Source: Stramenopiles sp. TOSAG23-2
Taxonomy: Eukaryota
Length of the DNA stretch: 61,616 nt
NCBI GenBank assembly: GCA_900128395.1
Contig: LT649248.1
Coordinates: 1 to 61,616, forward strand
Reading direction: 5' to 3'
The notes under the pieces are model-generated. The model had not been told where the DNA came from. It did not search any database and worked only from the letters and a program-made list of their open reading frames with translations. Both the position numbers and the translations under genes were made by a program. Shown here piece after piece: positions 1 through 61,616 of this stretch; positions within the stretch are counted from its first letter, which is position 1, and the number at the start of each line of letters is the position of its first letter.

Positions 1-431
1 AATAAAAATTATTCGAAAACTGAAAATTTAATTATTTAAGTGTTGTAAATTTTAATATCGGCAGATGGAGCATATGGAGCATTTGAAGCGTTTGAACACC
101 CCCCACCCCCACTACCCGACCACCCGACATAAAACGGAGCAGCTCTACAGATGTATACCAGTATAGTGTGCCATACTCCGGGTATTATACCTGAGCATAT
201 AAACTTAGCATTGCAAGCGAAGCGTATATAATAAGTGTGCCAGTGTGCCAGCTGGGCCAGCAGCACAGTACTATATGAATTAATTCTTCACATTTTGCAT
301 TTTGATAGCAACCATAGGCTTGTTAGTATATGGTCAATAATTAATTCTTCACATTTGTTTCGAGAGTCGAGAGGGTACCAAAATCGTACTTGATAGAATA
401 TATGAAATTTGATAGGTGCCAAGTTTACACC

Positions 432-590
432 GAGTCTTCGCTTGCGCTCAGAATTCCTAATTCTGGGCTGTATAGCAGGCGAAGATGAGGGGATCGAGTA
501 AGCTATTAGCCTTTAGCCTTAGACTTCTTATAGTAGGGCTTAGGGGAAGACTCTGCGCTTGCCAGAGTAGGGCTAGTGGCCATTTACATT
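432..590 (+). ncRNA. Candidate structured non-coding RNA (family not identified)
   Basis: GC-enriched island with nested stems that need G-U pairs on the + strand: gtcttcgcttgc/gcaggcgaagat (12 bp), gctcagaatt/aattctgggc (10 bp), gctattagcctt/agggctagtggc (12 bp) enclosing agcctta/tagggct and actctg/cagagt. Confidence 0.4.
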
Positions 591-880
591 GGCCAGTATG
601 ATATAATACTTTCGCCACAACAACAAAAAAATGAATGTATAATAATAATAATGTATAATATGTTAAAAAAAGAGAAGCAAAGTTTTATTAATAAAGATAC
701 ACATACTAGAGCCTATATATGCATTAATATAATATAAGTACTTCAGATCTTTAGATTATTTTATTATATATTTCGTTATAAAAGGTAAATTATATCGTTT
801 AGAAACATTTGGCATCTGTTCTTTCAACTTGTATCCCCCAAAACATCACAAACAGCTTGATTTAATACCCAGGTTACACA

Positions 881-3800
881 ATGTCGGATGATAGTGGTGA
901 TTTCAGACTTCCAAAGCGCAAGTGGAGAAAAAGTCGCAAAAGTAAAGGAGCTAAAAGTAAACGCAAAGTAGAAGAGCAATCAAACAAGACTTTACAGTAT
1001 GAAAATGCTATTATAGACGAAAACGATATTGAATTAGGAATAAAGCGATCTTCGACTGATGTTGAAAAAAGTTATTGGGAAGAGAAAGAGGTTGAAAAAA
1101 GTTATGACGAAGAGAAAGAGGTTGAAAAAAGTGATGGTGAAGAGAAACAAGAGATTGTGGAGAATAAAGTCTTGCATATTGTTAAAATGGATTTTGATGG
1201 CGCGGATGAAGATCATCAATTAAGTTTTAAAAAAGGTGCAATTGTTTTGCTTGACGATAATAGTGATGACAATGATATGGTTGAAGTCTACCTTCAAAAT
1301 GACCCGTCTCAACGTGGCTTTATTAAAAAAGACCATTTGGAAGTATATGATGCAAAAATTGGTGATATCATATCGGTTTATCGTGAAAGTTGGGGTGATG
1401 ATACATATGTAGGTAAAGTCTTGAATATTGGAAATGATGGAAGGATGGAAGTAGAATTTGAGGATGAAACTCTTAATGATATTATTATGGATGAAATATG
1501 CCATGTAGAAACCGATAGATTTAATAAAGCACTATATGCAACAAACAAACTCTTTACAAAATTATATGAGGCAACCGGTGCTGAGCAAAGTTTAAACGAT
1601 ATCGACGAAATAATAAACGGTGTGGAAATTAAAGAAATTGAAGGAGAGACTGTTTTTCAAAAGTTTCCCTTACCGGAGATCAAAGTCATGGCAGAGAATC
1701 GCAAAGGCCATAAAAAAGCGATGATGTGTTGCCACATATTGATTATTTTATCCTGTATCTTTCTGTTACTATTTCATTTTAAAGCACAACGTAAGATTAA
1801 CACAGGCGACTTCATTCCTTACGGAAAGGATTTGTTTATACGAAGCAACGGATGTGATGTGAACTTTATACACCTAATTACAGCCGGACACATGGACAAA
1901 GAAGAAACAACGAGTGCACAAGCTCAAGCCAAAGGTACATTTATGAAGGTAACAGAAACATTGGATCTAATGTATTTAATAAATTATTATGGTTCTTTGC
2001 TTGCACACGTTACCGAAGATGTTGATCCATGTCTTGATTCCGAAGAGAAAATAGAGCAGTTTAAAGACAATTATTGCATTTCTTACATTCACAATGAACT
2101 TTATTTTGGGCAATTTGCAAGGTATTTTGACCCAACTTTATTAACAACAGATGGCAGTATTGTTAAAATAGTGGAAACAGATAAAAAAGTTGAAATTGTT
2201 GCATTTGAAGCGCTAGACTCAAAGACGTTTTGTGAAGTTAATGTCTGGTTAAGCAGTGGTTTAAACAATGTAACAATAATGCAAACTGGACGACCAATAA
2301 AAGTAAATAAAATTGACAATTCAATGGTTCATGTTAAAGAAACATGCGAATGCGAGGGAGGAACGTTATTTTCGCAGAAGCAAGTTTGCCTCTGCGAAAA
2401 CGAGGCGGAAAGAACTACAGAATCCAAATTAAGAAATAAAAAAACCAGCAATAGAGTATCAGATTCGAAATTCATAGTGAAACAAGAGATTTACGAATAT
2501 TCAAAGAATGGAAATTGGAGATTAAATATAGATAATTTGCAAATTAACGGAACAAACTTAGATCTCAATATGACGAACGTGAAAGTAAAGAAAATTAGCA
2601 TGTTTGTACAAAGTGGAAATATTCAAATACATGGGCTTCAACTAAATAGCTCAGGTGTTACATCATGCAATAATGGAGATGAAACTGATATTCGCGGTAG
2701 ATGCAATCACACGATAAAAGTAGGGATTGATCTAGGAAAAGTTAATGGGATAGGAATAATTAAAGCGAATGGTCAAAACCTCTGTGCCCCGAATGGCCCA
2801 AAATCTTGCGAAGGAAATTTACATCTCACAATGGTTACACCGACAAGAATTAAATACTCTCAAAACAATGGTATTGTGTGTGGTGCAGCACACGGTATTA
2901 AAGTCGAACACTCAAACTGTAAGGTTCCAACACAGGCGAATAGAAATAAAAATTATAATAATGATAATAATAATAATGCTTCAAATAGTTCAACAGACAT
3001 TGATAGTATAAACCCCGGCGATCCAAATAGTGACATTGGTTCAATAGACATTGAAGCTGTATACAACAGTACTAACAACAACACTAACGACGCAAATTCA
3101 AATTATGGTGACACCAGTACATGCGAAGGGCAGGCGATACTTTGTACTACTGGTGTCATAGACTTTAATGCTGATATCGATTTTTCTTTCGACACTCCGC
3201 TAATGGGATGCACGGAGGATGAAGAAATTGAAAACATTGAGACTTTTGTAAATGGTGGTGGTTTATACTTTGGTGTTGTAAAATACAATGCTACGCAAAC
3301 TCAATTTGTTAACAATCGCCACACTGTGGACGGTTTACCATGCATTTTCCCATTTAAATATAAGAATAAAATGTATTATGATTGTACGTATGAAGATTAT
3401 GATTTACCATGGTGCACAACTAATTTTGATTCAATTTTAAATCCCAAAAGATTAAACGAAGCGAGGATGGAAGATATAAAAACATGTCCTTCCAACGGTA
3501 CATACATAAATGGCACATATTTGAATAGTACATATTCGAATGGTACATATTTACCTGAATGCGATCCTAATTATCAACAATTAGACGGAAACGACCAGTG
3601 GGGTGTCTGTGAAACGTATGAAAAAATAGAAGGTTATGCTTATAAACTGAAGAATGTAGACAAAATCAGATTTGACAAGAAAAGCAATGCCCTTTTAAAA
3701 GATGTTATTCCATTTGAAAATTTACTTTTAAATGATCCAATAATTGCTTCGATCGAAATGGTAAGCAAAACTAGTGCAAGAGGGCGATCATTTTGGTTAT

Positions 3801-6800
3801 ACGCAACAAGTCCTTCGCATTTGTTGGTACGAAATGACGGGTTACTCATCAATTCCCTTGGACTAGTAAGTGCAAGGTATTTCTATCCAGGTTCTCCAAT
3901 CCGTGTAAGTCCCGGGCTATGCCCGGTGGAAGTTCTTCCAGATGGAATGTTGACTACGCACCAAATGGGCGAAGTTAGCAAAAGCATGGCAAATAAGATA
4001 GGCGTGTCTGGTTTAAGCCGTCTTGCATGGTTTGGAAATTTTGAATTTTTACCTTTTCTAAGAGGATCAACAGTATGGAAACAAGAATGGATTTACAGAA
4101 AAGATGGGTCGTTTTTCCCTCAACTTGGGTTTTTAGAACAAGAGTTGGCGGTTGGCACTATGTTTTTCAATGCAAAAGAAGGTGGCGGCGACTTTTTAAG
4201 CGGTTATGTAGAGACTTCAATAACAGATGATCCATTGTCAGCTGCAGCTCTATTTGCTTTAGTTTTAAGTTATGGTTTATCGGGTATTTGGTTTATCATG
4301 TCTTTTTTTATTGTATTTCCAGCGTTGTTTAATTATATTAATGTTAAATTTGCCGAATATGTTAGAAAAAGGCGAAAGCTTAGCATAACGGAACGCCGTT
4401 TAGAATTAGATAAAAATAAAAAAAAACGAGATCATAAATCCTTAGATGAGACTATTGCAACCGGTAAAAAAGACAATGGTGATTTTTGGGAAGGCGCAAA
4501 ACATTTAGATGATGCCGTATCTATGCTGATGGATGAGTTAGATCCTGAACAAAGTTTGAACGACAATAACGCTGGAAGTGATAAAAGGAACGGGAAAAAA
4601 GACAAGGGGAAAAAAAAGCCCGGTGTTTCTTGTGGATATGTGCATAATAGCGTATTGTGGCTAGCAGCAATAATTATATCTGTCATTATATTTGTCGTTT
4701 TTTTATCCGTCGAACCTGATGGTACTATGTGGACGTTTTATTGGACATACCCGTTCATTATTTTTACGCTTTTAACTCTTTTTTTAACTCGCGAGAGCAG
4801 TTATATAAATTGTTGCAAGTGGATTCTGGAACCGCCAGAAACAGCGGTGAAATCAAAAACTGTAATTGCGGATTTGCATGACAAATTTAACCTGCTAAAA
4901 ATGATTCGTAGTAATTATCGTGCAAAATCTGTCATTGACAGGAACAAAATTAAAATAGAGGAGATCACAGAAATCTTCGATGAGTTAAAGCATAAGTTAA
5001 ATGATGAAAAATACGTAGAAAGTTATAGAAAAAAAATTAATTATTTTTGCGAACTTACAAGCGAGAAAGTAGATGAAATTACACGCAAGATGGAAATTAT
5101 TGATCATGCATGGCTAAATATTGAACTAAACAAAGCTTATTACGTTGATAAATTAACATTTTGGGAAATCCCTGTTATTATGTACCAGATATTTGTTGCT
5201 CCTAAGCTTAAGAATTCTTTAAATGGTTTTGTACATGATGAAATTATTAATGATGATCATTTATTTAATAAATGGTTTTGGAATCAGTCGTTGATGTACC
5301 AATATATAATTACTGTTTTGTTCATAGTAAGAAAAATCGGAATGAAAACCTTTCCTTATGTTGACTTAAGTCTAAAAAATATTCTAGAACTTTTCAAGCG
5401 TGAAAATTTTTTCGAGTTTGAACTGTACAGCAAATATTCGGGCGCAGGTTCGGGCGATGATTCGTATGATGAATCATCATCATCTGATGTCGAAGAAAGC
5501 GACGGAGATGTTGACGAAGAATCTGACGAAGAATATGATGAAGAATCTGACGAAGAAAATGATGAAGAATTTGACGATGATGAATCTGACGAAGACGATG
5601 ATGAAAGTGGGGAAGACAGTGTCGCTGAATCGGATGCAGATGAAGAGTGGGATTCAGATAGTTGTTTTCGTCGATGTCTTTGTTGTTTTTCAGGTGAAAA
5701 GTCGGATTCAGAACCTGAAAGATGTCCAATATGTAAGAAAGAAAAAGATCCAGATCCAGAGAGTGATCCAGAGAGTGAATACGAACTGGATTCAAATGAC
5801 GGGTCGGTGGATTCCGATGAAGTGTCCGATTCAGATGAAGTGTCCGATTCAGATGATGTGTCCGATTCAGATGAAGGGTCTGATTCAGATGAAGTGTCCG
5901 ATTCAGATGAAGTGCCCGATTCAGATAGTTGTTGTCGTCGTTGTTGTCATCGTGGTGAAGTGTCCGATTCATATTATTGTACTTGTCCCATTGGAGTTGG
6001 AGCTTATTTTCGCTTTCATGATATCAGGTGTTTCGTTAATTACTACAGTACTCACCAATTTTCTAAAAGTAGTTACATGGTTAGAGGTTATAAAGAGGTA
6101 GAAGAATCGAAAGGAGTAACGTTGAAAAAGTTTAAATTGACTTATGATTCATACTGCGATACAAAGGGATTAGCAAAAATGCCTTTAAACACAAAATCCA
6201 TAAATGATGTATGTCAAAAATTTGGAATTGAATATGATAAAAACAAAGAAATATTTAAAAAAGTAAAGCTGCTGAAAAACTTTAAAACTACTCGTGGAGG
6301 CTTCGAAAATGAAATGGATGATAGCAAAGAGAAATTTTTCTTCGGTCCAATTTGTTTTTTGGTGTACATTTTCTTTAGTTCGTGGTTTTTCATGTTGTTT
6401 TTAGTATATGGTATCATCAAACGTTTTTTCCCCGCACAGCAACAACTATTTTTATCTCTTCGAATTGCTGCATTGTTGTCTTTCAGCATGCCTCTGGTCA
6501 TGATTGTTTTTTTGTATCATTATGCAACCTATGACTACTTTACATTGCCATTTTACCAATATGATGATTTCTTGTATCGCCCATACAAAATTTATTCAAC
6601 AAGTTTTTTGGGATTTGGCCAAGTTATTTTATGGTTATCCGTTTTTTTATTGATACTTGGCAGTGCTGATTTATTATTATTTTACTTGCTAGGGGAGGTA
6701 AATTACTCGACAAAAATAGTTTACGCCTTCAAGCGAGGCGAAAAGGTATTAAAAAAAGAAGATAGCATGGGATTTGTAAAAAAATATTTTGGGAACTGTT

Positions 6801-9800
6801 GCACATCGAACTGTTGCACATCGAACTGTTGCACATCGAACTGTTGCACATCGAAAGGGAAAAAAAGCAATAAAAACGACACTGAAAATAGCACTGAAAC
6901 GAAAGCAAATGGCCAGGACACTCAGAAAAAGGACAACCTCAAGAAAGGTATTTCCTATGAAGTAATTAATGTAAATGTAAAAAAAGATGGTTCCATCGAT
7001 GGGTATGAATTACGAGAACACGTGCGACAAAAAATACAAGGCGCTGCATACTGCGGAATTTTTAGTACTAATTACAGAAAAATATGCAAATATCAATTAG
7101 GTGATATTGTATCTGTAGTTTCTAAGAAGAAGAACGATGACGAAGAAGAGAAAAATGGAAATAAAAAAGGTGAATATCAATATCAGCTGGTGGATTATAA
7201 GAAATGGAAGAGGAAGAGGAAGAAATGGAAGAGGCAGAAGGAGCCACAGGAGGCGAAAGAAGGAGATGGCGAGACTTACGATTGGGAACAGAATGGATGG
7301 AAAAGAGTTTTTACGAAAACGATGCAAGAAATCGTCCCAAATTATAGATTAGATATTAAAAACATATGGTATTTACTTTGGTATGTCAGTAAATTTTTGC
7401 AAGCATTTATAAATTTTTTTTTTCTCTTAGTTCTTGATTTTGCAATATCGATTTTGCTCGCATATGTAACTATGGTCTTTACTTGGTGGATTTTGGGTGC
7501 CGTTGTTAACCCGGAAAGAATACTGGCGTTTGCTTCTGCTGTAGTAGTATTCATTGGAACTATTAAACAGATGGTAACAGATCTAAAAAGTATGAAAGAG
7601 GAAGCGACTACAAAAATTAAAAAAGTAGTAGAAAAGATGATACAAGATATCATTGCTAAATCCAGTTCGATGTCCAAAGCAATCGCTAAAAATGTTAAAC
7701 TTCCTAAATTGCCAGGCGCATTCTCCAGTCTAGATATGAATGCATTAGAAATATATAGCCTTGTGAAACAAGATGGTGGTGTGAAAAAGCTCTCTAAAAT
7801 GGTTGTTGCTGCATCCTTTCAAGAATTTGTGACGAAAGAAAAGATCAAGAAGGATTCCGACACATATTCATTAGTCATGATTGTACAAGAATTAGTCGAA
7901 TGCCTACTATTAAAAAAATCAGAACAGCTAAATGCGTTTGGAAAAGTGGCAAGTAAGATGATATTATTGTTGTTAAATAGTGGTGGAAAAAATAAAACAC
8001 AAAACGAACAAAAAAGTCTAGAAGATGATAAAAATGATACAGAGATTATCCATAAGTTATTGCAAAGTTTGGTTGTACTAGGTATCGAGTCAAAAGATAA
8101 TGTTACTGTTCGAAGAGCAATTACGTCATTTGAAGAGTGTTTTTTCTTGATTATAGAAAAAGAAAACATCAATGCTGACTTTATGAAATACGTTTTTGTA
8201 TTTTTAAAAATGATCACAGCTGATTTAAAAATATTACAATCTTGCATGAAACGCGTAACCAATCTGTTTGACAGTAACCCTGAAACGGGAAAGAATGATA
8301 AAGAGCAAGTTATAATTAGAATACAAAATATTTCAGTGAATCTCCTGAAATTAATGATATCCTTTTCCAGTTTGAATTTTATGAATGTAGTTATTAAAAA
8401 TGTATTATTAAACGGAGAAGTAAAAATTGGCGAAGAGTTTTTTGATTTACGCTTTGTGGAAAAATTTGAAAAAGAATTTTTTAAATTTGTAGAAATAACT
8501 TATAAATCCAGAGGGAAAATTAGCGAAGTTGAGAGGGCGGGAGAAAATATTATCAAAATTTTTGTAAACAATAGCATGCAAAAGTTAACAAATAACATAA
8601 AAAAAGATGGAAAAAAAGCTTCTATTGTGAAGGTGGTACGACCTTTAGGGAAAGAAATTGCCAAAGCGACCGGTCAAATGTTACACCAGATAATTGAAGA
8701 CACTACTAGTAAAGGAAATGTACAAAAAAAGAATACAGCCAAGTCAGTAACTGCTGCGGATTTACTTAATTTTTTCAAAAACATATTGTCCCATATGATG
8801 GACATAATGTCTGATAATAGTATTAATAATTATATGGGAAAAGAAGCACATGGTAAATTCGTCAAAGAAATATGGCAACCAATTCGTTTAGATGTAAACT
8901 ATGATTTAGTCAAACCAGTTGAAAAACAGTTTCGAAATATTTTTAGTAAATTATTGATATTCCTTAAAGATAAAGCAAATGAAACAGAAGAAAAAGAAGG
9001 TAAAAAAAACTTGATATCACTAAAAATGGAATTATTTGCCTTTTTCTTAAATATGTTTTTTGGACCCAAGAAGGAAGGAAGCAGGGAGGAAAACCATAAC
9101 CATTCCAATAAATATTTTGTAAATGCTGTCATGAATTTGGGCATCATTAAGAATAACAAGATAAAAGTAGACAAAGTAAAGAAAATGATTGATACATTGA
9201 AAGACATTGTAAAAACACAACTGTATTTAAAATTGTGCAATGAATGCGTTGAGTGTGGTAAGGCACGCAAAGACAAACGTAAAAACTATTGTAAAGACTG
9301 TCGAGACAAAAAAAATGAAAAGGAAAAAATCAAAGTGGTTTCTGATAGAAAAAATCGCATTGAGAAAATAAAAAAGACGATTAAGCCTATATTTGACACA
9401 TTACGGGAAATGCAATCTGGTTTAGCTAAGTTTCTAAAAGATGACATAAAAGACGAAGAGGCAAGTAATGGCAAGATCGAAAAATTAAATAGCTTGGATC
9501 TTGCATTGGATCTTGTTGCAACATACATAAATGCTTTAATTGAGTTTTCAATATCATATTTAAAGCAAGAAATGAAATCTGGTCTTGATAAAATTAAATC
9601 ATGGAGTAAAAGTAAGACAAAAAGAACCAAGCAAACAGAAACAGAGGGTGAGAATAAGAATTGTGTGGATACAGTGATTGATTTATTAAATCGTACAAAC
9701 AAATATATAGAGAAAGTCAAAGAAGCTTTCGAAAAAGCTATCGATGAAAAAAAAACCAAAGCTTACAGCGGGATCAAGGAAGGTCTTGATAATATATATA

Positions 9801-11197
9801 ATCTAATTGTTTTTGGTTTAAATGAATTAAAGGATATTGATAAAAAAATTGAAGATAGCACGGTGAATCAATCCGATTCAAAGGAAAAGAATAATGAAAA
9901 ACAGAAATTGTTAATTAAACGTTTTAATTCTATGAAAAAAGTGTTCATTTCATTAACTTTATGCATTTGTGATATGTTTACTACATATGGACTTAAATTT
10001 CAAGGAAAACTTAAGGAAGGAGAAACGGAGATAACAAAAGTTATCATTGATATAATGACCTTTATCCCACCATCTTTGTCACATATGAAAGTCATTATTG
10101 CATATTTTATTTCAATATTTGGTATTCCAGAATTAATTGTGACAAGCTTGAAAGAGTTTGTAAATATGTTGATTTCAAATAATGGTAATAAAAAATCACA
10201 ATACATGAACAAAAGGGTACATTTAATTTTTGATGCCTTTTTTAGTCAAGAAAATATTTTGAAATTACAAGATCTAATGCGGTCATATATTCGAACCGTG
10301 CGTAACAATTTGGGTAAGGATACCGGCGAAGAAATGTCAGACATTATTGAATTTTTCAAAACAAACATAAGAGATATGAGTACAAGAATAGCAAAGTCTC
10401 TAGGTGATGAAATGTTAAAAGTATTCCAAAAAACATATTTTCCAGACATAAAAGCGCCGACGATAGATGGAGCAAAAAATCTAATGGTTACCTTGTATAA
10501 ATTTTCAACAATGAAAGATAAAACTAATGCTATGAAAAATATATTAATTCAATTTCTCGATACGAAATATGGCGCATTGGATGATCCAAAACAAGCAAAG
10601 CAAAAAATTAAAATTATTGATTTTATTGAAAAGTGCGAAGAAATACGTAAGATTATTAAAAAGTTGCGAACAGATAAAACGAAGACAACTAAAATTTCAA
10701 AGGAAGAAAAATATCGACGAATATTCAAAGAAGTTGATACTAGTGGAGATGGTTTAATAGATTTCGATGAATTCAAAGTTTTAGTTAACAAGACTTTAAG
10801 CTTAAGTATGGCACCTCAGCGTTTAAAGGATATGTTCTCTATGTGGGATACTAATAATGGTGGTAATCTTGATATCCATGAATTTGAAAAAGCTATGGAA
10901 GATTTAGAAGGCGAAATTACAAAATCATGCATACACAAACTTGGTCTATCCGAACAAACCGTCTATCCAGTTTTATTTTGTCTTGCAGTGTATATGATTG
11001 GAGTCCTAGGCTTTATTTTAATGGGTTTTGCGGCATTTACCGCTGGCACAGCATTTAGTGCTGGTATCGGCTCTATCCTGCCATTGGTTGCCGGGAAATC
11101 AGCTAGCTTCGGGAATTTTATTAAAAATGTCAATTTTGAGGAACTAGTGGAGAAAGTATTGAAAACAGATTTTCAAGGGAAGGAAGAAGATGAGTAA
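881..11197 (+). CDS. Giant multipass membrane protein (3438 aa) with SH3, Tudor-like, fibronectin type II, acidic/Cys repeats and a C-terminal EF-hand pair
   Basis: Uninterrupted 10.3-kb ORF. SH3-like DFDG..QLSFKKG..RGFI (~1178-1351); FN2 TVDGLPCIFPFKYKNKMYYDC..PWC..WGVC (~3323-3610); many hydrophobic segments; EF loops DTSGDGLIDFDEF and DTNNGGNLDIHEF. Confidence 0.85.
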   Translation: MSDDSGDFRLPKRKWRKSRKSKGAKSKRKVEEQSNKTLQYENAIIDENDIELGIKRSSTDVEKSYWEEKEVEKSYDEEKEVEKSDGEEKQEIVENKVLHIVKMDFDGADEDHQLSFKKGAIVLLDDNSDDNDMVEVYLQNDPSQRGFIKKDHLEVYDAKIGDIISVYRESWGDDTYVGKVLNIGNDGRMEVEFEDETLNDIIMDEICHVETDRFNKALYATNKLFTKLYEATGAEQSLNDIDEIINGVEIKEIEGETVFQKFPLPEIKVMAENRKGHKKAMMCCHILIILSCIFLLLFHFKAQRKINTGDFIPYGKDLFIRSNGCDVNFIHLITAGHMDKEETTSAQAQAKGTFMKVTETLDLMYLINYYGSLLAHVTEDVDPCLDSEEKIEQFKDNYCISYIHNELYFGQFARYFDPTLLTTDGSIVKIVETDKKVEIVAFEALDSKTFCEVNVWLSSGLNNVTIMQTGRPIKVNKIDNSMVHVKETCECEGGTLFSQKQVCLCENEAERTTESKLRNKKTSNRVSDSKFIVKQEIYEYSKNGNWRLNIDNLQINGTNLDLNMTNVKVKKISMFVQSGNIQIHGLQLNSSGVTSCNNGDETDIRGRCNHTIKVGIDLGKVNGIGIIKANGQNLCAPNGPKSCEGNLHLTMVTPTRIKYSQNNGIVCGAAHGIKVEHSNCKVPTQANRNKNYNNDNNNNASNSSTDIDSINPGDPNSDIGSIDIEAVYNSTNNNTNDANSNYGDTSTCEGQAILCTTGVIDFNADIDFSFDTPLMGCTEDEEIENIETFVNGGGLYFGVVKYNATQTQFVNNRHTVDGLPCIFPFKYKNKMYYDCTYEDYDLPWCTTNFDSILNPKRLNEARMEDIKTCPSNGTYINGTYLNSTYSNGTYLPECDPNYQQLDGNDQWGVCETYEKIEGYAYKLKNVDKIRFDKKSNALLKDVIPFENLLLNDPIIASIEMVSKTSARGRSFWLYATSPSHLLVRNDGLLINSLGLVSARYFYPGSPIRVSPGLCPVEVLPDGMLTTHQMGEVSKSMANKIGVSGLSRLAWFGNFEFLPFLRGSTVWKQEWIYRKDGSFFPQLGFLEQELAVGTMFFNAKEGGGDFLSGYVETSITDDPLSAAALFALVLSYGLSGIWFIMSFFIVFPALFNYINVKFAEYVRKRRKLSITERRLELDKNKKKRDHKSLDETIATGKKDNGDFWEGAKHLDDAVSMLMDELDPEQSLNDNNAGSDKRNGKKDKGKKKPGVSCGYVHNSVLWLAAIIISVIIFVVFLSVEPDGTMWTFYWTYPFIIFTLLTLFLTRESSYINCCKWILEPPETAVKSKTVIADLHDKFNLLKMIRSNYRAKSVIDRNKIKIEEITEIFDELKHKLNDEKYVESYRKKINYFCELTSEKVDEITRKMEIIDHAWLNIELNKAYYVDKLTFWEIPVIMYQIFVAPKLKNSLNGFVHDEIINDDHLFNKWFWNQSLMYQYIITVLFIVRKIGMKTFPYVDLSLKNILELFKRENFFEFELYSKYSGAGSGDDSYDESSSSDVEESDGDVDEESDEEYDEESDEENDEEFDDDESDEDDDESGEDSVAESDADEEWDSDSCFRRCLCCFSGEKSDSEPERCPICKKEKDPDPESDPESEYELDSNDGSVDSDEVSDSDEVSDSDDVSDSDEGSDSDEVSDSDEVPDSDSCCRRCCHRGEVSDSYYCTCPIGVGAYFRFHDIRCFVNYYSTHQFSKSSYMVRGYKEVEESKGVTLKKFKLTYDSYCDTKGLAKMPLNTKSINDVCQKFGIEYDKNKEIFKKVKLLKNFKTTRGGFENEMDDSKEKFFFGPICFLVYIFFSSWFFMLFLVYGIIKRFFPAQQQLFLSLRIAALLSFSMPLVMIVFLYHYATYDYFTLPFYQYDDFLYRPYKIYSTSFLGFGQVILWLSVFLLILGSADLLLFYLLGEVNYSTKIVYAFKRGEKVLKKEDSMGFVKKYFGNCCTSNCCTSNCCTSNCCTSKGKKSNKNDTENSTETKANGQDTQKKDNLKKGISYEVINVNVKKDGSIDGYELREHVRQKIQGAAYCGIFSTNYRKICKYQLGDIVSVVSKKKNDDEEEKNGNKKGEYQYQLVDYKKWKRKRKKWKRQKEPQEAKEGDGETYDWEQNGWKRVFTKTMQEIVPNYRLDIKNIWYLLWYVSKFLQAFINFFFLLVLDFAISILLAYVTMVFTWWILGAVVNPERILAFASAVVVFIGTIKQMVTDLKSMKEEATTKIKKVVEKMIQDIIAKSSSMSKAIAKNVKLPKLPGAFSSLDMNALEIYSLVKQDGGVKKLSKMVVAASFQEFVTKEKIKKDSDTYSLVMIVQELVECLLLKKSEQLNAFGKVASKMILLLLNSGGKNKTQNEQKSLEDDKNDTEIIHKLLQSLVVLGIESKDNVTVRRAITSFEECFFLIIEKENINADFMKYVFVFLKMITADLKILQSCMKRVTNLFDSNPETGKNDKEQVIIRIQNISVNLLKLMISFSSLNFMNVVIKNVLLNGEVKIGEEFFDLRFVEKFEKEFFKFVEITYKSRGKISEVERAGENIIKIFVNNSMQKLTNNIKKDGKKASIVKVVRPLGKEIAKATGQMLHQIIEDTTSKGNVQKKNTAKSVTAADLLNFFKNILSHMMDIMSDNSINNYMGKEAHGKFVKEIWQPIRLDVNYDLVKPVEKQFRNIFSKLLIFLKDKANETEEKEGKKNLISLKMELFAFFLNMFFGPKKEGSREENHNHSNKYFVNAVMNLGIIKNNKIKVDKVKKMIDTLKDIVKTQLYLKLCNECVECGKARKDKRKNYCKDCRDKKNEKEKIKVVSDRKNRIEKIKKTIKPIFDTLREMQSGLAKFLKDDIKDEEASNGKIEKLNSLDLALDLVATYINALIEFSISYLKQEMKSGLDKIKSWSKSKTKRTKQTETEGENKNCVDTVIDLLNRTNKYIEKVKEAFEKAIDEKKTKAYSGIKEGLDNIYNLIVFGLNELKDIDKKIEDSTVNQSDSKEKNNEKQKLLIKRFNSMKKVFISLTLCICDMFTTYGLKFQGKLKEGETEITKVIIDIMTFIPPSLSHMKVIIAYFISIFGIPELIVTSLKEFVNMLISNNGNKKSQYMNKRVHLIFDAFFSQENILKLQDLMRSYIRTVRNNLGKDTGEEMSDIIEFFKTNIRDMSTRIAKSLGDEMLKVFQKTYFPDIKAPTIDGAKNLMVTLYKFSTMKDKTNAMKNILIQFLDTKYGALDDPKQAKQKIKIIDFIEKCEEIRKIIKKLRTDKTKTTKISKEEKYRRIFKEVDTSGDGLIDFDEFKVLVNKTLSLSMAPQRLKDMFSMWDTNNGGNLDIHEFEKAMEDLEGEITKSCIHKLGLSEQTVYPVLFCLAVYMIGVLGFILMGFAAFTAGTAFSAGIGSILPLVAGKSASFGNFIKNVNFEELVEKVLKTDFQGKEEDE
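1058..1147 (+). repeat. Coding 30-bp tandem repeat x3 (EVEKSYxEEK)
   Basis: Three imperfect copies of ga(t/g)gttgaaaaaagt..gaagagaaa. Confidence 0.8.
5810..5926 (+). repeat. Coding 18-bp tandem repeat x6.5 (DSDEVS)
   Basis: Repeated gattcagatgaagtgtcc with minor variants. Confidence 0.9.
6794..6853 (+). repeat. Coding 15-bp perfect tandem repeat x4 (NCCTS)
   Basis: aactgttgcacatcg x4. Confidence 0.95.
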
Positions 11198-11651
11198 AAA
11201 AAAAAAAAAAGAGCTTTAATAAAAAACGTCGTAAAATCCAACATATTCGTACACCTAAATATAAAAACTGCGGTGGTGCCCAAAAACATTCCCCCACATT
11301 TTATAATTTACGGTAGCTATATTGCAGTTAATCGTATACTGCATGTACAAGTTTCGGTATTTTGAATGCTATTTGCCTGCTATTTATATTAATTGGTTTT
11401 TTTTTGTCTTCTTCTCGGCCATTAATTATTCATTTAATTCTTCTTCATTTAATTCATTTAATTTACAGACTTACTTCAAAAATTTGAAATATTTTTTAGA
11501 TGCTCGAGATACGTCTGTCTATTGTGTCATAGATATAGAAACGAATATAAGCGTGTGTATTATTCCGTGTGTTTTTTTTAATCTTTTTTGTTTTCTTCTT
11601 CTCTCTCTCTTTTTTTTTTTTTTTTGTGGTTCAGAATAATTTTTTACAAAG

Positions 11652-14069
11652 ATGATGGAAGAAAAAAATATTACATTAAGAGTTACAATTGGTAGAGCTT
11701 TGCGTGGCAGTGGAAGAATTATACATACAACATTGAAAGCAAATGTTAAAAATGGTAATCATACAAACAATTTTTGTACAAATATATATAATGTTTTAGT
11801 CAATAATTCATATTGTAAACCAAGTATAATCGATCAAGGATACGTTCCATTTGCATTAAGCTTTACAAACAATGATTCACTAAAAATAAATGAATCAACA
11901 CGCGATACAACACAACACGGTAAACAATGGAAACAATTGCAAAATATTATTGAAATAAAATCTATCATCCAAGTAATATCAACTATGTCATCTTCATCTT
12001 ATTTAATTGATATACGTTTAGTACGAAAAGATATTGCTACTGATTTTGGTAAAAAGAAGATTGAGAACCCAAATCGTACTTCATCAAAGTCATCATCATC
12101 ATCATCATCATCATCATCGTATTTTGGTGTTGGTATTGTAGGTGAGACGAAAGATGCACATCATGGTACATTATTACGAAGTTCATATCAATATGGTGCA
12201 TCTTTTATTTGCACAATTGGTGGAAAACATAGTAAACATACCATGCGAGATACAGACACAAGTAAAGCATGGTGTTACATTCCGATATTTTCCTATCCAA
12301 CTGTTGAAAAATTAACAAATTGTGCACCATATAATTGTCCATGGGTAGCTTGTATTGATGGACCAGGTGGCATCCCATTAAATGAATTTAAACATCCACA
12401 ACGAGCATTGTATTTATTTCCAGGAGACGATGATACATTATTGCAAACAATTTTACCAAAATGTAAATTTCATATTTCCCCACCACGATCGACAAAATAC
12501 AAAGGTGCAGAATTAACAACTTCTCCAATATTTGGAAGTATGGTATTGTATGATCGTCATGTGAAAGAAAATTCCTATAAACAACTATTGAATATTGGTT
12601 CTGCTTCAAAAAATCATAAACGAAAGGCAGCAACAAATAATAATAATCAAGTATCTTTACAAAAAAAAAGTAGAAAAAAAAAAGGTAATAATACAATGAT
12701 GATGGATGTTGACAACGATGACGATAAAGATGAAGACGAAACGTCTATTCATAGTGTACGCGAATGGGAAGAAAAATATTATAATTATAAAAATGTGTTA
12801 CATGTAAATAAAGAGAAAGAAAAAACATTGAATCATCTTGAACAAAATCAAATGAAGCATTATATTGCAATATGGACAAATCATGCTTATAAAAATAGAT
12901 TAGCAGTATATTTACGTGATATATACAATTTATATATTGTTGCACATTCAAATCAATTATGTATTTTCAATAGTGTTAGAAATAATAATAATAATAATAA
13001 TGATGACAACAACAACAACAATGTAAATGAAAATTATACAACATTAGAAAAATTATGCCATGATAGTTTACCCTTACGTGCAATGAAATTTTGTATTATA
13101 TATAATCACATAGTAGATAATACAAATCAAATATGTCAACTCATTGTAAATCATTATGATAGTATTAATAATAGTAATAATAATAATACGAAAGATAATA
13201 ATAGTAATAAGAAAATAGTATATCGTATACAAACACGTCCAAATACTTTGACAAATAAAATCATTCCATTATTACCAGATAAAATAGAATTAAATCCAAA
13301 AGTATTTACACATGTAATTTATATAGCATTACAAGACTTTTCCATTAAAAGTACTGATACTACTAATAAGGATAATAATAATAATACATCATTATTATTA
13401 TTGAAATATTTTGTTGGAATCGTTGATAAAAAATTTAATTATAGTACATCTAATGGTTCAAAATTAGGACTAAAATTTTTCGAAAAACCAAAAATATCAC
13501 GTGCATATTATAAATTACATGAATTGGAACAACGTAAGTTAGTACAATTTGTTAATACTAATAATATGAATAACAATAATAACAACGCCAATGAAAACAA
13601 AATTATATCATTAGCAATTGATATTGGTGCTTCGCCTGGTGGATGGACTGAATTTCTAGTTGAAAAACAAAATCGTATGGTATTAGCAATTGATCCTGGG
13701 AATATGGATGAAAAATTAATGAAGAATCCTAATGTAATACATATTAATAAAAAAATGGAAGATTCGATGGAGATAATCAATTCGTATGCATCAAATACAA
13801 GCAAATATTCATTAGATATGATCGTATGTGATATGAATATGGATCCAAGAGATTCTGCACGTATATGCAGTCAAGTTGTTCCATATTTAAAAACAAATGG
13901 AATATTAATATTGACAATTAAATTGGTATTACATGGTAAAAAAATGTACGAAGAATTTTTAAATGAAACATCAATACTTTTATCAAATGCTGGATATAAA
14001 ACTGTTAAAGAATTATGGTTGTTTGCAAATGGTAGACATGAAAGAACATTAATTGCATATAAAGAGTAA
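11652..14069 (+). CDS. FtsJ-family (RlmM-like) RNA 2'-O-methyltransferase with a long N-terminal extension
   Basis: C-terminal ISRAYYKLHE, AIDIGASPGGWT, VLAIDPG, VCDMN, LTIK motifs of the FtsJ/RlmM fold. Confidence 0.8.
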   Translation: MMEEKNITLRVTIGRALRGSGRIIHTTLKANVKNGNHTNNFCTNIYNVLVNNSYCKPSIIDQGYVPFALSFTNNDSLKINESTRDTTQHGKQWKQLQNIIEIKSIIQVISTMSSSSYLIDIRLVRKDIATDFGKKKIENPNRTSSKSSSSSSSSSSYFGVGIVGETKDAHHGTLLRSSYQYGASFICTIGGKHSKHTMRDTDTSKAWCYIPIFSYPTVEKLTNCAPYNCPWVACIDGPGGIPLNEFKHPQRALYLFPGDDDTLLQTILPKCKFHISPPRSTKYKGAELTTSPIFGSMVLYDRHVKENSYKQLLNIGSASKNHKRKAATNNNNQVSLQKKSRKKKGNNTMMMDVDNDDDKDEDETSIHSVREWEEKYYNYKNVLHVNKEKEKTLNHLEQNQMKHYIAIWTNHAYKNRLAVYLRDIYNLYIVAHSNQLCIFNSVRNNNNNNNDDNNNNNVNENYTTLEKLCHDSLPLRAMKFCIIYNHIVDNTNQICQLIVNHYDSINNSNNNNTKDNNSNKKIVYRIQTRPNTLTNKIIPLLPDKIELNPKVFTHVIYIALQDFSIKSTDTTNKDNNNNTSLLLLKYFVGIVDKKFNYSTSNGSKLGLKFFEKPKISRAYYKLHELEQRKLVQFVNTNNMNNNNNNANENKIISLAIDIGASPGGWTEFLVEKQNRMVLAIDPGNMDEKLMKNPNVIHINKKMEDSMEIINSYASNTSKYSLDMIVCDMNMDPRDSARICSQVVPYLKTNGILILTIKLVLHGKKMYEEFLNETSILLSNAGYKTVKELWLFANGRHERTLIAYKE

Positions 14070-14208
14070 CGATTTGTATGTGTGTGTGTTTAAATAATAT
14101 CTAGAGAGATATGCTAAGAGTAATGTTTCTTTATTTTCACACATCACTCAATATATTATATATATTTTTATACACCTCTCTCGACGACATACAGTATTAA
14201 TATATATA

Positions 14209-14403
14209 TCAATTATTTTTTCTTTTTGGACCTATATTATTATTTGACTTCAATCCATTATATAATCCTACTTCATTTTCATCATTTTTTTTAATTACTT
14301 TTTGTTCTTTTTCTTGTAAATCTGTATATACATATGCCAATACACCACATAATACCCATGCTGCTGCACTTTGTGCGTTTGTCATGTTTCTAAAAAATAC
14401 CAT
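14209..14403 (-). CDS. Small single-TM protein (64 aa), function unknown
   Basis: ATG start, one hydrophobic segment (AAAWVLCGVLAYVY), charged tail, fills an otherwise empty slot between genes. Confidence 0.55.
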   Translation of the reverse strand: MVFFRNMTNAQSAAAWVLCGVLAYVYTDLQEKEQKVIKKNDENEVGLYNGLKSNNNIGPKRKNN

Positions 14404-14871
14404 TTTTATAAATCCTAATAATCTTTTAAAATATAAATTGAATTTTTATTATTTTCAATTTAACTTCATACACAAATATTATAACTTCGAATATTAGAGA
14501 ATTGTATATATATTGGGTGTATATGATATAATATCTTTTTATAATTTATATTATTAACTAAATATTATTTCTCTACATTGAATAATTTTCTACTCTATAT
14601 ATCTAATTATATGATGTTTCCATTAATATTGATAGCAAAGTAGTATAGAAAGATGGATGAGAGATGATGTTAATTGTAAATAGTTAGTATACCTGTGGTA
14701 CTATACATATATAGAAAAGGTTCATCATTTTCAATTATTAAAAAGTTGTTTCTTCAGCCAATAATAAATTTTAATTTAAAAAAAGAATTTTATAGAAAGG
14801 AGAGGAGGCAGGAGCAGAGGAAAATGCATATAAACGTAAATCGACATACGCACATGAGAATATGTTGGCAT

Positions 14872-15862
14872 TGCAACGAATAACAAAAAATATTAACAAA
14901 TGTTATAAAAAGAATGATGTAAACATTATTTATAATACACGACTATGGTTATCAACAACAACATCATTATCATCTAATAATAATAATAATAATATTAATG
15001 TAAAAAAAACAACATTTCAAAATGGAGTTACATTTAATGAGACTAGTAATAGTAATAATGATAATGATAAGACATTAGTAATTTTTTGTGGATGGATGTC
15101 TTCTACTGATAGACAATTGAAAAAATATCTAGAATATTACCATGGGAAAAATTTAAATACCTTGCAATTTTCTGTTGGTGTCCCACATGTTTTCAATCCA
15201 ACGTTTGGTACAGAACATATGAAAGATATTTTAGACATAACAATAAATACAATAAAACCCGAGCAAATTATATTTCATCATTTCAGTATTGGTGGATTTT
15301 TATATGGACAGATGTTACGTGTATTAATGGATGATCCAATGAAATATGAGGAACAAATCAATCAGAAAATTAAAGGACAAATCTTTGATTCACCACCAGA
15401 TATGAATTCAATACCGTAAGTGATATAAAAATTCCTACATTGTACATGTCCATCATCAATTTCAATTTTCTAACAAAACAACATTATTTTCATATATATT
15501 ATAGCGAAGGACTTGCGGCTCATTTTTTTCCATCAGAACAAAATCCTTTACGATTTTTAGTTAAATTTACTATTGAAATTTTTATGAAAATAACTGCATC
15601 TACAAATGGTGTTGAATGGAAAGCATCATCAAATGCATTTCATAATAATTATTTAAAACATGCACCATCGTTATGGTTTTATTCAAAAGCAGATCCAGTT
15701 TCAAGGTTTGAAGATTGCGAAACTGTCATTAATAAATGGAAACATTTAGGAATAGATGTGACTGCAATTCGATGGGATGATACGCCACATATTCAACATG
15801 GAAGAAAAGATCCAGATCGATATTTTGGTGAATTGGATACATTTTTAACAAAAGTGTTATAG
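14872..15862 (+). CDS. TMEM53/DUF829-like alpha/beta hydrolase-fold protein, two exons (intron 15416-15504); start codon uncertain
   Basis: LVIFCGW, FHHFSIGG, IFDSPP, WFYSKADP, WDDTPHIQH motifs. GTAAG...ctaac...TAG intron joins the frames as ..NSIP-EGL..; the ORF track starts exon 1 at a TTG (14862), so the 5' coordinate is approximate. Confidence 0.8.
15416..15504 (+). other. Spliceosomal intron (89 nt)
   Basis: GTAAGT donor, TTCTAAC branch-like site, TAG acceptor; removal restores the frame. Confidence 0.85.
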
Positions 15863-16172
15863 GAAAAAGAAGATAAAAATGTGATATATACACACACATC
15901 ATGTAAATGTGTATTATGATATTATGAGAATGCACATGTAGCGTTTTACTTTTTATACACGCACACAGAGATATAAAATTTTTTTACAGGTGTAAACATT
16001 AAAATAAAAAGTTTTTTTTAATTTTAACTATGATACGCACACATCCTCTCTTGTCCTCGATCATCTTTTCTATGCATATCTAGATCTATATTCATGTTTT
16101 TTAATGTTTTTCATTTTTTATTAAAAGTAAATTGCATATAATGTGTATATATATATATATACGTATATAAAA

Positions 16173-17036
16173 TCAATCAAGATTTGTTTTGCTTACAACA
16201 TCTACGAAATCCAAAACTAATGCCGAAACATTAGCAGATGCTTGTGCACTATAATGTAATGTTTCATCATGTGTTATATGTTCAGATGTTAAACCAGATG
16301 CTAAATTTACAACAATTGATAATGCGGCACATTTCATTCCACAATGTCGTGCAGCAATAATTTCACCAACTAATGACATACCAACTACATCTGCACCTAG
16401 TACGGTAAATGCGCGAATTTCAGCTGGTGTTTCAAAACTTGGCCCTGTACAAGCTAAATATACACCATCATGCAATGCTACATTATTTTTTTTCGCACAA
16501 TCATGCATAATTTTTTTCAATGCTGGACTATATGCATCCAACATACTTGGAAATCTCGGTCCAATTGGATCATTTGGACCAACTAATGGATTGCAACCTT
16601 GCATATTGATATGATCCGTTACGGATACAATGCTGCCCGGTCCAACATGTTTGCGTAACGATCCAACTGCAGTTGTTGCCAAAAATGCTTTACAGCCAAG
16701 TAATTTCATGGTGTAGATTGGTACTAGAACTTTTCTACAACTACCACCTTCGTATAAGTGTACACGTCCTTGTAAACATGCCACTACGACACCACGCAAC
16801 GTACCAATAACCATATTACCAGCATGTCCATGAACTGTACTAACAGAAAAACCAGGTAAATCACCATATGGAATTACTACAGGATTTTCAATGCTTTTTG
16901 CAACATCTCCCATGCCAGATCCTAATACAATTCCTATTACTGGTTTTAAATCTGTTTTGGAATTAATAACGTCACATGCTTCTTTCGCCCACGCAGAAGG
17001 TAATTTTGTTGTTGTTGATTCTGTCACACTTGACAT
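16173..17036 (-). CDS. PNP: Purine nucleoside phosphorylase (trimeric PNP/XapA type)
   Basis: GIVLGSGMG, STVHGHAG, QGRVHLYEG, GPSFETPAE, GADVVGMS, VNLASG motifs. Confidence 0.95.
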   Translation of the reverse strand: MSSVTESTTTKLPSAWAKEACDVINSKTDLKPVIGIVLGSGMGDVAKSIENPVVIPYGDLPGFSVSTVHGHAGNMVIGTLRGVVVACLQGRVHLYEGGSCRKVLVPIYTMKLLGCKAFLATTAVGSLRKHVGPGSIVSVTDHINMQGCNPLVGPNDPIGPRFPSMLDAYSPALKKIMHDCAKKNNVALHDGVYLACTGPSFETPAEIRAFTVLGADVVGMSLVGEIIAARHCGMKCAALSIVVNLASGLTSEHITHDETLHYSAQASANVSALVLDFVDVVSKTNLD

Positions 17037-17308
17037 TTTATTGTTATTATTTATTATTAATTAATTATAAATAAAAAAAAAAAGTGAAAAAAGCAGATAG
17101 CAATTCGTTTATATATCTTCTTTCAAATTATGAAAATATAAAAAGTAAAGATGGAATAAATATTATATTGTATCTTATTATTGTATTTTATTATAATTGT
17201 GTTCGTTCGATCTATCTTTTATATATGCACCTTTCTCTGCACACATGTAATATTTTATTAATATTTATCCATAATATATATGTATAAGTTGTGCCTTTTC
17301 CAGCCTTC

Positions 17309-17540
17309 CCCGATATAATTTTTACTGTGCCGGCCAGTCGTAAATTTGTGGTACAAATTTGTTGGTATACTTAAACACTATATTACCTATCAAATACACA
17401 AATTAATCGGTTTTCAGGTTTTCGAGTGGTTGAGTTTTGGATTAATTTGTGTATTTGATAGGTAAATATAGTGTTTAAGTATAAAAGCAAATTTGTACCG
17501 AAAATTTACGACTGGCCGGCACAGTAAAAATTATATCGGG
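17309..17540. mobile_element. Foldback/MITE-like element with ~100-bp inverted repeats
   Basis: 17309-17408 (cccgatataatttttactgtgccggccagtcg...caaattaatc) is a near-perfect reverse complement of 17440-17540, with a 31-nt spacer. Confidence 0.75.
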
Positions 17541-18314
17541 TATATAAATTAAAATAAGCAAGGTTATACTAATACTACCAGGTAAATACCAGGTGCAAAG
17601 TTGAAAGTTGAAGAACCTTCTCTTTACGACATTTAGTACGATAGAATATGTACTTAAAGGTATGAACCTATACCTAGCAAAAAAGAGAAGACAAAATGAC
17701 AAAATGACAATGTACTATCCCCCTTAACTACAAGGTTCACTCCCTTTAAAATTGAACGTTTAATATATGGAGTAAAATTAAAATCACGTTTATTTGTAAT
17801 GTACAAATATAATATTAGATACAACAACCTTTTGTGTTTTATACGGTATAATTTTGTTTTATTCTCTTTTTTTCTTGTAATCGCACATATACGAGGCGTA
17901 TACATATACACACATCTCTCTACTTTTACGTTTTATTTTGGTTATGATGTAACGCGACTCTGACTTTTAAAATTGAATCAAGGATCGAAACAACATTAAG
18001 GATTTTTTATATTATCTCCTGGTACTAATGCTGTAATGCTATACACATCATGTCATATTTTTTTTTGTCTCTATCAAAACATCTTAGACTTTTTACCCTA
18101 CTCTACCTCCAAAAACAACCAAGCAAAAAGTGCCCAACGTTATTATTTATTATTATTATAAATACATATATAGATTTTTAATATACTAATACTGTCCGGA
18201 GGATTATTTTAACAGAGATAGTAGTAGTAATATCAGAAGAGATTATATAGAAAAAAACAAGAGACGATATAGATTTATATATAGACATATATACAAAACA
18301 ATCTAGAGACAACC

Positions 18315-18836
18315 ATGTCGTTACCATCAAGACGTTCAAGACGATTGCCTGGCAATGGCAGTAGCAGTAGTAATAGAACACCAATATTAACGGAAAGGGA
18401 ACAATTAGTAAAAGTGAAAAATATGTCTATAACATTATCCACACGTCGTAGTAGTAATAATAATAATAATAATAATAACCCCTTATCTTCTCGGAGATCA
18501 GCAATGGCAGTATCAAAATTTTCATCTAGAGCATTAAAAAAGAAAAATATACCATCCGCAAGAAGTAAAAATGGATCAACATCACGTAGCCGTCGTCGTC
18601 GTCGTCCACAAAGTGCACCTCGATTACGTACTACTAATAGCAATCCAAATAATAATAATAACAATAATAGAATATATATAGATGATAATTTATCATCATC
18701 AACCAAAGATAAATATAAAGTATCCAGTAGCAGAAGAAATGTAAAACAATCATCAAGATTAACAACATCAAGAATCCAAGAGATGAATAAACAAAATAAC
18801 AGTAATAATACACCTCTTGTTGAATGGAGTATAAAA

Positions 18837-18867
<31 letters not shown>

Positions 18868-21077
18868 GTAATAGAAAAAGTAATAGATCCAATAATACGA
18901 ATAAAATTTCATCAAATAATACTACTGAAATTGAACGTCGAATTATGGAAAAAATACATAATCAAAGAATTGAGGAAAAAGCAAGTGAAATGTATAGACG
19001 TTTAAGTGAACGTGCAACACAAAAATTTGGACGTATTGATGAGAGTTTTTTACATGATTATCACGTAGATGATGATGGCTTAATACCATTTGATGCGTTT
19101 TGGGAAACCGTAAATGGCATGTATGGAAAACAAATATCTAAAACAACAGCTAGAAAAATATTTGATTTAACAGATGATGATGGCGATGGTAAAATTTCTA
19201 TTAATGAATTAAGAGAATCATACGATAAAGCAAATATGAAATTACATAGTGCACGTGTTATTGATGTAAATAATATTAATAAACGGGATAGAACACCTAT
19301 AGTCGATAAAATTATAAAACAAATTCGTCAAGTATATAAAGATAAAAGTTCATTATTAAATGTTTTTCGTGCTGCGGATGAAGATCATAATGGGTATGTC
19401 AATGAAATAGAAATGCAACATGTTTTAAGCGGTTTAGGATTAAGTACATCGTTAAAGGAATGTGGTGAATTATGCGATTATTTCGATGCGGATGGTGATG
19501 GCAAAATTGAATACGATGAATTTATTGCATTCATTTCAACCCAAGGTGGTGAACACCATGAACAACATCATAAAGAGGAAAAAAACAAAGGAATACCAGA
19601 AGGGTTAAAGGAATTACATGCAATGCAAGAGCGCTTGTTGCAACGAAATCAAAGTATAGAAGGACCAAAGGAAAAAACAGTTGGAATTGATACGGTAGCA
19701 AAAATTATACGTGATAAATACGGTCGTAGAAATTCACTTAGAAAAGTATTTAGGGATTGGGATATAGATAAAAATGGCAAAGTTTCCAAGGAAGAAATGT
19801 TAGATATATTGCATCATATGGATGTAAAAATGAAAGATGATGATTTTGAATCATTATATGAAAAATTTGATGAAGATCATGAAGAAGGTGTGTCTTATAA
19901 CGAATTTATTGACTTTATTTTCCCTGCAAATCCCGATCAAGATGCACATATAAAATTAAAATTAGAGCAAGAAAAAATGCGTTTAGAAGCGGAAAAAATT
20001 AAAAACGTTACTCCAGGAACATTGGAGGAAGCAATGTTAATTGAAAAAATAAAAAAAAGTGTATTTGAACGATTGTCACGGAAAGGCAATAAAGGTACAT
20101 TAAAGGAGGCATTCCGAAAATTTGATTTAGATCATGATGGACAAGTTACCTATGATGAATTTCGCACTGGGATGAAAAATTTAGATAGCAGATTAACTGA
20201 TGGTCATATTGATATTTTATTATCCCAATTTGATAAAGATAATAGTGGTTCCATTGATTACCTTGAATTCGTTGCAAATGCATCGGAGCAAAATAATGAA
20301 AATGTTATGATGCAATATCACAGTCGATTAAAACGAAGTAATACGGAACGGGGGCATTTATTGCGAAAATCAGGCCAAACACGTGCACGTCGTAGACCGG
20401 CAACTGCAATCGCTGGGTTAACATTACACAAAAGTGCAAGTGCAAGCTTAGCAAAAGCTGCATCTGCATCAAATTTAGGCGCATTAAATTCAAAACGAAA
20501 TTTCATGCCATATACAGAACGTATGCGAAGGAAACGATTAAAATATATTATCCCACCAAGTGGTTCCAGCCGGGAAAGACATTTTCATTTTAAAGCATTG
20601 TATAATAGAAAACATGTACCACGTAAAGATAGTAATACGCCATATTATGATACTAGAAATTTAATCAATTTACCTGATGAAGGCAATAATTTCCAGACAC
20701 GTAGATTTAACATAGATCATGATCATGGATATTATACGACAAATATATCTGCATTACACAGCCGTCCATTATCACAACATGCAGGGCATCGTGCAGAAAA
20801 TATAGAACAAGCAAGAAGCGATTTAAAAGAATCAAGAAGATGGGGTAGAATAAAACGCAAACAAGAAAATTTTGCACGAATTTATAAAAATGAAATTGAA
20901 CCAAATAGATACAGAGAGGAAGATAAACGTGAAGCAAAAGTTACTAGTTTATTACGTCAACGTATGAATTATTTTAAATCATTAGAAAATAGATTTGAAC
21001 AAGATGCAGCATTACAAAAAGTATGTGGATTTGTAAAAGCAAATGATAAAAATAAGAGTGAAAATAAGATATATTAG
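18315..21077 (+). CDS. Multi-EF-hand calcium-binding protein (920 aa)
   Basis: About 8 EF loops: DDDGDGKISINE, DEDHNGYVNEIE, DADGDGKIEYDE, DIDKNGKVSKEE, DLDHDGQVTYDE, DKDNSGSIDYLE and others; basic low-complexity termini. Confidence 0.9.
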
Positions 21078-21195
21078 ATATATAGTGTGCGTGCAGTATG
21101 ATAAGTGTTTTGTCTCTATTGATATGTACGAGTCGTATACGATACGAAAAATCACACACACACACACACACCCTTCTTCATTTTTCTCATTTATT

Positions 21196-22758
21196 TTATA
21201 ATCGACTCCGATCTACCCCTATTCCGATGACTCCGCCAAAACCACCACCATCTTTCTTCTTACGAATATTATCATTCTTGACTTCTACGAATAAATTTTT
21301 ATCAGTATACCTATGAGGTAGAACTTTTTTCATATGTGCAACTAATTGATCAAATTTTGGAGGTAAAAAAGATGCCCTTGTTAATGTTCCCCATCCTGAT
21401 GCATCGACGACTTCTTTTGGTAAATGTTGGCCAGCAATTCGAATTGAAACAAAATCTTGGAAGAAACATTGTAATCCCCATTTTTCTTTACGATCATGTT
21501 CTAATATAACACGTGGCAATTCTCTCCAAAATTGATCCAACGTTCCTAAATACCATGCATGCGTTAAAAACTCACATGATGGTCCTCCACCATGTAAACA
21601 CGTTTGTGGACTCAACACTAAATTATCTTCACTGACAATAGGTTCATGTTTACTAACATGCTCTGCATATTGATCTGTACAATTTATAATAAATGAACCT
21701 ATTGGTATTTCATGTTTCATAATAGTACCAACACGATTCTTTCTTAAATCTTTTAAGATTAACTCTAATGTTTGTGGGTTGCTATTGTTATAATTAATAT
21801 CAATTAAATGAGCTTTAAATATCTTTTCATTTGCTGGTGATAATACTTGTTTTATTTGTTCAACTTCTGCTTTTGAGCAAATTGCATTCATATGACTCTC
21901 TGGATCAGGGAATGGACTATGAAAAAATCCTTCTTTATTCCAAAAATTAAATACATCTTTTTCATTACTACCATTATACATTAACATACCTTTTATATTT
22001 GCATTTGCCGCTCTTCCACGTCGTACCATAAAATAGGTTCCATGTCCTGAAATACAATACATACGGTTCGTTACCCTTGATCCAAGTTCCGTTGACATTG
22101 CGTTCATTGCATCTACAGCTGTTTTACCACTACCAATAATATAAATTGGCTTGTCTTTATCTTTTGAAAAAAGCATCAATGCATTTGTAGCTGGTAATAA
22201 TACATCATTTGCAGTTAATGAATGAAATTTATCATTAACATTTTTACTCTCGGCAAATACAAATGATGCTTTGACTTTAAGATCATATCCATTTCCTTTT
22301 ATTAGTCGATTAGCAACAACGTTGATTTTGTGGATTGTATTGTTGTTAAATAATGGATATGCCATTATATTGACCTTTTTTGATTTTACGTTATGACCGC
22401 GATATTCATATCCCCATAATTCAATTATTTCAATACCTTTTTTGACTTTAATTTCATTAATACAATGTTTAAAATAATTTAATATTTCACCACGAGTTGC
22501 TAAATGTGATCTTTGATCGTATGTTCTTGCCAACGGCCATTTATGATCACCAACTGCATATCCTTCAAATGGTTGATGCAATGTGCAATATTTATATTGC
22601 GTTGGCCAGTGGCCGCCCCAATCTTCATTTCTTGCGATACAAACTATTGTCGACCCTTTGGGTAAATAATGCGACGCTGCATTTACTGCATTAATCCCTG
22701 CATATCCATTTCCAATCACACATAAATCACAATGAAGAGTGGTTGTATTGTGTTCCAT
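21196..22758 (-). CDS. FAD/NAD(P)-dependent oxidoreductase (flavin monooxygenase-like), PTS1 -SRL
   Basis: DLCVIGNGYAG FAD-binding motif, WGGHW, second Rossmann motif IIGSGKTAVD, C-terminal SRL. Confidence 0.8.
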   Translation of the reverse strand: MEHNTTTLHCDLCVIGNGYAGINAVNAASHYLPKGSTIVCIARNEDWGGHWPTQYKYCTLHQPFEGYAVGDHKWPLARTYDQRSHLATRGEILNYFKHCINEIKVKKGIEIIELWGYEYRGHNVKSKKVNIMAYPLFNNNTIHKINVVANRLIKGNGYDLKVKASFVFAESKNVNDKFHSLTANDVLLPATNALMLFSKDKDKPIYIIGSGKTAVDAMNAMSTELGSRVTNRMYCISGHGTYFMVRRGRAANANIKGMLMYNGSNEKDVFNFWNKEGFFHSPFPDPESHMNAICSKAEVEQIKQVLSPANEKIFKAHLIDINYNNSNPQTLELILKDLRKNRVGTIMKHEIPIGSFIINCTDQYAEHVSKHEPIVSEDNLVLSPQTCLHGGGPSCEFLTHAWYLGTLDQFWRELPRVILEHDRKEKWGLQCFFQDFVSIRIAGQHLPKEVVDASGWGTLTRASFLPPKFDQLVAHMKKVLPHRYTDKNLFVEVKNDNIRKKKDGGGFGGVIGIGVDRSRL

Positions 22759-23401
22759 GTTTTCTTCTTGCCGTTGATCAATATTATTACTTCCACATAC
22801 AAAGACGCATGATATCCTATATTATTATACCACCTGTTGGTTTAGGGCGTAAAAGATATTTATATATATTTTAAATTTTATAATCTATTTAGTATATGAT
22901 TTACTTTTACTCTCTCCACTAAATTTTATATCTATTTTATATTTAATTTTTTTTGTTTTGTTTTTTTCCAGGTTCGTTAGAAGACACACACTCTCAATAC
23001 CTTAAAGTTTGTATTAGTATAGGAATAGCATTAACATAGAGTTGTAAAATAGGGTTATGAATATAGCTTCTTATATTTTTGGTTATCCGTTTCTTGCACA
23101 CTTTTCTTCCCATCTCATTTTTATTATAATTTGCATCATATATATATATTATTTGCATATACATTGTATTAAATAGAGACAGGACGCAGGTAATAGAGAA
23201 CAGTAGAAACAACAAAGAAACATATAATATATATAATATATTGTATATAATATATATATTAAGATACATAGATACATATACCGTCTTGATAAATATAATT
23301 AGCTGTGGTAATTGGAGTAATATAATATTATATATATATATATATACTATATACATTTATATATATATATATAACTAAGAAAAGTATAAAATTTGTAAAA
23401 C

Positions 23402-25534
23402 ATGCCACCAAAGGAAGAACCAAAAGATAATGATGGCAAAGAAGGTAAATCTGCATTGGAAGAAGAATTAAATTTAATCGGTGGGAAAGAATTAGTGCTT
23501 GCTAGGATGGAGTTGGATACATCGCAAAATCATTTAAAAGAAAAAATAAAAGAAAATAAAACTTTAATGAAAGCATGTGAAGAGTTAAAATCACATTTGG
23601 AAACACAAAAAGCAGATGCTAAGGATATTTATTATTATTTACATAAAAAATTGGATGATAATTATGATGTAATTGATTCATTGGAGAAAAGAATTATAGT
23701 ATTAAAATCAGAACGAGAACGTTCGGATGAATTATATGAAAAAAAAATAGCAGTTATAAATAAAGATAATGAAAAAGAAAATGCACGTTTGCAAACGATT
23801 ATTAAAGAGTTACGGGATGACTTGCATACGTTAACAGAATTTAAAGATGCAAAGCAACGTATGGAAGCAAGAATTAAATATTTGGAAGATCATCTAGCAT
23901 CAGAAAAAGAAGGTAGAGCGGATGATATTACATTATTAGAACGTAGGAATATACAAGAAAAAGAACGTTTGAAAAAAGAAATGTTAATTAAAATAAAAGA
24001 AACAAAACAAAATCTATTGTCGATGACAGAGGATCAATTGCATACAACGACGAAAAGAACTATTTTAGAAAATGAACAAATGACAACAGAATTGCAATAT
24101 CAATCAAAAGAAACAGAACGTTTATTACGTCGTTTTAATCGTGTATCGGAAGAAAATAAAAGATTAAAAACAGATATTGATATTTTAAAAGGAAATGAGG
24201 TGGAATATGCTAAAAAATCGCATTTCTTTCAAAAATTAATCAAAAAATTACATGAAAAATTAAAGGCACAAACATACCCTGATTTAGGATTAGAAAAAGG
24301 AGAAGATAAAGGAGGTAGTGGTAGTAGAAACAATAATAACAATAGTAGGTCACGATCATCTCGTGGTGGTACAAATACTCCTGGTGGTCGTGGAAATAGT
24401 CGACATAGTAATTTAGCTAGCCGTTCTGGTCGTGGAAATGTTGTCCGTGCATTGCAAGAGAAAGCTGGTTCATTGGAAATTAGCCTTGAACAAGTATGTA
24501 GCGAATTAGATAATACACGAGAGCAATTGCAACGTTTGATGGAGGAACAAGATTATTCACAATCATTACGAGATGAAGCAGTAGGATTTTTAATGTCATG
24601 CTTAGCAGATATTAAAAAGAAAGGAATACCGTCAAATCCACAAAATACAAGTTATATTTCCAGCGGTCAAGGTGGTGGTGGTGGTGCTTCAATAACAACA
24701 CCAACTCCAAGTAACCATCGATTTGGTGGATTACCATCTACTGTATCTACTGAAAGCAGCGCTATAAACAACCAAGGTAATAATAATAATAATAATGGAA
24801 ACCCAGTACAAATAGACAAGTTAACAATGGTGCAGAGGGAAAGAATATTAATGTATTTATTAGACAAATTACATAAATTTAGCCAAAGCTTTGCATCGCG
24901 TGGTGGAAGTGGTACATTTGCAACACAACAAAGTTTATCAGATGGTATCAGTCGTGATGGTGGTAGTCGTATCAGTTCGACTGGATTACCACCAATTGAT
25001 GGGCATCAACAACATTCATCATCAACATTTGATGATGCAAACTTGGCAAATGATTTCACACGTTTATTTGCAACACCAGGTGGTGCATTAGGAGGTGGTA
25101 CTGGTGGCGATAATATGGGTATGAATATGATAAATAATAACAACAATAGCAACAAAAATGTACAATCAATTGGAATTCAAACTGATAGTGCTGCACCTGT
25201 CACTATACTGCGTAGTGTAGATGTCGGTATATCAGGACAACGTGGCATATTTAGTGGCGATGGCACTGATAGTGGTGGGTATGGATATAGTGTAGGTTCC
25301 ATTAGTGATGAAACAAATAAATCAGAAACATTAACAAGTCGTTTACTACGAGGAAATGTAAGAGATTGGGGAAGGCCTGCGCCATTGTATACTAAAGTAG
25401 GTGGTGCTGCTCGTGGTTCTTCATTGTATTTAAAAAAACGTAGTGGATTTGCTGGTGGTGGTAGTAGTAATTCAGTAAATCCAACTGCACAACCACCTAA
25501 TTTAGTAGGTGATAAAGGTGCTACGATAGGTTAA
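23402..25534 (+). CDS. Coiled-coil cilia/flagella-associated protein (CFAP157/BBOF1-like)
   Basis: Long N-terminal coiled coil with DIYYYLHKKL and TTKRTILENEQMTTELQYQSKE segments recalling CFAP157/DUF4515; Gly/Ser-rich tail. Confidence 0.6.
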   Translation: MPPKEEPKDNDGKEGKSALEEELNLIGGKELVLARMELDTSQNHLKEKIKENKTLMKACEELKSHLETQKADAKDIYYYLHKKLDDNYDVIDSLEKRIIVLKSERERSDELYEKKIAVINKDNEKENARLQTIIKELRDDLHTLTEFKDAKQRMEARIKYLEDHLASEKEGRADDITLLERRNIQEKERLKKEMLIKIKETKQNLLSMTEDQLHTTTKRTILENEQMTTELQYQSKETERLLRRFNRVSEENKRLKTDIDILKGNEVEYAKKSHFFQKLIKKLHEKLKAQTYPDLGLEKGEDKGGSGSRNNNNNSRSRSSRGGTNTPGGRGNSRHSNLASRSGRGNVVRALQEKAGSLEISLEQVCSELDNTREQLQRLMEEQDYSQSLRDEAVGFLMSCLADIKKKGIPSNPQNTSYISSGQGGGGGASITTPTPSNHRFGGLPSTVSTESSAINNQGNNNNNNGNPVQIDKLTMVQRERILMYLLDKLHKFSQSFASRGGSGTFATQQSLSDGISRDGGSRISSTGLPPIDGHQQHSSSTFDDANLANDFTRLFATPGGALGGGTGGDNMGMNMINNNNNSNKNVQSIGIQTDSAAPVTILRSVDVGISGQRGIFSGDGTDSGGYGYSVGSISDETNKSETLTSRLLRGNVRDWGRPAPLYTKVGGAARGSSLYLKKRSGFAGGGSSNSVNPTAQPPNLVGDKGATIG

Positions 25535-25744
25535 TATTAGGTTAAAATTCTATATTACCCGAGAGATATGTGAGATATCATCATTGTGCCTTTTATTAAA
25601 ATATATATATATATATATGCAGAAGCTAAACTAAAAATTTGATATATTTTTGATATGTGTGTGTATAAAAAATGTTTAAAATACGAATATTATATACTCT
25701 CTAGATATTTAACACGGTTCGTACGTCGTACACGCGATATCATA

Positions 25745-26585
25745 TTATCTATACACCCCACATAAAACATAATTTCGTTTAGACCATTCTCTTGGAAATC
25801 GATACATATTTATTAAAGACCATGATGAAGATGTTGCTGCTTTTTTATGCTTTTTCTTCACCACATTAACATTATCATCATCTTCATCACCAATAATATA
25901 TTTCAATATACGTAAATTATTGATAATTCGTGTAGCATTGTATTGAATTTCTACATCTTGAAAATCATTTGTTTCCGCCATTTTTGCTAAGATATTATAT
26001 TCATTGGTAGACTTACATATATTTCTAGGTCGTAGATTAGGATATGAGTTGAAACAACAAGTAACAAGACAAAATGATAATTTCTTTCTACCACATAAAT
26101 CCAATATAGCATCTGATAATCCACCACAACAATGCAAACCAACTATTATCGGAGAAGATGAAGAACTTGAATCATTATTATTGTCAGTAGCAATACTACT
26201 ACTAGTACCATTATTTAAAATTGCAAGATCATTCAATGTTTCACATTTAAATTGAATATTTTCAATTTTTAATTCAATTGCTCGTTGTTCACCAGCTTTT
26301 AAACTAGATTCATTTGGTTCTAAAATAATAACTTGTTGTTTTGGAAATGAAATTGCCAATGCTAAACCTAAATCGCCTCTACCACCACCAACATCTATAA
26401 TAACTTGGTTTTTTTTCAATATCATATTTTCTTTTAATATTTTAATTAATGTTTGAACTTGTGGCCTTTTTTTTCTTTTTGCATAATCAATACGTCTATC
26501 GATCATCATTGCTGTTTGTTGATTTTTTACATCATTATTAATATTAGTTCCATTATGAATATCGTCGTGATCATTCTTCTTCTTC

Positions 26586-26636
<51 letters not shown>

Positions 26637-27388
26637 GTAATACCAGTAGTAGTTGAAAGTGATGATAAAAAATGTTTCAAATTTTTTGTTGGATCAACAT
26701 CTCCTAATGTACAAGTATTGTCTAAAAATGATTGATTTAATATGATTTCTTTGAACTTTAATTTGTCATTATTCATATATTTCTGTAAAATTTCTTTATT
26801 TTCTACTGGTGCTTTAACACGACCTCTTCTTTTACGACCAGTAGAAATTTCTCTAGCCTTTTTTGAACACCATCGTTTTTTATCATGTTTTTTCATAGAT
26901 AATACATCTTCCAACAATAATTCCTCGTTGTCGTTATTATTATCAATATATGTATTGGCTGTAGCTTTCGAAATAATTTGTTGTTCTACTAATAATAAAA
27001 GATCCCAAAGAACAGATGGGGAAACGCCTGGTTTAAATTTCAATGGTTGAAATGAATGTACAAATAATGTTTTTGTCTTTGTTTTCGTATAACCAAAGAT
27101 ACCAGATGCAATCATAGATACATTTGGTTTTATTAATTTAGCATATTTTCTATATAATTCTTGTATATTTTGATTTTCACGTGGTTGAATAGCTAATTGC
27201 AATGATGATGATGATGAATTAGTGTTATTATTATTATCCGTATTATTATTTGGCAAAAATGTCAAAAATATTAATTTTGAACTGTGTTTTCTAACATGTT
27301 TAATAATTCCAGATAATGTTATGATTTCATTTGGTATATTATTATTATTCTTAGATTTAAGCAATGGTTGTTTCACCTGTGTATCCAT
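25745..27388 (-). CDS. SAM-dependent methyltransferase (Methyltransf_32-like) with an N-terminal OB-fold-like region
   Basis: IIDVGGGRGDLG, IVGLHCCGGLSD, VTCCF motifs; N-terminal LSGIIKHVRKHSSKLIFL resembles an OB fold. Confidence 0.8.
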
Positions 27389-27516
27389 TATTATGCTTGT
27401 CGTTGTATGTTGATATAATATTTCCCCTTGTCTAGTTGTTGTCGTATAGCAATATATATATAATATATTAATATATATTATATAGTTTTTTATTAATGAT
27501 ATATCTACTTGTATTA

Positions 27517-27747
27517 TTAAAATATTAATTTCTGTTTAATATTATCTAGATCCCTTATATTATACCTATTTGATTCGATATTGCTTTTCCTTGGTTTACG
27601 TTTGCGTGCGGGTGCCCAAACAGATTTTGGATTGTTAATAATAGTTGCAGTTGTATTGACTTGATTCAATGGTGGTGAAATGGCTCTTATTCTATTATTA
27701 TTATTATTGTCTTGATTATTCGTATTATTAATTTCTTTTCCACTCAT
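27517..27747 (-). CDS. Small basic protein (76 aa), unknown function
   Basis: ATG at 27747 (MSGKEINN...), poly-Asn composition like the real genes, ends SVWAPARKRK...IKQKLIF. Confidence 0.45.
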   Translation of the reverse strand: MSGKEINNTNNQDNNNNNRIRAISPPLNQVNTTATIINNPKSVWAPARKRKPRKSNIESNRYNIRDLDNIKQKLIF

Positions 27748-27930
27748 ATATGATATGTAATAAAATTGTTTTTCTACGTATATTTGTATATGTATCTTAA
27801 TAAATATAATAAATAGAAACAAATCGGTTTGCTTCTTGTATACTGTTTGTTTTATGTGCTCTATCAAATGTATATAGTTGCACTTTGTCGATAGTATTAG
27901 TCTATCTATCATATCTTTTTTTTTTTTTTT

Positions 27931-28123
27931 TTTTTTTTTTTGTATAGAATTACTATGTTATTTTTTTAACACACACTTTCCTCTTCCAGTAATATTGTTG
28001 TGGCTGCAAACGTGCATTTTCTTTTTCATTATCTTTATTTATAACTTCTTTTTTTTTTTTTGTATAGAATTACTATGTTATTTTTTAAACACACACTTTC
28101 CTCTTCCAGTAATATTGTTGTGG
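27931..28123 (+). repeat. Direct duplication of ~70 bp (poly-T + gtatagaattactatg...gttgtggc)
   Basis: Copies at ~27931-28004 and ~28050-28123, nearly identical. Confidence 0.85.
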
Positions 28124-29774
28124 CATAGTAGCCTTTTCTTCTTCGTTGTTTGATTGGTGTACCTGCTATAGCATGCTATTCGCTTCCATGGTTTTATGCA
28201 GGACGATCCCGACATCTGAAGTCTTGAACCGTAATAAAAACTACTCTCTCAACTATCCATCACTCTTGTGTTTCATTCCATTTCCCTTCTCCCGGCATCC
28301 ATAAGGAAAATAGAAATCACCACTTACACTTTTACTCTATCTTCATGTTCATCATCTAAGATTATTATATTTTCAGGTTTCCCTCTACGCTTCTATTTAA
28401 TTCATATTTGATACAAACTAAATTTGGTGCCTTACCATGCACTAAGCCAGATATAATTAGCTCCTGTTGTAAAACAGGGGGAGCGAGAACTCTGAGTCTC
28501 ACGGTAACTTTTTTTGGTTTTACAATAAATCCAAAGAAAATCACCAAAAAAAAGAAAAAAAAACTGCTATTATACGTGCAATAACCATAGTCAAAGATTC
28601 CTCCATCGATGACTTTAAATCTGGCACTTTCTGTGCCACGCCCTTTAACTGCTTATCACGTCTTTATTTATTACTTGACCTAATATATGCCTGATTTTCA
28701 GATCTAAAAACATTCTAAGCATTCAACGGAATGAATAAAAAAAATTTTCAAATCATCAAATACTGCATATTTCTAAAGTTTAGTCCTCAATCCCAACTGG
28801 ATCATTTCATTACTACCTTTATCAACCATTATATCCCCGTTAAAACCACACTGCCGCAGAAACAATATGGAAAGGGTGATATTTGTACACCGGGTGTTTC
28901 CAACGTCTACCTGTTGTATATATTGTTCATAATTATATATCACAACTTATACAATTAAATGAAATATATTACCATTTGTACATATATATATATCTAATCT
29001 TAGGGTATACAAGTCCCAAAGACGAATCTGCCTCCCGAAGGTGCAATCGCTATACTTTCCATCAATACATAAACAATCTTATAGACATGATGCTCTATCT
29101 GAAAGAGCTGTAGATGTATCAGTTTATTTCTATCCGTTTATCTAATTGTGATCAATAAACAGTCAAAAAAAAACTTAAAAATTAGCTAAACTCATTTTTT
29201 GATTAAAAAAAGTTCTATCCGCCAAACAACTCCATAATTTTTACCAGAGGCAAATAAAATAAAGAAGATGCGATTCGGTGATTTGTTTTTACCGACCAAA
29301 TCACCACACCGGGATCTATCATATCTTTTCTTTTCTTTCTTAAATAAAAAATAAAAAAACGCGCGTGGAAAAGGTGCAAAAACGACGCGTGTGGCGTGTG
29401 ATGAATTTAGCTATTATACTAATACATGTTAATGTATAAAACGCCCCACACACACATCATATATATATATATAATCACTTTATATTAACACTATAACACT
29501 ATAACACTATTACATGCTAATGCATATTTCATTGAAGGTATACTAATTACTACAAATTATCTATATCATACTATAGCTAATGCTGTGTCATGCTATTCGA
29601 TCTTGGGTCTTACCTTAACCCTTAACCTGTGGTATAGAATATATATATATATAGAATAGATGGTACACTGGACGCTCGTATACTGGTGTATATATATATA
29701 TATACAGATATAACATAAACAACATTAATGCTACACAAAAATACAATTAAAGATTACAGAAATAATCGAACAAT

Positions 29775-31013
29775 ATGCCGAACAAGAATGCACCGTTACA
29801 AGGTATTAATGTTTTAGACTTTACAGTATATCAAAATGGCCCGTCTGCAACGCAAATACTATCTGATTATGGAGCGAATGTAATCAAAATTGAACCATTG
29901 CGAGGGGAACCATTAAGATATTTATCACCAAAAGGTCGTCCAAATGTTGGTTTCCAAATATTCAATCGTGGAAAAAAATCTATAGCAATTGATCTTAAAA
30001 ATCCTGATGGTTTGGGTATAATCAAAAAATTACTTTTACATACAGATATCTTATGTGAAAATTTTCGTAGTGGTGTTATGAACCGTCTTGGGTTGGGTTA
30101 TGAGGAAGTTTCACGTATCAATCCAAAAATTTTATATTGTGCCAACCGAGGTTTAGGTTCAAAAGGTGATTGGAGTACACGTCCATCATTTGATTATGTT
30201 GCCCAAGGTTACACCGGTGTTATGCATGGTGCTGGTGGTGGTCCATCTCATCCACCAATACCGATTGAATGGGCATTTAGTGATGAAGTTGGTGCGATGA
30301 ATTTTTATAATGCAATTCTTACTGCACTTTTCAATCGTACAAGAACGGGTAAAGGTGAACATATAATAACATCACAAGCAGCTGCTACGTTACAATTTCA
30401 AAGAGGTGCAATTACATCTGCTGCATTAAATGGTGGAAAGCAAAGAGATGATGGTATGCGTCCTGGATGGGGTATGGCACAAGCAAATCAAATTTTAAAA
30501 GCATCTGATGGTAAATATTTAGTTGTTGCATTAGGTAGTAGTGATCAATGGAGACGATATGCCAAGTTAGTTTTATTACGGGATGATTTATTAACAGATG
30601 ATAGGACAAAAACAGGGATGGCACGATTGAGAAACAAAGAATTTGTATTAGATACAATAGGTAAAGTTATAATTGAAAAGCCAAGAGATTATTGGATTAA
30701 TAAATGTATTGAACATAATGTGCCATGTGCGCCTGTACAAAATTATGAAGAAGTTAGCAATGACAAATTTTTAAGAGAAAATAATTATATTGTTGATGTT
30801 ATCCATCGTGATCATGGTAAAATGACTGTAGTAGGCCCAACAACTACGTTTAGTAATTCAAAATTAGGTGAAGTTGCGGCTCAAGCACCATATATTGGTG
30901 AGCACACAAGGGATATTTTAAAAGAATATATTGGCATGAACGATACAGAAATTACACGTTTAAAAAACAAGGGTGTTATTGGTACTGGTGAGGATAAACG
31001 TAGTCGTATGTAA
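29775..31013 (+). CDS. CoA-transferase family III (CaiB/BaiF), PTS1 -SRM
   Basis: PLQGINVLDFT..GP, GANVIKIEP, NRGKKSIAIDLK, ENFRSG, AQAPYIGEHT; C-terminal SRM. Confidence 0.92.
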   Translation: MPNKNAPLQGINVLDFTVYQNGPSATQILSDYGANVIKIEPLRGEPLRYLSPKGRPNVGFQIFNRGKKSIAIDLKNPDGLGIIKKLLLHTDILCENFRSGVMNRLGLGYEEVSRINPKILYCANRGLGSKGDWSTRPSFDYVAQGYTGVMHGAGGGPSHPPIPIEWAFSDEVGAMNFYNAILTALFNRTRTGKGEHIITSQAAATLQFQRGAITSAALNGGKQRDDGMRPGWGMAQANQILKASDGKYLVVALGSSDQWRRYAKLVLLRDDLLTDDRTKTGMARLRNKEFVLDTIGKVIIEKPRDYWINKCIEHNVPCAPVQNYEEVSNDKFLRENNYIVDVIHRDHGKMTVVGPTTTFSNSKLGEVAAQAPYIGEHTRDILKEYIGMNDTEITRLKNKGVIGTGEDKRSRM

Positions 31014-31306
31014 AACTTTATTTCAAAAAAAATATATATATCATACAAATTTTTTTAATTATACCATACTTGTGCACTTCATTTAATTTTTTAAATTCTA
31101 TTTTTTTCTTCTTTTCCATCACATCTCATCATCATCGAACATTCGTTTATACTACATATACATATTAATATACATACATCTATAAAATATTATACCTATA
31201 TATATATATATATATTACAAGAGAAAATGACCAATATAAATAATATTATATAACAAGAACATTATAGCAACAACAACAGTATAATAACAATAATAATAAC
31301 AACAAC

Positions 31307-32893
31307 ATGCCACATGTAACAATACTTGGTGGTGGAATTTCTGGATTGTCACTCGCATGGTTTTTAAGACAAGCACATAAATTGAAAATTAGTAGTAAGA
31401 AAATTATACAAAATGAACAACAAATTGTAAATAATAATAAATCAACATCATTAAAAATTTCAATAATAGAATCGACGAATCGGACCGGTGGATGGGTACG
31501 TACGGAACGTATTGGTGGACATATATTGGAACGAGGGCCTCGTGGATTTCGGCCAAAAGGAAATGGGATCGAAACGTTGAAATTAATTGAAAGTTTAGGA
31601 TTACAAGGTGCAACCATAGCACCATCAACTACTTCTAACAATCGTTTTGTATATCATGAAAACCAATTACAACCTTTACCATCTTCTTTGAAAGATATAT
31701 TTTTGAATCCACCACCTGTCATGGAAGGTGTTGTTGCAACAGTTATAAAAGAACCATTTAAACCAAAAAATATCGAATTGAAGGATGAAAGTATTTACGA
31801 TTTCATTTCTCGGAGATTTTCAAAAAAAATGGCAACGACGTTAATTGATGCAATGATATCAGGTATTTATTCAGGTGATATTAAGAAATTATCCGTACGT
31901 TCATGTTCACCATTGAATAAATTATGGGAATATGAACAATCACATGGTTCAATTGTGAAAGGAATGTTTATGCCATCATCATCATCTGCAACAACAACAA
32001 CAAACAATTCGAATAATGATGATGGACCATTGTCTACGTTTGTTCAAAAAATGCAAAAAGCACCACAAGTATCTTTTATAAAAGGTATGGAACATTTGAC
32101 AGAAACATTGACAAAGAAATTAGCATCAAATGCAGATACAATAATATATACAGATTATGAATGTGTTCAAATAATAAATGAATCTAATGATGAAGGAATA
32201 GAAATACATTTACAAGATGCAAATGATGAAAAAGAAATGAAAATTATAAATAATGTGGATCATATATTTTCAACAATACCAGCAAATAAATTATCCAACA
32301 TCTTGCCATCTTCATCATTATTTGATTACGCAAAAGAATTATTATTAAATAAAATGAAATATAATGTAAATGTCGCAGTTGTCAATTTAGTCTATAATAA
32401 ATCCAATTTGGTTGGTAAAGATGGATTTGGTTATCTTGTACCTAGCATGGATAAAGAAGGTATATTAGGTGTAGCATGGGATTCATCGATATTTCCAGCA
32501 CAAATTGATGCAAAAACAATGAAAGACCATGATTTACATCGTTTTAACAATACATCTCGTGTAACTGTTATGATTGGTGGAGCAAAAAATCCGGATGTTG
32601 TTACTAAAAGTAATGAGGAACTGATTCAAATTGCAATTGAAAAAGTGACAAAACATTTAAATTTAGATAAAAATGTTACACCTGATCCAGAATTAAAAGT
32701 TGCTGGTATTATGTATGATTGTATACCGCAATATTATGTTGGACATTATGATCATGTGGAAAAATTAAAAGCAAATTTACAAGAACATTTACCAGAATTA
32801 ACATTTATTGGAACAAGTTTTTATGGTGTTGGTATAGCTGATTGCATAGCAAATGCAAAGATGACCGCGGAAGAATATGTCAATAAGATGTAA
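31307..32893 (+). CDS. PPOX: Protoporphyrinogen IX oxidase (HemY type)
   Basis: ILGGGISGLS, ERGPRGFR, DESIYDFISRRF, GFGYLVP, IPQYYVGH, GVGIADCI motifs. Confidence 0.93.
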   Translation: MPHVTILGGGISGLSLAWFLRQAHKLKISSKKIIQNEQQIVNNNKSTSLKISIIESTNRTGGWVRTERIGGHILERGPRGFRPKGNGIETLKLIESLGLQGATIAPSTTSNNRFVYHENQLQPLPSSLKDIFLNPPPVMEGVVATVIKEPFKPKNIELKDESIYDFISRRFSKKMATTLIDAMISGIYSGDIKKLSVRSCSPLNKLWEYEQSHGSIVKGMFMPSSSSATTTTNNSNNDDGPLSTFVQKMQKAPQVSFIKGMEHLTETLTKKLASNADTIIYTDYECVQIINESNDEGIEIHLQDANDEKEMKIINNVDHIFSTIPANKLSNILPSSSLFDYAKELLLNKMKYNVNVAVVNLVYNKSNLVGKDGFGYLVPSMDKEGILGVAWDSSIFPAQIDAKTMKDHDLHRFNNTSRVTVMIGGAKNPDVVTKSNEELIQIAIEKVTKHLNLDKNVTPDPELKVAGIMYDCIPQYYVGHYDHVEKLKANLQEHLPELTFIGTSFYGVGIADCIANAKMTAEEYVNKM

Positions 32894-33474
32894 AGAATAA
32901 AAAAAAGAATATTTTTCAGATTATAAAATATCATCTCTATCATATATGCATAGATGATGTCTATTTTTATATACGTATAATAAGCGCGTTCAACGAGAGC
33001 GCACGGAAGGATAGAAATTTACTCATGCTTGTAGAGTATTAGTTTGCAGAGGTGCATTAGAGCTTTTACTATATAGTAGGATAGAAATATTATTCTTGCG
33101 ATTGAGTACATGTTGAGCATATTACTTTTAGCACGCGGGAAGTAAAATTATTAAATAACTTTAGATTTTAAACATCATTTATAAATATAAAATTAATGTG
33201 ATATTTAAAATTATATCATCTTTTTACAAAAGCAAATTTTTCACGCCCCACACTTTTTTACTCCTGTTATACTCGCTGAAACAATTCCTCTCCTTTCTAA
33301 TATTAATCTTTTTTGTTTTTATATATTTTTTTCTTTTGTATTACAAAATCTTTGTTGTCTCCTCTCTCGCTCTTTTCTAAGATTCGTACCCACGTGTCTT
33401 CTCTCTCAAAAAAGATCAGAGTGTGTTAATTTAATTTTATAAAAATACAATTTTAGATACATATTGATCCCCAT

Positions 33475-34143
33475 TTAAAGTTCATTATATCCTGTATTAT
33501 CTTTCATTGATGGCATGGAAGGTGGTTTGGATTTAACATAAAAGCAATAACTTAATCCTGCCAATAAAAATACCATTATCACCATAAAAATACATGCAAC
33601 TATATATCCAGCAACAGATGCTTTTGCAAATAATATTGAACAGTCTACGTTCAAATTAGATGTAATAGAATACTCCACATTAACTGGTTTTTCAGTCTCT
33701 ACTGTATCGCCACAGTTAGAGGCAACGAAATACCATTGATGCTTGTATTGTTCAGAAATTTTGATTTTCTGCGTTTTCTTTTGATCTTTCACTAAATCGA
33801 CACCATCAAGCGTTACTGTTTTTCCATCCTTATCAACATATGATAATTGTTTAGCGTGTTTAACTTTTTCAGCGCAACTTTTTGCTCCAACTGCATTAGC
33901 AAACGAACCAGACTCATCATCATAAAATAAAATACGTTGATTAGAACCTTCCGCTAAACCAGTTGCTACAATGGTAAGTTCATCTTCCGTTTTTGCATCG
34001 AAACACATACTTCCTAAAAGTACCCAACTGCCTTTGCTTTCGCCTGTGGTACTTCCACTATCGTCTAGTCCACGTCCTCTAACAATAATATTACTGTGCG
34101 CGACTGTACACAATAATGATAAAATTAATAGTACTTTCAACAT
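33475..34143 (-). CDS. Type I membrane protein with a GPR180/TMEM145-like luminal domain
   Basis: Signal peptide; WVLLGSMCF, LFYDDE, QWYFVASNC segments; single C-terminal TM; cytosolic YNEL tyrosine motif. Confidence 0.65.
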   Translation of the reverse strand: MLKVLLILSLLCTVAHSNIIVRGRGLDDSGSTTGESKGSWVLLGSMCFDAKTEDELTIVATGLAEGSNQRILFYDDESGSFANAVGAKSCAEKVKHAKQLSYVDKDGKTVTLDGVDLVKDQKKTQKIKISEQYKHQWYFVASNCGDTVETEKPVNVEYSITSNLNVDCSILFAKASVAGYIVACIFMVIMVFLLAGLSYCFYVKSKPPSMPSMKDNTGYNEL

Positions 34144-34551
34144 ATTTTTTAATAATGGATATTATTATATATATATAACTAAGATAATGTATTATAATAT
34201 TTATAAAATCAATCAACTATATATATATGTATATAATCTTGACTTCTATCTATTTTTTTCTTAAAACAAACAATTAAAACTTTTTTCCACACTTAGTTTT
34301 TGGTATTGATTACGATATGCAATATGTAATATGATATGTTGTTTGTTGATCCAATTTATTCAATATCTAATATACAATCTATGTTTTTTTAGTTTATTAC
34401 AATAAAATAAGATTTTAGTTTTTCTTTTATACCTGGTAGTATACGCGTATACGCATTTTAGTATATATTATTTTAGGTAAAAAAATTTACTTATATATAA
34501 ATACTGTGTGATGTTATTTTCCTGAGCACCTGAGTGGTATAAAATATCTTT

Positions 34552-34642
34552 TTCCGTTTTCTACACCCTGTACTTTTATTCATTTTACAACCATCTATTT
34601 TAACAGGATGTATAATATCTTATAGGGTGTTAGAAATCGGAA
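34552..34642. repeat. ~21-bp imperfect inverted repeat pair resembling Tc1/mariner termini
   Basis: ttccgttttctacaccctgta (34552-34572) versus tatagggtgttagaaatcggaa (34621-34642). Confidence 0.55.
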
Positions 34643-35136
34643 CAGTTTCAATTAGGGGAATAATTTAGTATACTTAAAGTACAAATTGAACAAAAATTTG
34701 TTCCTTAATACCTAAAAATCCCATAATATATTCTGATATTTAATCGAAAACTCTAAAAATCCATCTCCCATCTTAATCTTATATTGCTACCACCTCGTAT
34801 TCTAATTCGCTATAAATCATAGAAATCTAAATCCATATATTATAGAAACCATGCTCTCAACTTTTAAGGTGGAAACCCAACACATCAAACTGGAAAGAAG
34901 CAGAAGAAGACAGAAATCCGTTTAGCAACTTTATTTTAATTTGCAAAAGTAAAAATATAAACAAGTTGGAGGCGGCAAAAGAAAGAAACAAATAGAAAAT
35001 TTCCAAGAGCAACGGAGAATATATATACATTTATATTTCCACCACGCTATTTGTTAAAAGTGAAAGAAACAATAATATACAAATATACCAGCATATTATA
35101 TATATATATTATATTATATTTAAAAAAAGATTAACC

Positions 35137-38115
35137 ATGGAAGAAAAAGAAGCAACACTTCAAATACCAATACAACCTAATAATAATAATAATAATAATC
35201 AAGACGAGGAAGATAATAATAATAATATTAACAACAATGTAGGCGAAACTACAAATGGACATCAAGAGCCAATATTCAAAACGATCACACCGAGTAAACA
35301 TGGATTTATATCTGCAAGGAAAGAACAAACACCTCTTAACTCGGCAAGGTCCAATACATCACAAAAATCTGCTCCTGGAATGTTTAGTCCAGATAAAGTA
35401 CCAAGAACATCTGGAAAACCAATACTTACACCATTACCACCAAGTGTTTTATCGTCATCACTACTTGGAGGCTTACTATCTGGTAGAAGTAGTAGCAGTA
35501 GTAGAAGAAACCAAGTTATCACACGAAATTCACCTTTAAAACAAGGAACGAAAAATTATTTAGCAGAAAGTATTGTACCATTATTAATTGAAGGTTTAAC
35601 TCAATTATCTATTTCAAGACCAGAAAAATCAGACAATAGCCCCGGACCAGCTGTCTGGTTGGCAAAATATTTATTACGACGTTCTGATCAAAGTAAAGAT
35701 TATATATTGAAACGTAGACGTGGTGGTATTGAAGTAGAAGTACAAACAGAAGATACAGAACAATATTCCAGGAAAAAAGAAGTGGTGCATATGGAAACAC
35801 AAACAGATAAAGCAAGTGGATCAAGTTTGAGTGCAATACGAGAACTGAATGGTAGTAGTAATAATAATAATAATAATAATAATACTACTAATGTGAATCA
35901 AAATCGTGACATTAATATTAATATACGTTTAGATGGTGCATTATTACCATCACGAATGATGACGATGAACAATAATAATATGAATAATAATAATGCGATG
36001 CCATCATCAGAATCATATGATGTTTTCCTTGGAAATAGTAATAATAATAATAATAATAATAATACTTTACAACAACCATTATTACAACCTGCTGTACAGC
36101 CAAATATATTGGCAGCTCCACCATCACCAACCGTGAATAATAATAATAACTATAATAATAATGAAATTAGTAGAAAACCATTATTACTAGTTGATGATGC
36201 TGAGGATGAAGTTAAAAGTGCAGATATACCAGATATTAATAATGAAAATATAATTGAAAATAAAGATATTGTAGTAAAGAAAGTTGTACAAACAGAAGAA
36301 CAAGAGAATAATGATGATCGAATACGGAATCAAAATATTGAAAAATTAAAAAGTTTCTTTGAAGAAATTTGTGCCCAAGGACATGTCCCAAAAAATTCAT
36401 TGATTGTTTCTCGTAGACAATTTCAACGTGCTATATTATCACTTGGATTACAATCGATGTTAGCTTCTTCGATTGCTACTGTTAATAATAATGACGATAA
36501 TAAAAATATAGATAAAGACAAATCAAAATTACCAGGATTATCAATGTTAATGAAACCTCGTCAATATAAACAAGCATTAGATAAAATGACAAATTCAACA
36601 AACGATAATACAATAACTTATTCACAATTTGAAGAATTTTGTTTTAAAGGTATTGCAAGAAGCGCAGATGAGGAGGAAAAAACTGAACAAGTAGATAATG
36701 TTGAAACGAAAGAAGAAATTGTACAAAAACAGTCTAAATCTAATAATGCAATTTTCACCAACACTATAACATATGAAGAACTTCAATCATTGGAAAACGA
36801 TTTACAAAAAACAATTGATAGTAAGCGTCCTAAAACACTAAGTGAAGTTGATACAGTAATTGATAATGTGTTTACTTCAATTTTTGATGATCCACAAATT
36901 AATAGCAATAGTATCGATGGTAGTGAGAATGATAGAAACGATGATCAAGTAAGGAAAGAGGATGTAATATTTTTACTCGGTATGTCACCACCAAATTCTA
37001 TACTTGATTATGCAGAAATAATGCCAAGCTTTCAATTTTTAATGAATCCACAAATATATGAAAATGAATTAGTAAACTATAATGAAATGGAAACAATCAA
37101 ACGTGTTGAATTTATGAACTTTATAAAGCAACAAATAGCAATATTAAATAAAAAAGAAACGATTGATAGTTTAGTATTAGATGACTATATGAATAATGCT
37201 ATATTAATAACTACAGATGACAAAACATTAGATGATAATAATACAATAGAAACACCATCATCATCACCAACAAGAAGAAGAAATCTTGGTACACCATATG
37301 ATGAGTTTTCATCTGCACGTATAGAGACAAGCACGACTAGTAAATTACGTTTGGATAAATCATTGAAAAAAATATTCAATACATTAGATTCAAAGAAAGA
37401 TGGATTTTTAGATAAACGCGAAGTTTTACTATCATTATCTGGACGTGGAAATGCCAAAGTTGCAAATTTATTATCATATTTCCAACCATTGGAAGCGTTA
37501 TTAAAACCAAAAACATTCCAAGAGGCGTTTAACATAATGGATACAGAATCCTCTGGTAAAGTTAATTTCGATGAATTTAGAGCATTTTGCAATGCAGTTG
37601 TAATCGAAGCGGAAGAAATTGCATTGAGTGGTCGTCCATCTGTCGATGAAAATGGCGAAGACATTATTATGGATTCTGCAAGATTATCAGCACGCGTTGT
37701 AAAAGAATTAGAAAGAGACATAGCATTGCGAACTTTATTTAATAAAGTAGGAGCATCGTTATCAAATATTAACAATAATGGTAATAATAATAATAACAAG
37801 GCAATAGAAGAAGAGGAGGAGGAGAAGGAAAGACAGACTAATAAGAAAAGTAAAGGACCATATTTAAGCAAACGTTATATTTTACGTGCATTGCATTCAA
37901 ATCCATCGATTGTTGCACTTTTAGACAATGAGCCTATATTATTTGCATTATGCAAACCACAATCGTTTGGCGCAACTTTTGATACAATGAATGTAGAGAA
38001 AGATGGAAAAGTTTCCTGGTTAGAGTTTCGAGCATTTTGTACAGCTGTAAGTGATGATAATATGGAAGAAAATAATATGAATATTAATAGTAACTTGGAA
38101 AGTGCAATGGTGTAA
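35137..38115 (+). CDS. Dpy-30-motif and EF-hand protein (992 aa), possibly flagellar
   Basis: TKNYLAESIVPLLIEGLTQLSISRP..PAVWLAKYLL Dpy-30 motif; EF-like DSKKDGFLDKRE, DTESSGKVNFDE, NVEKDGKVSWLE; VQT/TQT motifs. Confidence 0.8.
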   Translation: MEEKEATLQIPIQPNNNNNNNQDEEDNNNNINNNVGETTNGHQEPIFKTITPSKHGFISARKEQTPLNSARSNTSQKSAPGMFSPDKVPRTSGKPILTPLPPSVLSSSLLGGLLSGRSSSSSRRNQVITRNSPLKQGTKNYLAESIVPLLIEGLTQLSISRPEKSDNSPGPAVWLAKYLLRRSDQSKDYILKRRRGGIEVEVQTEDTEQYSRKKEVVHMETQTDKASGSSLSAIRELNGSSNNNNNNNNTTNVNQNRDININIRLDGALLPSRMMTMNNNNMNNNNAMPSSESYDVFLGNSNNNNNNNNTLQQPLLQPAVQPNILAAPPSPTVNNNNNYNNNEISRKPLLLVDDAEDEVKSADIPDINNENIIENKDIVVKKVVQTEEQENNDDRIRNQNIEKLKSFFEEICAQGHVPKNSLIVSRRQFQRAILSLGLQSMLASSIATVNNNDDNKNIDKDKSKLPGLSMLMKPRQYKQALDKMTNSTNDNTITYSQFEEFCFKGIARSADEEEKTEQVDNVETKEEIVQKQSKSNNAIFTNTITYEELQSLENDLQKTIDSKRPKTLSEVDTVIDNVFTSIFDDPQINSNSIDGSENDRNDDQVRKEDVIFLLGMSPPNSILDYAEIMPSFQFLMNPQIYENELVNYNEMETIKRVEFMNFIKQQIAILNKKETIDSLVLDDYMNNAILITTDDKTLDDNNTIETPSSSPTRRRNLGTPYDEFSSARIETSTTSKLRLDKSLKKIFNTLDSKKDGFLDKREVLLSLSGRGNAKVANLLSYFQPLEALLKPKTFQEAFNIMDTESSGKVNFDEFRAFCNAVVIEAEEIALSGRPSVDENGEDIIMDSARLSARVVKELERDIALRTLFNKVGASLSNINNNGNNNNNKAIEEEEEEKERQTNKKSKGPYLSKRYILRALHSNPSIVALLDNEPILFALCKPQSFGATFDTMNVEKDGKVSWLEFRAFCTAVSDDNMEENNMNINSNLESAMV

Positions 38116-39269
38116 AATAATGTCCAGAAACCAGAAACACATATTTTGGGACCCACATAAAAATTTAAAATATATATTTTTTTAAAAAAGATATTATAAC
38201 TTAAGATTTTAACCATCATATAATAAAAAAGATAAAGAGCAGAGAAATAATCATTAAATCGGTGGAAGAAAAATTTTTACGCGTATTTTTATATACGTAT
38301 TTTTTTTTTATGCTTTGTGCTTTTATAAAAAAAGAGATTTTAAAATATTTGATTTTAATTTTTTATGTGTGTGTGTGTCAAAAACAAAAACTTGTACTAC
38401 ATATATATCGTATTTATCTTATAGCCTTTTGCTTTGTAAAATAATACGTGTTATACGAGTTTTGCTTGTGCCCTATGCTAATAAAAAATTGAAAAAATAT
38501 TTTTGGTGTGCGTTATGTGTTGTTGTTTTTGCGCTAAAAATAAGAAAAAAAACAAAGGTGTGTGTGTTTTTTTTTCTATTGAAGCGCTAATAGTTTTTTT
38601 GTTGTCAAAATACAAATTGTCACTTTACTTCAAAATTCGTCAAAAATATAAACACATATGTGATGTCCATGTTGTTATATAATCCACATTATTTTTCGTT
38701 TTTTCTCTCTCTTTTTAATATACTATCTTTTTCATAAATTGTTCTTTGTTTTTTTTTTTAATATATATTTTATTTTTATTTTTTTATAAATTTGTTTTAT
38801 TAAGTTTATTTTCGTCCATTTTTGGTGAATAAATATAAATATTATCATATATGATTATCGATACATCATAAACAATATATTACAGCTACATTAAATATGT
38901 GCATTGCAATTATTTTGATTTTTTGATTGATACATATCTAACATACAAATATATTCATTTTTTGTGTCCAATGTATATTTGTTCTATTATATAGTTGCTT
39001 ATGCTTTCGAAAGTATATATTTATATAATATTATATTTCACCATGTCTTTGTTTCATTATTTTATTATTATTATTATTATTTAATTAATTAACGTTTATT
39101 TATTTATTATATATGCGAATATATACATATGTATAAATAAACTTGTGTGACAATTTGTATTTTTATTTGCAATAATAACATGATACGATTTATAGAATTA
39201 TCGATATATATATATGTATACCAATGAATATTATCTATTATCTTATCATTGCCTGACAACATACTATAT

Positions 39270-39833
39270 TTATTCTTCTACGTCTACATACAACGTTTTA
39301 GCTTTATTACGTTGGAATAATCCAACTACTAAACTATCTGTTTCTTCATCATATGTAATAGAACATAATTTTTCACCACCAGTTTTTTTCAAATCGCGTT
39401 TTAATCTTTTCAAAAACGCGTCACCTTTGGTCTTTGGTCCAGAAGATTTCTTTCCTGCTTTTGCATTTTTTCCTTTTGCTGCTTTTTTTTTACCTTTTGC
39501 TGGTTTACTATTATCACCATCTGTTGCTTTTTTTTTGTCATTAGAAGCCTTTTTCGTTTTCTTTTCTTTTTTTGTTTTTTTTTCTGGCTTTTCTTTTTTC
39601 TCACGCTGTTCATACGCGGATGCTCTCATTTTCCCAAACGTTGCACCTTCAAATTCTTTGCCATTCATCGCTTCAACAGCTTCATCAACTTTTGATTCAT
39701 CAGCTAATTTTGCAATTGCAAATCGTTTGTTATTTTGTCTTTCAACAGTTGCTTCAATGGATAAATTAGCAAATATATCTTGTATTGCTTTATCATTTGC
39801 ATTTCTGTCTAATCCTTGTAAAAATACTGACAT
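39270..39833 (-). CDS. RRM-domain RNA-binding protein with a Lys-rich linker
   Basis: RNP2-like SVFLQGL, RNP1-like RFAIAKL, AVEAMNGKEFEG. Confidence 0.75.
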   Translation of the reverse strand: MSVFLQGLDRNANDKAIQDIFANLSIEATVERQNNKRFAIAKLADESKVDEAVEAMNGKEFEGATFGKMRASAYEQREKKEKPEKKTKKEKKTKKASNDKKKATDGDNSKPAKGKKKAAKGKNAKAGKKSSGPKTKGDAFLKRLKRDLKKTGGEKLCSITYDEETDSLVVGLFQRNKAKTLYVDVEE

Positions 39834-40332
39834 GATGTTTTGAAAATTATTTGGCTTGATGTATATAGGTTTTTGTGTATATTATATACTTATTAATATT
39901 ACTATTGTTTGATATATATATTCGTATTTGTTTCACTTTTGTCTGATTGTATCTACCTCTTTGCTATGAGTATATATCCTTCTATTCGAATATTATTTTA
40001 TTATTTCTATTCTATTTGTGTGTATCTTTATTTATTCATTTTTCGTTCTTTCTTTCTTTGTTGCTGTTGTGCCCGCCCCCTTTTGTTTTTGAGTGGTTAT
40101 ATGCATTTTAGATGCTATTTATATGCTAAATTACAAGTATAAATGACTATACTGTAAGTGAATTATCATAGGATTGTTATACAATATTGTGGCTATTTTT
40201 CTCTGCAAAAACTAAAACTTACAATTTTCGTCCTATGATGACACTTTTTTCCCAGACTCTAAACACAATGAGAATCCGGTATGTTCATGAGTTCACATCT
40301 GCAGATCGAAACTTTGGATCTCTTAGTAAATT

Positions 40333-40500
40333 TCATGCTACCAACATAGTGTGTCTATCCTGGTGCCATATTTTTTCACTTTCAAGGGAATGTTGTGATT
40401 TTTTATGTCTTGTTAAATTATTCATATGTAATGTTTTATAATCACATTTTTGTTGATTGCAATGGTGCCATATTTTTTCACTTTCATTCACTTTCATACA
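40333..40500 (-). pseudogene. Degenerate C2H2 zinc-finger repeat fragment
   Basis: SEKIWHHCNQQKCDYKTLHMNNLTRHKKSQH followed by a second ESEKIWH; 24-bp direct repeat tggtgccatattttttcactttca. Confidence 0.55.
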
Positions 40501-40775
40501 ATGAAGCAAACAATAGTGTTTGGTGCAGGAGCAATGGGGATGAAACACCTTTTGGAAGAGATACATATATCTGTAATGAGTTGATATAAGCTGGTATAAC
40601 AGAAGAATTTTTGCCAGTGCAGTATATGGAATATAATAATAGATTATATCATGCAGGTGGTGAACCTCCAGATATAAATGATGGTGCTAATTTAGGAGAT
40701 AGAGTTGTCAATAGTGATGTTGATAATAGTCATCAATACATGGATATTTGAAGGATTTGCCTCTCTTCACCTTAA

Positions 40776-41411
40776 GTGAATCAAGTCTCAATGGATGGAT
40801 CTGATGAGGATCCACCTGAAATAACCCTACAGGAGGGCGAGGTAGCAGAGGCATGGAGAACGGATTTAGGACGGAGTCCGGGGAACGATCCAAACTTCAA
40901 AGTAGTAACGGAGGAGGAATTCCAAGAGGTATGGAAAGAGTTAGAAATGGACACTAATCCAATCTTCTTAAACTTGGGAAAAGAGAAAAAAATAAAATTT
41001 AAAGAAATAATACGGAAATATAGCCATGTATTTCGGAAAACAGTGACTACACTCAAGAAGTTGCGGCGGGTGTCGTTTAAACCCAAGGACAATGGTATAT
41101 ATTTAAAGGAGAGGTATAAAATGCAAGCAACCGTATGGGGTTCAACAGTTGAGATGGATGTGCAAGTATCCATTGTGGACCTGCCAATGGACGAAATCCC
41201 TGTTATACAGCGAAGACTGTACGACAAAAATGAAATACCGCACCCTGTATTTTTAAACCAGTGCAGGTCTGCACATTGCGCTGCACATCTTTTTGAAGCG
41301 TTTAAAACGTTCTTAAATGAGGTACACCATTACCTAGGTCAGTGCAGAGTTGTATACTACCAAATACATGTTTTAATTAGGGTTGGCGAGTACGTGCGTC
41401 ATACGATATAG
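40776..41411 (+). mobile_element. Possible degenerate retroelement relic
   Basis: Higher-GC patch without an ATG start; KIKFKEIIRKYSHVF resembles the Ty3/gypsy pre-RT linker; the minus strand carries LQKDVQRNVQTC, like an integrase Zn-binding segment; no intact RT motifs. Confidence 0.3.
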
Positions 41412-41820
41412 CATGGGGATAGCAGGTAAAATTTTTGATAGGAATACATTATCATATACTAATGTATATTCATATAAAATGAATCAAGTATCACCAATAT
41501 ATATGATTTAAATTATACAATAATCTAATTACTCGATTCACTTAATAATAAATAATAAATATATTTTATACTTAAATAATCAATGTGCAGCCAAAAATCG
41601 ACCAAGTTTATTCACGTCACATCCACACCACACACTGTGTGCCACTCAAAAAATGATATGAATTAATGGAGAAAACATATATACATATATCATGCATCAT
41701 CACCATATGTAATAAAGTGAATATATTATTGAAAATATATATACATTGTGAAAATAATAATATATACCAGTAATAATAATAATATATATATATATATAAG
41801 ACTTTAAAAATAACATCACC

Positions 41821-43651
41821 ATGGCACATTTATTAAAACAAATCATAACAAAAAATAAAATAATTGGTGCAGCAGCTATCATTGCAACATCAACATATTT
41901 ATACGATGAAATAAATCAATACAATAACGACAACAACAATAACAATCATATTCGACCTGCATATTGCAGTGGTGAAACAAAAGGTAATGCAATGACTAAA
42001 CAAACAAAGCCAATATTATCTATCCCATCGATACAAAGTTTATATTTTGAATTTCATACACCAACTGAACTATTAGAAAATTTAGCAACAGAAATGACGA
42101 GTGAAATGCAAAAAGGTTTACAAAAAGATAATTGTGATATTAAAATGCTTCCATCGTTTGTTTGTGATTTACCAACTGGTAATGAAAATGGAAAATTCTT
42201 AGCACTTGATTTAGGAGGTAGTAATTTTCGTGTATTGCGTTTCAAGGTAGAAAATGGCGATGTTACATTGGAAGCAAGTAAAAAAGCAAAAATACCAAAA
42301 CAATTAATGTCAAAATCAAGTACTGGTGTTGATATGTTTCAATTTATTGCTGATACAATTGCACAATTACCATCCGATGGAGAGGATCATAGTCAAAAAT
42401 TACCACTTGGGTTTACGTTTTCATTTCCATGTCAACAATATAAATTAAATGCTGGTACATTATTACATTGGACAAAAGGTTTTGAAACAAGTGGTGTTGT
42501 TGGTGCAAATGTCGTAACATTATTACAAAATGCATTTGTTGCAAATAATATCAATGTAGAAGTTGCTGCATTAGTAAATGATACGGTTGGTACATTAGTT
42601 GCACATGTTATTGAAGCACCAGATACAGTATTAGGTATGTAAATATTTACCTCTAATACAACAAATCTATGAAACATGGTTATACTAACATAAATTAATA
42701 TATTTTTATTATCTACATATATATATTGCAACAACAATTCTTATTATATATACATATATAGGTGTCATCCTTGGTACTGGATGCAATGCATGTTATGTGG
42801 AAGATATTGAAAATGTATCAAAATGGACGGTTGATCGTCCAACAAATAAATCAAAAGTAATTATAAATATGGAATGGGGTGGTTTCAATTCAAAAAATGT
42901 TCCTGGTTTGTATAATAAATTTGATGAAATTATTGATACAAATGAAGATTATGGCGCACAAAGATTTGAGAAACAAATTAGTGGAAGGTATTTAGGTGAA
43001 TTAGCACGTTTAGCTTGTTTCCATTTATTTCAAAATGAAGAAATTTTATTTCAAAATAGTTTAATCAATAGTAATAATAATAATAATAATGATGTGGAGG
43101 AACAAAGAAAATTGATTCTTTCTGTTTTTGGTAAATCTCATCATTTTTTAACACCAATGATGTCAAAGATACAAAGTGGTGAAGCAAATGATGTAACTAA
43201 AAATCCATGGTTACGCGCTGCTGCGAAAGCAGGTGTCGACTTGAATGGTGAATACACCGAAGCTTTGTGTGAAGGATATTTAAAGCAAGAAGGTGTACAA
43301 ATGGAAGATATGAGATATCATTTAAATTTTTGGAAGTTATGGTCAACATTGGATATATACGATCGTCAAATAATTCATGAAGTATGTGATATGGTTTCAA
43401 CACGTGCTGCACGTTTATCTGCTGCTGCTATTGGTGCAGTTGTTCGTAAAATTCATAAAGAAGATAGTTGCACGGTAGCAATTGATGGTAGTGTATTTGA
43501 ACATTATCCATATTTTAAACAAAATATGCAAATTGCATTATTAGAAATGTTAGGTGATAAAAAACAAGTTAAATTAGAATTGAGTCCAGATGGTAGTGGA
43601 AAAGGTGCTGCATTAATTGCAGCTATTGCAAATGTTGATAGTAAATTATAA
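41821..43651 (+). CDS. HXK: Hexokinase, two exons (41821-42634, 42762-43651), N-terminal hydrophobic leader and C-terminal SKL
   Basis: KMLPSFV, LALDLGGSNFRV, LPLGFTFSFP, WTKGF, VNDTVGTL, spliced LG-VILGTGCNACY, INMEWG, FEKQISGRYLGE, DGSVFE, DGSGKGAAL. Confidence 0.95.
42635..42761 (+). other. Spliceosomal intron (127 nt)
   Basis: GTATGT donor, TACTAAC at 42683-42689, TAG acceptor; removal restores the conserved GVILGTG motif. Confidence 0.9.
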
Positions 43652-44123
43652 AAAAATGATATATATATATTTGTTGGTTTGGAATGAATAAAAAAAAGAT
43701 AAAAGGAGCAAGGAAGAAGAAGATGATGATGATGATGGAAATATCGTTTATTGCTGTGTTTGTTCGATCGGTTGCGTTCGTGTGCGCGTATTTAAAATAA
43801 TAATTATTATTATGGCCTATTTTAATTTCTTCTTATTCTGGTAATTATAGGTTGTCTTCTTTTCTCATCATCATTATCATCGAAAACAAATGTATTATAC
43901 ACACACACATAGGTACAACAAATTGTTCTTTGCAATCGTAAAAGAAATAAAGAATAAAACAAATAGTAGATTAATATATATATACACACACATACGTATA
44001 TAAAATCAATAAATAGATATACATATATATATACGCAAAAATATATTATATATTATTAATAATATATTTAAAATAAATAAATTAATAATAATAATAATAA
44101 TTGGTTGAAAAATTAAAATAAAT

Positions 44124-44687
44124 ATGGATCCTTGGAATATTATTAATAATGATGCAAAGGAAAAAGGAATGAAATTTGAACAACCATCTTTTTACAATAA
44201 TATGATGGGATTTTATCATGCTGTAGATTGGAAAGAACAGTGGATACAAGGCATATTGTGTTTCCACGTGCTTTATCTTATCGTATCGTTTTTAACTCGC
44301 AAGTCTCCAACTATTCAATTTACATTATTGATTACAATATGTATATTCATTTATTTTGCAGAAACATTTAATAGTTATGGTTCTAGAAATTGGACGCGTT
44401 TTTCCACACAAGACTATTTTGATCCAAATGGTGTTTTTCTATCAGTTATATTTAGCACACCATTGTTATTGATAGGTGTATGTATCATGTTACATGCATT
44501 ATATGATACATCGCAAATGTTAGTGAAAGTCAAACGATTGGAATTAGGAATCGATAAGAGAGGTAGAAAGAATAATAATACGGAAGAAGAAAATGTAAAC
44601 AATAATAATACGAATAATAATAAAGATAAAAAATCAAAACCAAGACGTAGAAATCGTAGTCGTGGGAGCAATAAAAAGAATAATTAG
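44124..44687 (+). CDS. TMEM18: Transmembrane protein 18 homolog
   Basis: AVDWKEQWI, AETFNSYGSRNWTRFSTQDYFDPNGVFLSVIFSTPLL; basic C-terminus. Confidence 0.9.
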   Translation: MDPWNIINNDAKEKGMKFEQPSFYNNMMGFYHAVDWKEQWIQGILCFHVLYLIVSFLTRKSPTIQFTLLITICIFIYFAETFNSYGSRNWTRFSTQDYFDPNGVFLSVIFSTPLLLIGVCIMLHALYDTSQMLVKVKRLELGIDKRGRKNNNTEEENVNNNNTNNNKDKKSKPRRRNRSRGSNKKNN

Positions 44688-44954
44688 AAATATATATATA
44701 CATATACATTTTTGTATTTCTGTATACTGTACACTATCATATACGTCGTACTCGTATATCTTATTTTTAATTTATTATTGAGGGATATAAATCTCTCACA
44801 TACGAACATTCGTACGAATTTATAATTACTACTATCATATAACGAGTATTAATATTATTTCAAACGCAAACCATACCTTTTTGTTTTCTTCTTTTCTCTC
44901 TCTTCAGTCGTCTCCATAATTGTGATACAAACTTTGCTAGCCTACTTCTGACGC

Positions 44955-47870
44955 TCACCAATCTCTATTCACCGGTTGATCTTTTGGTGTACAAAGACCC
45001 TCGCGCATTCTAGCAATTTCATTTGGGTCGAAACCTGCATTACTACCAACAAATGAATCGCTACGCCCAAGTTGTAAATGAGGAAATCGTGGTCTTTTTT
45101 TCTTTCGTGGAACAGACGTGATGAAAGAATTAGTTTCTTGCATAGCTGCTTGAACTCTTGGAATGGTAAGAACTTGACGAGACGTTGGTCGTTTAGATGG
45201 ATCTGCTGATAACAATTTGCAAATCAATGAAAACAGTTCATCACTGCGACTTTTATTTGGTCTTGGCACACGGTCTGATCTAAAGTTATGCCATTCCTCG
45301 CCATCATGTGGTGGAGGCTCGTTGAACATTATTTCCCACATCATAATTCCAAAGCTAAACATATCCGCTGCTGGCGATTTCAACGACGAGTCTAATAATT
45401 CTGGAGCCATGTAACGATTGTCACCTTCGTGGCCGTCTTCCGAGCTACCAACTTCACGAACCATCCCGAAATCACCAATTTTTAACGTTCCATCATTTGT
45501 TATAAATATATTTTGTGGTTTGATATCCAAATGCACTAAATTATGGGTATGGATATGGCTCAAACCGGCACATATGTCTACTATGATCCCCCAAATTGCT
45601 ATATCTGGTACCATTACTGATTCATCGATCTCATCAAAAAAAACTTTTAAATTACCCCTAGCACAATATTCACTTTGGATGTAAAAGTATCCATGTTCTT
45701 GCCATGCTTTGTGATAATGCAATACATGAGGGCATTTCGGTCCAAGCAATTGAAACGTCTCTACTTCCTCTAAATAACGCGCACGATCGCGCTTACTTCT
45801 AAACGGTCTTCTAGATTTTTTAATAGCATATAATTTTTGATCATGAACCGAACGGCATTTAAATACTTTTGAAAACGCGCCTGATCCTAATTGCCCTAAA
45901 TTTTCAAAGTCAACATCAAATGCAACAACATCACTATTAAATGAATCGTTCTCCGCAAATAATACTTTCGTGCCATCTAATGAATTTCTTCTTTCTATTC
46001 CACCTGGTGAACCAGGTCCAACCGAACTATTATGTTGCCACGATGGCGTTCGTACAGGTGTTGGTGGACATTGTGGACCTTTCTCACGCACTGGTGTTGA
46101 TTTTTTACGATCAAATGCTTCCATATCTGGTGTTGGTCGACCTGTAGGCGTTACTTTATTATTATTATTACTTGCTTTTAAATTGTTACCATCTTTCACA
46201 TCATTATTATTGTTCGTACCATAGCCATGATCAGAATCAAATGAATTATTTAAGTGATTATTCTCCATATTATTATTATTATTATTATTACCATCAAATG
46301 AGTCTTGACTTTGGTTTAAATCTTCAACGTCTGCAACTTTAGAACTATATAATACATTATTGTCAGAGTTTGGTTTTAAATCATCATCGCCAAGGGAACC
46401 AACCGAATCGTTCAAATCGTTTATATGCAATCCACTCTTTTTCTTTAAACTAGACATTTTAAATTCGTCTTCATCATCGTCGTCTTCCCTTGGGGATGGA
46501 CCACGCCATACCGGCTTTGACGGGGTGTGGAACGGCAATGGTGGTACGCCATGATTATTATTATTATTATTAAATGTGCCAAATTCATCCTCATCCATCA
46601 TTATATCGCCATAATGAAATGCTTTTTCCGTGGAACTATTTACACTTCTAATTGAATGTATCGAACTATTACTTGAAAGTGAACGCGCGGACAAGGATCC
46701 AGACAACGACCCATTCGAAGATATCGACATATCATTCTTTTTTTGTTCATAATTAGGTGTAATATTCATGAGGCCATGGAGATCGTCGTCCGTCGCCATC
46801 GTATTATCATTATTATTATTATTCCTATTTTTTTTATTAGTACTAGTCGGTATTTTCGGTGGCACTGGGCGTGGTGAACGAAACATCTCTTGGTTTGTAC
46901 CATTATTATTATATTTATATTTACGATTACTTCGTTTTTTCATTGATGATGATTTGCTAGCACGTATAGGACCTTTGCTTGACGAATGATGACTATTATT
47001 GTTATTGCTATTAAAATTATTATTAGTAGTTGAATATCCTCTTGCAGATTTTGATTTTGATGGCATAGCAGCGATACCTTCCACACGTAATGTAAAGGTA
47101 AGATTCTTTTTATGTGAATTTGATTTATTTATATGTTGTTCAAATAACGAATCTCGAAAACGACGACGGCTACTACTGTTATTCCGTTTACGACCACCAC
47201 TTAATATATTAAGTGGATCATTATTAATGCCTGGTATAGACGATATACTCATAATACCTGATGATGATTTTGTAGACGACATTTGTTGTTGTGGAGATAT
47301 TGTTGCATTTGGGGATTGAGCAAAAAAACTACTCCCAGAGGAATCATTATTAGATGAATTATTCGAGATGTCTGATCTAGCAGAGAATGGTGGCGATTCA
47401 CCATCGATTTCAACACGTCTTGAAGATCGTGGAGGTTCACTATTCAAAATAGACATAGGCGATAAATCGCCTTTGTTTGATAAAGACAAGTCATCAAACG
47501 AACCTCGTAAATCGATATTCATATTCAAATGTTTATACCCAGAAGATCTGATAGCGCTACGTACACGCTCTTCATGGCTTACAGAAGATTCGGAACGTTT
47601 TCGCTTTGGTGACGTGAATTTATTATATTTGTTTTTCGTTGCCGTTTTATTATTATTATTATTATTCTTTTTCGTAGATGATGACATATTATTATTGTTT
47701 ATGTTACTGGATGACGTTGGTGTATTGTTTATATTTGCATGTTTATTATTATTGACATTGTTATTGTTGTCAAAAGGTCTTGGATACGTTTGTCCCCGAA
47801 GACGTGTTGTTCTACGACCAGAAGATGATTTTGGTAATGGTGGTATATTTGGATTATTATTGTGATTCAT
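44955..47870 (-). CDS. WEE1: WEE1/Myt1-family protein kinase
   Basis: LGSGAFSKV, YAIKKS, AWQEHG, VHLDIKPQNIF, KIGDFG, EGDNRYMAPE; long disordered SP/TP-rich N-terminus with CPPTP. Confidence 0.88.
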   Translation of the reverse strand: MNHNNNPNIPPLPKSSSGRRTTRLRGQTYPRPFDNNNNVNNNKHANINNTPTSSSNINNNNMSSSTKKNNNNNNKTATKNKYNKFTSPKRKRSESSVSHEERVRSAIRSSGYKHLNMNIDLRGSFDDLSLSNKGDLSPMSILNSEPPRSSRRVEIDGESPPFSARSDISNNSSNNDSSGSSFFAQSPNATISPQQQMSSTKSSSGIMSISSIPGINNDPLNILSGGRKRNNSSSRRRFRDSLFEQHINKSNSHKKNLTFTLRVEGIAAMPSKSKSARGYSTTNNNFNSNNNNSHHSSSKGPIRASKSSSMKKRSNRKYKYNNNGTNQEMFRSPRPVPPKIPTSTNKKNRNNNNNDNTMATDDDLHGLMNITPNYEQKKNDMSISSNGSLSGSLSARSLSSNSSIHSIRSVNSSTEKAFHYGDIMMDEDEFGTFNNNNNNHGVPPLPFHTPSKPVWRGPSPREDDDDEDEFKMSSLKKKSGLHINDLNDSVGSLGDDDLKPNSDNNVLYSSKVADVEDLNQSQDSFDGNNNNNNNMENNHLNNSFDSDHGYGTNNNNDVKDGNNLKASNNNNKVTPTGRPTPDMEAFDRKKSTPVREKGPQCPPTPVRTPSWQHNSSVGPGSPGGIERRNSLDGTKVLFAENDSFNSDVVAFDVDFENLGQLGSGAFSKVFKCRSVHDQKLYAIKKSRRPFRSKRDRARYLEEVETFQLLGPKCPHVLHYHKAWQEHGYFYIQSEYCARGNLKVFFDEIDESVMVPDIAIWGIIVDICAGLSHIHTHNLVHLDIKPQNIFITNDGTLKIGDFGMVREVGSSEDGHEGDNRYMAPELLDSSLKSPAADMFSFGIMMWEIMFNEPPPHDGEEWHNFRSDRVPRPNKSRSDELFSLICKLLSADPSKRPTSRQVLTIPRVQAAMQETNSFITSVPRKKKRPRFPHLQLGRSDSFVGSNAGFDPNEIARMREGLCTPKDQPVNRDW

Positions 47871-49344
47871 CCTTATATTCTTTTGATGATGTATTATAGC
47901 TTTTTATATTCAATATTTTTTTATTTCGTCCAACACTATATAAATGATGTATAAATATATATTTATTATATAATTCTTCTTCTTATATATATATGGTTAC
48001 CAAATTGTGTAAATGATTATCAACACGTTAATAATAATACTTATATATCAAATGGGACTAGATAGATATGTATGTATATATAACGTTGCCCGATAATATT
48101 ATATGTAATAATGATTCAATATATATATCGATATACAAGACGTCTATATAACTGCTTTGAATAAAAAGAAGAATTCTCCGTAAAATTTGAAAGAAGAATC
48201 ACGAAAAAAATAAAATATTCAAATCTTGAACGTTCCAAAATGAAACTATTATATTCAACCAATGATAGATACAGAAAAGAATTAAGATCTAATCAATCAT
48301 ATATGTATATTATATTTTTTGTTGCTTTCTTTGTCTATTATCTACGTATATGCAACTACTACGTCACCTTGATTGATTTACAGACGTATTTTCAACTGTT
48401 CTTTTGTCTTGAAAAGTGTTGTTCTCGTTTTCACTGCTAATGCTATTTACCTACTATTTCATTTAAAACCTAATGGAAATCTGTTTTCATTACCGGTGAT
48501 GGACACGTCAATAATATATTGCACTATTTATGTCAATTTACGGATTATTTAGTTTCAACTCATATAGTATACTATATATAAGTATATACAAATGAAATAT
48601 CTACGAAAATTATCCATTATTTGATATTTCATTTCTTTTTTTTTGTTTCGAATAATTCGTAAAAAGAATATATGTTTAGTGCAATATTTGGTATACTAAG
48701 CATGATATAAATATTCATTTTATGTAATAGTAATACATTATATTTTAATATAAAAACATATAGGAAGAGTAAGTAGATTCGCTCGTAAATCCTACCACCA
48801 CTTCTACATGGTACAATGCTATACACCTGTTTTTGCAATAATTTTCATTAAATATGAATTTGGAATATTTGGTATTTAATCTTCTTTGTTCCAACCAAGG
48901 AAGGTTCTTTCAATATCCACAATGATACATCCATCTTAAATTCAAATTTTTTCCCGCTATTCTTTTAACTGATTTTTGATAATTAAAACAAAAAAATAAA
49001 ACAAAAACTGGAGAGGATCTCCGCAGATCCTGTCGAAACCAAAAAAAACCAAAAACGTTGTTTTTCTTAATTTTTAATTTTAGAAGACTCATGTTTCATT
49101 TTTTTTATTTTTTAAGGAAGAATATAGGAATAATATTAATTTCAGTGCATATTAATACCATGCATGTAGCACAGCACATCATAATATAGCCATGTCTTTG
49201 TATTATAATATATACCTCCTGGTTTAATAAAAATAGATATCTTAGAATATATACATTTGCTGGATTGGTGGTGGAGATAAGATATGTATTAATATATAAG
49301 AAAATAATATATACGAATATAAAAAGAACAAAACTAGAGATAGT

Positions 49345-50445
49345 ATGAGAAACAAACAAATATTATCAATATTCAGTTATATTATATTCACGACAATACT
49401 TATATTTTGCATACAATCGTCAAATAATAATAATAATAATAAATTTATTACCATCATGGCAAGTAGTGTTGTCCCAACTAAATTATTAACATCTGGCCAT
49501 AAAATGCCTACCTTAGGCTTAGGAACATGGAAATCAAAACCAGGTGCAGTTGAAAATGCTGTCTTAGAAGCATTAAAAGTTGGATATCGCCACATTGATT
49601 GTGCTGCTGTATATCAAAATGAAAAGGAGGTTGGTAGTGCATTGAAACAAGCATTTGAGGAAGGCATTGTAAAACGGGAAGATGTTTTCATCACTTCAAA
49701 GCTATGGAATACTTTTCACAAACCGGAACATGTAAAATCAGCATTAGAAAAAACATTAGCAGAACTAAATTTAAAATATTTAGATTTATATTTGATACAT
49801 TGGCCAATTTCGTTGGAATATCAATCCTCATCAGATTTATTTCCCAAAAAAGAAGATGGAACGATGAAATATTCAAATGACTCATATATCGAAACGTGGA
49901 AAGCAATGGAAGCAACAGTAAATGATGGGTTAACGAAATCAATTGGTCTATCAAATTTCAATTCAAGACAAATCAACGAGGTGATGGAAATTGCAACGAT
50001 AAAACCTGCTGTATTGCAAATTGAATGCCATCCATATCTAACGCAAGAAAAACTAATGGGATTTTGCGCTGAGAAAAACATTGTTATTACATGTTATTCA
50101 CCATTGGGAAGTCCGGATCGTCCATGGGCAAAACCGGAAGATCCAGCATTGTTAAAAGATCCAAGGCTTTTAGAAATGGCTAATAAATATAATAAAACAC
50201 CTGCACAAATATTAATACGATTTCAAACACAACGTGGTAATATTGTTATACCGAAAAGTGTCACACCAAGTAGAATCAAAGAAAATTTCGAGACATTGGA
50301 TTTTGACATCAGCGATGATGATATGGGAGTAATAAATGGTTACCATCGCAATTGGAGAGCATGCATTCCAGCAATTGAAGTGGATGGTAAAAGTATCCCA
50401 AGAGATGGCAAACATGCATATTATCCTTTTCATGAAGAGTTTTAA
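49345..50445 (+). CDS. Aldo-keto reductase (AKR1A/aldose reductase-like); alternative start ATG at 49456
   Basis: MPTLGLGTW, GYRHIDCA..YQNE, FITSKLWN, YLDLYLIHWP, KSIGLSNFN, IPKSVTPSRI. Confidence 0.95.
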   Translation: MRNKQILSIFSYIIFTTILIFCIQSSNNNNNNKFITIMASSVVPTKLLTSGHKMPTLGLGTWKSKPGAVENAVLEALKVGYRHIDCAAVYQNEKEVGSALKQAFEEGIVKREDVFITSKLWNTFHKPEHVKSALEKTLAELNLKYLDLYLIHWPISLEYQSSSDLFPKKEDGTMKYSNDSYIETWKAMEATVNDGLTKSIGLSNFNSRQINEVMEIATIKPAVLQIECHPYLTQEKLMGFCAEKNIVITCYSPLGSPDRPWAKPEDPALLKDPRLLEMANKYNKTPAQILIRFQTQRGNIVIPKSVTPSRIKENFETLDFDISDDDMGVINGYHRNWRACIPAIEVDGKSIPRDGKHAYYPFHEEF

Positions 50446-50667
50446 AATATCATATTTTATGATATGCACCCCATAATGTTTCTCAATTTTTTAGTATGCA
50501 TCAGTAATAGTACGTTGTATTACCACAAAAATTACAAAACAAAAAAGTGTTTTAATATAAAGCATATCTTTTTAATACTAATACGAATAATATTTTATAT
50601 ATATATATAATATTTTTTAAATAATACTCGTAAAAAATACGAAGAAGAGTGTTCGTACGCGTATTTT

Positions 50668-53600
50668 TTATAAATCATCGCTACCACTACTCATAATATC
50701 ATCATCATCATCAGGTAACGGTACACTAAGTGCAGTTTTGAACTCATTATCCATACTACGACCAAAAGTGAACGGTACGTTAGAAAAAGGATTTTTGACG
50801 TTTCCGTAAGAGATAGATTTTGGGATAGATTTATCGAGATCAAAATTAAATGCAATTGGTTTGTCCTCAGGTGGCATAGGAGGAGATGCTTTACTTGGTG
50901 TTGGAGCATTGCTTGAAATCTGGAACATTGGCGTGCTATCGTTGATAATCTTTGCCATCGTTGGTTCAGAAGGCGTAAATAATACATTGTCAGTCTTTTT
51001 TATTCTCCATGTTGGTTCAGAAGATGAGACTTTTAAAGTTTCATTTTCTGGAGATGGAGATTTGGACGTCCAGCGATCTTTTACCCTCTTTTTTTTGCGT
51101 TTCTTTATTGTTTTGCGCATACTAGCAGTCGTTCCAACTTTAAAATTGACTTTTGATGGTATTGATTTCGGTGGTAAAAGCGGCAATAATGCTGGTATTT
51201 TTTCTGCAAGCTCCTGCCAGTTTTTCATCTTGCATTCCTTTTCCCTTTTTAACATGGAAGCGACCTTTTCAAGTGCGGTGGAAGAAGTAGAAGCAAGCGC
51301 TTCCGGAGTTAAATACCTCATATCTTTGGAAAGGACCCAAAAACTACATACATCCAATACACGCGATATCAAATCTGAAGTTCTTTCACCACAACTTTCG
51401 CATTGGCATTGATCCTGTGCCCATTCGACACATATATGTAAAGGTGTTTTTTGTTGCTTCCATTTGATGTATAAAAACCAAGTATTTTCAGCATGTTCTG
51501 CATCGAAAACGTGTTCCATCGCGCTTTCTTTTATAAACTCTAACATTTCAATAAAGAAATCAACACCGCAATCATGCTCTAATGCAATCGCTAAAGGATG
51601 TGTGTCTATTGATCCATGCTCAATAAGTTTTTTGTAATCTCCAGAACATAACTCCTTGATATCATCGATTGTTGTACGTCCCCATTTACTGCTCCGTTCG
51701 CTAAGTGATTTTATTGATTTGTTTTTCAAAGTATCTTTGGTATGAATTTTGTATAGTGGATATTTCTTTGCAAGCTCCCTCATAGAAACTTCTTCAGTGC
51801 AAACAACACACTCACCGTCACATTGTTCACATGGTGCATCTGGACTACAATCGGGACAAATTTGGCATCCGCAACGTTTATCTGTAGGCCATTCTTTTGT
51901 TTCGTCTAGATGATCCATTATGTCCCTGTTCTTACACGAGGAAGACCCTTCAAATGGGCAATTGCATGTTTCAAAGTTGCCACTGCAGACAAAGCACCAA
52001 TGATGATGGCAGTTACTACATCCACCACCAGGTCTGATATGATGACATCCATGACCATGGTATTTTGTAGTTCTGATACTACATTTTGGGCAAGGTTTAG
52101 AGGTCAGGTTGAGAAATTTTCCTGTGTCGCTTTTGGAAAATTGTTGATACTCTTCACATGATGATCCTGGATGATATGGCATGTGGCATAATTTACAAAT
52201 TTGTCCTCTTGTGCAATGTTTACATTTGTACGGCTCAAGCAATTTTGAAAATTTAAATATCCGATCCGTGATCTGGTCCTTATCTTCTACGTCAGTGCTA
52301 GCAAGAAGTGTACTACGCGGAATAATATATTTTTCCACCCTTTTTTTTTTATCCACTTTTCTCAAATTCTGTTCAAAGGTTACAAAAACGTTTGCACTAG
52401 TGGTGTTCTCTTGCTGGGGCGGAAAAAATAATTCGACAAATAAACGCTGTATGCGGCCTAAATATTGATAATTTGACTCGCCACCTTTCATCCTCGGCAA
52501 ATCGTTTCCATTTACATGTGTAATCCGCCAACCAGATAAATAGGACAATTTAGGTTCTGTTACAGATGCTACAACAATTGTGTTGTTCTCATCAATTTTA
52601 ACAGTAAATAATGCGCCTATTTGTTGATGGCTCATCGTTAATCCAAGCCTAGGTCGTTGAAGTTTATCAATATTGTCATTATATATGCGTTCTAACAAAA
52701 GGTCAACCAACTCTAACACATCACGTGGTACAAATCTTATCGTAAATGCATTTTCGTCTTGTAAATTCGCATAAATTTTATCCCTTAATTCGGACATAAC
52801 CGCCCCCGATTTCTCCGTGTTAAACATCTGGCCTAGTAAGTTAGATATTTCCTTATCGTTGATGATACTACGTTGCATGGCTTGTGCCACGGTGCTTTTT
52901 GGAACAAAATCAATGTTGCCAGGGAAACCTTCCTCGTCTATAACGAGATTGCTCGCTTCCACTACCATATCCACTACCATTTCGTAATTCAAATTTTGTG
53001 TGCCAATTGCTTTAATCGTGTTCACACTGTTTATGAATACCGGCATATTTCGATGTTTGTACTTATCGTGTTGCATCTTACTTCTTACGAACTTATTTGG
53101 TTCTCCGACAACTGACCGTCCTGACTTGGAAAGCTCAACGCCTTCCACTGCACATGGACTATCGTTATCAATAGGATTTATATACATGTCCATTTTACCA
53201 GTTGCCTCATTTAGCTGTAATTTAATAATATCATTATTGGTATCAAAAAATTTCATAGACAGTCCTTTCTTCAATCCATTATATTTTTTTTCCCCGTGAC
53301 CATTTACAACATATGCATTGCTTTCAATAGATTTTTCGACTTTTGGATGTTTGAAATGAATAACAGTTCCATCGTCTTTGAACATGTTGACTTCTTCAAT
53401 GCCCGGAATATTACCCTTATTGCCCGTTTTTAATGCTGCACGTATTAAATCAAAATCATCTGATTTATGCTCATCGTCACTAATATCCTTCAATACATTC
53501 GTTAAAGATGTCGTATTACGTCCATTTGTTTTTTCTACATGTTTCAATTTTGTTTTCAGAGCAAACATTGGATTTTTTGTACATGTCTCCTCATGTAAAA

Positions 53601-55422
53601 CGACTTCCTCATATGAACCGAAAAAACGACAATTATAATCGCAAAAGAAATGTTGTACATCCTCACCTTTCGTCTCCTCGTCATCAAGTTCATTATTACC
53701 ATTGCTAAATAATTTATCCAAACATAAATTTTCCAAAGCATCATTAAGATAATTTGTTTTCTTTGCTTTTGTTATTGAATGAGGTGGGTCAATATGACAA
53801 CACATGGAACAAGCTGGGCAAAAAGCGCGGCATTCTACAGGAATTTTTTCTTCTTCAACAAATTTATGAAATTTCATCAGCTCCTTGCCTTTGATAGGTT
53901 TATACTTTCCAGATTTTTTCGATTTCCAATGCATGAAACATTCATCATTTAATGCAGCTTCTTTATGCAAACGAAACGTTGATGATTGATCCCTGCCTAT
54001 TTTACAAAAACAAGTTTCACAATACAATACAGATGATTGAGGAGAAACTTCTGTTCCACATTCGTATCGTAGCATCTCGTTGGAATCACTATTTTTTCGC
54101 CAGTATGACTTGCAACTTGTACATTGCCATCTCTCTCCATTTGACAATGGTTTTACACATAAGCGCAATGGATGAATATGTTTCTTCACACTTGTTGGTT
54201 CAAAATAACGTAATTCTCCATGGTAAGCGGTAAGTGCACGATCAAATAGATGGGATAACATTTGTAATTGGGACAATTTTTCCAACGTTATGAAACATTT
54301 ACAATCGGGATCTACACATTTCAATCCATCTTTTGTGATAAAATTGCTTCGATCTTCCAATGATTGGCGAAAGTAATTTGTCGAACAAGGGACACATATA
54401 TGATGTGAACAATTTTCTGTAGTGCGAAAGATGAATGAATTATCAACTGATATATCACAAATTTTACATTTGACTTTAGTCGAACATATTTTGACTTGTT
54501 TTAAAATTGGTTTATCACATGCATGGCATATCATGGAAGAAGGATGGTCAATATTATTATTATTACTACTAGTGACGCATTTGTCACAATACGAGATATG
54601 GCCACATGGAACATTTAACATATTTGCCAGTCGATTATGACAATTTGCACAATCTTCTGCACGAATATTATTAGCAATTTGTATAGTATTTTCATTCATT
54701 TTTTTTGATAACAATAATTGCGTTGTTTTGATGACGTCGTTACCATTGTTTGCCAATAGACTTGATACATCATCCGTGTTTATTTGAAATGTTGTGCTTA
54801 ATAAATATAACATTGCATTTTTATTATTTGATAATAATGCTTTTTGAGAAACTTCTTGTTGTTTTTTTATTTGATCTTGTTGGGAAGTATCATATATAGA
54901 TTTTGCACGTTGATATGCAATGTTCAAACGAAACGTATTAGATGTAATAAATTTTTGCGGTACTTTTGAATGATAAGACTCTTCTTGAATCATATCTTGA
55001 AACTTTTTAAATATATTCTTTTTCGACTCTTTTTGTTCCAACGATGTTAATATTTTTGTATGAATATTTTCAAGTGCTTTGCATTGTGAGTTACTATCAT
55101 TTGTTTTATGTTTGTTTGAATCTTCTGTCTCTATATCATTACTAGGGTGCTCTTCCAAAACATCTTGTTTTAGACCTGACGTTGATAGAACATTAATTTG
55201 TGTAAAAATATTATTATCATTACTATTAATATTATTATTACTACTATTGAATATATTAGTAAACATACTTTTGAACATTGGTGTTGATGTTTCAAACATT
55301 AACATTTTTTTCTGGTCATTTTTTGTATTATTATTTGATATACTATTTTCATTTTTTATTATAATATCATTATCATTGATAATTGTTTCCGTAGAAGCTG
55401 TTTTTAACGTAAAATTTTCCAT
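50668..55422 (-). CDS. RBR-type E3 ubiquitin ligase (1584 aa) with CUE/UBA-like, extra RING, NAC and PDZ-like inserts
   Basis: RING [15 protein letters not shown]; RING1 CKIC..[15 protein letters not shown]; split IBR (RAFCPAC ... CKHC..[10 protein letters not shown]..SC); RING2 [21 protein letters not shown]. Confidence 0.85.
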   Translation of the reverse strand: [1584 protein letters not shown]

Positions 55423-55444
55423 TGTTGTGAACGATCAATAGATG

Positions 55445-55578
55445 TATATCTCTTCTTCCTTTCGCATGGATTTGTTCACTCTTTATCTACAATCGTGTTT
55501 GTTCTTTCTCTTATATCTCTTCTTCCTTTCACATGGATTTGTTCACTCTATATCTACAATTGCGTTTGTTCTTTCCCT
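55445..55578 (+). repeat. ~67-bp tandem duplication immediately upstream of the RBR ligase start
   Basis: tatctcttcttcctttc(g/a)catggatttgttcactct(t/a)tatctacaat..tttgttctttc x2. Confidence 0.85.
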
Positions 55579-56219
55579 CACTTTAAATCTATAAATATAC
55601 CGACCTTTCATTCAACAATTATAGCACAATAACAAAATAATAAGCACATCATCATAGCACCATAGCACCATACCGGCATACCACGGCATACTACTGGCAT
55701 AAATAAACTTATAAACTAAAAAAAAAATAATAAAAAAAATTGTGACGTCGTATTTTGTGCTATATAGAGCTGTTATGTACATGCTAGTATACTGTAGAAT
55801 AGATTGTTGCATTTTAATTTGTAATTTAAATTTGTTGCTTTGGTCTATGTTGCGGAGAAAATTAGATGCGTAAAATTTGATAGGGATTTTAGATGGTAAA
55901 GGTATACTGTATATTTTTGTCAACATACATTTGTTAAAAATTCGGTGTGAATAAGTACAATAAAAATCAAGGTTATCAATATACAAATAGCACCACTGAT
56001 AGGAAGTTCAATCGTATTCTAAGATCAAGAATTGAGGATTGATTTCTTCTAAAAAAACGTCATAAAAAGGAAAAAGGGGGAAATATATATATATTTGTCG
56101 AAACACAAGTTGTGACTTGACTGATGACATTGATGTGATGAATGGATAACATCAAATTATATAGTTGCAAGAAGGTAAGTTTGTTCTGTGTTTACGATAT
56201 ATACGCACACACGTGAAAG

Positions 56220-56957
56220 ATGAAACGAATCATATGCATCATAGTATTATGTTTGTTAATATGTAATGTACAATATATTTATGCAAATAAAATACAATTT
56301 AGTTTTACGAAAAAAATCGATGAGATAGTAGAAGAAGAAAAAAACGAGGATATCAGTAGTAGTAGTAATGATGATCAAGATGATAATGTGAACGAGGATA
56401 ATGACAATAATGCTATGATTGATAATGAAAATGATCGTACAAGCTTTCGTTTTAAATCAACTGCATCATTAAATACGTTGATGGACACATCCGATTCGAT
56501 GAATGCAGGTAAAGGTGGCGGAAAGAAAAAATCAAAATCACAAAAGAAAGCTGCAAAAAAACAAAAGAAAGCTGCTAAAAAGAAATCAAAAGCTGCAAAA
56601 AAAGCAAGTAAAAAATGTTCAAAAAAAGGTGGCAAAGGTTGTAAAAAGCCAACATCGAAGAAGCCAAAAAAGCCATCGATTACGAAAAAAGTAACAAAAA
56701 CTGTGACAACAAAAACAAGTACTACTACTTTATCAAGTATTTCTTCAATTGGCGAAGAACCATGTATTATGTGTGAATAAGTCATGGATTCATTTGACGA
56801 TACATGTTATCATGATTTCCCAAGGGAATACCAAACGGTATGTAAAAATATGTATCATTATGGTGGTGAAATTGTAGAAATGATGTTGCATAATTTTCAA
56901 GATTGGGAAATTTGTCAGAAATTCATGTGTCCAGCCAATTTCTTCGATGAAAAATAA
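56220..56957 (+). CDS. Secreted Lys-rich protein with a C-terminal saposin-B-like domain interrupted by an in-frame TAA (56778-56780)
   Basis: Signal peptide; the frame continues after the TAA: CIMCE*VMDSFDDTCYHDFPREYQTVCKNMYHYGGEIVEMMLHNFQDWEICQKFMCPANFFDEK* (six Cys). Confidence 0.7.
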
Positions 56958-57497
56958 ACAAACCTATTTTTAAATATATTATAATTAAAATATTAATAAT
57001 AAAATATCAAATATCATAACCTTTTTTCTTTTTATAAAAAATAAAAAAATAACTTTTTACATGTGTGTGTGATGAATAATATTTTAATGATATGAATAAC
57101 ACTACACAGCATTGAAAAAAGTTCAAACAACATCTCTCCAATATACCTTAATAAATCCACCGACAACTCTTCATCCACTCGTCATCCCCAATAGGGATGT
57201 TTCTACTCAGGAAACCCCGCTATGCTATTCGCATATACAGTATGGCAGCGAGGATGTTTCATACAGTATGTTGTTGTTGTTGGTTGTTGTTGGCGTAATC
57301 ATTTTTTTTTATTTTATTGATGGACAGTCCAACGAGAACTGGAGAACATATATCCTTTTTTTTAGCATTTTTTTTATTTAGAATCAATATATATATATAT
57401 ACGAATATATATAAAACTACGCAATATATTGGTCTATACATATAAATTAAAAGCGATACTACAAAATAATAATAATAAATACACACAGACAACAGCA

Positions 57498-59237
57498 ATG
57501 GCAGCAATACCAGCAAACTTAAAAGAATTAACTGGTCCAGGGGGTCCATTTGAAATGGGAGAAGATACATGGACATGTGGACATAAAAAAGTTACCTCTA
57601 CCTGTTTTTTAAGGACACCAAGAACAATGCGTGATTTATATGATTTATCATTCTCAAAATATTCCAACTTGGAATGTTTTGTTTATGAAAACGAACGTTA
57701 TACATTTGGTAAAGTACAACAAATTTGTAGTGCTCTTGCGACATATTTAGTGCAAGATGTAGGTGTAAAACATGGCGATCGTGTAGCAGTTGCAATGAGA
57801 AACTTTGTGGAATGGCCAATGACCTACATAGCTAGTACCGGTATTGGTGCCGTTTGCGTGCCATTAAATTCTTTATGGAAAGAAAAAGAATTAGATTATG
57901 GCCTCAGGGATTCAGGCACTACGGTATTAATTTGCGATGAAGACAGATATGAATATAGTAAATCAACTATTAAAGATTTAGGTATACATACAATTGTCGT
58001 ACGTTGTGACAAAGATTTGCCTGGTACAATATCATTTGAACAAGTTATTGCTAAAAGAGCTGGAAGTAATATGCCTTTAAATACTGCAACACATGATGAT
58101 ATTGCAGCAATTATGTATACTAGTGGTACAACAGGTTTCCCAAAAGGAGTTGTTCATACACATAGGAATATTACAAATCAAATGTCAAGACTGTTATTAG
58201 GAGCAGCTGCGACACCACGTCCTGATAATGCACCGCAAGATTGCCGAATATGCCCTGTACCGTTATTCCACGTAACTGCATCACATCATATCTTTCTTGA
58301 TTCCATCGTACGTGGTGCACGTTTAGTTTTAATGTTTAAATGGGATGCTGGGAAAGCATTAAAATTAATTCACGAGGAAAGGCCAGGTGCATGGACAGGA
58401 GTACCGACGATGGTACAAGATTTGATGGAACATCCAGATTTTGATAAGTATGATTTATCAAGTTTAAAAAGTATTGGTGGTGGTGGTGGTCCAACTCCAA
58501 CATCACAAGTTTCGAAAACAGCGAAGAAATTCAAAGGTGGTGTTCCATCACAAGGATACGGGTTAACGGAAACAAATGGTGGTATTACTGGTATTGGTGG
58601 AAAAGAATATTTGGAACATCCAACAAGTTGTGGTAAACCTGCACCAGGTTTAGTACAAGCATGTATTATTGATCAAGATGCCGGTGCCAGTCCAACTGGT
58701 GAACTGCCAAAAAATACTCCAGGGGAATTATTAATCAAAGGTCCATTAGTAATGTCACATTATTGGAATAAAAGAGAGAAAACGGATGATTCCATTATTA
58801 CCGTACCTGGAAAAGGACATGGTTGGTTTCGTACTGGTGATATTGCACGTATTGATGATGAAGGTTATATTTACATTATGGATCGAGCAAAAGATTTAAT
58901 TATCCGTGGTGGGGAAAATATTTCATGTGCGGAAGTGGAAGCAGCATTCTTTAGTTATGATAAAGTAATGGAATTAGCAGCATTTGCTATTAAAGATGAT
59001 AGATTAGGTGAAAGAGTTGGTGTCATGTTTGTACCTAAAAAAGGCCAAACATTATCGCAACCAGAATTATTACAACATGTTCAAGGTAAAATAGCTGGAT
59101 TTAAAATTCCAAAACCAGAAGATATGTTTTTTCAAAATGAAATTTTACCACGTGGTGCAACTGGTAAAATTTTGAAACGTGAAGTTCGAAATCAAATTAA
59201 CGATATGCTCGAAAAAGCAAAGCAAGGTAGAATGTAA
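57498..59237 (+). CDS. AMP-binding acyl-CoA ligase (long-chain fatty acid-CoA ligase-like), possible PTS1 variant -GRM
   Basis: YTSGTTGFPKG, PLFHV, QGYGLTET, WFRTGDI, DRAKDLIIRGGENIS, LPRGATGKILK; first ATG at 57498. Confidence 0.92.
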   Translation: MAAIPANLKELTGPGGPFEMGEDTWTCGHKKVTSTCFLRTPRTMRDLYDLSFSKYSNLECFVYENERYTFGKVQQICSALATYLVQDVGVKHGDRVAVAMRNFVEWPMTYIASTGIGAVCVPLNSLWKEKELDYGLRDSGTTVLICDEDRYEYSKSTIKDLGIHTIVVRCDKDLPGTISFEQVIAKRAGSNMPLNTATHDDIAAIMYTSGTTGFPKGVVHTHRNITNQMSRLLLGAAATPRPDNAPQDCRICPVPLFHVTASHHIFLDSIVRGARLVLMFKWDAGKALKLIHEERPGAWTGVPTMVQDLMEHPDFDKYDLSSLKSIGGGGGPTPTSQVSKTAKKFKGGVPSQGYGLTETNGGITGIGGKEYLEHPTSCGKPAPGLVQACIIDQDAGASPTGELPKNTPGELLIKGPLVMSHYWNKREKTDDSIITVPGKGHGWFRTGDIARIDDEGYIYIMDRAKDLIIRGGENISCAEVEAAFFSYDKVMELAAFAIKDDRLGERVGVMFVPKKGQTLSQPELLQHVQGKIAGFKIPKPEDMFFQNEILPRGATGKILKREVRNQINDMLEKAKQGRM

Positions 59238-59456
59238 AAATGTGTGTTAGTGTAAAATAATTTGTAAAGAGAGAGAGAGAGGAGAGAAGAGGAAAAAGAT
59301 CTGTGGAGAGTTTATTTTGGAATTCAATTTATACACCGGGTACATTTTACGTATTCGTATATATATTTTAATAAAACTTTTATTTTACGTAAAAACAAGC
59401 ATTAAAAAATGTACGAAGTCGTATGCACGCCACTTTCCTTTTCCAAATCTTCCATA

Positions 59457-59717
59457 TTGATCTGAACCCCATCCAACAACAAGGACATTTTCATATATTT
59501 TGTTACAAATGTTCCCAACCATTTTACCAAAGAGTCTATCCGGTACTTTTTCATAATATCCATCTGGACATTCCTCTACGCACGTACCATTAAATAAAAA
59601 CAAATGATGCCTACATTCTTTGCACATATTTGATGTTTCATTACACCATTGACAATGTTCATGACATGCGGCATGAATTGATGTGATGAATAGGCAAAAA
59701 CAAATTAATCGTAACAT
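59457..59717 (-). pseudogene. 5' fragment of a secreted protein (furin-like Cys repeat, start of an RCC1-like repeat), truncated at an inversion junction
   Basis: Signal peptide; CHEHCQWC..CKEC..GTCVEECPDGYY furin-like repeat; VVGWGSDQYG, then the frame runs into an inverted copy of the esterase 3' flank. Confidence 0.6.
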
Positions 59718-60582
59718 GATGTAAATTTTAAATATTCTACCGTTCGATTTATTCTAAAAATAGAAAAATGTTTTTAAAAAAAAAAATGGATCTATAAATA
59801 TTCCAGGTGTATTATTATTATATCTCACAAATAAACAATAAATATATACTGTATAATTTTTTTATTACTACTAATCTTTTATATATATATATTTCTTTTC
59901 TATAAATGTGTTGATTCAATATGTATATCATGCATGTGATAATCATGTCCTACACTTTAAACGTTCCTATACATGTATATTCGTTTTATATATATATATT
60001 TGTTATGTCTTACCATCATGGCATCATTCGTTATATTGTCATACCTGGTACAGTCGATCCAGATCTTAATCTGGAATCACCCCCCCCTCCGATTAAACGC
60101 CTCCTTACCCCAAAATTTTTACATTTAAGTACAATGTTAGTATACTATAATTCAACTAATTGATAGGACATCGACGAAAAGTCATTTTTAAGGAATTTGT
60201 TTGATCTAAAATTGATTCCCCCTGGTTTGAGCTTCCTGTCTTCCTCCTGTATTAGACCTATTCCTTCTTACTTTTTTTTTCTTTTGGTTTTGCTTGGTAT
60301 TTTATTACTGCAACCTAAAAAAATGCACTTCTTTATTAGCACTTTATTATTATTAAGCAGCTTTAACTTTATTATAATATTTATCGCAATCCTAATCCAG
60401 AGAGGCAATCATCTGTCGCAATCAATCGCACTTTATTAGGAGAGTATATATAGCTTAACATTTTTTGGTCATTCTATATTTCATTCAATTTATAATAATT
60501 TAATATAATATATTCATCGCATCATTTTATTGTTATTATTTTTATATATCACACCTTCGTAAAACAGAATCATTCATCGTTC

Positions 60583-61560
60583 ATGAGTTTTCAAGAAATT
60601 ATTTATTATACCCATCAAAATGGACGTAAATTAAAACTACGTTTATTTGATACAAATAATAAATTGCAGCAACAACCATCCCCTTGCGTTATGTTTGTAC
60701 AAGGTTCTGGATTTTTTGGTGGACCACATTTATTAAATATATCACCTCCATACCTTGATGCTTTATTAAACAATGGTTACTCGGTAGCACAGATTGAACA
60801 TCGTGGCTCCATTGAAAATGGCATTTTTCCAAATCCATTAAATGATATTACATGTGCTATCCGATATTTAATGGGAAATGCAAAAGATTTGAATTTAGAT
60901 ATTAATAAATTTGCCATGTTTGGTAGATCTTCTGGTGGATATTTCACATCAATGATTGGTGTATTAAGTACTAATGATAACGTTGGAGCAATGAGCCAAG
61001 AAATTGTGAAAAAATTACATGGTACAACAATGGGTCCATATGTTAATATATTTCCAAAAATTAAATGTGCAGTATGTTTTTTTCCACCAACAGATTTATT
61101 ATTAATGGATTTTCATACACCAGAACATTTAAGAAAGGAGACATGGGGAGTGCGAAGAAAATTACCAAATGGTGCTAAAATTCATTTACCGCATGATCAT
61201 CCATCATCACCAGAAGCATATTATATGGGATTTCCAATACAGACAAAACCATTGGAAGTACAACTAGCAAATCCATTAACATATGTTAATAAAAAGACAA
61301 TCCCATTTTTATTAGTTCATGGAGATGCTGATGGTACAGTCCCGTGTGGGCAAAGTCAAGTTTTGTATAAAAAATTAACAAGTGATGATGTTGATGGAAT
61401 CAATGTTCGGAAACATAAATATATTGAAGTAAAAGGTGGAGGGCATGGAACACCACATTTTTTAGAAAAAAATATTGAAAATGAATTTTTAGATTTTTTA
61501 GAAAAACATTTAATGATGAAGGAAGAAGATGGTAGTAAGCAACAAGAGAGTCGGTTGTGA
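60583..61560 (+). CDS. Alpha/beta hydrolase (BD-FAE/HSL-like esterase), PTS1 -SRL
   Basis: VQGSGF oxyanion region, GRSSGG nucleophile elbow, PFLLVHGDADGTVP, GGGHG; C-terminal SRL. Confidence 0.88.
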   Translation: MSFQEIIYYTHQNGRKLKLRLFDTNNKLQQQPSPCVMFVQGSGFFGGPHLLNISPPYLDALLNNGYSVAQIEHRGSIENGIFPNPLNDITCAIRYLMGNAKDLNLDINKFAMFGRSSGGYFTSMIGVLSTNDNVGAMSQEIVKKLHGTTMGPYVNIFPKIKCAVCFFPPTDLLLMDFHTPEHLRKETWGVRRKLPNGAKIHLPHDHPSSPEAYYMGFPIQTKPLEVQLANPLTYVNKKTIPFLLVHGDADGTVPCGQSQVLYKKLTSDDVDGINVRKHKYIEVKGGGHGTPHFLEKNIENEFLDFLEKHLMMKEEDGSKQQESRL

Positions 61561-61616
61561 TTATGGAAGATTTGGAAAAGGAAAGTGGCGTGCATACGAC
61601 TTCGTACATTTTTTAA

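Follow-up and report, generated by a model that had tools for sequence, protein, structure and literature searches.

The open reading frame, its transcription and its relatives

The window, a stretch of 61,616 nucleotides (contig LT649248.1 of Stramenopiles sp. TOSAG23-2), contains on the forward strand an open reading frame coding for a 3438-aa protein with a mosaic of modules and membrane segments (Table 1). The ORF starts with an ATG located 18 nt downstream of an in-frame TAA (at 863), remains unbroken for 10,314 nt and ends with a stop codon at 11195–11197. In DNA with a GC content of 29–36%, an open frame of 10.3 kb cannot be explained by chance. The relative P0081 has the same start Met.

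Table 1. Features of the 3438-aa ORF (nucleotide positions in the window; residues of the product)
Feature	Start	End	Strand	Residues (aa)	Basis or remark
Whole ORF	881	11197	+		3438 codons and stop; without intron
Divergent SH3-like domain (N-terminus predicted to be cytosolic)	1178	1345	+	100–155	Pfam SH3_2 and PDB matches
Second small beta segment ("Tudor-like" in the original prediction)	1388	1507	+	~170–209	species-specific
TM1	1718	1774	+	280–298	Kyte-Doolittle score 2.72
Beta module, family-conserved, toastrack-like	2522	2920	+	548–680	relatives and weak DUF4097
Fibronectin type II (FN2) module with extended C-terminal loop	3341	3424	+	821–848	Pfam fn2
Juxtamembrane ecto-domain, fold unmatched	3608	4246	+	910–1122	most conserved part of the ORF
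TM2, basic loop, TM3–TM4 hairpin	4259	4789	+	1127–1150 (TM2), 1257–1303 (hairpin)	hydrophobicity
Asp/Glu/Ser-rich repeats with Cys clusters	5498	5980	+	~1540–1700	tandem repeats
TM5–TM7 cluster	6344	6685	+	1822–1935	hydrophobicity
NCCTS x4	6793	6855	+		perfect 15-nt x 4.2 tandem repeat
TM8–TM9 block, two or three spans	7394	7576	+	2172–2232	hydrophobicity
All-helical domain, ~1000 aa	7598	10660	+	2240–3260	low-confidence model; hydrophobic helix at aa 3072–3090
EF-hand pair	10706	10897	+	3276–3339	Pfam EF-hand_7 and PDB
Gly/Ala-rich C-terminal hydrophobic hairpin	10970	11092	+	3364–3404	hydrophobicity

Contigs from RNA libraries of three studies, including an oligo-dT library, are collinear with the ORF between 989 and 11180 and reveal no intron, in line with the intronless frame of the original prediction. 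A single RNA contig joining 1647 to 10601 was read as a chimera and not as evidence of an intron, as it has just 20 nt on one side of the junction. The gene is apparently expressed. The bin 500–873 had zero RNA cover in all four runs and gives no transcript start. Among the variant letters of the RNA contigs, 12 of 38 are synonymous against 20% by chance; many of them lie near contig ends and are too noisy for a selection test.

All the relatives found are unnamed fragments in public genome and metagenome protein sets, 14 of them near-identical to the ORF product and 14 diverged (27–59% identity). The diverged relatives cover aa 4–1212 and 2264–2810 and no other part of the ORF. They keep both the frame and the order of TM1, beta module, FN2, juxtamembrane domain and TM2. 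Near-identical fragments leave aa 1213–1403, 1516–1811, 2155–2252 and 2816–3043 unmatched. A search of 5.8 billion proteins for full-length relatives (1890–6017 aa) gave 3188 candidates, none of them at E ≤ 0.001. At the DNA level, 442 and 596 pattern matches (metagenome contigs) and a further 53 (viral contigs) were obtained, and tblastn confirmed none. Judged by these comparisons, the ORF is the founder of a small unnamed family, seen thus far only as fragments.

A mis-assembly fusing two or more genes, or a decaying pseudogene, could in principle produce such an ORF: every diverged fragment and every RNA contig falls short of its full length (the longest RNA piece is 1857 nt), and public fragments such as P0153 and P0163 have chimeric ends of their own. 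We consider this extremely improbable in view of the unbroken frame, of DNA runs from several studies that contain 47–100% of its sampled words, and of the fragments that bridge each module boundary from the N-terminus through TM2, with near-identical ones covering parts beyond. The ORF is a genuine single-exon gene of an uncultured marine protist.

Modules from the N-terminus to the second membrane segment

The first module is an SH3-like domain. Scanned alone, its segment matches Pfam SH3_2 (PF07653) at E 2.1e-4 with 21.4 bits, where the cut-off is 21.8, and SH3_1 (PF00018) with 15.3 bits against 22.9, so both profiles miss their curated cut-offs; the whole-protein Pfam scan at E ≤ 1 contains no SH3 match. 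Among PDB sequences the segment has 20 matches at E ≤ 10, every one of them an SH3 domain, with Grb2 in first place (E 0.0014). The region is retained in P0081. The SH3 domain of the original prediction is thus borderline, 0.4 bits short of the SH3_2 cut-off but unanimously backed by the PDB matches. The best matches are SH3 domains of the Grb2/Crk/STAM type, from which it differs in the replacement of the Trp and Pro that a peptide-binding face normally has (by our reading of the Grb2 alignment) and in its unusual position on the presumably cytosolic end of a multi-pass protein.

The Tudor-like domain predicted next to it is not supported. No Tudor family matches the aa 91–230 segment in Pfam at E ≤ 10; the best Pfam matches of aa ~170–210 are weak (SH3-C_UBE2O, E 0.039; Mind-bomb SH3, E 0.13) and no PDB sequence match falls within aa 170–230. 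The stretch is missing from P0081, the closest diverged relative, and its beta strands have pLDDT below 50 in the structural model. This model of aa 1–710 (eight alignment rows, mean pLDDT 43.7) is unusable as a whole, with TM1 its sole confident part (pLDDT ~85–88), and Foldseek found no PDB match for it at E ≤ 0.001.

TM1 is preceded by a conserved FPLP motif and carries a Cys pair at what would be its cytosolic edge. Both are kept in P0081 and P0065, while P0040 has FPLP with a single Cys. The N-terminus lacks a hydrophobic signal, the earliest hydrophobic peak in the scans being at aa 280; this, together with the polybasic stretch and the SH3-like domain ahead of TM1, fits a cytosolic N-terminus.

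The region between TM1 and TM2 (aa 299–1122) contains 24 Cys and 14 of the 29 NxS/T sequons of the protein in 24% of its length, which fits exposure to the secretory pathway. The Cys-rich, sequon-bearing region of about 800 aa that had been predicted here is indeed present and looks like an ectodomain. It includes the beta module, an Asn-rich spacer, the FN2 module and the juxtamembrane domain.

The beta module aligns with P0040, P0060, P0089, P0135 and P0150 at 28–42% identity. Two of six family members match DUF4097 (PF13349) at the same profile positions with E 0.0023 and 9.5e-5, but their scores, 17.8 bits for the ORF and 22.3 for P0060, are below the curated cut-off of 22.9. The module profile gave just three matches among PDB sequences, all with E ≥ 1.3. 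DUF4097 corresponds to the toastrack, described in bacterial membrane-anchored proteins in the context of phage-shock and Lia envelope stress responses (10.1101/2020.09.24.301986). The ORF resembles them in having a toastrack-like beta module after a membrane anchor, and differs in being eukaryotic, far larger and devoid of PspC/LiaF parts, with a DUF4097 match under the cut-off.

The predicted single FN2 module is well supported by Pfam fn2 (PF00040), which scores 28.5 bits in the whole protein (cut-off 22.2; E 1.5e-6) and 32.2 bits (E 1.1e-7) in the segment scan. A complete FN2 is a 42-position module with four Cys in two disulfides. Here the alignment spans profile positions 1–30 and includes three Cys; by reading, the fourth lies 22 aa past the third, beyond a longer loop, and P0025 likewise has a Cys past a longer loop. 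FN2 is found at the equivalent place in P0040, P0060 and P0025 (MAFFT misplaced the FN2 tails of the fragments when the query contained the Asn-rich insert). PDB sequence matches of the module include IgY receptor, factor XII, PDC-109 and fibronectin. The strongest matches outside the family, the metagenome proteins P0003, P0005, P0008, P0010 and P0013, resemble the ORF in FN2 only: in all five, FN2 is repeated 5 to 18 times and accompanied by EGF or SEA domains.

FN2 was originally referred to as best known from metazoans, yet it is not confined to animals: Plasmodium CCp5/LAP3 and FNPA/LAP5 are adhesive protist proteins that use it (PMC10892792). According to its passages on these proteins they are mosaics of adhesion domains with LCCL, PA14 or discoidin, and no membrane core, SH3 or EF-hand is mentioned there (PMC10892792). 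None of the LCCL, PA14 and discoidin domains was found in the ORF.

The juxtamembrane domain is 59% identical to P0007, 55% to P0116, 47% to P0069 and 33% to P0042. No Pfam match was consistent among all members of its alignment, and its profile found nothing among PDB sequences.

Membrane core, helical domain and EF-hands

Eleven strong hydrophobic segments lie at aa 280, 1127, 1257, 1284, 1824, 1860, 1909, 2187, 2214, 3072 and 3365, and marginal ones are located at aa ~1465 and 3384. The predicted multipass clusters are thus borne out, with at least 11 segments, as is the final hydrophobic hairpin. TM2 and the AEYVRKRR stretch after it are kept in P0019, while TM5–TM7 are covered by a single fragment, P0152 (92% identical). 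The net charge is +6 for the loop after TM2, +18 for the loop after TM7 and +45 for the helical domain. All three would be cytosolic according to the well-established positive-inside rule, which their charge fits.

Cys clusters were also predicted in this part, and both CCRRCC and NCCTS x4 are present. The weight put on the latter was excessive: it is a young microsatellite of variable copy number, with two copies in the variant P0152.

The acidic block between TM4 and TM5 consists of tandem repeats of 12, 18 and 24 nt, with 47 and 36 acidic residues per 100. Such a block could belong to a matrix, scale or mineral-forming protein whose exposed Asp/Glu/Ser repeats bind Ca2+ or other cations; aa 1495–1821 have 99 acidic against 37 basic residues and 15 Cys, and the loop would face outward if the marginal segment at aa ~1465–1494 spans the membrane. 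We regard this as very unlikely. The repeats are young tandem arrays (12–24 nt, 77–92% matches), such as low-complexity drift typically produces in AT-rich genomes; none of the diverged relatives extends over them, and there is no evidence of a mineralising organism.

The long helical region of the original prediction appears in the low-confidence model as an all-helix domain of ~40 helices. It contains no internal repeats and is 54% identical to P0153 over 570 aligned positions. The sole match of its profile among PDB sequences, photosystem II D1, runs through profile positions 578–609, which correspond to a foreign tail of that fragment, and is therefore an artefact. The model of aa 2240–3438 (nine alignment rows) has a mean pLDDT of 37.8, below 50 even for the EF-hands, and is unusable.

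The two predicted EF-hands form a canonical pair, scoring 42.4 bits with Pfam EF-hand_7 (PF13499; cut-off 30, E 9.3e-11) and matching troponin C and calmodulin in the PDB down to E 5e-7. EF-hand Ca2+ ligands usually occupy loop positions 1, 3, 5 and 12, with Gly allowed at position 5. By reading, both 12-residue loops follow this pattern, loop 2 having Gly at position 5.

No named family matched the full length or the membrane core in Pfam, PDB sequences, ESM Atlas or the 5.8-billion-protein search. The Pfam scans covered the whole protein at E ≤ 1 and the segments aa 91–230, 300–1540 and 1774–3273 at E ≤ 10, aa 1541–1773 being scanned as part of the whole protein only. ESM Atlas gave no usable match for aa 860–1560 or aa 1780–3438. 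Among the matches listed in full-text literature searches, none describes this domain combination. With FN2 above and SH3 just below the Pfam cut-offs and no characterised family over the full length, the earlier statement that the architecture belongs to no recognised named family holds.

The pattern of membrane segments invites the idea of a new kind of Ca2+-regulated channel or transporter, in which scattered hairpins, perhaps of several subunits, form a pore gated by the EF-hand pair. Besides the number of hydrophobic segments, one could point to the EF-hands ending ~25 aa ahead of a Gly/Ala-rich hairpin, and to a helical mass, EF-hands and C-terminal membrane helices loosely reminiscent of ryanodine/IP3 receptors. 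This is nevertheless an unlikely explanation. Channel and transporter families (for example Ion_trans, PKD_channel, TRP, RyR/IP3R parts) have no Pfam match, neither in the whole protein (E ≤ 1) nor in the segments (E ≤ 10), and the four PDB sequence matches of aa 1123–2240 (all E ≥ 0.47) include one ABC transporter permease (E 4.1) and no channel; the ESM Atlas result does not help either. The membrane segments are spread over 3100 residues without a recognisable bundle, and reading found no charged-repeat or pore-loop pattern. The channel part of the original prediction is accordingly not supported, even by weak matches.

A candidate Ca2+-sensing receptor or adhesion scaffold

Presence of an FN2 module, an ectodomain-like region and an EF-hand pair in one chain makes a Ca2+-regulated receptor or adhesion protein a reasonable reading of the modules, as originally proposed. 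Our best explanation, to which we give a probability of about 45%, is a lineage-restricted receptor or adhesion scaffold of the cell surface or secretory pathway, that is, a multi-pass glycoprotein with a Ca2+-sensing cytosolic tail. From the gene, its modules and its family we infer the following topology, location, ligand binding and Ca2+ switch.

The N-terminus with its polybasic stretch and divergent SH3-like domain would lie in the cytosol ahead of TM1. About 825 aa would then be located outside the cell or in the lumen: the toastrack-like module, the Asn-rich spacer, FN2 and the 210-aa juxtamembrane domain. At least ten further membrane segments would follow in clusters separated by long loops, then the cytosolic helical domain of ~1000 aa, the EF-hand pair and the terminal hairpin. 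The ectodomain would bind an outside ligand, although the specificity of FN2 cannot be read from its sequence. Partners in the cytosol would be held by the helical scaffold and the SH3-like domain, and the EF-hand pair, tethered ~25 aa from the membrane, would make the scaffold Ca2+-responsive. Cys pairs beside TM1 and TM4 and the NCCTS repeats ~25 aa after TM7 are probable S-acylation sites. The topology does not close: with three spans in aa 1822–1935, both the EF-hands and the basic loop carrying NCCTS would end up outside, unless the marginal segment at aa ~1465–1494 crosses the membrane too. The block at aa 2172–2232 may contain two spans or three.

Identical topology evidence would suit a protein of an endomembrane compartment (ER, extrusome, vacuole or a compartment at the flagellar base), with the Cys- and sequon-rich region in the lumen and the helical domain serving as a Ca2+-dependent tether to the cytoskeleton or another membrane. 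Several membrane hairpins anchoring one long helical domain would agree with such a role. Flagellar-type EF-hand proteins are encoded by neighbouring genes, but in eukaryotes little can be concluded from gene neighbourhood. The two readings are not separable by sequence alone. We consider the endomembrane location possible but doubtful, as no retention or sorting motif was found and FN2 and toastrack modules (the latter match being weak here) are typical of exposed surfaces.

Among known systems, the proposed surface receptor resembles in plan polycystin-1 and other PKD-REJ receptors. These too have a mosaic ectodomain of giant size, cross the membrane many times, end in a cytosolic tail and are linked to Ca2+ by an EF-hand (that of the polycystin-2 partner). 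The ORF differs in lacking Pfam matches to PKD, REJ, GPS/GAIN, PLAT and PKD_channel, and in having an EF-hand pair in the same chain, an SH3-like N-terminus that would be cytosolic and the ~1000-aa helical domain. No match to GPS/GAIN, PLAT or 7TM_2 was found in Pfam, so it is assigned neither to polycystin-1 nor to adhesion GPCRs.

A bolder and rather improbable possibility is that the juxtamembrane ecto-domain, the scattered hairpins and the EF-hand-capped helical domain constitute a novel class of membrane machine in marine protists, gated by Ca2+ or by mechanical force and without a homologue in model organisms. Such a machine might act as a channel, or as a surface receptor that transmits force, in which an extracellular FN2/toastrack sensor is linked to the cytoskeleton.

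Among marine protists, the uncultured ones include major grazers, and to our knowledge little has been learned of the means by which they detect prey or surfaces and keep hold of them. At present the ORF counts among the numerous large orphan proteins of mosaic build in protists and offers a lead, not a demonstrated mechanism. In it, FN2 and possibly a toastrack-like module occur in a membrane setting that is new for them, and the family occurs in sequences of other ocean protists. Overall, a single expressed chain that would unite a binding region exposed to the outside with a huge scaffold in the cytosol and a sensor of Ca2+ can be considered a candidate sensing or adhesion device.

The reading frame and its probable transcription

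The ORF is a single unbroken plus-strand frame of 3438 codons, opening with the ATG at 881 and closing with the stop codon at 11195-11197. As an in-frame TAA is located at 863, 881 is the earliest start possible, and P0081, a relative among the public protein fragments, starts at the same Met. The GC content along the ORF is 29-36%; an open frame of 10.3 kb at this composition cannot be of chance origin. The minor ORFs of at least 150 aa inside it (see Table) lie mostly over repeat-rich or low-complexity sequence and are taken as by-products. The neighbours in the window are ordinary eukaryotic genes, most of them single long ORFs, coding for an FtsJ-type methyltransferase, purine nucleoside phosphorylase, EFHB-like and Dpy-30/EF-hand proteins, CoA-transferase, amine oxidase, protein kinase, aldo-keto reductase and an acyl-CoA synthetase-like protein.

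The only match in the 805-aa ORF at 11652-14069 (+) is the FtsJ-like methyltransferase at aa 616-730, leaving about 600 aa N-terminal of it unexplained. Two large EF-hand proteins (18315-21077 and 35137-38115, both +) look flagellar in type, compatible with a flagellate: one carries numerous EF-hands as well as the EFHB C-terminal EF-hand domain, and the other joins a Dpy-30 motif to an EF-hand pair. The products of 21196-22758 (-, 520 aa) and 23402-25534 (+, 710 aa) have no Pfam family at E <= 0.001. In the 1584-aa ORF at 50668-55422 (-), a C3HC4 RING finger (aa 256-307, E 7e-5, under the Pfam cut-off) occurs together with a NAC domain (aa 661-713, E 4.5e-15), an unusual pairing; nothing else in this ORF matched a family.

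Several studies include seawater or marine metagenome runs in which the ORF stretch is present, and contigs from four RNA libraries (three studies) match it at 95-100% identity, all within 989-11180. These contigs reach at most 1857 nt and follow the DNA collinearly; in one oligo-dT primed library all seven aligned contigs match at 99% or more. We regard an assembly artefact as extremely improbable. Since RNA libraries can hold carried-over DNA and contigs are blind to strand and ends, the matches are compatible with transcription, short of proof. A genome-encoded A run (11198-11211) directly follows the TAA stop, so oligo-dT priming or poly(A) calls there could represent internal priming. Two near-identical fragments bear the source label 'merc', presumably a marine eukaryote transcript catalogue.

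A family of fragments and its variable segments

A HMMER search of 1.84 billion representatives with aa 300-1330 gave 294 matches at E <= 0.001. Among the best 150, the strongest stretch fell on the fibronectin type II (FN2) module in 134 and elsewhere in 16; all five FN2-type matches examined carry multiple FN2 modules along with EGF or SEA domains. Among shorter proteins, word-based searching added ten matches for aa 1780-3438 and two for aa 1100-1540. All 28 fragments (the 16 non-FN2 and 12 word-based matches), annotated only as 'hypothetical protein', align with the ORF in BLASTP, half of them at 87-100% identity, which is the same or sister populations, and half at 27-59%.

The 14 diverged fragments cover aa 4-1212 and 2264-2810 and retain one order: a pre-TM1 FPLP motif, TM1, a GC-D/S-V/I-x-F motif, the beta module, FN2, the juxtamembrane domain, TM2 and a basic stretch. 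Conservation is highest in the juxtamembrane domain (aa 910-1122; 59%, 55%, 47% and 33% identity to relatives), for which Pfam and PDB searches gave no matches. None of the diverged fragments covers the membrane core, EF-hands or terminal hairpin or joins both halves, and a search for relatives of 1890-6017 aa found none. Some source contigs are chimeric, since P0153, a relative with 54% identity, ends in about 30 residues of photosystem II D1 (psbA), and another fragment, P0163, starts with foreign sequence. The D1 likeness of the helical-domain profile (53 PDB hits) is spurious and comes from this psbA tail.

Several segments are young, variable or unconserved and should be given no functional weight. 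The four NCCTS units are a perfect 15-nt x 4.2 repeat (6793-6855); P0152, a public fragment with 92% identity, has two, and at 7199-7238 it has one more copy of a basic KKWKRK-type 21-nt unit than the window. Both arrays are copy-number polymorphic within the population. The CxxCxxC...CxxC cluster (aa ~2786-2806) is not retained in P0153, and relatives lack both the Asn-rich spacer (aa ~700-800) and the second beta segment. The Asp/Glu/Ser block is composed of 12-, 18- and 24-nt arrays; that this acidic block serves in mineral formation or as matrix is very unlikely.

Recognised modules and membrane topology

Features of the ORF and its product
Feature	Position	Strand	Evidence	Status
Minor ORF	5394-5972	minus		
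Minor ORF	5400-6101	plus		
Minor ORF	9286-9759	minus		
SH3	aa 100-155		SH3_2 E 2.1e-4, 21.4 bits (cut-off 21.8)	borderline
"Tudor-like"	aa ~170-210		SH3-C_UBE2O E 0.039; Mind-bomb SH3 E 0.13	not supported
Beta module	aa 548-594 (Pfam match); aa 548-680 (family block)		Toastrack DUF4097	below cut-off
FN2	aa 821-848		Pfam 28.5 bits (cut-off 22.2); 32.2 bits when segment scanned alone; profile positions 1-30 of 42 aligned	firm
EF-hand pair	aa 3276-3339		EF-hand_7 E 9.3e-11, 42.4 bits (cut-off 30)	firm

The EF-hands and FN2 of the original prediction both exceed their Pfam cut-offs. The top PDB matches of the EF-hand pair are troponin C and calmodulin, and both loops read as canonical. The FN2 alignment reaches only profile positions 1-30 of 42, with a longer than usual loop before the fourth Cys; its PDB matches are IgY receptor, factor XII, PDC-109 and fibronectin, and three diverged relatives have FN2 at the same place. 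The proposed SH3 domain fell just short of its family cut-off. Every one of its 20 PDB matches with E <= 10 is an SH3 domain, Grb2 ranking first (E 0.0014), and the alignment with Grb2 shows other residues in place of the Trp and Pro normally found on the peptide-binding face, suggesting a borderline, divergent SH3-like fold. The Tudor-like call was not borne out, as a PDB sequence search found no matches there and P0081 lacks the stretch. DUF4097 matches identical profile positions in two of six aligned family members, the ORF (E 0.0023) and the relative P0060 (E 9.5e-5, 22.3 bits, cut-off 22.9); we call the module toastrack-like and do not assign DUF4097 membership. Structure models of aa 2240-3438 (mean pLDDT 37.8; all helix, ~40 helices, EF-hands below 50) and aa 1-710 (43.7; confident in TM1 only, beta strands at aa 134-194 and 548-588, no Foldseek matches at E <= 0.001) are unusable because the alignments are shallow.

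The predicted multipass character is upheld by Kyte-Doolittle and Hessa-scale scans, which agree on 11 strong hydrophobic segments (aa 280, 1127, 1257, 1284, 1824, 1860, 1909, 2187, 2214, 3072 and 3365); further ones at ~1465 and ~3384 are marginal. No hydrophobic signal was found at the N-terminus, which is polybasic and includes the SH3-like domain. Of the 29 NxS/T sequons, 14 fall in the TM1-TM2 interval, along with 24 Cys. Net charge is +6 after TM2, +18 after TM7, +45 in the helical domain and -62 in aa 1495-1821. The simplest reading places the N-terminus inside and aa 299-1122 outside. Span parity across aa 1304-1941 works out only if the marginal stretch ~1465-1494 crosses the membrane, and aa 2172-2232 may form two or three spans. 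TM1 and TM4 each have a Cys pair at what is probably their cytosolic edge, and ~25 aa past TM7 lie the NCCTS repeats; such placement is typical of S-acylation, making these putative sites.

Possible function

The combination of an ectodomain with FN2, an adaptor-type domain, a helical mass and an EF-hand pair points to a receptor or adhesion scaffold at the surface or in a secretory compartment, to which we give a probability of about 0.45. The exposed, glycosylation-type ectodomain would use FN2 as its binding module, the SH3-like domain would serve as a cytosolic adaptor, and the very large helical mass, presumably also cytosolic, would be anchored to the membrane at several points. Through the canonical EF-hand pair near the final membrane hairpin, Ca2+ could modulate this cytosolic scaffold. 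An endomembrane tether, which sequence alone cannot distinguish from the surface reading, seems rather less likely. The channel suggested originally has no match, even weak, to Pfam channel families and none among PDB sequence matches, where the sole transporter is an ABC permease (E 4.1), and ESM Atlas look-ups gave no usable match; a channel or transporter is improbable and conceivable only as an entirely new family.

For the receptor or adhesion scaffold, the nearest analogy is the polycystin-1-type mosaic receptors, whose defining PKD, REJ, GPS and PLAT parts are missing from the ORF. Further analogies are the FN2-bearing adhesive proteins of Plasmodium, described in passages of PMC10892792 as mosaics of other adhesion domains, and the bacterial membrane-anchored toastrack proteins (10.1101/2020.09.24.301986). 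Full-text literature searches gave no account of this domain combination among the matches listed, in agreement with the architecture having been unrecognised at the outset. We rate the product as a mosaic multi-pass receptor-type protein, assembled in part from known modules around an undescribed core. Since protist genomes commonly encode giant orphan mosaics, such a protein is unsurprising, and its value is that of a lead.

Follow-up and report, generated by a model that had tools for sequence, protein, structure and literature searches.

Introduction

Plant hexokinases of types B and D carry N-terminal anchors and, in the available part of PMC3045890, are described as localising to mitochondrial membranes. 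The hexokinases of kinetoplastid and diplonemid glycosomes carry an N-terminal PTS2 of the form M..R[LV]x5H[IL] (excerpts of PMC3195984 and PMC9512073), and yeast Ptc5 and other MTS + PTS1 proteins combine a basic flank, a hydrophobic or transmembrane segment and a C-terminal PTS1 (portions of PMC7217942 and PMC10906886). We analysed a hexokinase gene on the 61,616-nucleotide contig LT649248.1 of Stramenopiles sp. TOSAG23-2 (assembly GCA_900128395.1), this whole stretch of DNA being referred to here as the window, for which an original prediction had proposed both a mitochondrial-like leader and a peroxisomal C-terminus. A PTS1 is not known to us from any plant hexokinase. Cryptic peroxisomal isoforms of fungal GAPDH and PGK, arising by alternative splicing or stop-codon read-through, were reportedly described by Freitag et al. 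in 2012. In these isoforms, as in the window protein, a glycolytic enzyme from outside the Euglenozoa bears a PTS1, but the SKL of the window protein is constitutive and lies at the normal stop codon. No report of a PTS1-bearing or peroxisomal hexokinase outside the Euglenozoa was found in the literature searched, where "peroxisomal hexokinase" occurs as an abbreviation for TbHK1.

Gene structure and hexokinase fold

The hexokinase gene is intact and consists of two exons on the forward strand, at 41821–42634 and 42762–43651, encoding a product of 567 amino acids. Exon 1 specifies residues 1–271 and the first base of Gly272, and exon 2 specifies residues 272–567 and includes the TAA stop codon (43649–43651). 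The 127-nt intron between them (42635–42761, forward strand; GTATGT...ATAG) contains an in-frame TAA at 42640–42642. Across the splice junction the protein reads DTVL-G-VILGTGCNACY, which is collinear and gapless with full-length homologues such as P0559, and the genomic gene calls of relatives also terminate at the same GM* or GKLL*. The start codon (ATG1, 41821–41823, context atcaccATGgc) has an in-frame stop upstream, and a (TA)n run in this AT-rich genome ends about 20 nt 5' of it. The protein begins MAHLLKQ... (MAHLLKQIITKNKIIGAAAIIATSTYLY..RPAYC) and ends ..AAIANVDSKL. All the features on which the original prediction was built, namely the hexokinase, its leader, an internal ATG at 41992 and the terminal -SKL, are present at these positions.

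An upstream ORF at 40776–41411, which public model P0536 makes part of the gene, was rejected on account of the in-frame stop before ATG1 and of the start positions in own-lineage and sister sequences given below; P0536 also terminates within the intron. The public models for the window gene and for that of its sister lineage (defined below) have both the 5' end and the intron wrong, and both signals would therefore be missed by automated localisation surveys. A non-standard code, in which TAA would specify a residue and the protein would continue beyond SKL, was also rejected. The standard code was kept because the hexokinase fold stops where the homologues stop and because the window contains stop-free ORFs of 3,443 and 1,588 codons under that code.

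Pfam Hexokinase_1 matches exon 1 over residues 72–262 (E 7.9e-66, 222.1 bits, cut-off 24.3) and Hexokinase_2 matches exon 2 (E 2e-63, 214.4 bits, cut-off 24), PF00349 and PF03727 (hexokinase, EC 2.7.1.1) thus both being present, in order and above their curated cut-offs. The closest solved relative of exon 2 is human hexokinase-2 (E 1.2e-53). Near-invariant motifs that are retained include L-A-L-D-L-G-G-S-N-F-R, F-T-F-S-F-P, W-T-K-G-F and N-D-T-V-G-T, followed by G-T-G-x-N, E-W-G, F-E-K, D-G-S and D-G-S-G-x-G-A. With invariance judged from alignments of 74 and 75 sequences, the residues kept in exon 1 are D130, G132, G133, N135, R137, F198-T199-S201, W217, K219, G220, N253, D254 and T255, and those in exon 2 (exon-2 numbering) are G4, T5, G6, N8, E37, W38, G39, E69, K70, D241, G242 and D276-G279. 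We take these residues to be sugar- and ATP-binding contacts, as in hexokinase structures. The AF2 model has the hexokinase fold from about residue 64, with pLDDT of at least 84 from the block of residues 61–70 onwards, and a model of exon 2 alone has a mean pLDDT of 88.5. The large domain contains a region (43052–43348, forward strand; exon-2 residues ∼97–195) with a clade-specific insertion of about 55–60 residues, query residues 101–203 lying opposite just 311–356 of human hexokinase-2. The same region is found in the sister lineage and in P0559 and is modelled as helices (block mean pLDDT 78–96). From its domains and retained residues, the product is predicted to be a catalytically intact single-domain hexokinase with a core of about 50 kDa.

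Relatives

A search for homologues retrieved 374 sequences, 219 of them with a recognisable native C-terminus. The cluster sharing at least 90% identity with the window protein (15 sequences listed) is treated as its own lineage and the cluster at 78% identity (15 sequences) as the sister lineage, and a wider environmental clade (P0129, P0130, P0553 and P0559) shares 41–53% identity. The best named hexokinase relatives are those of chytrids, at 38–39% identity. Among representative sequences searched without length limits there were no full-length close orthologues, the best match scoring 185.5 bits. P0005 was considered as a variant C-terminus and rejected: it is 97% identical over 47% of the query, matches only to exon-2 residue 271 and continues beyond it as unrelated sequence, which we take for a chimeric join or some other unrelated extension, and it was excluded from the counts.

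In a FastTree phylogeny with SH-like support (239 columns and 75 rows, with no plant sequence among them), the window hexokinase and 11 environmental rows form one group with a support of 95, a clade represented solely by environmental protist sequences. The hexokinases of Leptomonas, Trypanosoma grayi and Jenningsia are placed elsewhere in the tree. The window protein lies outside the euglenozoan rows, in agreement with the non-euglenozoan origin that had been proposed for it.

The N-terminal leader

The complete MAHLLKQ leader is found in 12 of the 15 listed sequences of the own lineage (11 start there and P0535 starts one residue earlier), and eight of the nine sister sequences, among those listed, start at the homologous MSAFIKQ. 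Residues 1–13 (MAHLLKQIITKNK; 41821–41859, forward strand) form a basic flank of net charge +3 with no acidic residue, whose sister counterpart is MSAFIKQLIASRS and which AF2 models, with low confidence, as a helix at residues 2–11. A moderately hydrophobic segment follows at residues 14–28 (IIGAAAIIATSTYLY; 41860–41904, forward strand) and then acidic DE, residues 1–28 as a whole having zero acidic residues and a net charge of +3. The segment has a Kyte-Doolittle mean of 1.59 over its 15 residues (best 1.16 over 19), and comparable segments are found in the sister lineage (1.61) and in the clade at 41–53% identity (1.75–1.91). It is modelled within a helix at residues 16–36 with pLDDT below 50, and it precedes the kinase fold.

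Residues 29–63 (41905–42009, forward strand) make up a low-complexity linker with an Asn run, a conserved R-x-A-[YL]-C-(H)-S and Met58. The linker differs in sequence and length among relatives and is probably disordered: AF2 assigns no secondary structure to residues 37–63, and the mean pLDDT of 10-residue blocks is 42–58 across residues 1–60. The conserved motif RPAYCS (41953–41970, forward strand), in which a small residue stands three positions before Cys49, aligns to RTALCHS in the sister cluster, where eight of nine listed sequences begin MSAFIKQLIASRSSTVVATAAIATSASYLF..RTALCHSG. A Cys preceded in the same way also occurs in P0129, P0130, P0133/P0553 and P0559. In P0129, P0130, P0553 and P0559 the Cys accompanies a basic or Ser-rich flank and an Ala/Gly-rich hydrophobic segment, and the flank of P0553 (MLRVILRRWPALAAS...) is Arg-rich, as in a typical presequence, and is followed by the hydrophobic segment and an acidic stretch. 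Hydrophobic N-termini also occur in unrelated named hexokinases, including those of chytrids, EukProt entry Nk52 and entry Sdes.

The leader had been described as mitochondrial-like. Its basic-then-hydrophobic order is indeed conserved in the clade, but the description as a classical amphipathic presequence suits it less well; the helical moment of the first 13 residues (0.41) is equalled by 19% of shuffles and is not significant (sister, 0.13). The leader resembles a membrane anchor or a sorting signal. Plant and moss hexokinases of types B and D likewise consist of a single-domain kinase behind an N-terminal hydrophobic segment, although the segment of the window protein is the less hydrophobic one and the residues after it are acidic, not basic; the likeness is one of architecture. 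When compared with a Ptc5-type N-terminus, the window protein has a charge of +3 over 13 residues, a moderate hydrophobic segment and an amphipathicity that does not exceed shuffles, and distant members of the clade have clearer presequences than the window protein itself. Ptc5 is moreover a phosphatase rather than a hexokinase, and the PTS1 of the window protein is lineage-specific.

The C-terminal SKL

Ser-Lys-Leu is the canonical and strongest PTS1 tripeptide. In the window protein it is encoded at 43640–43648 (forward strand), immediately before the TAA, and fits the PTS1 pattern [SAC][KRH][LM]. The tail extends just six residues beyond ..AAIA, with Asp at −4, and in the AF2 model of exon 2 alone it forms the end of the terminal helix 277–294, with pLDDT below 50 for residues 293–295. 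The ending DSKL is found in all 15 listed sequences of the own lineage. In the sister cluster 12 of 15 sequences end [SG][NS]DK, the remaining three being truncated or otherwise ended, so that SKL occurs in none of the 12 intact ones, and the clade at 41–53% identity ends ..AAIASQ or similar. The conservation among close orthologues to which the original prediction had looked for support is therefore absent, and a peroxisomal role for the hexokinase, while possible, is not backed by conservation.

Only two of the 219 homologues with a recognisable native C-terminus end in [SAC][KRH][LM], namely P0003, of the own lineage, and P0447, from the euglenid Jenningsia fusiforme (EukProt), which is the sole other sequence to end in SKL (..PSRTSKL). 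P0447 starts MADSWASLYSNLAHQF with no N-terminal extension, is 42% identical to exon 2 and belongs to a separate clade with kinetoplastid sequences, which makes its SKL ending independent of that in the window protein. The hexokinases of glycosomes likewise combine membership of the hexokinase family with a peroxisome-type signal. Their signal is a PTS2, whereas that of the window protein is a C-terminal PTS1, which is not conserved in its nearest relatives, and the window protein stands outside the euglenozoan clade. The PTS2 pattern [RK][LVIQ]x5[HQ][LAF] is absent from the N-terminal 100 residues both of the window protein and of six relatives. The analogy with glycosomes that had been drawn for this gene is thus a loose one, holding for the presence of a peroxisome-type signal on a hexokinase but not for its kind.

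From the composition of the coding ORFs in the window, the chance expectation per gene is 0.056% for SKL and 0.23% for any [SAC][KRH][LM]. By extrapolation, tens of PTS1-type ends would arise by chance genome-wide, though such an end is rare for any one gene. Four of about 23 genes in the window end in S[KR][LM], as against 0.025–0.05 expected from composition; the three besides the hexokinase are of enzyme types plausible for peroxisomes and end SRL, SRM and SRL. On this evidence the organism appears to use PTS1, and with such reliance on the signal an unused chance SKL might face negative selection.

Discussion

We regard it as an even proposition that the gene encodes an N-terminally anchored hexokinase, probably associated with mitochondria, that has recently gained a PTS1-like tail of putative function. 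In this clade the N-terminal extension spans about 60 residues: a basic flank and a hydrophobic segment (about 15 residues) come first, then an acidic linker of low complexity and, shortly ahead of the kinase fold, a conserved Cys. The extension would hold the enzyme on a membrane, by analogy most likely a mitochondrial one. It could serve as a signal-anchor in the outer membrane, like that of the plant hexokinases of types B and D, or as a presequence with stop-transfer, and in both cases it would be the dominant signal for localisation and the ancestral one. The SKL would be young, having arisen by change in a four-residue tail that is [SG][NS]DK in the sister lineage. Because it is a canonical PTS1 in an organism that appears to use PTS1, it could direct some of the protein into peroxisomes or towards mitochondrion–peroxisome contacts. 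We infer that its role is minor or absent, the comparative data giving no indication of an SKL-driven diversion and no sign of an established peroxisomal pathway of glucose phosphorylation. Against this reading, the SKL is invariant in the 15 listed variants, and the hydrophobic segment is weak with an acidic C-terminal flank; outer-membrane signal-anchors such as Tom20 have a basic one. The amphipathicity of the leader is also not significant, and AF2 confidence is low for residues 1–60.

Both signals might instead act on one polypeptide, the N-terminus engaging mitochondria and the SKL engaging PEX5, in a Ptc5-like transit by way of mitochondria to peroxisomes or as a tug-of-war tether at mitochondrion–peroxisome contacts. 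This we find rather doubtful. The fixation of SKL in the own lineage and the use of PTS1 by the organism are consistent with it, as is the clade flank at 41–53% identity, which in P0553 resembles a presequence followed by hydrophobic and acidic stretches. The conserved Cys with its small −3 residue fits the rule for type I signal peptidases, which, including the inner membrane peptidase, prefer small residues at −3/−1; however, the hydrophobic segment and the Cys are separated by anything between about 5 and over 20 residues, a variability that does not resemble a standard peptidase site. Proteins with dual signals can tether organelles, according to the available text of PMC10906886, but as neither the 12 intact sister sequences nor the other members of the clade have SKL, such a mechanism would be new to the window lineage, and the basic flank that would engage mitochondria is just 13 residues long. 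It is also conceivable, though unlikely, that the extension does not anchor the enzyme to mitochondria at all and serves another membrane (ER, plasma membrane or other organelle) or is a cleaved matrix presequence, the SKL being irrelevant or masked. The hydrophobic segment is borderline as a transmembrane helix and the first 28 residues, without acidic residues, are compatible with a plain presequence; the conservation of the hydrophobic segment across the clade nevertheless suggests more than a spacer. In the stramenopiles covered by the excerpt of PMC6198282, the C3 half of glycolysis is targeted to mitochondria, but five upstream glycolytic enzymes including hexokinase are in the soluble fraction. 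One neighbouring gene has a mostly diatom cluster as its nearest in the eukaryotic atlas. Against a destination other than mitochondrial membranes, the hydrophobic N-terminal anchors of hexokinases treated in the available part of PMC3045890 have so far been linked to mitochondrial membranes.

The original prediction explained the two signals by alternative starts, with a long mitochondrial isoform from 41821 and a short leaderless one from 41992 that would be imported through SKL and phosphorylate sugar in peroxisomes, and this we consider very improbable. The second in-frame ATG, Met58 (41992–41994, forward strand; context aatgcaATGac), has a purine at −3 and in the model lies in the disordered linker, about 6–10 residues ahead of the helix with which the kinase fold begins, and the enzyme would therefore be complete in the short form. 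Two out-of-frame ATGs stand between ATG1 and Met58, but each opens only a two-codon ORF (MK*, MQ*), which would allow re-initiation, and the (TA)n run might, speculatively, leave room for transcription starts near or past ATG1. A splice variant without the anchor is described for a moss type B hexokinase in the accessible part of PMC3045890. The linker of the sister also has a Met, but seven residues downstream, with Ala in the Met58 column; the position is not conserved, and at 2.5% Met a 15-residue linker is expected to contain one in about a quarter of sequences. Since the sister combines leader and internal Met with no PTS1, the internal Met cannot be kept for peroxisomal import. The context of ATG1 (ACCATGG, with A at −3 and G at +4) is of the strongest kind and argues against leaky scanning, and the window contains no other PTS-bearing gene of sugar metabolism. 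P0534, which begins at Met58, was rejected as a record of the short isoform: it terminates at the intron stop and therefore derives from unspliced DNA.

Returning to the anchored hexokinase with a young tail, there is an outside chance that the SKL is functional together with a bipartite N-terminal signal and places the enzyme in peroxisomes or at mitochondrion–peroxisome contacts, by Ptc5-like transit or tug-of-war. Should the SKL work, the protein would be a PTS1-routed peroxisomal hexokinase outside the Euglenozoa, with a membrane-type N-terminal signal in addition, and a snapshot of a cytosolic or mitochondrion-bound glycolytic step starting to move into peroxisomes. Such a move is the unresolved first step of glycosome evolution. 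Peroxisome-associated glucose phosphorylation would then have a recent and independent origin, seen here at the first step of its emergence, and a metabolic enzyme would join the few proteins in which mitochondrial and peroxisomal signals compete. With an inactive SKL, the case is an ordinary one, in which a canonical tripeptide on one sequence is weak evidence in the absence of conservation.

With a working SKL, the dense PTS1-ending enzyme genes of the window and the hexokinase would belong to one expanded peroxisomal metabolism. Other glycolytic or pentose-phosphate enzymes were not found within the window, nor was a PEX5 gene noted there, and the window has no Rfam matches and no tRNA genes. 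Among the neighbouring genes, that for a purine-nucleoside phosphorylase has its best named relative in Thecamonas (61%), and another is the one noted above for its mostly diatom cluster in the eukaryotic atlas.

Gene model and hexokinase identity

The hexokinase gene comprises two exons (41821–42634 and 42762–43651, forward strand, the TAA stop being 43649–43651) and a 127-nt intron (42635–42761, +; GTATGT...ATAG) with an in-frame TAA at 42640–42642. The splice join reads ...VAHVIEAPDTVL-G-VILGTGCNACY..., runs collinear with the homologue P0559 and other full-length relatives, and gives a product of 567 amino acids. In Pfam, exon 1 hits Hexokinase_1 (E 7.9e-66) and exon 2 Hexokinase_2 (E 2e-63), human hexokinase-2 (E 1.2e-53) is the best relative of solved structure, and the nearly invariant residues of the family are kept in alignments of 74 and 75 sequences. 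On these grounds the protein is taken to be an active enzyme. The features on which the original prediction was built, a protein start of MAHLLKQIITKNKIIGAAAIIATSTYLY...RPAYC, a second in-frame ATG (Met58, at 41992) and an end in ...AAIANVDSKL, are all present; its interpretation, dual targeting by alternative starts with peroxisomal sugar phosphorylation, holds only in part.

Hexokinases of this clade carry ∼55–60 more residues than human hexokinase-2 in the large domain (43052–43348, +). The sister lineage and the 577-residue P0559 share this insertion region, for which the structure model gives helices (mean pLDDT 78–96 in blocks of 10 residues). Among public gene models, P0536 (own cluster, 438 residues) joins an unrelated ORF (40776–41411, +) to 41860–42642, beginning mid-leader, and terminates at a stop within the intron, while P0498 (sister, 496 residues) starts at an internal Met and keeps part of the intron. 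Both lack the N-terminal leader, and P0536 also lacks the SKL end. The unrelated ORF (211 codons), directly 5′ of the hexokinase, matches nothing in Pfam and also turns up among the metagenome gene calls of the own cluster (P0540).

The N-terminal leader

The kinase fold starts near residue 64. In an AF2 model of exon 1, the leader forms low-confidence helices (residues 2–11 and 16–36) and is unstructured from 37 to 63, with block mean pLDDT of 42–58 over residues 1–60. Residues 1–13 carry a charge of +3 and no acidic residue, residues 14–28 are moderately hydrophobic (Kyte–Doolittle 1.59 over 15 residues; best 1.16 over 19), and Asp-Glu and then an Asn run follow. The sister cluster starts MSAFIKQLIASRSSTVVATAAIATSASYLFVGREDD...RTALCHSG in 8 of the 9 sequences listed. 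In a clade of 41–53% identity (P0129, P0130, P0553 and P0559), a basic or Ser-rich flank, which in P0553 resembles a textbook Arg-rich presequence, precedes an Ala/Gly-rich hydrophobic segment (1.75–1.91); next come an acidic stretch and a Cys whose −3 position holds a small residue. The N-termini of chytrid and other opisthokont-type hexokinases are hydrophobic too. Judged by these alignments, the leader architecture is conserved, and we regard the leader as an old, selected element for membrane targeting or sorting.

By analogy, we infer that its destination is probably mitochondrial. Plant type B and D hexokinases have N-terminal membrane anchors and a mitochondrial membrane location (excerpts of PMC3045890). 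Two properties speak against a classical presequence: over the first 13 residues the helical hydrophobic moment (0.41; sister 0.13) does not exceed that of shuffles, 19% of which reach it, and the hydrophobic segment is followed by an acidic flank.

This conserved Cys, with its small −3 residue, lies just before the kinase fold (41953–41970, +), as RPAYC/SGE in the window, RTALC/HSG in the sister and ..TSC/S, ..SHC/S, ..SEC/T or ..AAC/S in the wider clade. Its spacing from the hydrophobic segment differs among clade members. Processing or lipidation could take place there.

The C-terminal SKL

From the composition of the coding ORFs in the window, SKL is expected at 0.056% of gene ends and any [SAC][KRH][LM] at 0.23%. 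All 15 listed members of the own cluster (at least 90% identity) end in DSKL. In the sister cluster, 78% identical over exon 2, 12 of the 15 members listed end in NVSNDK, NVGSDK or NVGNDK (the other three are truncated or differ), so the tails of the two lineages are equal in length and different in sequence; the conservation of SKL in orthologues, proposed originally as a check, breaks down in these 12. Among 374 hexokinases fetched, a pattern for the terminal DGSGxGA helix recognized a native-looking C-terminus in 219; it was unmatched in 130, mostly fragments, and lay far from the end in 25. Only two of the 219 end in [SAC][KRH][LM]: P0003, from the window's own lineage, and P0447 (..PSRTSKL), a EukProt entry of the euglenid Jenningsia fusiforme in another clade. 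The latter, from a phagotrophic species that does not appear in the euglenid set in excerpts of a review (PMC9512073), has no N-terminal extension. When homologues were searched with neither length nor word filters, no additional close orthologue of full length appeared. In a model of exon 2 without exon 1, the last helix spans residues 277–294 of 295 (pLDDT <50 for the final three residues), and thus a long flexible tail is absent from the predicted structure.

Three other window genes have ends classed as canonical or near-canonical PTS1: an FAD/NAD(P)-binding oxidoreductase (21196–22821, −; ..DRSRL; no Pfam match at E 0.001), a CoA-transferase family III enzyme (29766–31013, +; ..KRSRM) and a BD-FAE/S9 alpha/beta-hydrolase (60499–61560, +; ..QESRL). 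An amine oxidase (31268–32893, +; NKM) and an AMP-binding enzyme (57366–59237, +; GRM) have weak ends. With the hexokinase, S[KR][LM] terminates 4 of ∼23 gene-like ORFs, for which composition predicts 0.025–0.05 (binomial P ∼1e-7 to 1e-8). By these gene ends the organism plainly uses PTS1, which keeps peroxisomal readings of the hexokinase alive, and genes for peroxisomal enzymes may be physically clustered in the window.

Targeting of the hexokinase

Ranking the explanations, we consider the most likely, at roughly even probability, to be an N-terminally anchored, probably mitochondrion-associated hexokinase with a recently gained PTS1-like tail of putative, possibly minor function. Sporadic peroxisome-type targeting signals are already on record. 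A tentative second reading is that both signals act on the same chain, for which yeast Ptc5 is the closest mechanistic precedent: it combines a presequence with a transmembrane segment and a PTS1, passes through mitochondria, and proteins of its type can tether mitochondria and peroxisomes (excerpts of PMC7217942 and PMC10906886). In the window hexokinase the combination depends on a four-residue tail of a single lineage. A non-mitochondrial destination, or the matrix, is unlikely. Glycosomal hexokinases bear PTS2 (PMC3195984 Table 1; PMC9512073 Supplementary Table S1, hexokinase rows), whereas no PTS2 pattern was found in the first 100 residues of the window hexokinase. No PTS1-bearing hexokinase outside Euglenozoa was reported in the literature searched and, as far as that search reached, leader and PTS1 combined on one hexokinase are undescribed.

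The alternative starts originally proposed are the least probable of the four explanations. Because Met58 falls within the unstructured linker, a short form would contain the whole kinase; out-of-frame ATGs at 41906 and 41987 each start a two-codon ORF between the two starts. However, the first ATG stands in ACCATGG, and the Met58 column is Ala in the sister, where a Met lies seven residues downstream. These features do not require alternative initiation; alternative transcription starts may occur. A (TA)n run (41783–41799, +) stops ∼20 nt 5′ of the first ATG; speculatively, were it to act as a TATA element, only a very short 5′ UTR would remain and some transcripts might start past that ATG.

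Genomic setting

The window has ∼30% G+C, and its stop-free ORFs under the standard code reach 3443 codons, which rules out a ciliate-type code reading through the TAA after SKL. The genes around the hexokinase are eukaryotic (EF-hand and Dpy-30 proteins, TMEM18, DUF829, a protein kinase, an aldo-keto reductase and a purine-nucleoside phosphorylase); tRNA and Rfam searches of the window found none. The best named relatives are chytrids for the hexokinase (38–39% identity) and Thecamonas for the neighbouring phosphorylase (61%). In a FastTree tree of 75 rows the hexokinase clusters with 11 environmental rows (support 95), apart from animals, fungi, kinetoplastids and a euglenid, and the attribution to a non-euglenozoan protist is therefore fair. 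The 3443-codon ORF (866–11197, +) encodes a fibronectin type II domain (residues 826–853) and C-terminal EF-hands, and two further large EF-hand ORFs occur near it (18285–21077 and 34996–38115), the second with a Dpy-30 motif.

Follow-up and report, generated by a model that had tools for sequence, protein, structure and literature searches.

What is a NAC domain doing inside the IBR of a predicted ubiquitin ligase? The question is raised by a single open reading frame of 1584 codons plus a stop codon, lying at 50668..55422 on the minus strand of the window (the whole stretch of 61,616 nucleotides analysed here), exactly the coordinates of the original prediction; all features described below lie on the same strand. 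That a ligase should carry this domain is a hint that ubiquitin tagging may be tied to newly synthesised proteins.

Judged by sequence, the window protein belongs to a large and unnamed family of RBR-type ubiquitin ligases, whose predicted layout runs from an extra RING through RING1, IBR and a RING2 with HGHxCHHI to a Cys-rich tail. A family profile built from 50 relatives matched the solved RBRs over RING1-IBR-RING2, namely ARIH2 (9.2e-18), ARIH1 (1.4e-16), parkin (2.2e-11) and HOIP (3.4e-10), and so bears out the class of ligase originally proposed. The AF2 model is confident in the parts flanking the insert on both sides, and it matched HOIL-1L RING1-IBR chains (Z 7.8, 142 residues, model range 2..794) and parkin (Z 7.3, 136 residues, range 2..779). 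The Ariadne RBRs are the best solved relatives both by profile and by fold, and ARIH1/HHARI and ARIH2/TRIAD1 share with the window protein the RING1-IBR-RING2 order and the catalytic Cys in RING2. A Pfam search of the window protein for the Ariadne domain found none, and, unlike the Ariadne RBRs, this protein has an extra C3HC4_3 RING before RING1, an IBR split by 528 residues, and a RING2 of the form HGHxCHHI followed by a family-specific Cys-rich tail.

The N-terminal region (residues 1-255; 54658..55422) has an Asn-rich low-complexity start and then a helical stretch at residues ~158-250, which is common to the distant ortholog P0003, with the BLASTP alignment beginning at residue 158; no Pfam family was found in this region. 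The extra RING, of zf-C3HC4_3 type (residues 256-307; 54502..54657), reached 28.6 bits with Pfam PF13920 (cut-off 27) in a scan of this segment by itself, and it also precedes RING1 in most relatives scanned. RING1 (C319, C322, C338, H340, C343, C346, C369, C374; 54295..54468) has ligand columns conserved in 42-47 of the 50 alignment rows and an AF2 pLDDT of 85-97, and its model was matched by VIA to RNF144A RING1 (Z 9.6), ARIH2 (8.9) and HOIP RING1 (8.1). Between RING1 and the IBR lies a Cys/His cluster (residues 415-475; 53998..54180), C1/ZZ-like at a sub-threshold level (C1_2 E 0.54 for the window copy) and with no PDB match, the homologous piece of P0003 reaching 3.8e-5 with C1_2 (24.3 bits against a cut-off of 26) and 0.0025 with ZZ. 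Then follow a conserved linker helix and the first IBR zinc knuckle (residues 505-542; 53797..53910; pLDDT 75-95).

Beyond the insert come the second part of the IBR (C1067, C1070, C1076, C1079, H1084, C1089; 52156..52224) and RING2 or Rcat (HGHGCHHI; 51985..52092), with the predicted catalytic Cys C1126 encoded at 52045-52047. Within RING2, C1111, C1114, C1126, C1135, C1138, C1143 and C1146 are Cys in all 50 rows, H1127 is likewise kept in 50/50 and H1128 in 49/50; the GCHH with its catalytic Cys, as first read, is thus a conserved feature of the family. The same region scored 2.4e-5 with Pfam IBR_2 (24.8 bits against a cut-off of 27) and E 0.009 with PDB parkin (5caw_A). The Cys-rich extension after RING2 (residues 1147-1215; 51778..51984) is specific to the family and nearly invariant within it, and most of the 150 matches listed fall on residues ~1064-1214; the C-terminal region (residues 1216-1584; 50671..51777) ends in a basic, Pro/Ser-rich, acidic-ended tail. 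The Pfam scan assigned no family to either of these two segments.

The IBR is split as originally described, by an insert of about 530 residues. Its first half reads FCPAC (C535 and C538, about 53809-53820); every one of the 50 rows has Cys at C535, C538, C1076 and C1079, so that invariant ligands stand on both sides, and C538 and C1067 are 528 residues apart. In the 38 rows with Cys in both columns, the gap between the second and third IBR ligands is 14-30 residues in 24, 59-157 in 11, 333 in P0003, and 528 in the window protein and in P0002, a full-length protein from another assembly that is 97% identical to it. To judge from these sequences, this loop of the family's IBR tolerates insertions. 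The insert itself (residues 543-1066; 52225..53796) forms an open frame of 524 codons, whereas the other five frames contain 12-66 stops, and the probability of such an open frame by chance at this composition is 1.7e-19. The only homologs recovered for the insert beyond its NAC part were pieces of this gene. The letters of the C2HC-type motif CDYNC..H..C (C594, C598, H610, C614; 53581..53643) are present as predicted and are kept in P0002, with the first Cys alone aligning in P0003; the assignment as a zinc motif found no backing in the Pfam scan, which matched it to no family. The rest of the insert (residues 715-1066; 52225..53280) is predicted to form helices and then strands, with low AF2 confidence, and gave no usable match in Pfam, Atlas or protein searches. 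A stretch here had been called PDZ-like, a label that found no support: Pfam gave no PDZ match at E<=5, and in Foldseek a model of low confidence returned GRASP-domain rows alone, with E near 0.7.

The NAC domain (residues 654-714; 53281..53463) is of the beta (BTF3) type on all comparisons, and its identity and its place inside the IBR both hold as predicted. Pfam NAC PF01849 matched residues 661-713 at E 4.5e-15 (55.7 bits, cut-off 21.3), BTF3 chains matched in the PDB search at 3.9e-11 to 2.5e-10, and no NAC-alpha chain was found there at E<=1. The segment IPGIEE...GHGEKK corresponds to residues 672-713 (53284-53409). The strand core is 43-65% identical to 55 BTF3-like proteins; the AF2 model (pLDDT 77-88) has the same fold as BTF3, superposing on 3mcb_B with an rmsd of 1.8 A over 44 columns, and the solved human NAC-domain dimers that it matched are alpha/beta (3mcb, 3lkx) and alpha/alpha (3mce). 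In the tree the domain groups with marine-protist BTF3s (support 82/87) on a branch of 1.36 against a median tip of 0.063, which indicates that BTF3-like constraint has been relaxed or changed; its GC3 (0.246, against 0.28 for the whole gene) is close to the gene's, so the composition is not foreign. Within the domain the two near-identical copies are separated by 2 synonymous changes and 1 non-synonymous one, a number too small for selection to be shown.

The BTF3-derived piece is traceable from about residue 622 to 714, with traces of the N-terminal helix still alignable. Unlike BTF3, however, it is embedded in a 1584-residue ligase and has kept the beta-strand core while the RRKxxKK anchor is replaced and the C-terminal tail absent. 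All 47 of 47 BTF3 rows carry the RR motif, and their 40 upstream residues have a net charge between +5 and +11, whereas the window protein has no motif and a net charge of +3. According to PMC6527867, this anchor of N-beta-NAC is required for ribosome binding, and NAC subunits dimerise via their NAC domains. A direct role at the ribosome exit, as in the original prediction, is therefore weakened by the loss of the anchor.

What, then, might the domain do? In general a NAC domain is half of a semi-beta-barrel that works as a dimer, and beta NAC subunits normally pair with alpha. The window NAC is thus most likely a docking handle for another NAC domain and, being of beta type, has the NAC-alpha of the cell as its likeliest partner. 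We propose, as a reading that could as readily hold as fail, that the half-barrel docks the predicted ligase to a NAC-domain partner, probably NAC-alpha, and enables the ubiquitination of NAC-alpha or its clients. NAC-alpha, with its UBA domain and whatever is bound to it, would be held at the IBR, with the E2-binding RING1 on one side and the catalytic RING2 on the other; ubiquitin would pass by the usual RBR catalysis from E2~Ub on RING1 to a thioester on C1126 and on to the substrate, which could be NAC-alpha itself or NAC-bound clients and nascent chains. No NAC-alpha gene was found within the window.

An unlikely alternative is that the domain is an evolutionary leftover, a BTF3 copy that landed in an insertion-tolerant IBR loop and serves only as spacer or scaffold, with no NAC-type partner. 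Twelve relatives carry unrelated inserts of 59-333 residues in this loop; both the anchor motif and the tail of BTF3 have degenerated, the branch is long, and the remaining insert is without homologs. P0003, the only distant ortholog with a split IBR, has an insert in which no NAC was found by Pfam (E 4.7 with our BTF3 profile), so the domain is not needed for the ligase as such. On the other hand, a strand core still 43-65% identical to BTF3s and scoring 55.7 bits, a fold modelled with confidence and interface strands that are the best-kept part of the domain speak against a leftover, and an unpaired half-barrel would probably leave its strand edges exposed.

The domain might instead be a self-association module, the ligase pairing with itself or with a beta-type NAC protein and its activity being controlled by dimerisation, with no link to NAC-alpha. 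A complex model of two copies of residues 647-722 scored 0.47, against 0.00 for the best of three controls, with contact agreement between runs of at least 63% and partner pLDDT of at least 60; the strands joined (residues 672, 674-684, 688, 695, 701-710), the first and last of the NAC domain, are the dimer-interface strands of solved NAC structures. The model thus supports binding between two NAC copies without showing it, and, as it was a homodimer that passed, it gives NAC-alpha no preference over self-pairing. Among microbial proteins 21 of 30 solved as one-chain pairs and 0 of 23 solved as single chains attained this mark, and among eukaryotic ones 17 of 29 and 0 of 30, but only 1 of the 7 eukaryotic cases lacking an older solved relative did so; with NAC dimers already solved, the model may have passed by memory. 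As the domain is beta-type in every comparison and the human dimers matched are alpha/beta or alpha/alpha, we consider self-association quite unlikely.

Very unlikely, in our view, is a role in orphan quality control, in which the beta-like domain captures NAC-alpha that lacks beta and the ligase marks it for removal, so that the two subunits stay balanced. Having a beta-type dimer interface but no ribosome anchor would suit free NAC-alpha over ribosome-bound NAC, and another E3, Not4 of Ccr4-Not, is known to ubiquitinate NAC subunits and is reported to link this with co-translational quality control (PMC4890865; 10.1101/2022.08.29.502450). Not4, however, acts on NAC in trans as a plain RING E3 and has no NAC domain, whereas the window ligase carries one. 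This scheme depends on every step of the proposed docking to NAC-alpha, and leaves the large extra insert and the other modules unexplained.

The gene is real and conserved, and it comes from a marine eukaryote whose DNA is AT-rich and poor in introns. Colinear copies exist in two further assemblies, P0002 and the metagenome locus L001, which is also 97% identical and has the same aldo-keto reductase neighbour; dN/dS is 0.31 overall (28 synonymous and 36 non-synonymous changes). The stretch 50660-53768 is tiled by DNA contigs from an independent metagenome, and P0004 reaches from the first IBR half into the insert. RNA contigs from three metatranscriptome studies are colinear with the gene DNA, with no splice seen: one (53114-53423) covers the NAC domain and extends past the domain's C-terminus into the insert, and the junction of the insert with the second IBR half is spanned by two more (52094-52316 and 52152-52330). 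Splicing out of the insert, named beforehand as what would overturn the fusion, finds no counterpart, as none of these RNA contigs skips it; the only skip, of 36 bases in the 3' tail (50804-50841), occurs in one low-depth RNA contig, and another that joins 50710 to 55207 is taken as a low-complexity repeat. An artefact, whether chimeric assembly, unspliced intron or viral gene with a stolen host domain, is close to refuted, for although the 5' third has no RNA contig in the three runs compared and one RNA contig diverges at 53771, the colinear copies, independent DNA contigs and open frame speak against it, no contig among the RNA contigs of the three studies joins the IBR halves across the insert, and the gene has native composition and cellular neighbours. 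The suggestion of a host-domain decoy, also made originally and here read as viral, does not fit: the DNA of the window is that of a cellular eukaryote, its hexokinase gene holds a spliceosomal intron, and no relative was found in the viral contigs searched.

With regard to known systems, RNF14 is an RBR with an RWD domain outside its RBR that targets the A-site side. It acts with GCN1 at stalled ribosomes (10.1101/2022.03.21.485216), and would resemble the proposed NAC-docked ligase in that an accessory domain recruits the E3 to the translation machinery; unlike RNF14, the window protein would have as its handle a NAC inside the IBR. The original account knew of no described RBR-NAC fusion, and literature searches gave no RBR-NAC/BTF3 fusion among the matches listed. 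In a scan of 150 proteins, NAC accompanied RBR only in the window protein and its copy P0002, our BTF3 profile matching these and two BTF3s, four in all; a Pfam scan of 31 proteins placed NAC in two, both plain BTF3s. The protist RBR family (P0003, P0006-P0152) has the same domain order, and its second IBR part, RING2 and Cys-rich tail are 35-57% identical to the window protein, P0003 reaching 57% over the second IBR part and RING2. It also has in common with the window protein the helices of the N-terminal region, the finger of C1/ZZ-like type and a split IBR whose insert has homologous flanks. Among the human RBRs described, accessory interaction motifs mostly sit close to the N-terminus, beyond the RBR module itself (PMC3940038). 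Other members of the protist family have additional modules outside the RBR, namely Ank, EF-hand, C-type lectin, KH, UBA, RWD+HTH_3 or TPR+Hsp70.

The gene on the minus strand at 50668-55422, a single open reading frame of 1584 residues, belongs to the RBR superfamily and has a new architecture, in which sequence matches and the predicted model together showed a folded beta-type NAC core within the IBR loop, beside an intact RBR catalytic set. Along the protein we recognized an extra RING (residues 256-307; Pfam zf-C3HC4_3 at 28.6 bits, the cut-off being 27, with this piece scanned by itself) and, by motif and alignment, RING1 (319-376), a sub-threshold C1/ZZ-like Cys/His cluster (415-475), a conserved helix that leads into the knuckle FCPAC (C535, C538), the IBR ligands beyond the insert (C1067, C1070, C1076, C1079, H1084, and C1089), RING2 with its HGHGCHHI motif and predicted catalytic cysteine C1126, and a Cys-rich tail extending to about residue 1215. 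The C1/ZZ-like finger scored E 0.54 against C1_2, and its copy in P0003, the only distant ortholog, reached 24.3 bits for C1_2 (cut-off 26) and 18 bits for ZZ (cut-off 21.4).

The features expected of an RBR ligase were evaluated in a family alignment of 50 sequences (the window piece, its 97%-identical full-length homolog P0002, P0003, and 47 other listed matches). RING1 possesses the C3HC4 ligands, conserved in 42-47 of the 50 rows and modelled by AF2 at a pLDDT of 85-97, and is predicted to hold the E2. Between RING1 and RING2 lies a C6HC-type IBR with 8/8 ligands present, as in RBR ligases. Cysteine occupies C535, C538, C1076, C1079, C1111, C1114, C1126, C1135, C1138, C1143, and C1146 in 50/50 rows, and C1126 is followed by H1127 in 50/50 and H1128 in 49/50, so that the catalytic Cys claimed for RING2 in the original prediction is indeed kept. 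RING2 itself matched Pfam IBR_2 with an E-value of 2.4e-5, below the cut-off (24.8 versus 27 bits), and is a putative Rcat domain by its residues. From these residues we infer a ligase that would carry ubiquitin as a thioester on C1126 and transfer it.

The assignment to RBR ligases found further support in the profile of the 50-sequence alignment, which matched several solved ligases across their full RBR module, namely ARIH2 (E 9.2e-18), ARIH1 (E 1.4e-16), parkin (E 2.2e-11), and HOIP (E 3.4e-10); the ARIH1 and ARIH2 matches pass through the IBR. With residues 250-1250 as the query against 1.84 billion representatives, phmmer returned 939 matches at E<=0.001, and most of the 150 listed cover residues ~1064-1214; among shorter proteins, residues 1060-1215 retrieved 4 rows. 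The AF2 model of residues 313-1215 (mean pLDDT 55, insert <50) was confident in RING1, the helix and first knuckle, the IBR half after the insert, RING2, and the tail, and Foldseek ranked RBRs first for it (best E 3.6e-3). RBR structures also came on top in VIA-align, with RNF144A RING1 (Z 9.6), ARIH2 (Z 8.9), HOIP RING1 (Z 8.1), HOIL-1L RING1-IBR (Z 7.8, 142 residues, model range 2..794), and parkin (Z 7.3, 136 residues, range 2..779); the latter two ranges span the insert, although a range records no more than the two outermost residues aligned.

This RBR family shuffles modules, as seen in relatives with Ank, RWD, and HTH_3 (P0062), KH (P0019), UBA (P0028), or TPR and Hsp70 (P0088), and in P0007/P0041 with C-type lectin and ephrin-receptor-like domains. 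In other proteins, several of these accessory modules have links to translation or proteostasis.

The usual description of an RBR ligase is a compact RING1-IBR-RING2 unit, its accessory domains lying outside that unit (PMC3940038). In known members the IBR is uninterrupted, whereas 528 residues separate IBR ligands 2 and 3 (C538 and C1067) in the window protein; with the ligands of both halves invariant (C535, C538, C1076, and C1079 in 50/50 rows), the split of the IBR by an insert, as originally proposed, is confirmed. In the 38 alignment rows having Cys in both columns, the spacing between these ligands was 14-30 residues in 24 rows, 59-157 in 11, 333 in P0003, and 528 in the window protein and P0002, a distribution that marks the loop as a repeated insertion site in this RBR family and the window gene as its extreme case. 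An IBR can be kept even when hundreds of residues interrupt it, within a family that reuses this loop for insertions, and one lineage has put into it the pairing domain of NAC.

P0003 (835 aa, ending within RING2) has in common with the window protein the N-terminal helices, both RINGs, the C1/ZZ-like finger, an FCPEC knuckle, and the insert flanks (29% identity), and the two proteins are 57% identical over the second IBR half and RING2. Homology of the insert cores was considered and rejected, since only the flanks align, the N-side one over ~55 residues and the C-side one over ~25. Neither residues 716-1066 nor 250-1220 had a usable match in the protein Atlas. A second NAC-like half at residues 716-790, which would make a 'single-chain NAC', had no Pfam match and no confident pairing in either AF2 model. 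The 'PDZ-like' label given earlier to part of the insert found no support: Pfam gave no PDZ at E<=5, and Foldseek on the low-confidence AF2 model of the segment returned only GRASP-domain rows at E ~0.7. In the 218-aa protein P0005, a RING-H2 finger (residues 36-79) is joined to a stretch 92-93% identical to insert residues ~724-843, after which the frame is lost; the gene call is probably chimeric or frame-shifted, though it may represent an alternative context for the insert.

The identity of the domain carried by the insert is supported by several lines of evidence. Pfam NAC (PF01849) matched residues 661-713 (E 4.5e-15, 55.7 bits against a cut-off of 21.3), and BTF3 chains in the PDB matched the NAC segment with a best E of 3.9e-11, NAC-alpha chains in the PDB giving no sequence match at E<=1. 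In the AF2 model of residues 528-1100 (mean pLDDT 45), only the NAC part was confident; a fold search with it placed BTF3 chains first (7.5e-5, 33-57% identity) and NAC-alpha chains behind (from 4e-3, 22-26% identity), and 3mcb_B superposed on it with an rmsd of 1.8 A over 44 columns at 57% identity. Residues 654-714 share 43-65% identity with 55 BTF3-like proteins, the closest being unnamed marine-protist sequences, and the alignment can be traced upstream to about residue 622. In a NAC tree of 31 distinct sequences out of 57 rows (duplicates and rows <55 residues dropped, the BTF3s all foreign), the window domain clustered with protist BTF3s (support 82/87); its branch length was 1.36, the median for tips being 0.063. 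By sequence, fold, and tree the domain is of the beta rather than the alpha type, as the original prediction of a BTF3-like domain had it. GC3 of the NAC domain, at 0.246, resembled that of the whole gene (0.28) and of neighbouring genes (0.17-0.26).

BTF3/NAC-beta stands alone as a small protein whose C-terminal tail is acidic; here, in contrast, NAC makes up residues 654-714 of 1584 and the tail is absent. According to PMC6527867, the RRKxxKK motif is required for NAC ribosome binding. The corresponding GTARRKKK of BTF3 is replaced in the window protein by a different stretch of 11 residues: of the BTF3 rows that include 30 or more upstream residues, 47/47 possess the RR motif, with net charges from +5 to +11, and upstream of NAC the window protein and P0002 lack this motif and have a net charge of +3. 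Because the anchor motif is lacking, the gene does not belong to the BTF3 family in the functional sense. Two NAC stretches were seen in each of the BTF3-like proteins P0048 and P0052, the latter repeating the whole N-terminal half including the anchor motif, which could be tandem duplication or an assembly artefact.

That such a fusion is real is indicated by both DNA and RNA data. The insert frame is open for 524 codons, and the other five frames hold 12-66 stops (chance 1.7e-19). P0002 (1573 aa, from a cluster of 31 members) is 97% identical to the window protein end to end; the metagenome locus L001, also at 97% identity, has the same neighbour gene, and a fragment, P0004, runs from the first IBR half into the insert. 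Stop codons in L001 1-460 lie upstream of the codon for window Met40, and its reading frame starts 39 codons later, yet P0002 has the full N-terminus, so that the true start codon is uncertain. Overall dN/dS against L001 was 0.31 (28 synonymous and 36 non-synonymous changes), regional values resting on 1-12 changes per region and not being usable. In an independent metagenome, DNA contigs tile 50660-53768.

RNA-library contigs, which derive from metatranscriptomes and say nothing of expression level or transcript ends, are colinear with the DNA over the NAC domain and beyond its C-terminal end (53114-53423), inside the insert (52557-53059 and 52757-53035), and across the insert/IBR junction (52094-52316 and 52152-52330). 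No contig links the two IBR halves with the insert skipped, as splicing would have it; the sole skip listed among the RNA contigs is of 36 bases in the 3' tail of one low-depth contig, and one contig joining 50710 to 55207 is read as a low-complexity repeat. In the three RNA runs, no contig fell on 54604-55116 and the bin 53578-53748 was empty in 3/3; one contig of run X17 departs from the window sequence at 53771. At 53369-53412, RNA contigs of other, G+C-richer organisms cover ~40 bases of the NAC core before diverging; these probably represent BTF3 mRNAs sharing the conserved NAC stretch, and would account for the depth peak in bin 53236-53406 of run X17. Except for the PDZ label, what the original prediction observed in the sequence is confirmed.

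The architecture appears to be confined to this gene within the material searched. Among 31 of the 150 listed family matches scanned with Pfam, NAC occurred only in two plain BTF3-like proteins, and our own BTF3 profile, run with filters off on 150 proteins, matched these two BTF3s, the window protein, and P0002 only. MAFFT put a stretch of P0003 under the NAC core, but a decayed NAC there was rejected, with no Pfam match and an E of 4.7 for the BTF3 profile. The insert retrieved 60 rows among shorter proteins, of which 7 are fragments of this gene and 53 are NAC-beta proteins, and of 361 six-frame stretches of the window this gene alone matched the BTF3 profile. Among the papers listed on RBR/RING-between-RING, the IBR domain, NAC, and BTF3, none describes an RBR-NAC or RBR-BTF3 fusion, in line with the earlier remark that none is described.

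What, then, might a NAC domain do inside a ligase? NAC subunits pair via their NAC domains (PMC6527867). A NAC domain, being half a barrel, would need a partner, and the beta type of the domain makes NAC-alpha the likeliest one. Attached to the IBR, this partner would be placed between the E2 site and C1126 and might serve as adaptor or substrate. A two-copy complex model of the NAC segment scored 0.47 (best of 3 controls 0.00), passing a mark reached by 21/30 proteins solved as one-chain pairs and 0/23 solved as single chains, and, in eukaryotes, by 17/29 pairs and 0/30 single chains, with only 1/7 of those without an older solved relative. At least 63% of contacts are shared between its runs, the partner pLDDT is at least 60, and the interface comprises residues 672, 674-684, 688, 695, and 701-710. 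Since NAC dimers have already been solved, this pass may simply reproduce known structures; the model supports binding by the NAC segment without showing it, and reflects likeness of the interface while favouring neither NAC-alpha nor self-pairing.

Loss of the anchor, the long branch, and an ortholog without NAC argue that the domain is not simply NAC-beta at the ribosome, and the same three observations keep alive the reading of the domain as an evolutionary relic. It seems rather unlikely that the ligase replaces NAC-beta in a NAC-like heterodimer with NAC-alpha at or near the ribosomal tunnel exit and ubiquitinates emerging nascent chains, in which case the RBR catalytic centre would be held on the IBR beside the NAC barrel, the C1/ZZ-like finger might read new N-termini, and the protein would be a natural chaperone-embedded co-translational E3. 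That the insert is an intein was rejected, as there were no Hint, intein, or endonuclease matches, and a His-Asn pair was not seen at its end when the sequence was read. The idea of a viral origin was also dropped: scanning viral contigs with the alignment of the family yielded 45 pattern matches, of which 0 were confirmed.

NAC is the most abundant ribosome-exit factor. If docking on NAC-alpha holds, the gene would be a natural fusion tying a HECT-like RING ligase to the nascent-chain machinery, and would offer a ready template for tethering a ligase to NAC; if there is no pairing, it would clearly exemplify a domain that was captured within a zinc finger and decayed there. Either way, this RBR family is large, as its 939 matches indicate, and without annotation in the sources seen.

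The window is DNA of a cellular eukaryote, with a G+C content of ~25-36% (2-kb windows) and long open reading frames encoding hexokinase, an aldo-keto reductase, a protein kinase, EF-hand proteins, a Dpy-30 motif protein, and an acyl-CoA synthetase-like enzyme. The hexokinase gene holds a short spliceosomal intron at 42637-42762 on the plus strand (GTATGT...TACTAAC...TATAG, TACTAAC being the branch site), and the other open reading frames look mostly intron-free; no tRNA genes were found in the window. The stretch was present in 12 DNA runs from 8 marine/seawater studies (two possible source runs left out), and also in 6 RNA-library rows from 5 studies. At 881-11197 (+), a frame of 3438 aa carries a fibronectin type II domain near residues 821-848 and EF-hands near the C-terminus, Pfam giving no matches for the remainder. 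A frame of 186 aa at 56220-56780 (+) has a hydrophobic signal-like start and an acidic Asn/Asp-rich stretch, followed by a Lys/Ala-rich low-complexity run.
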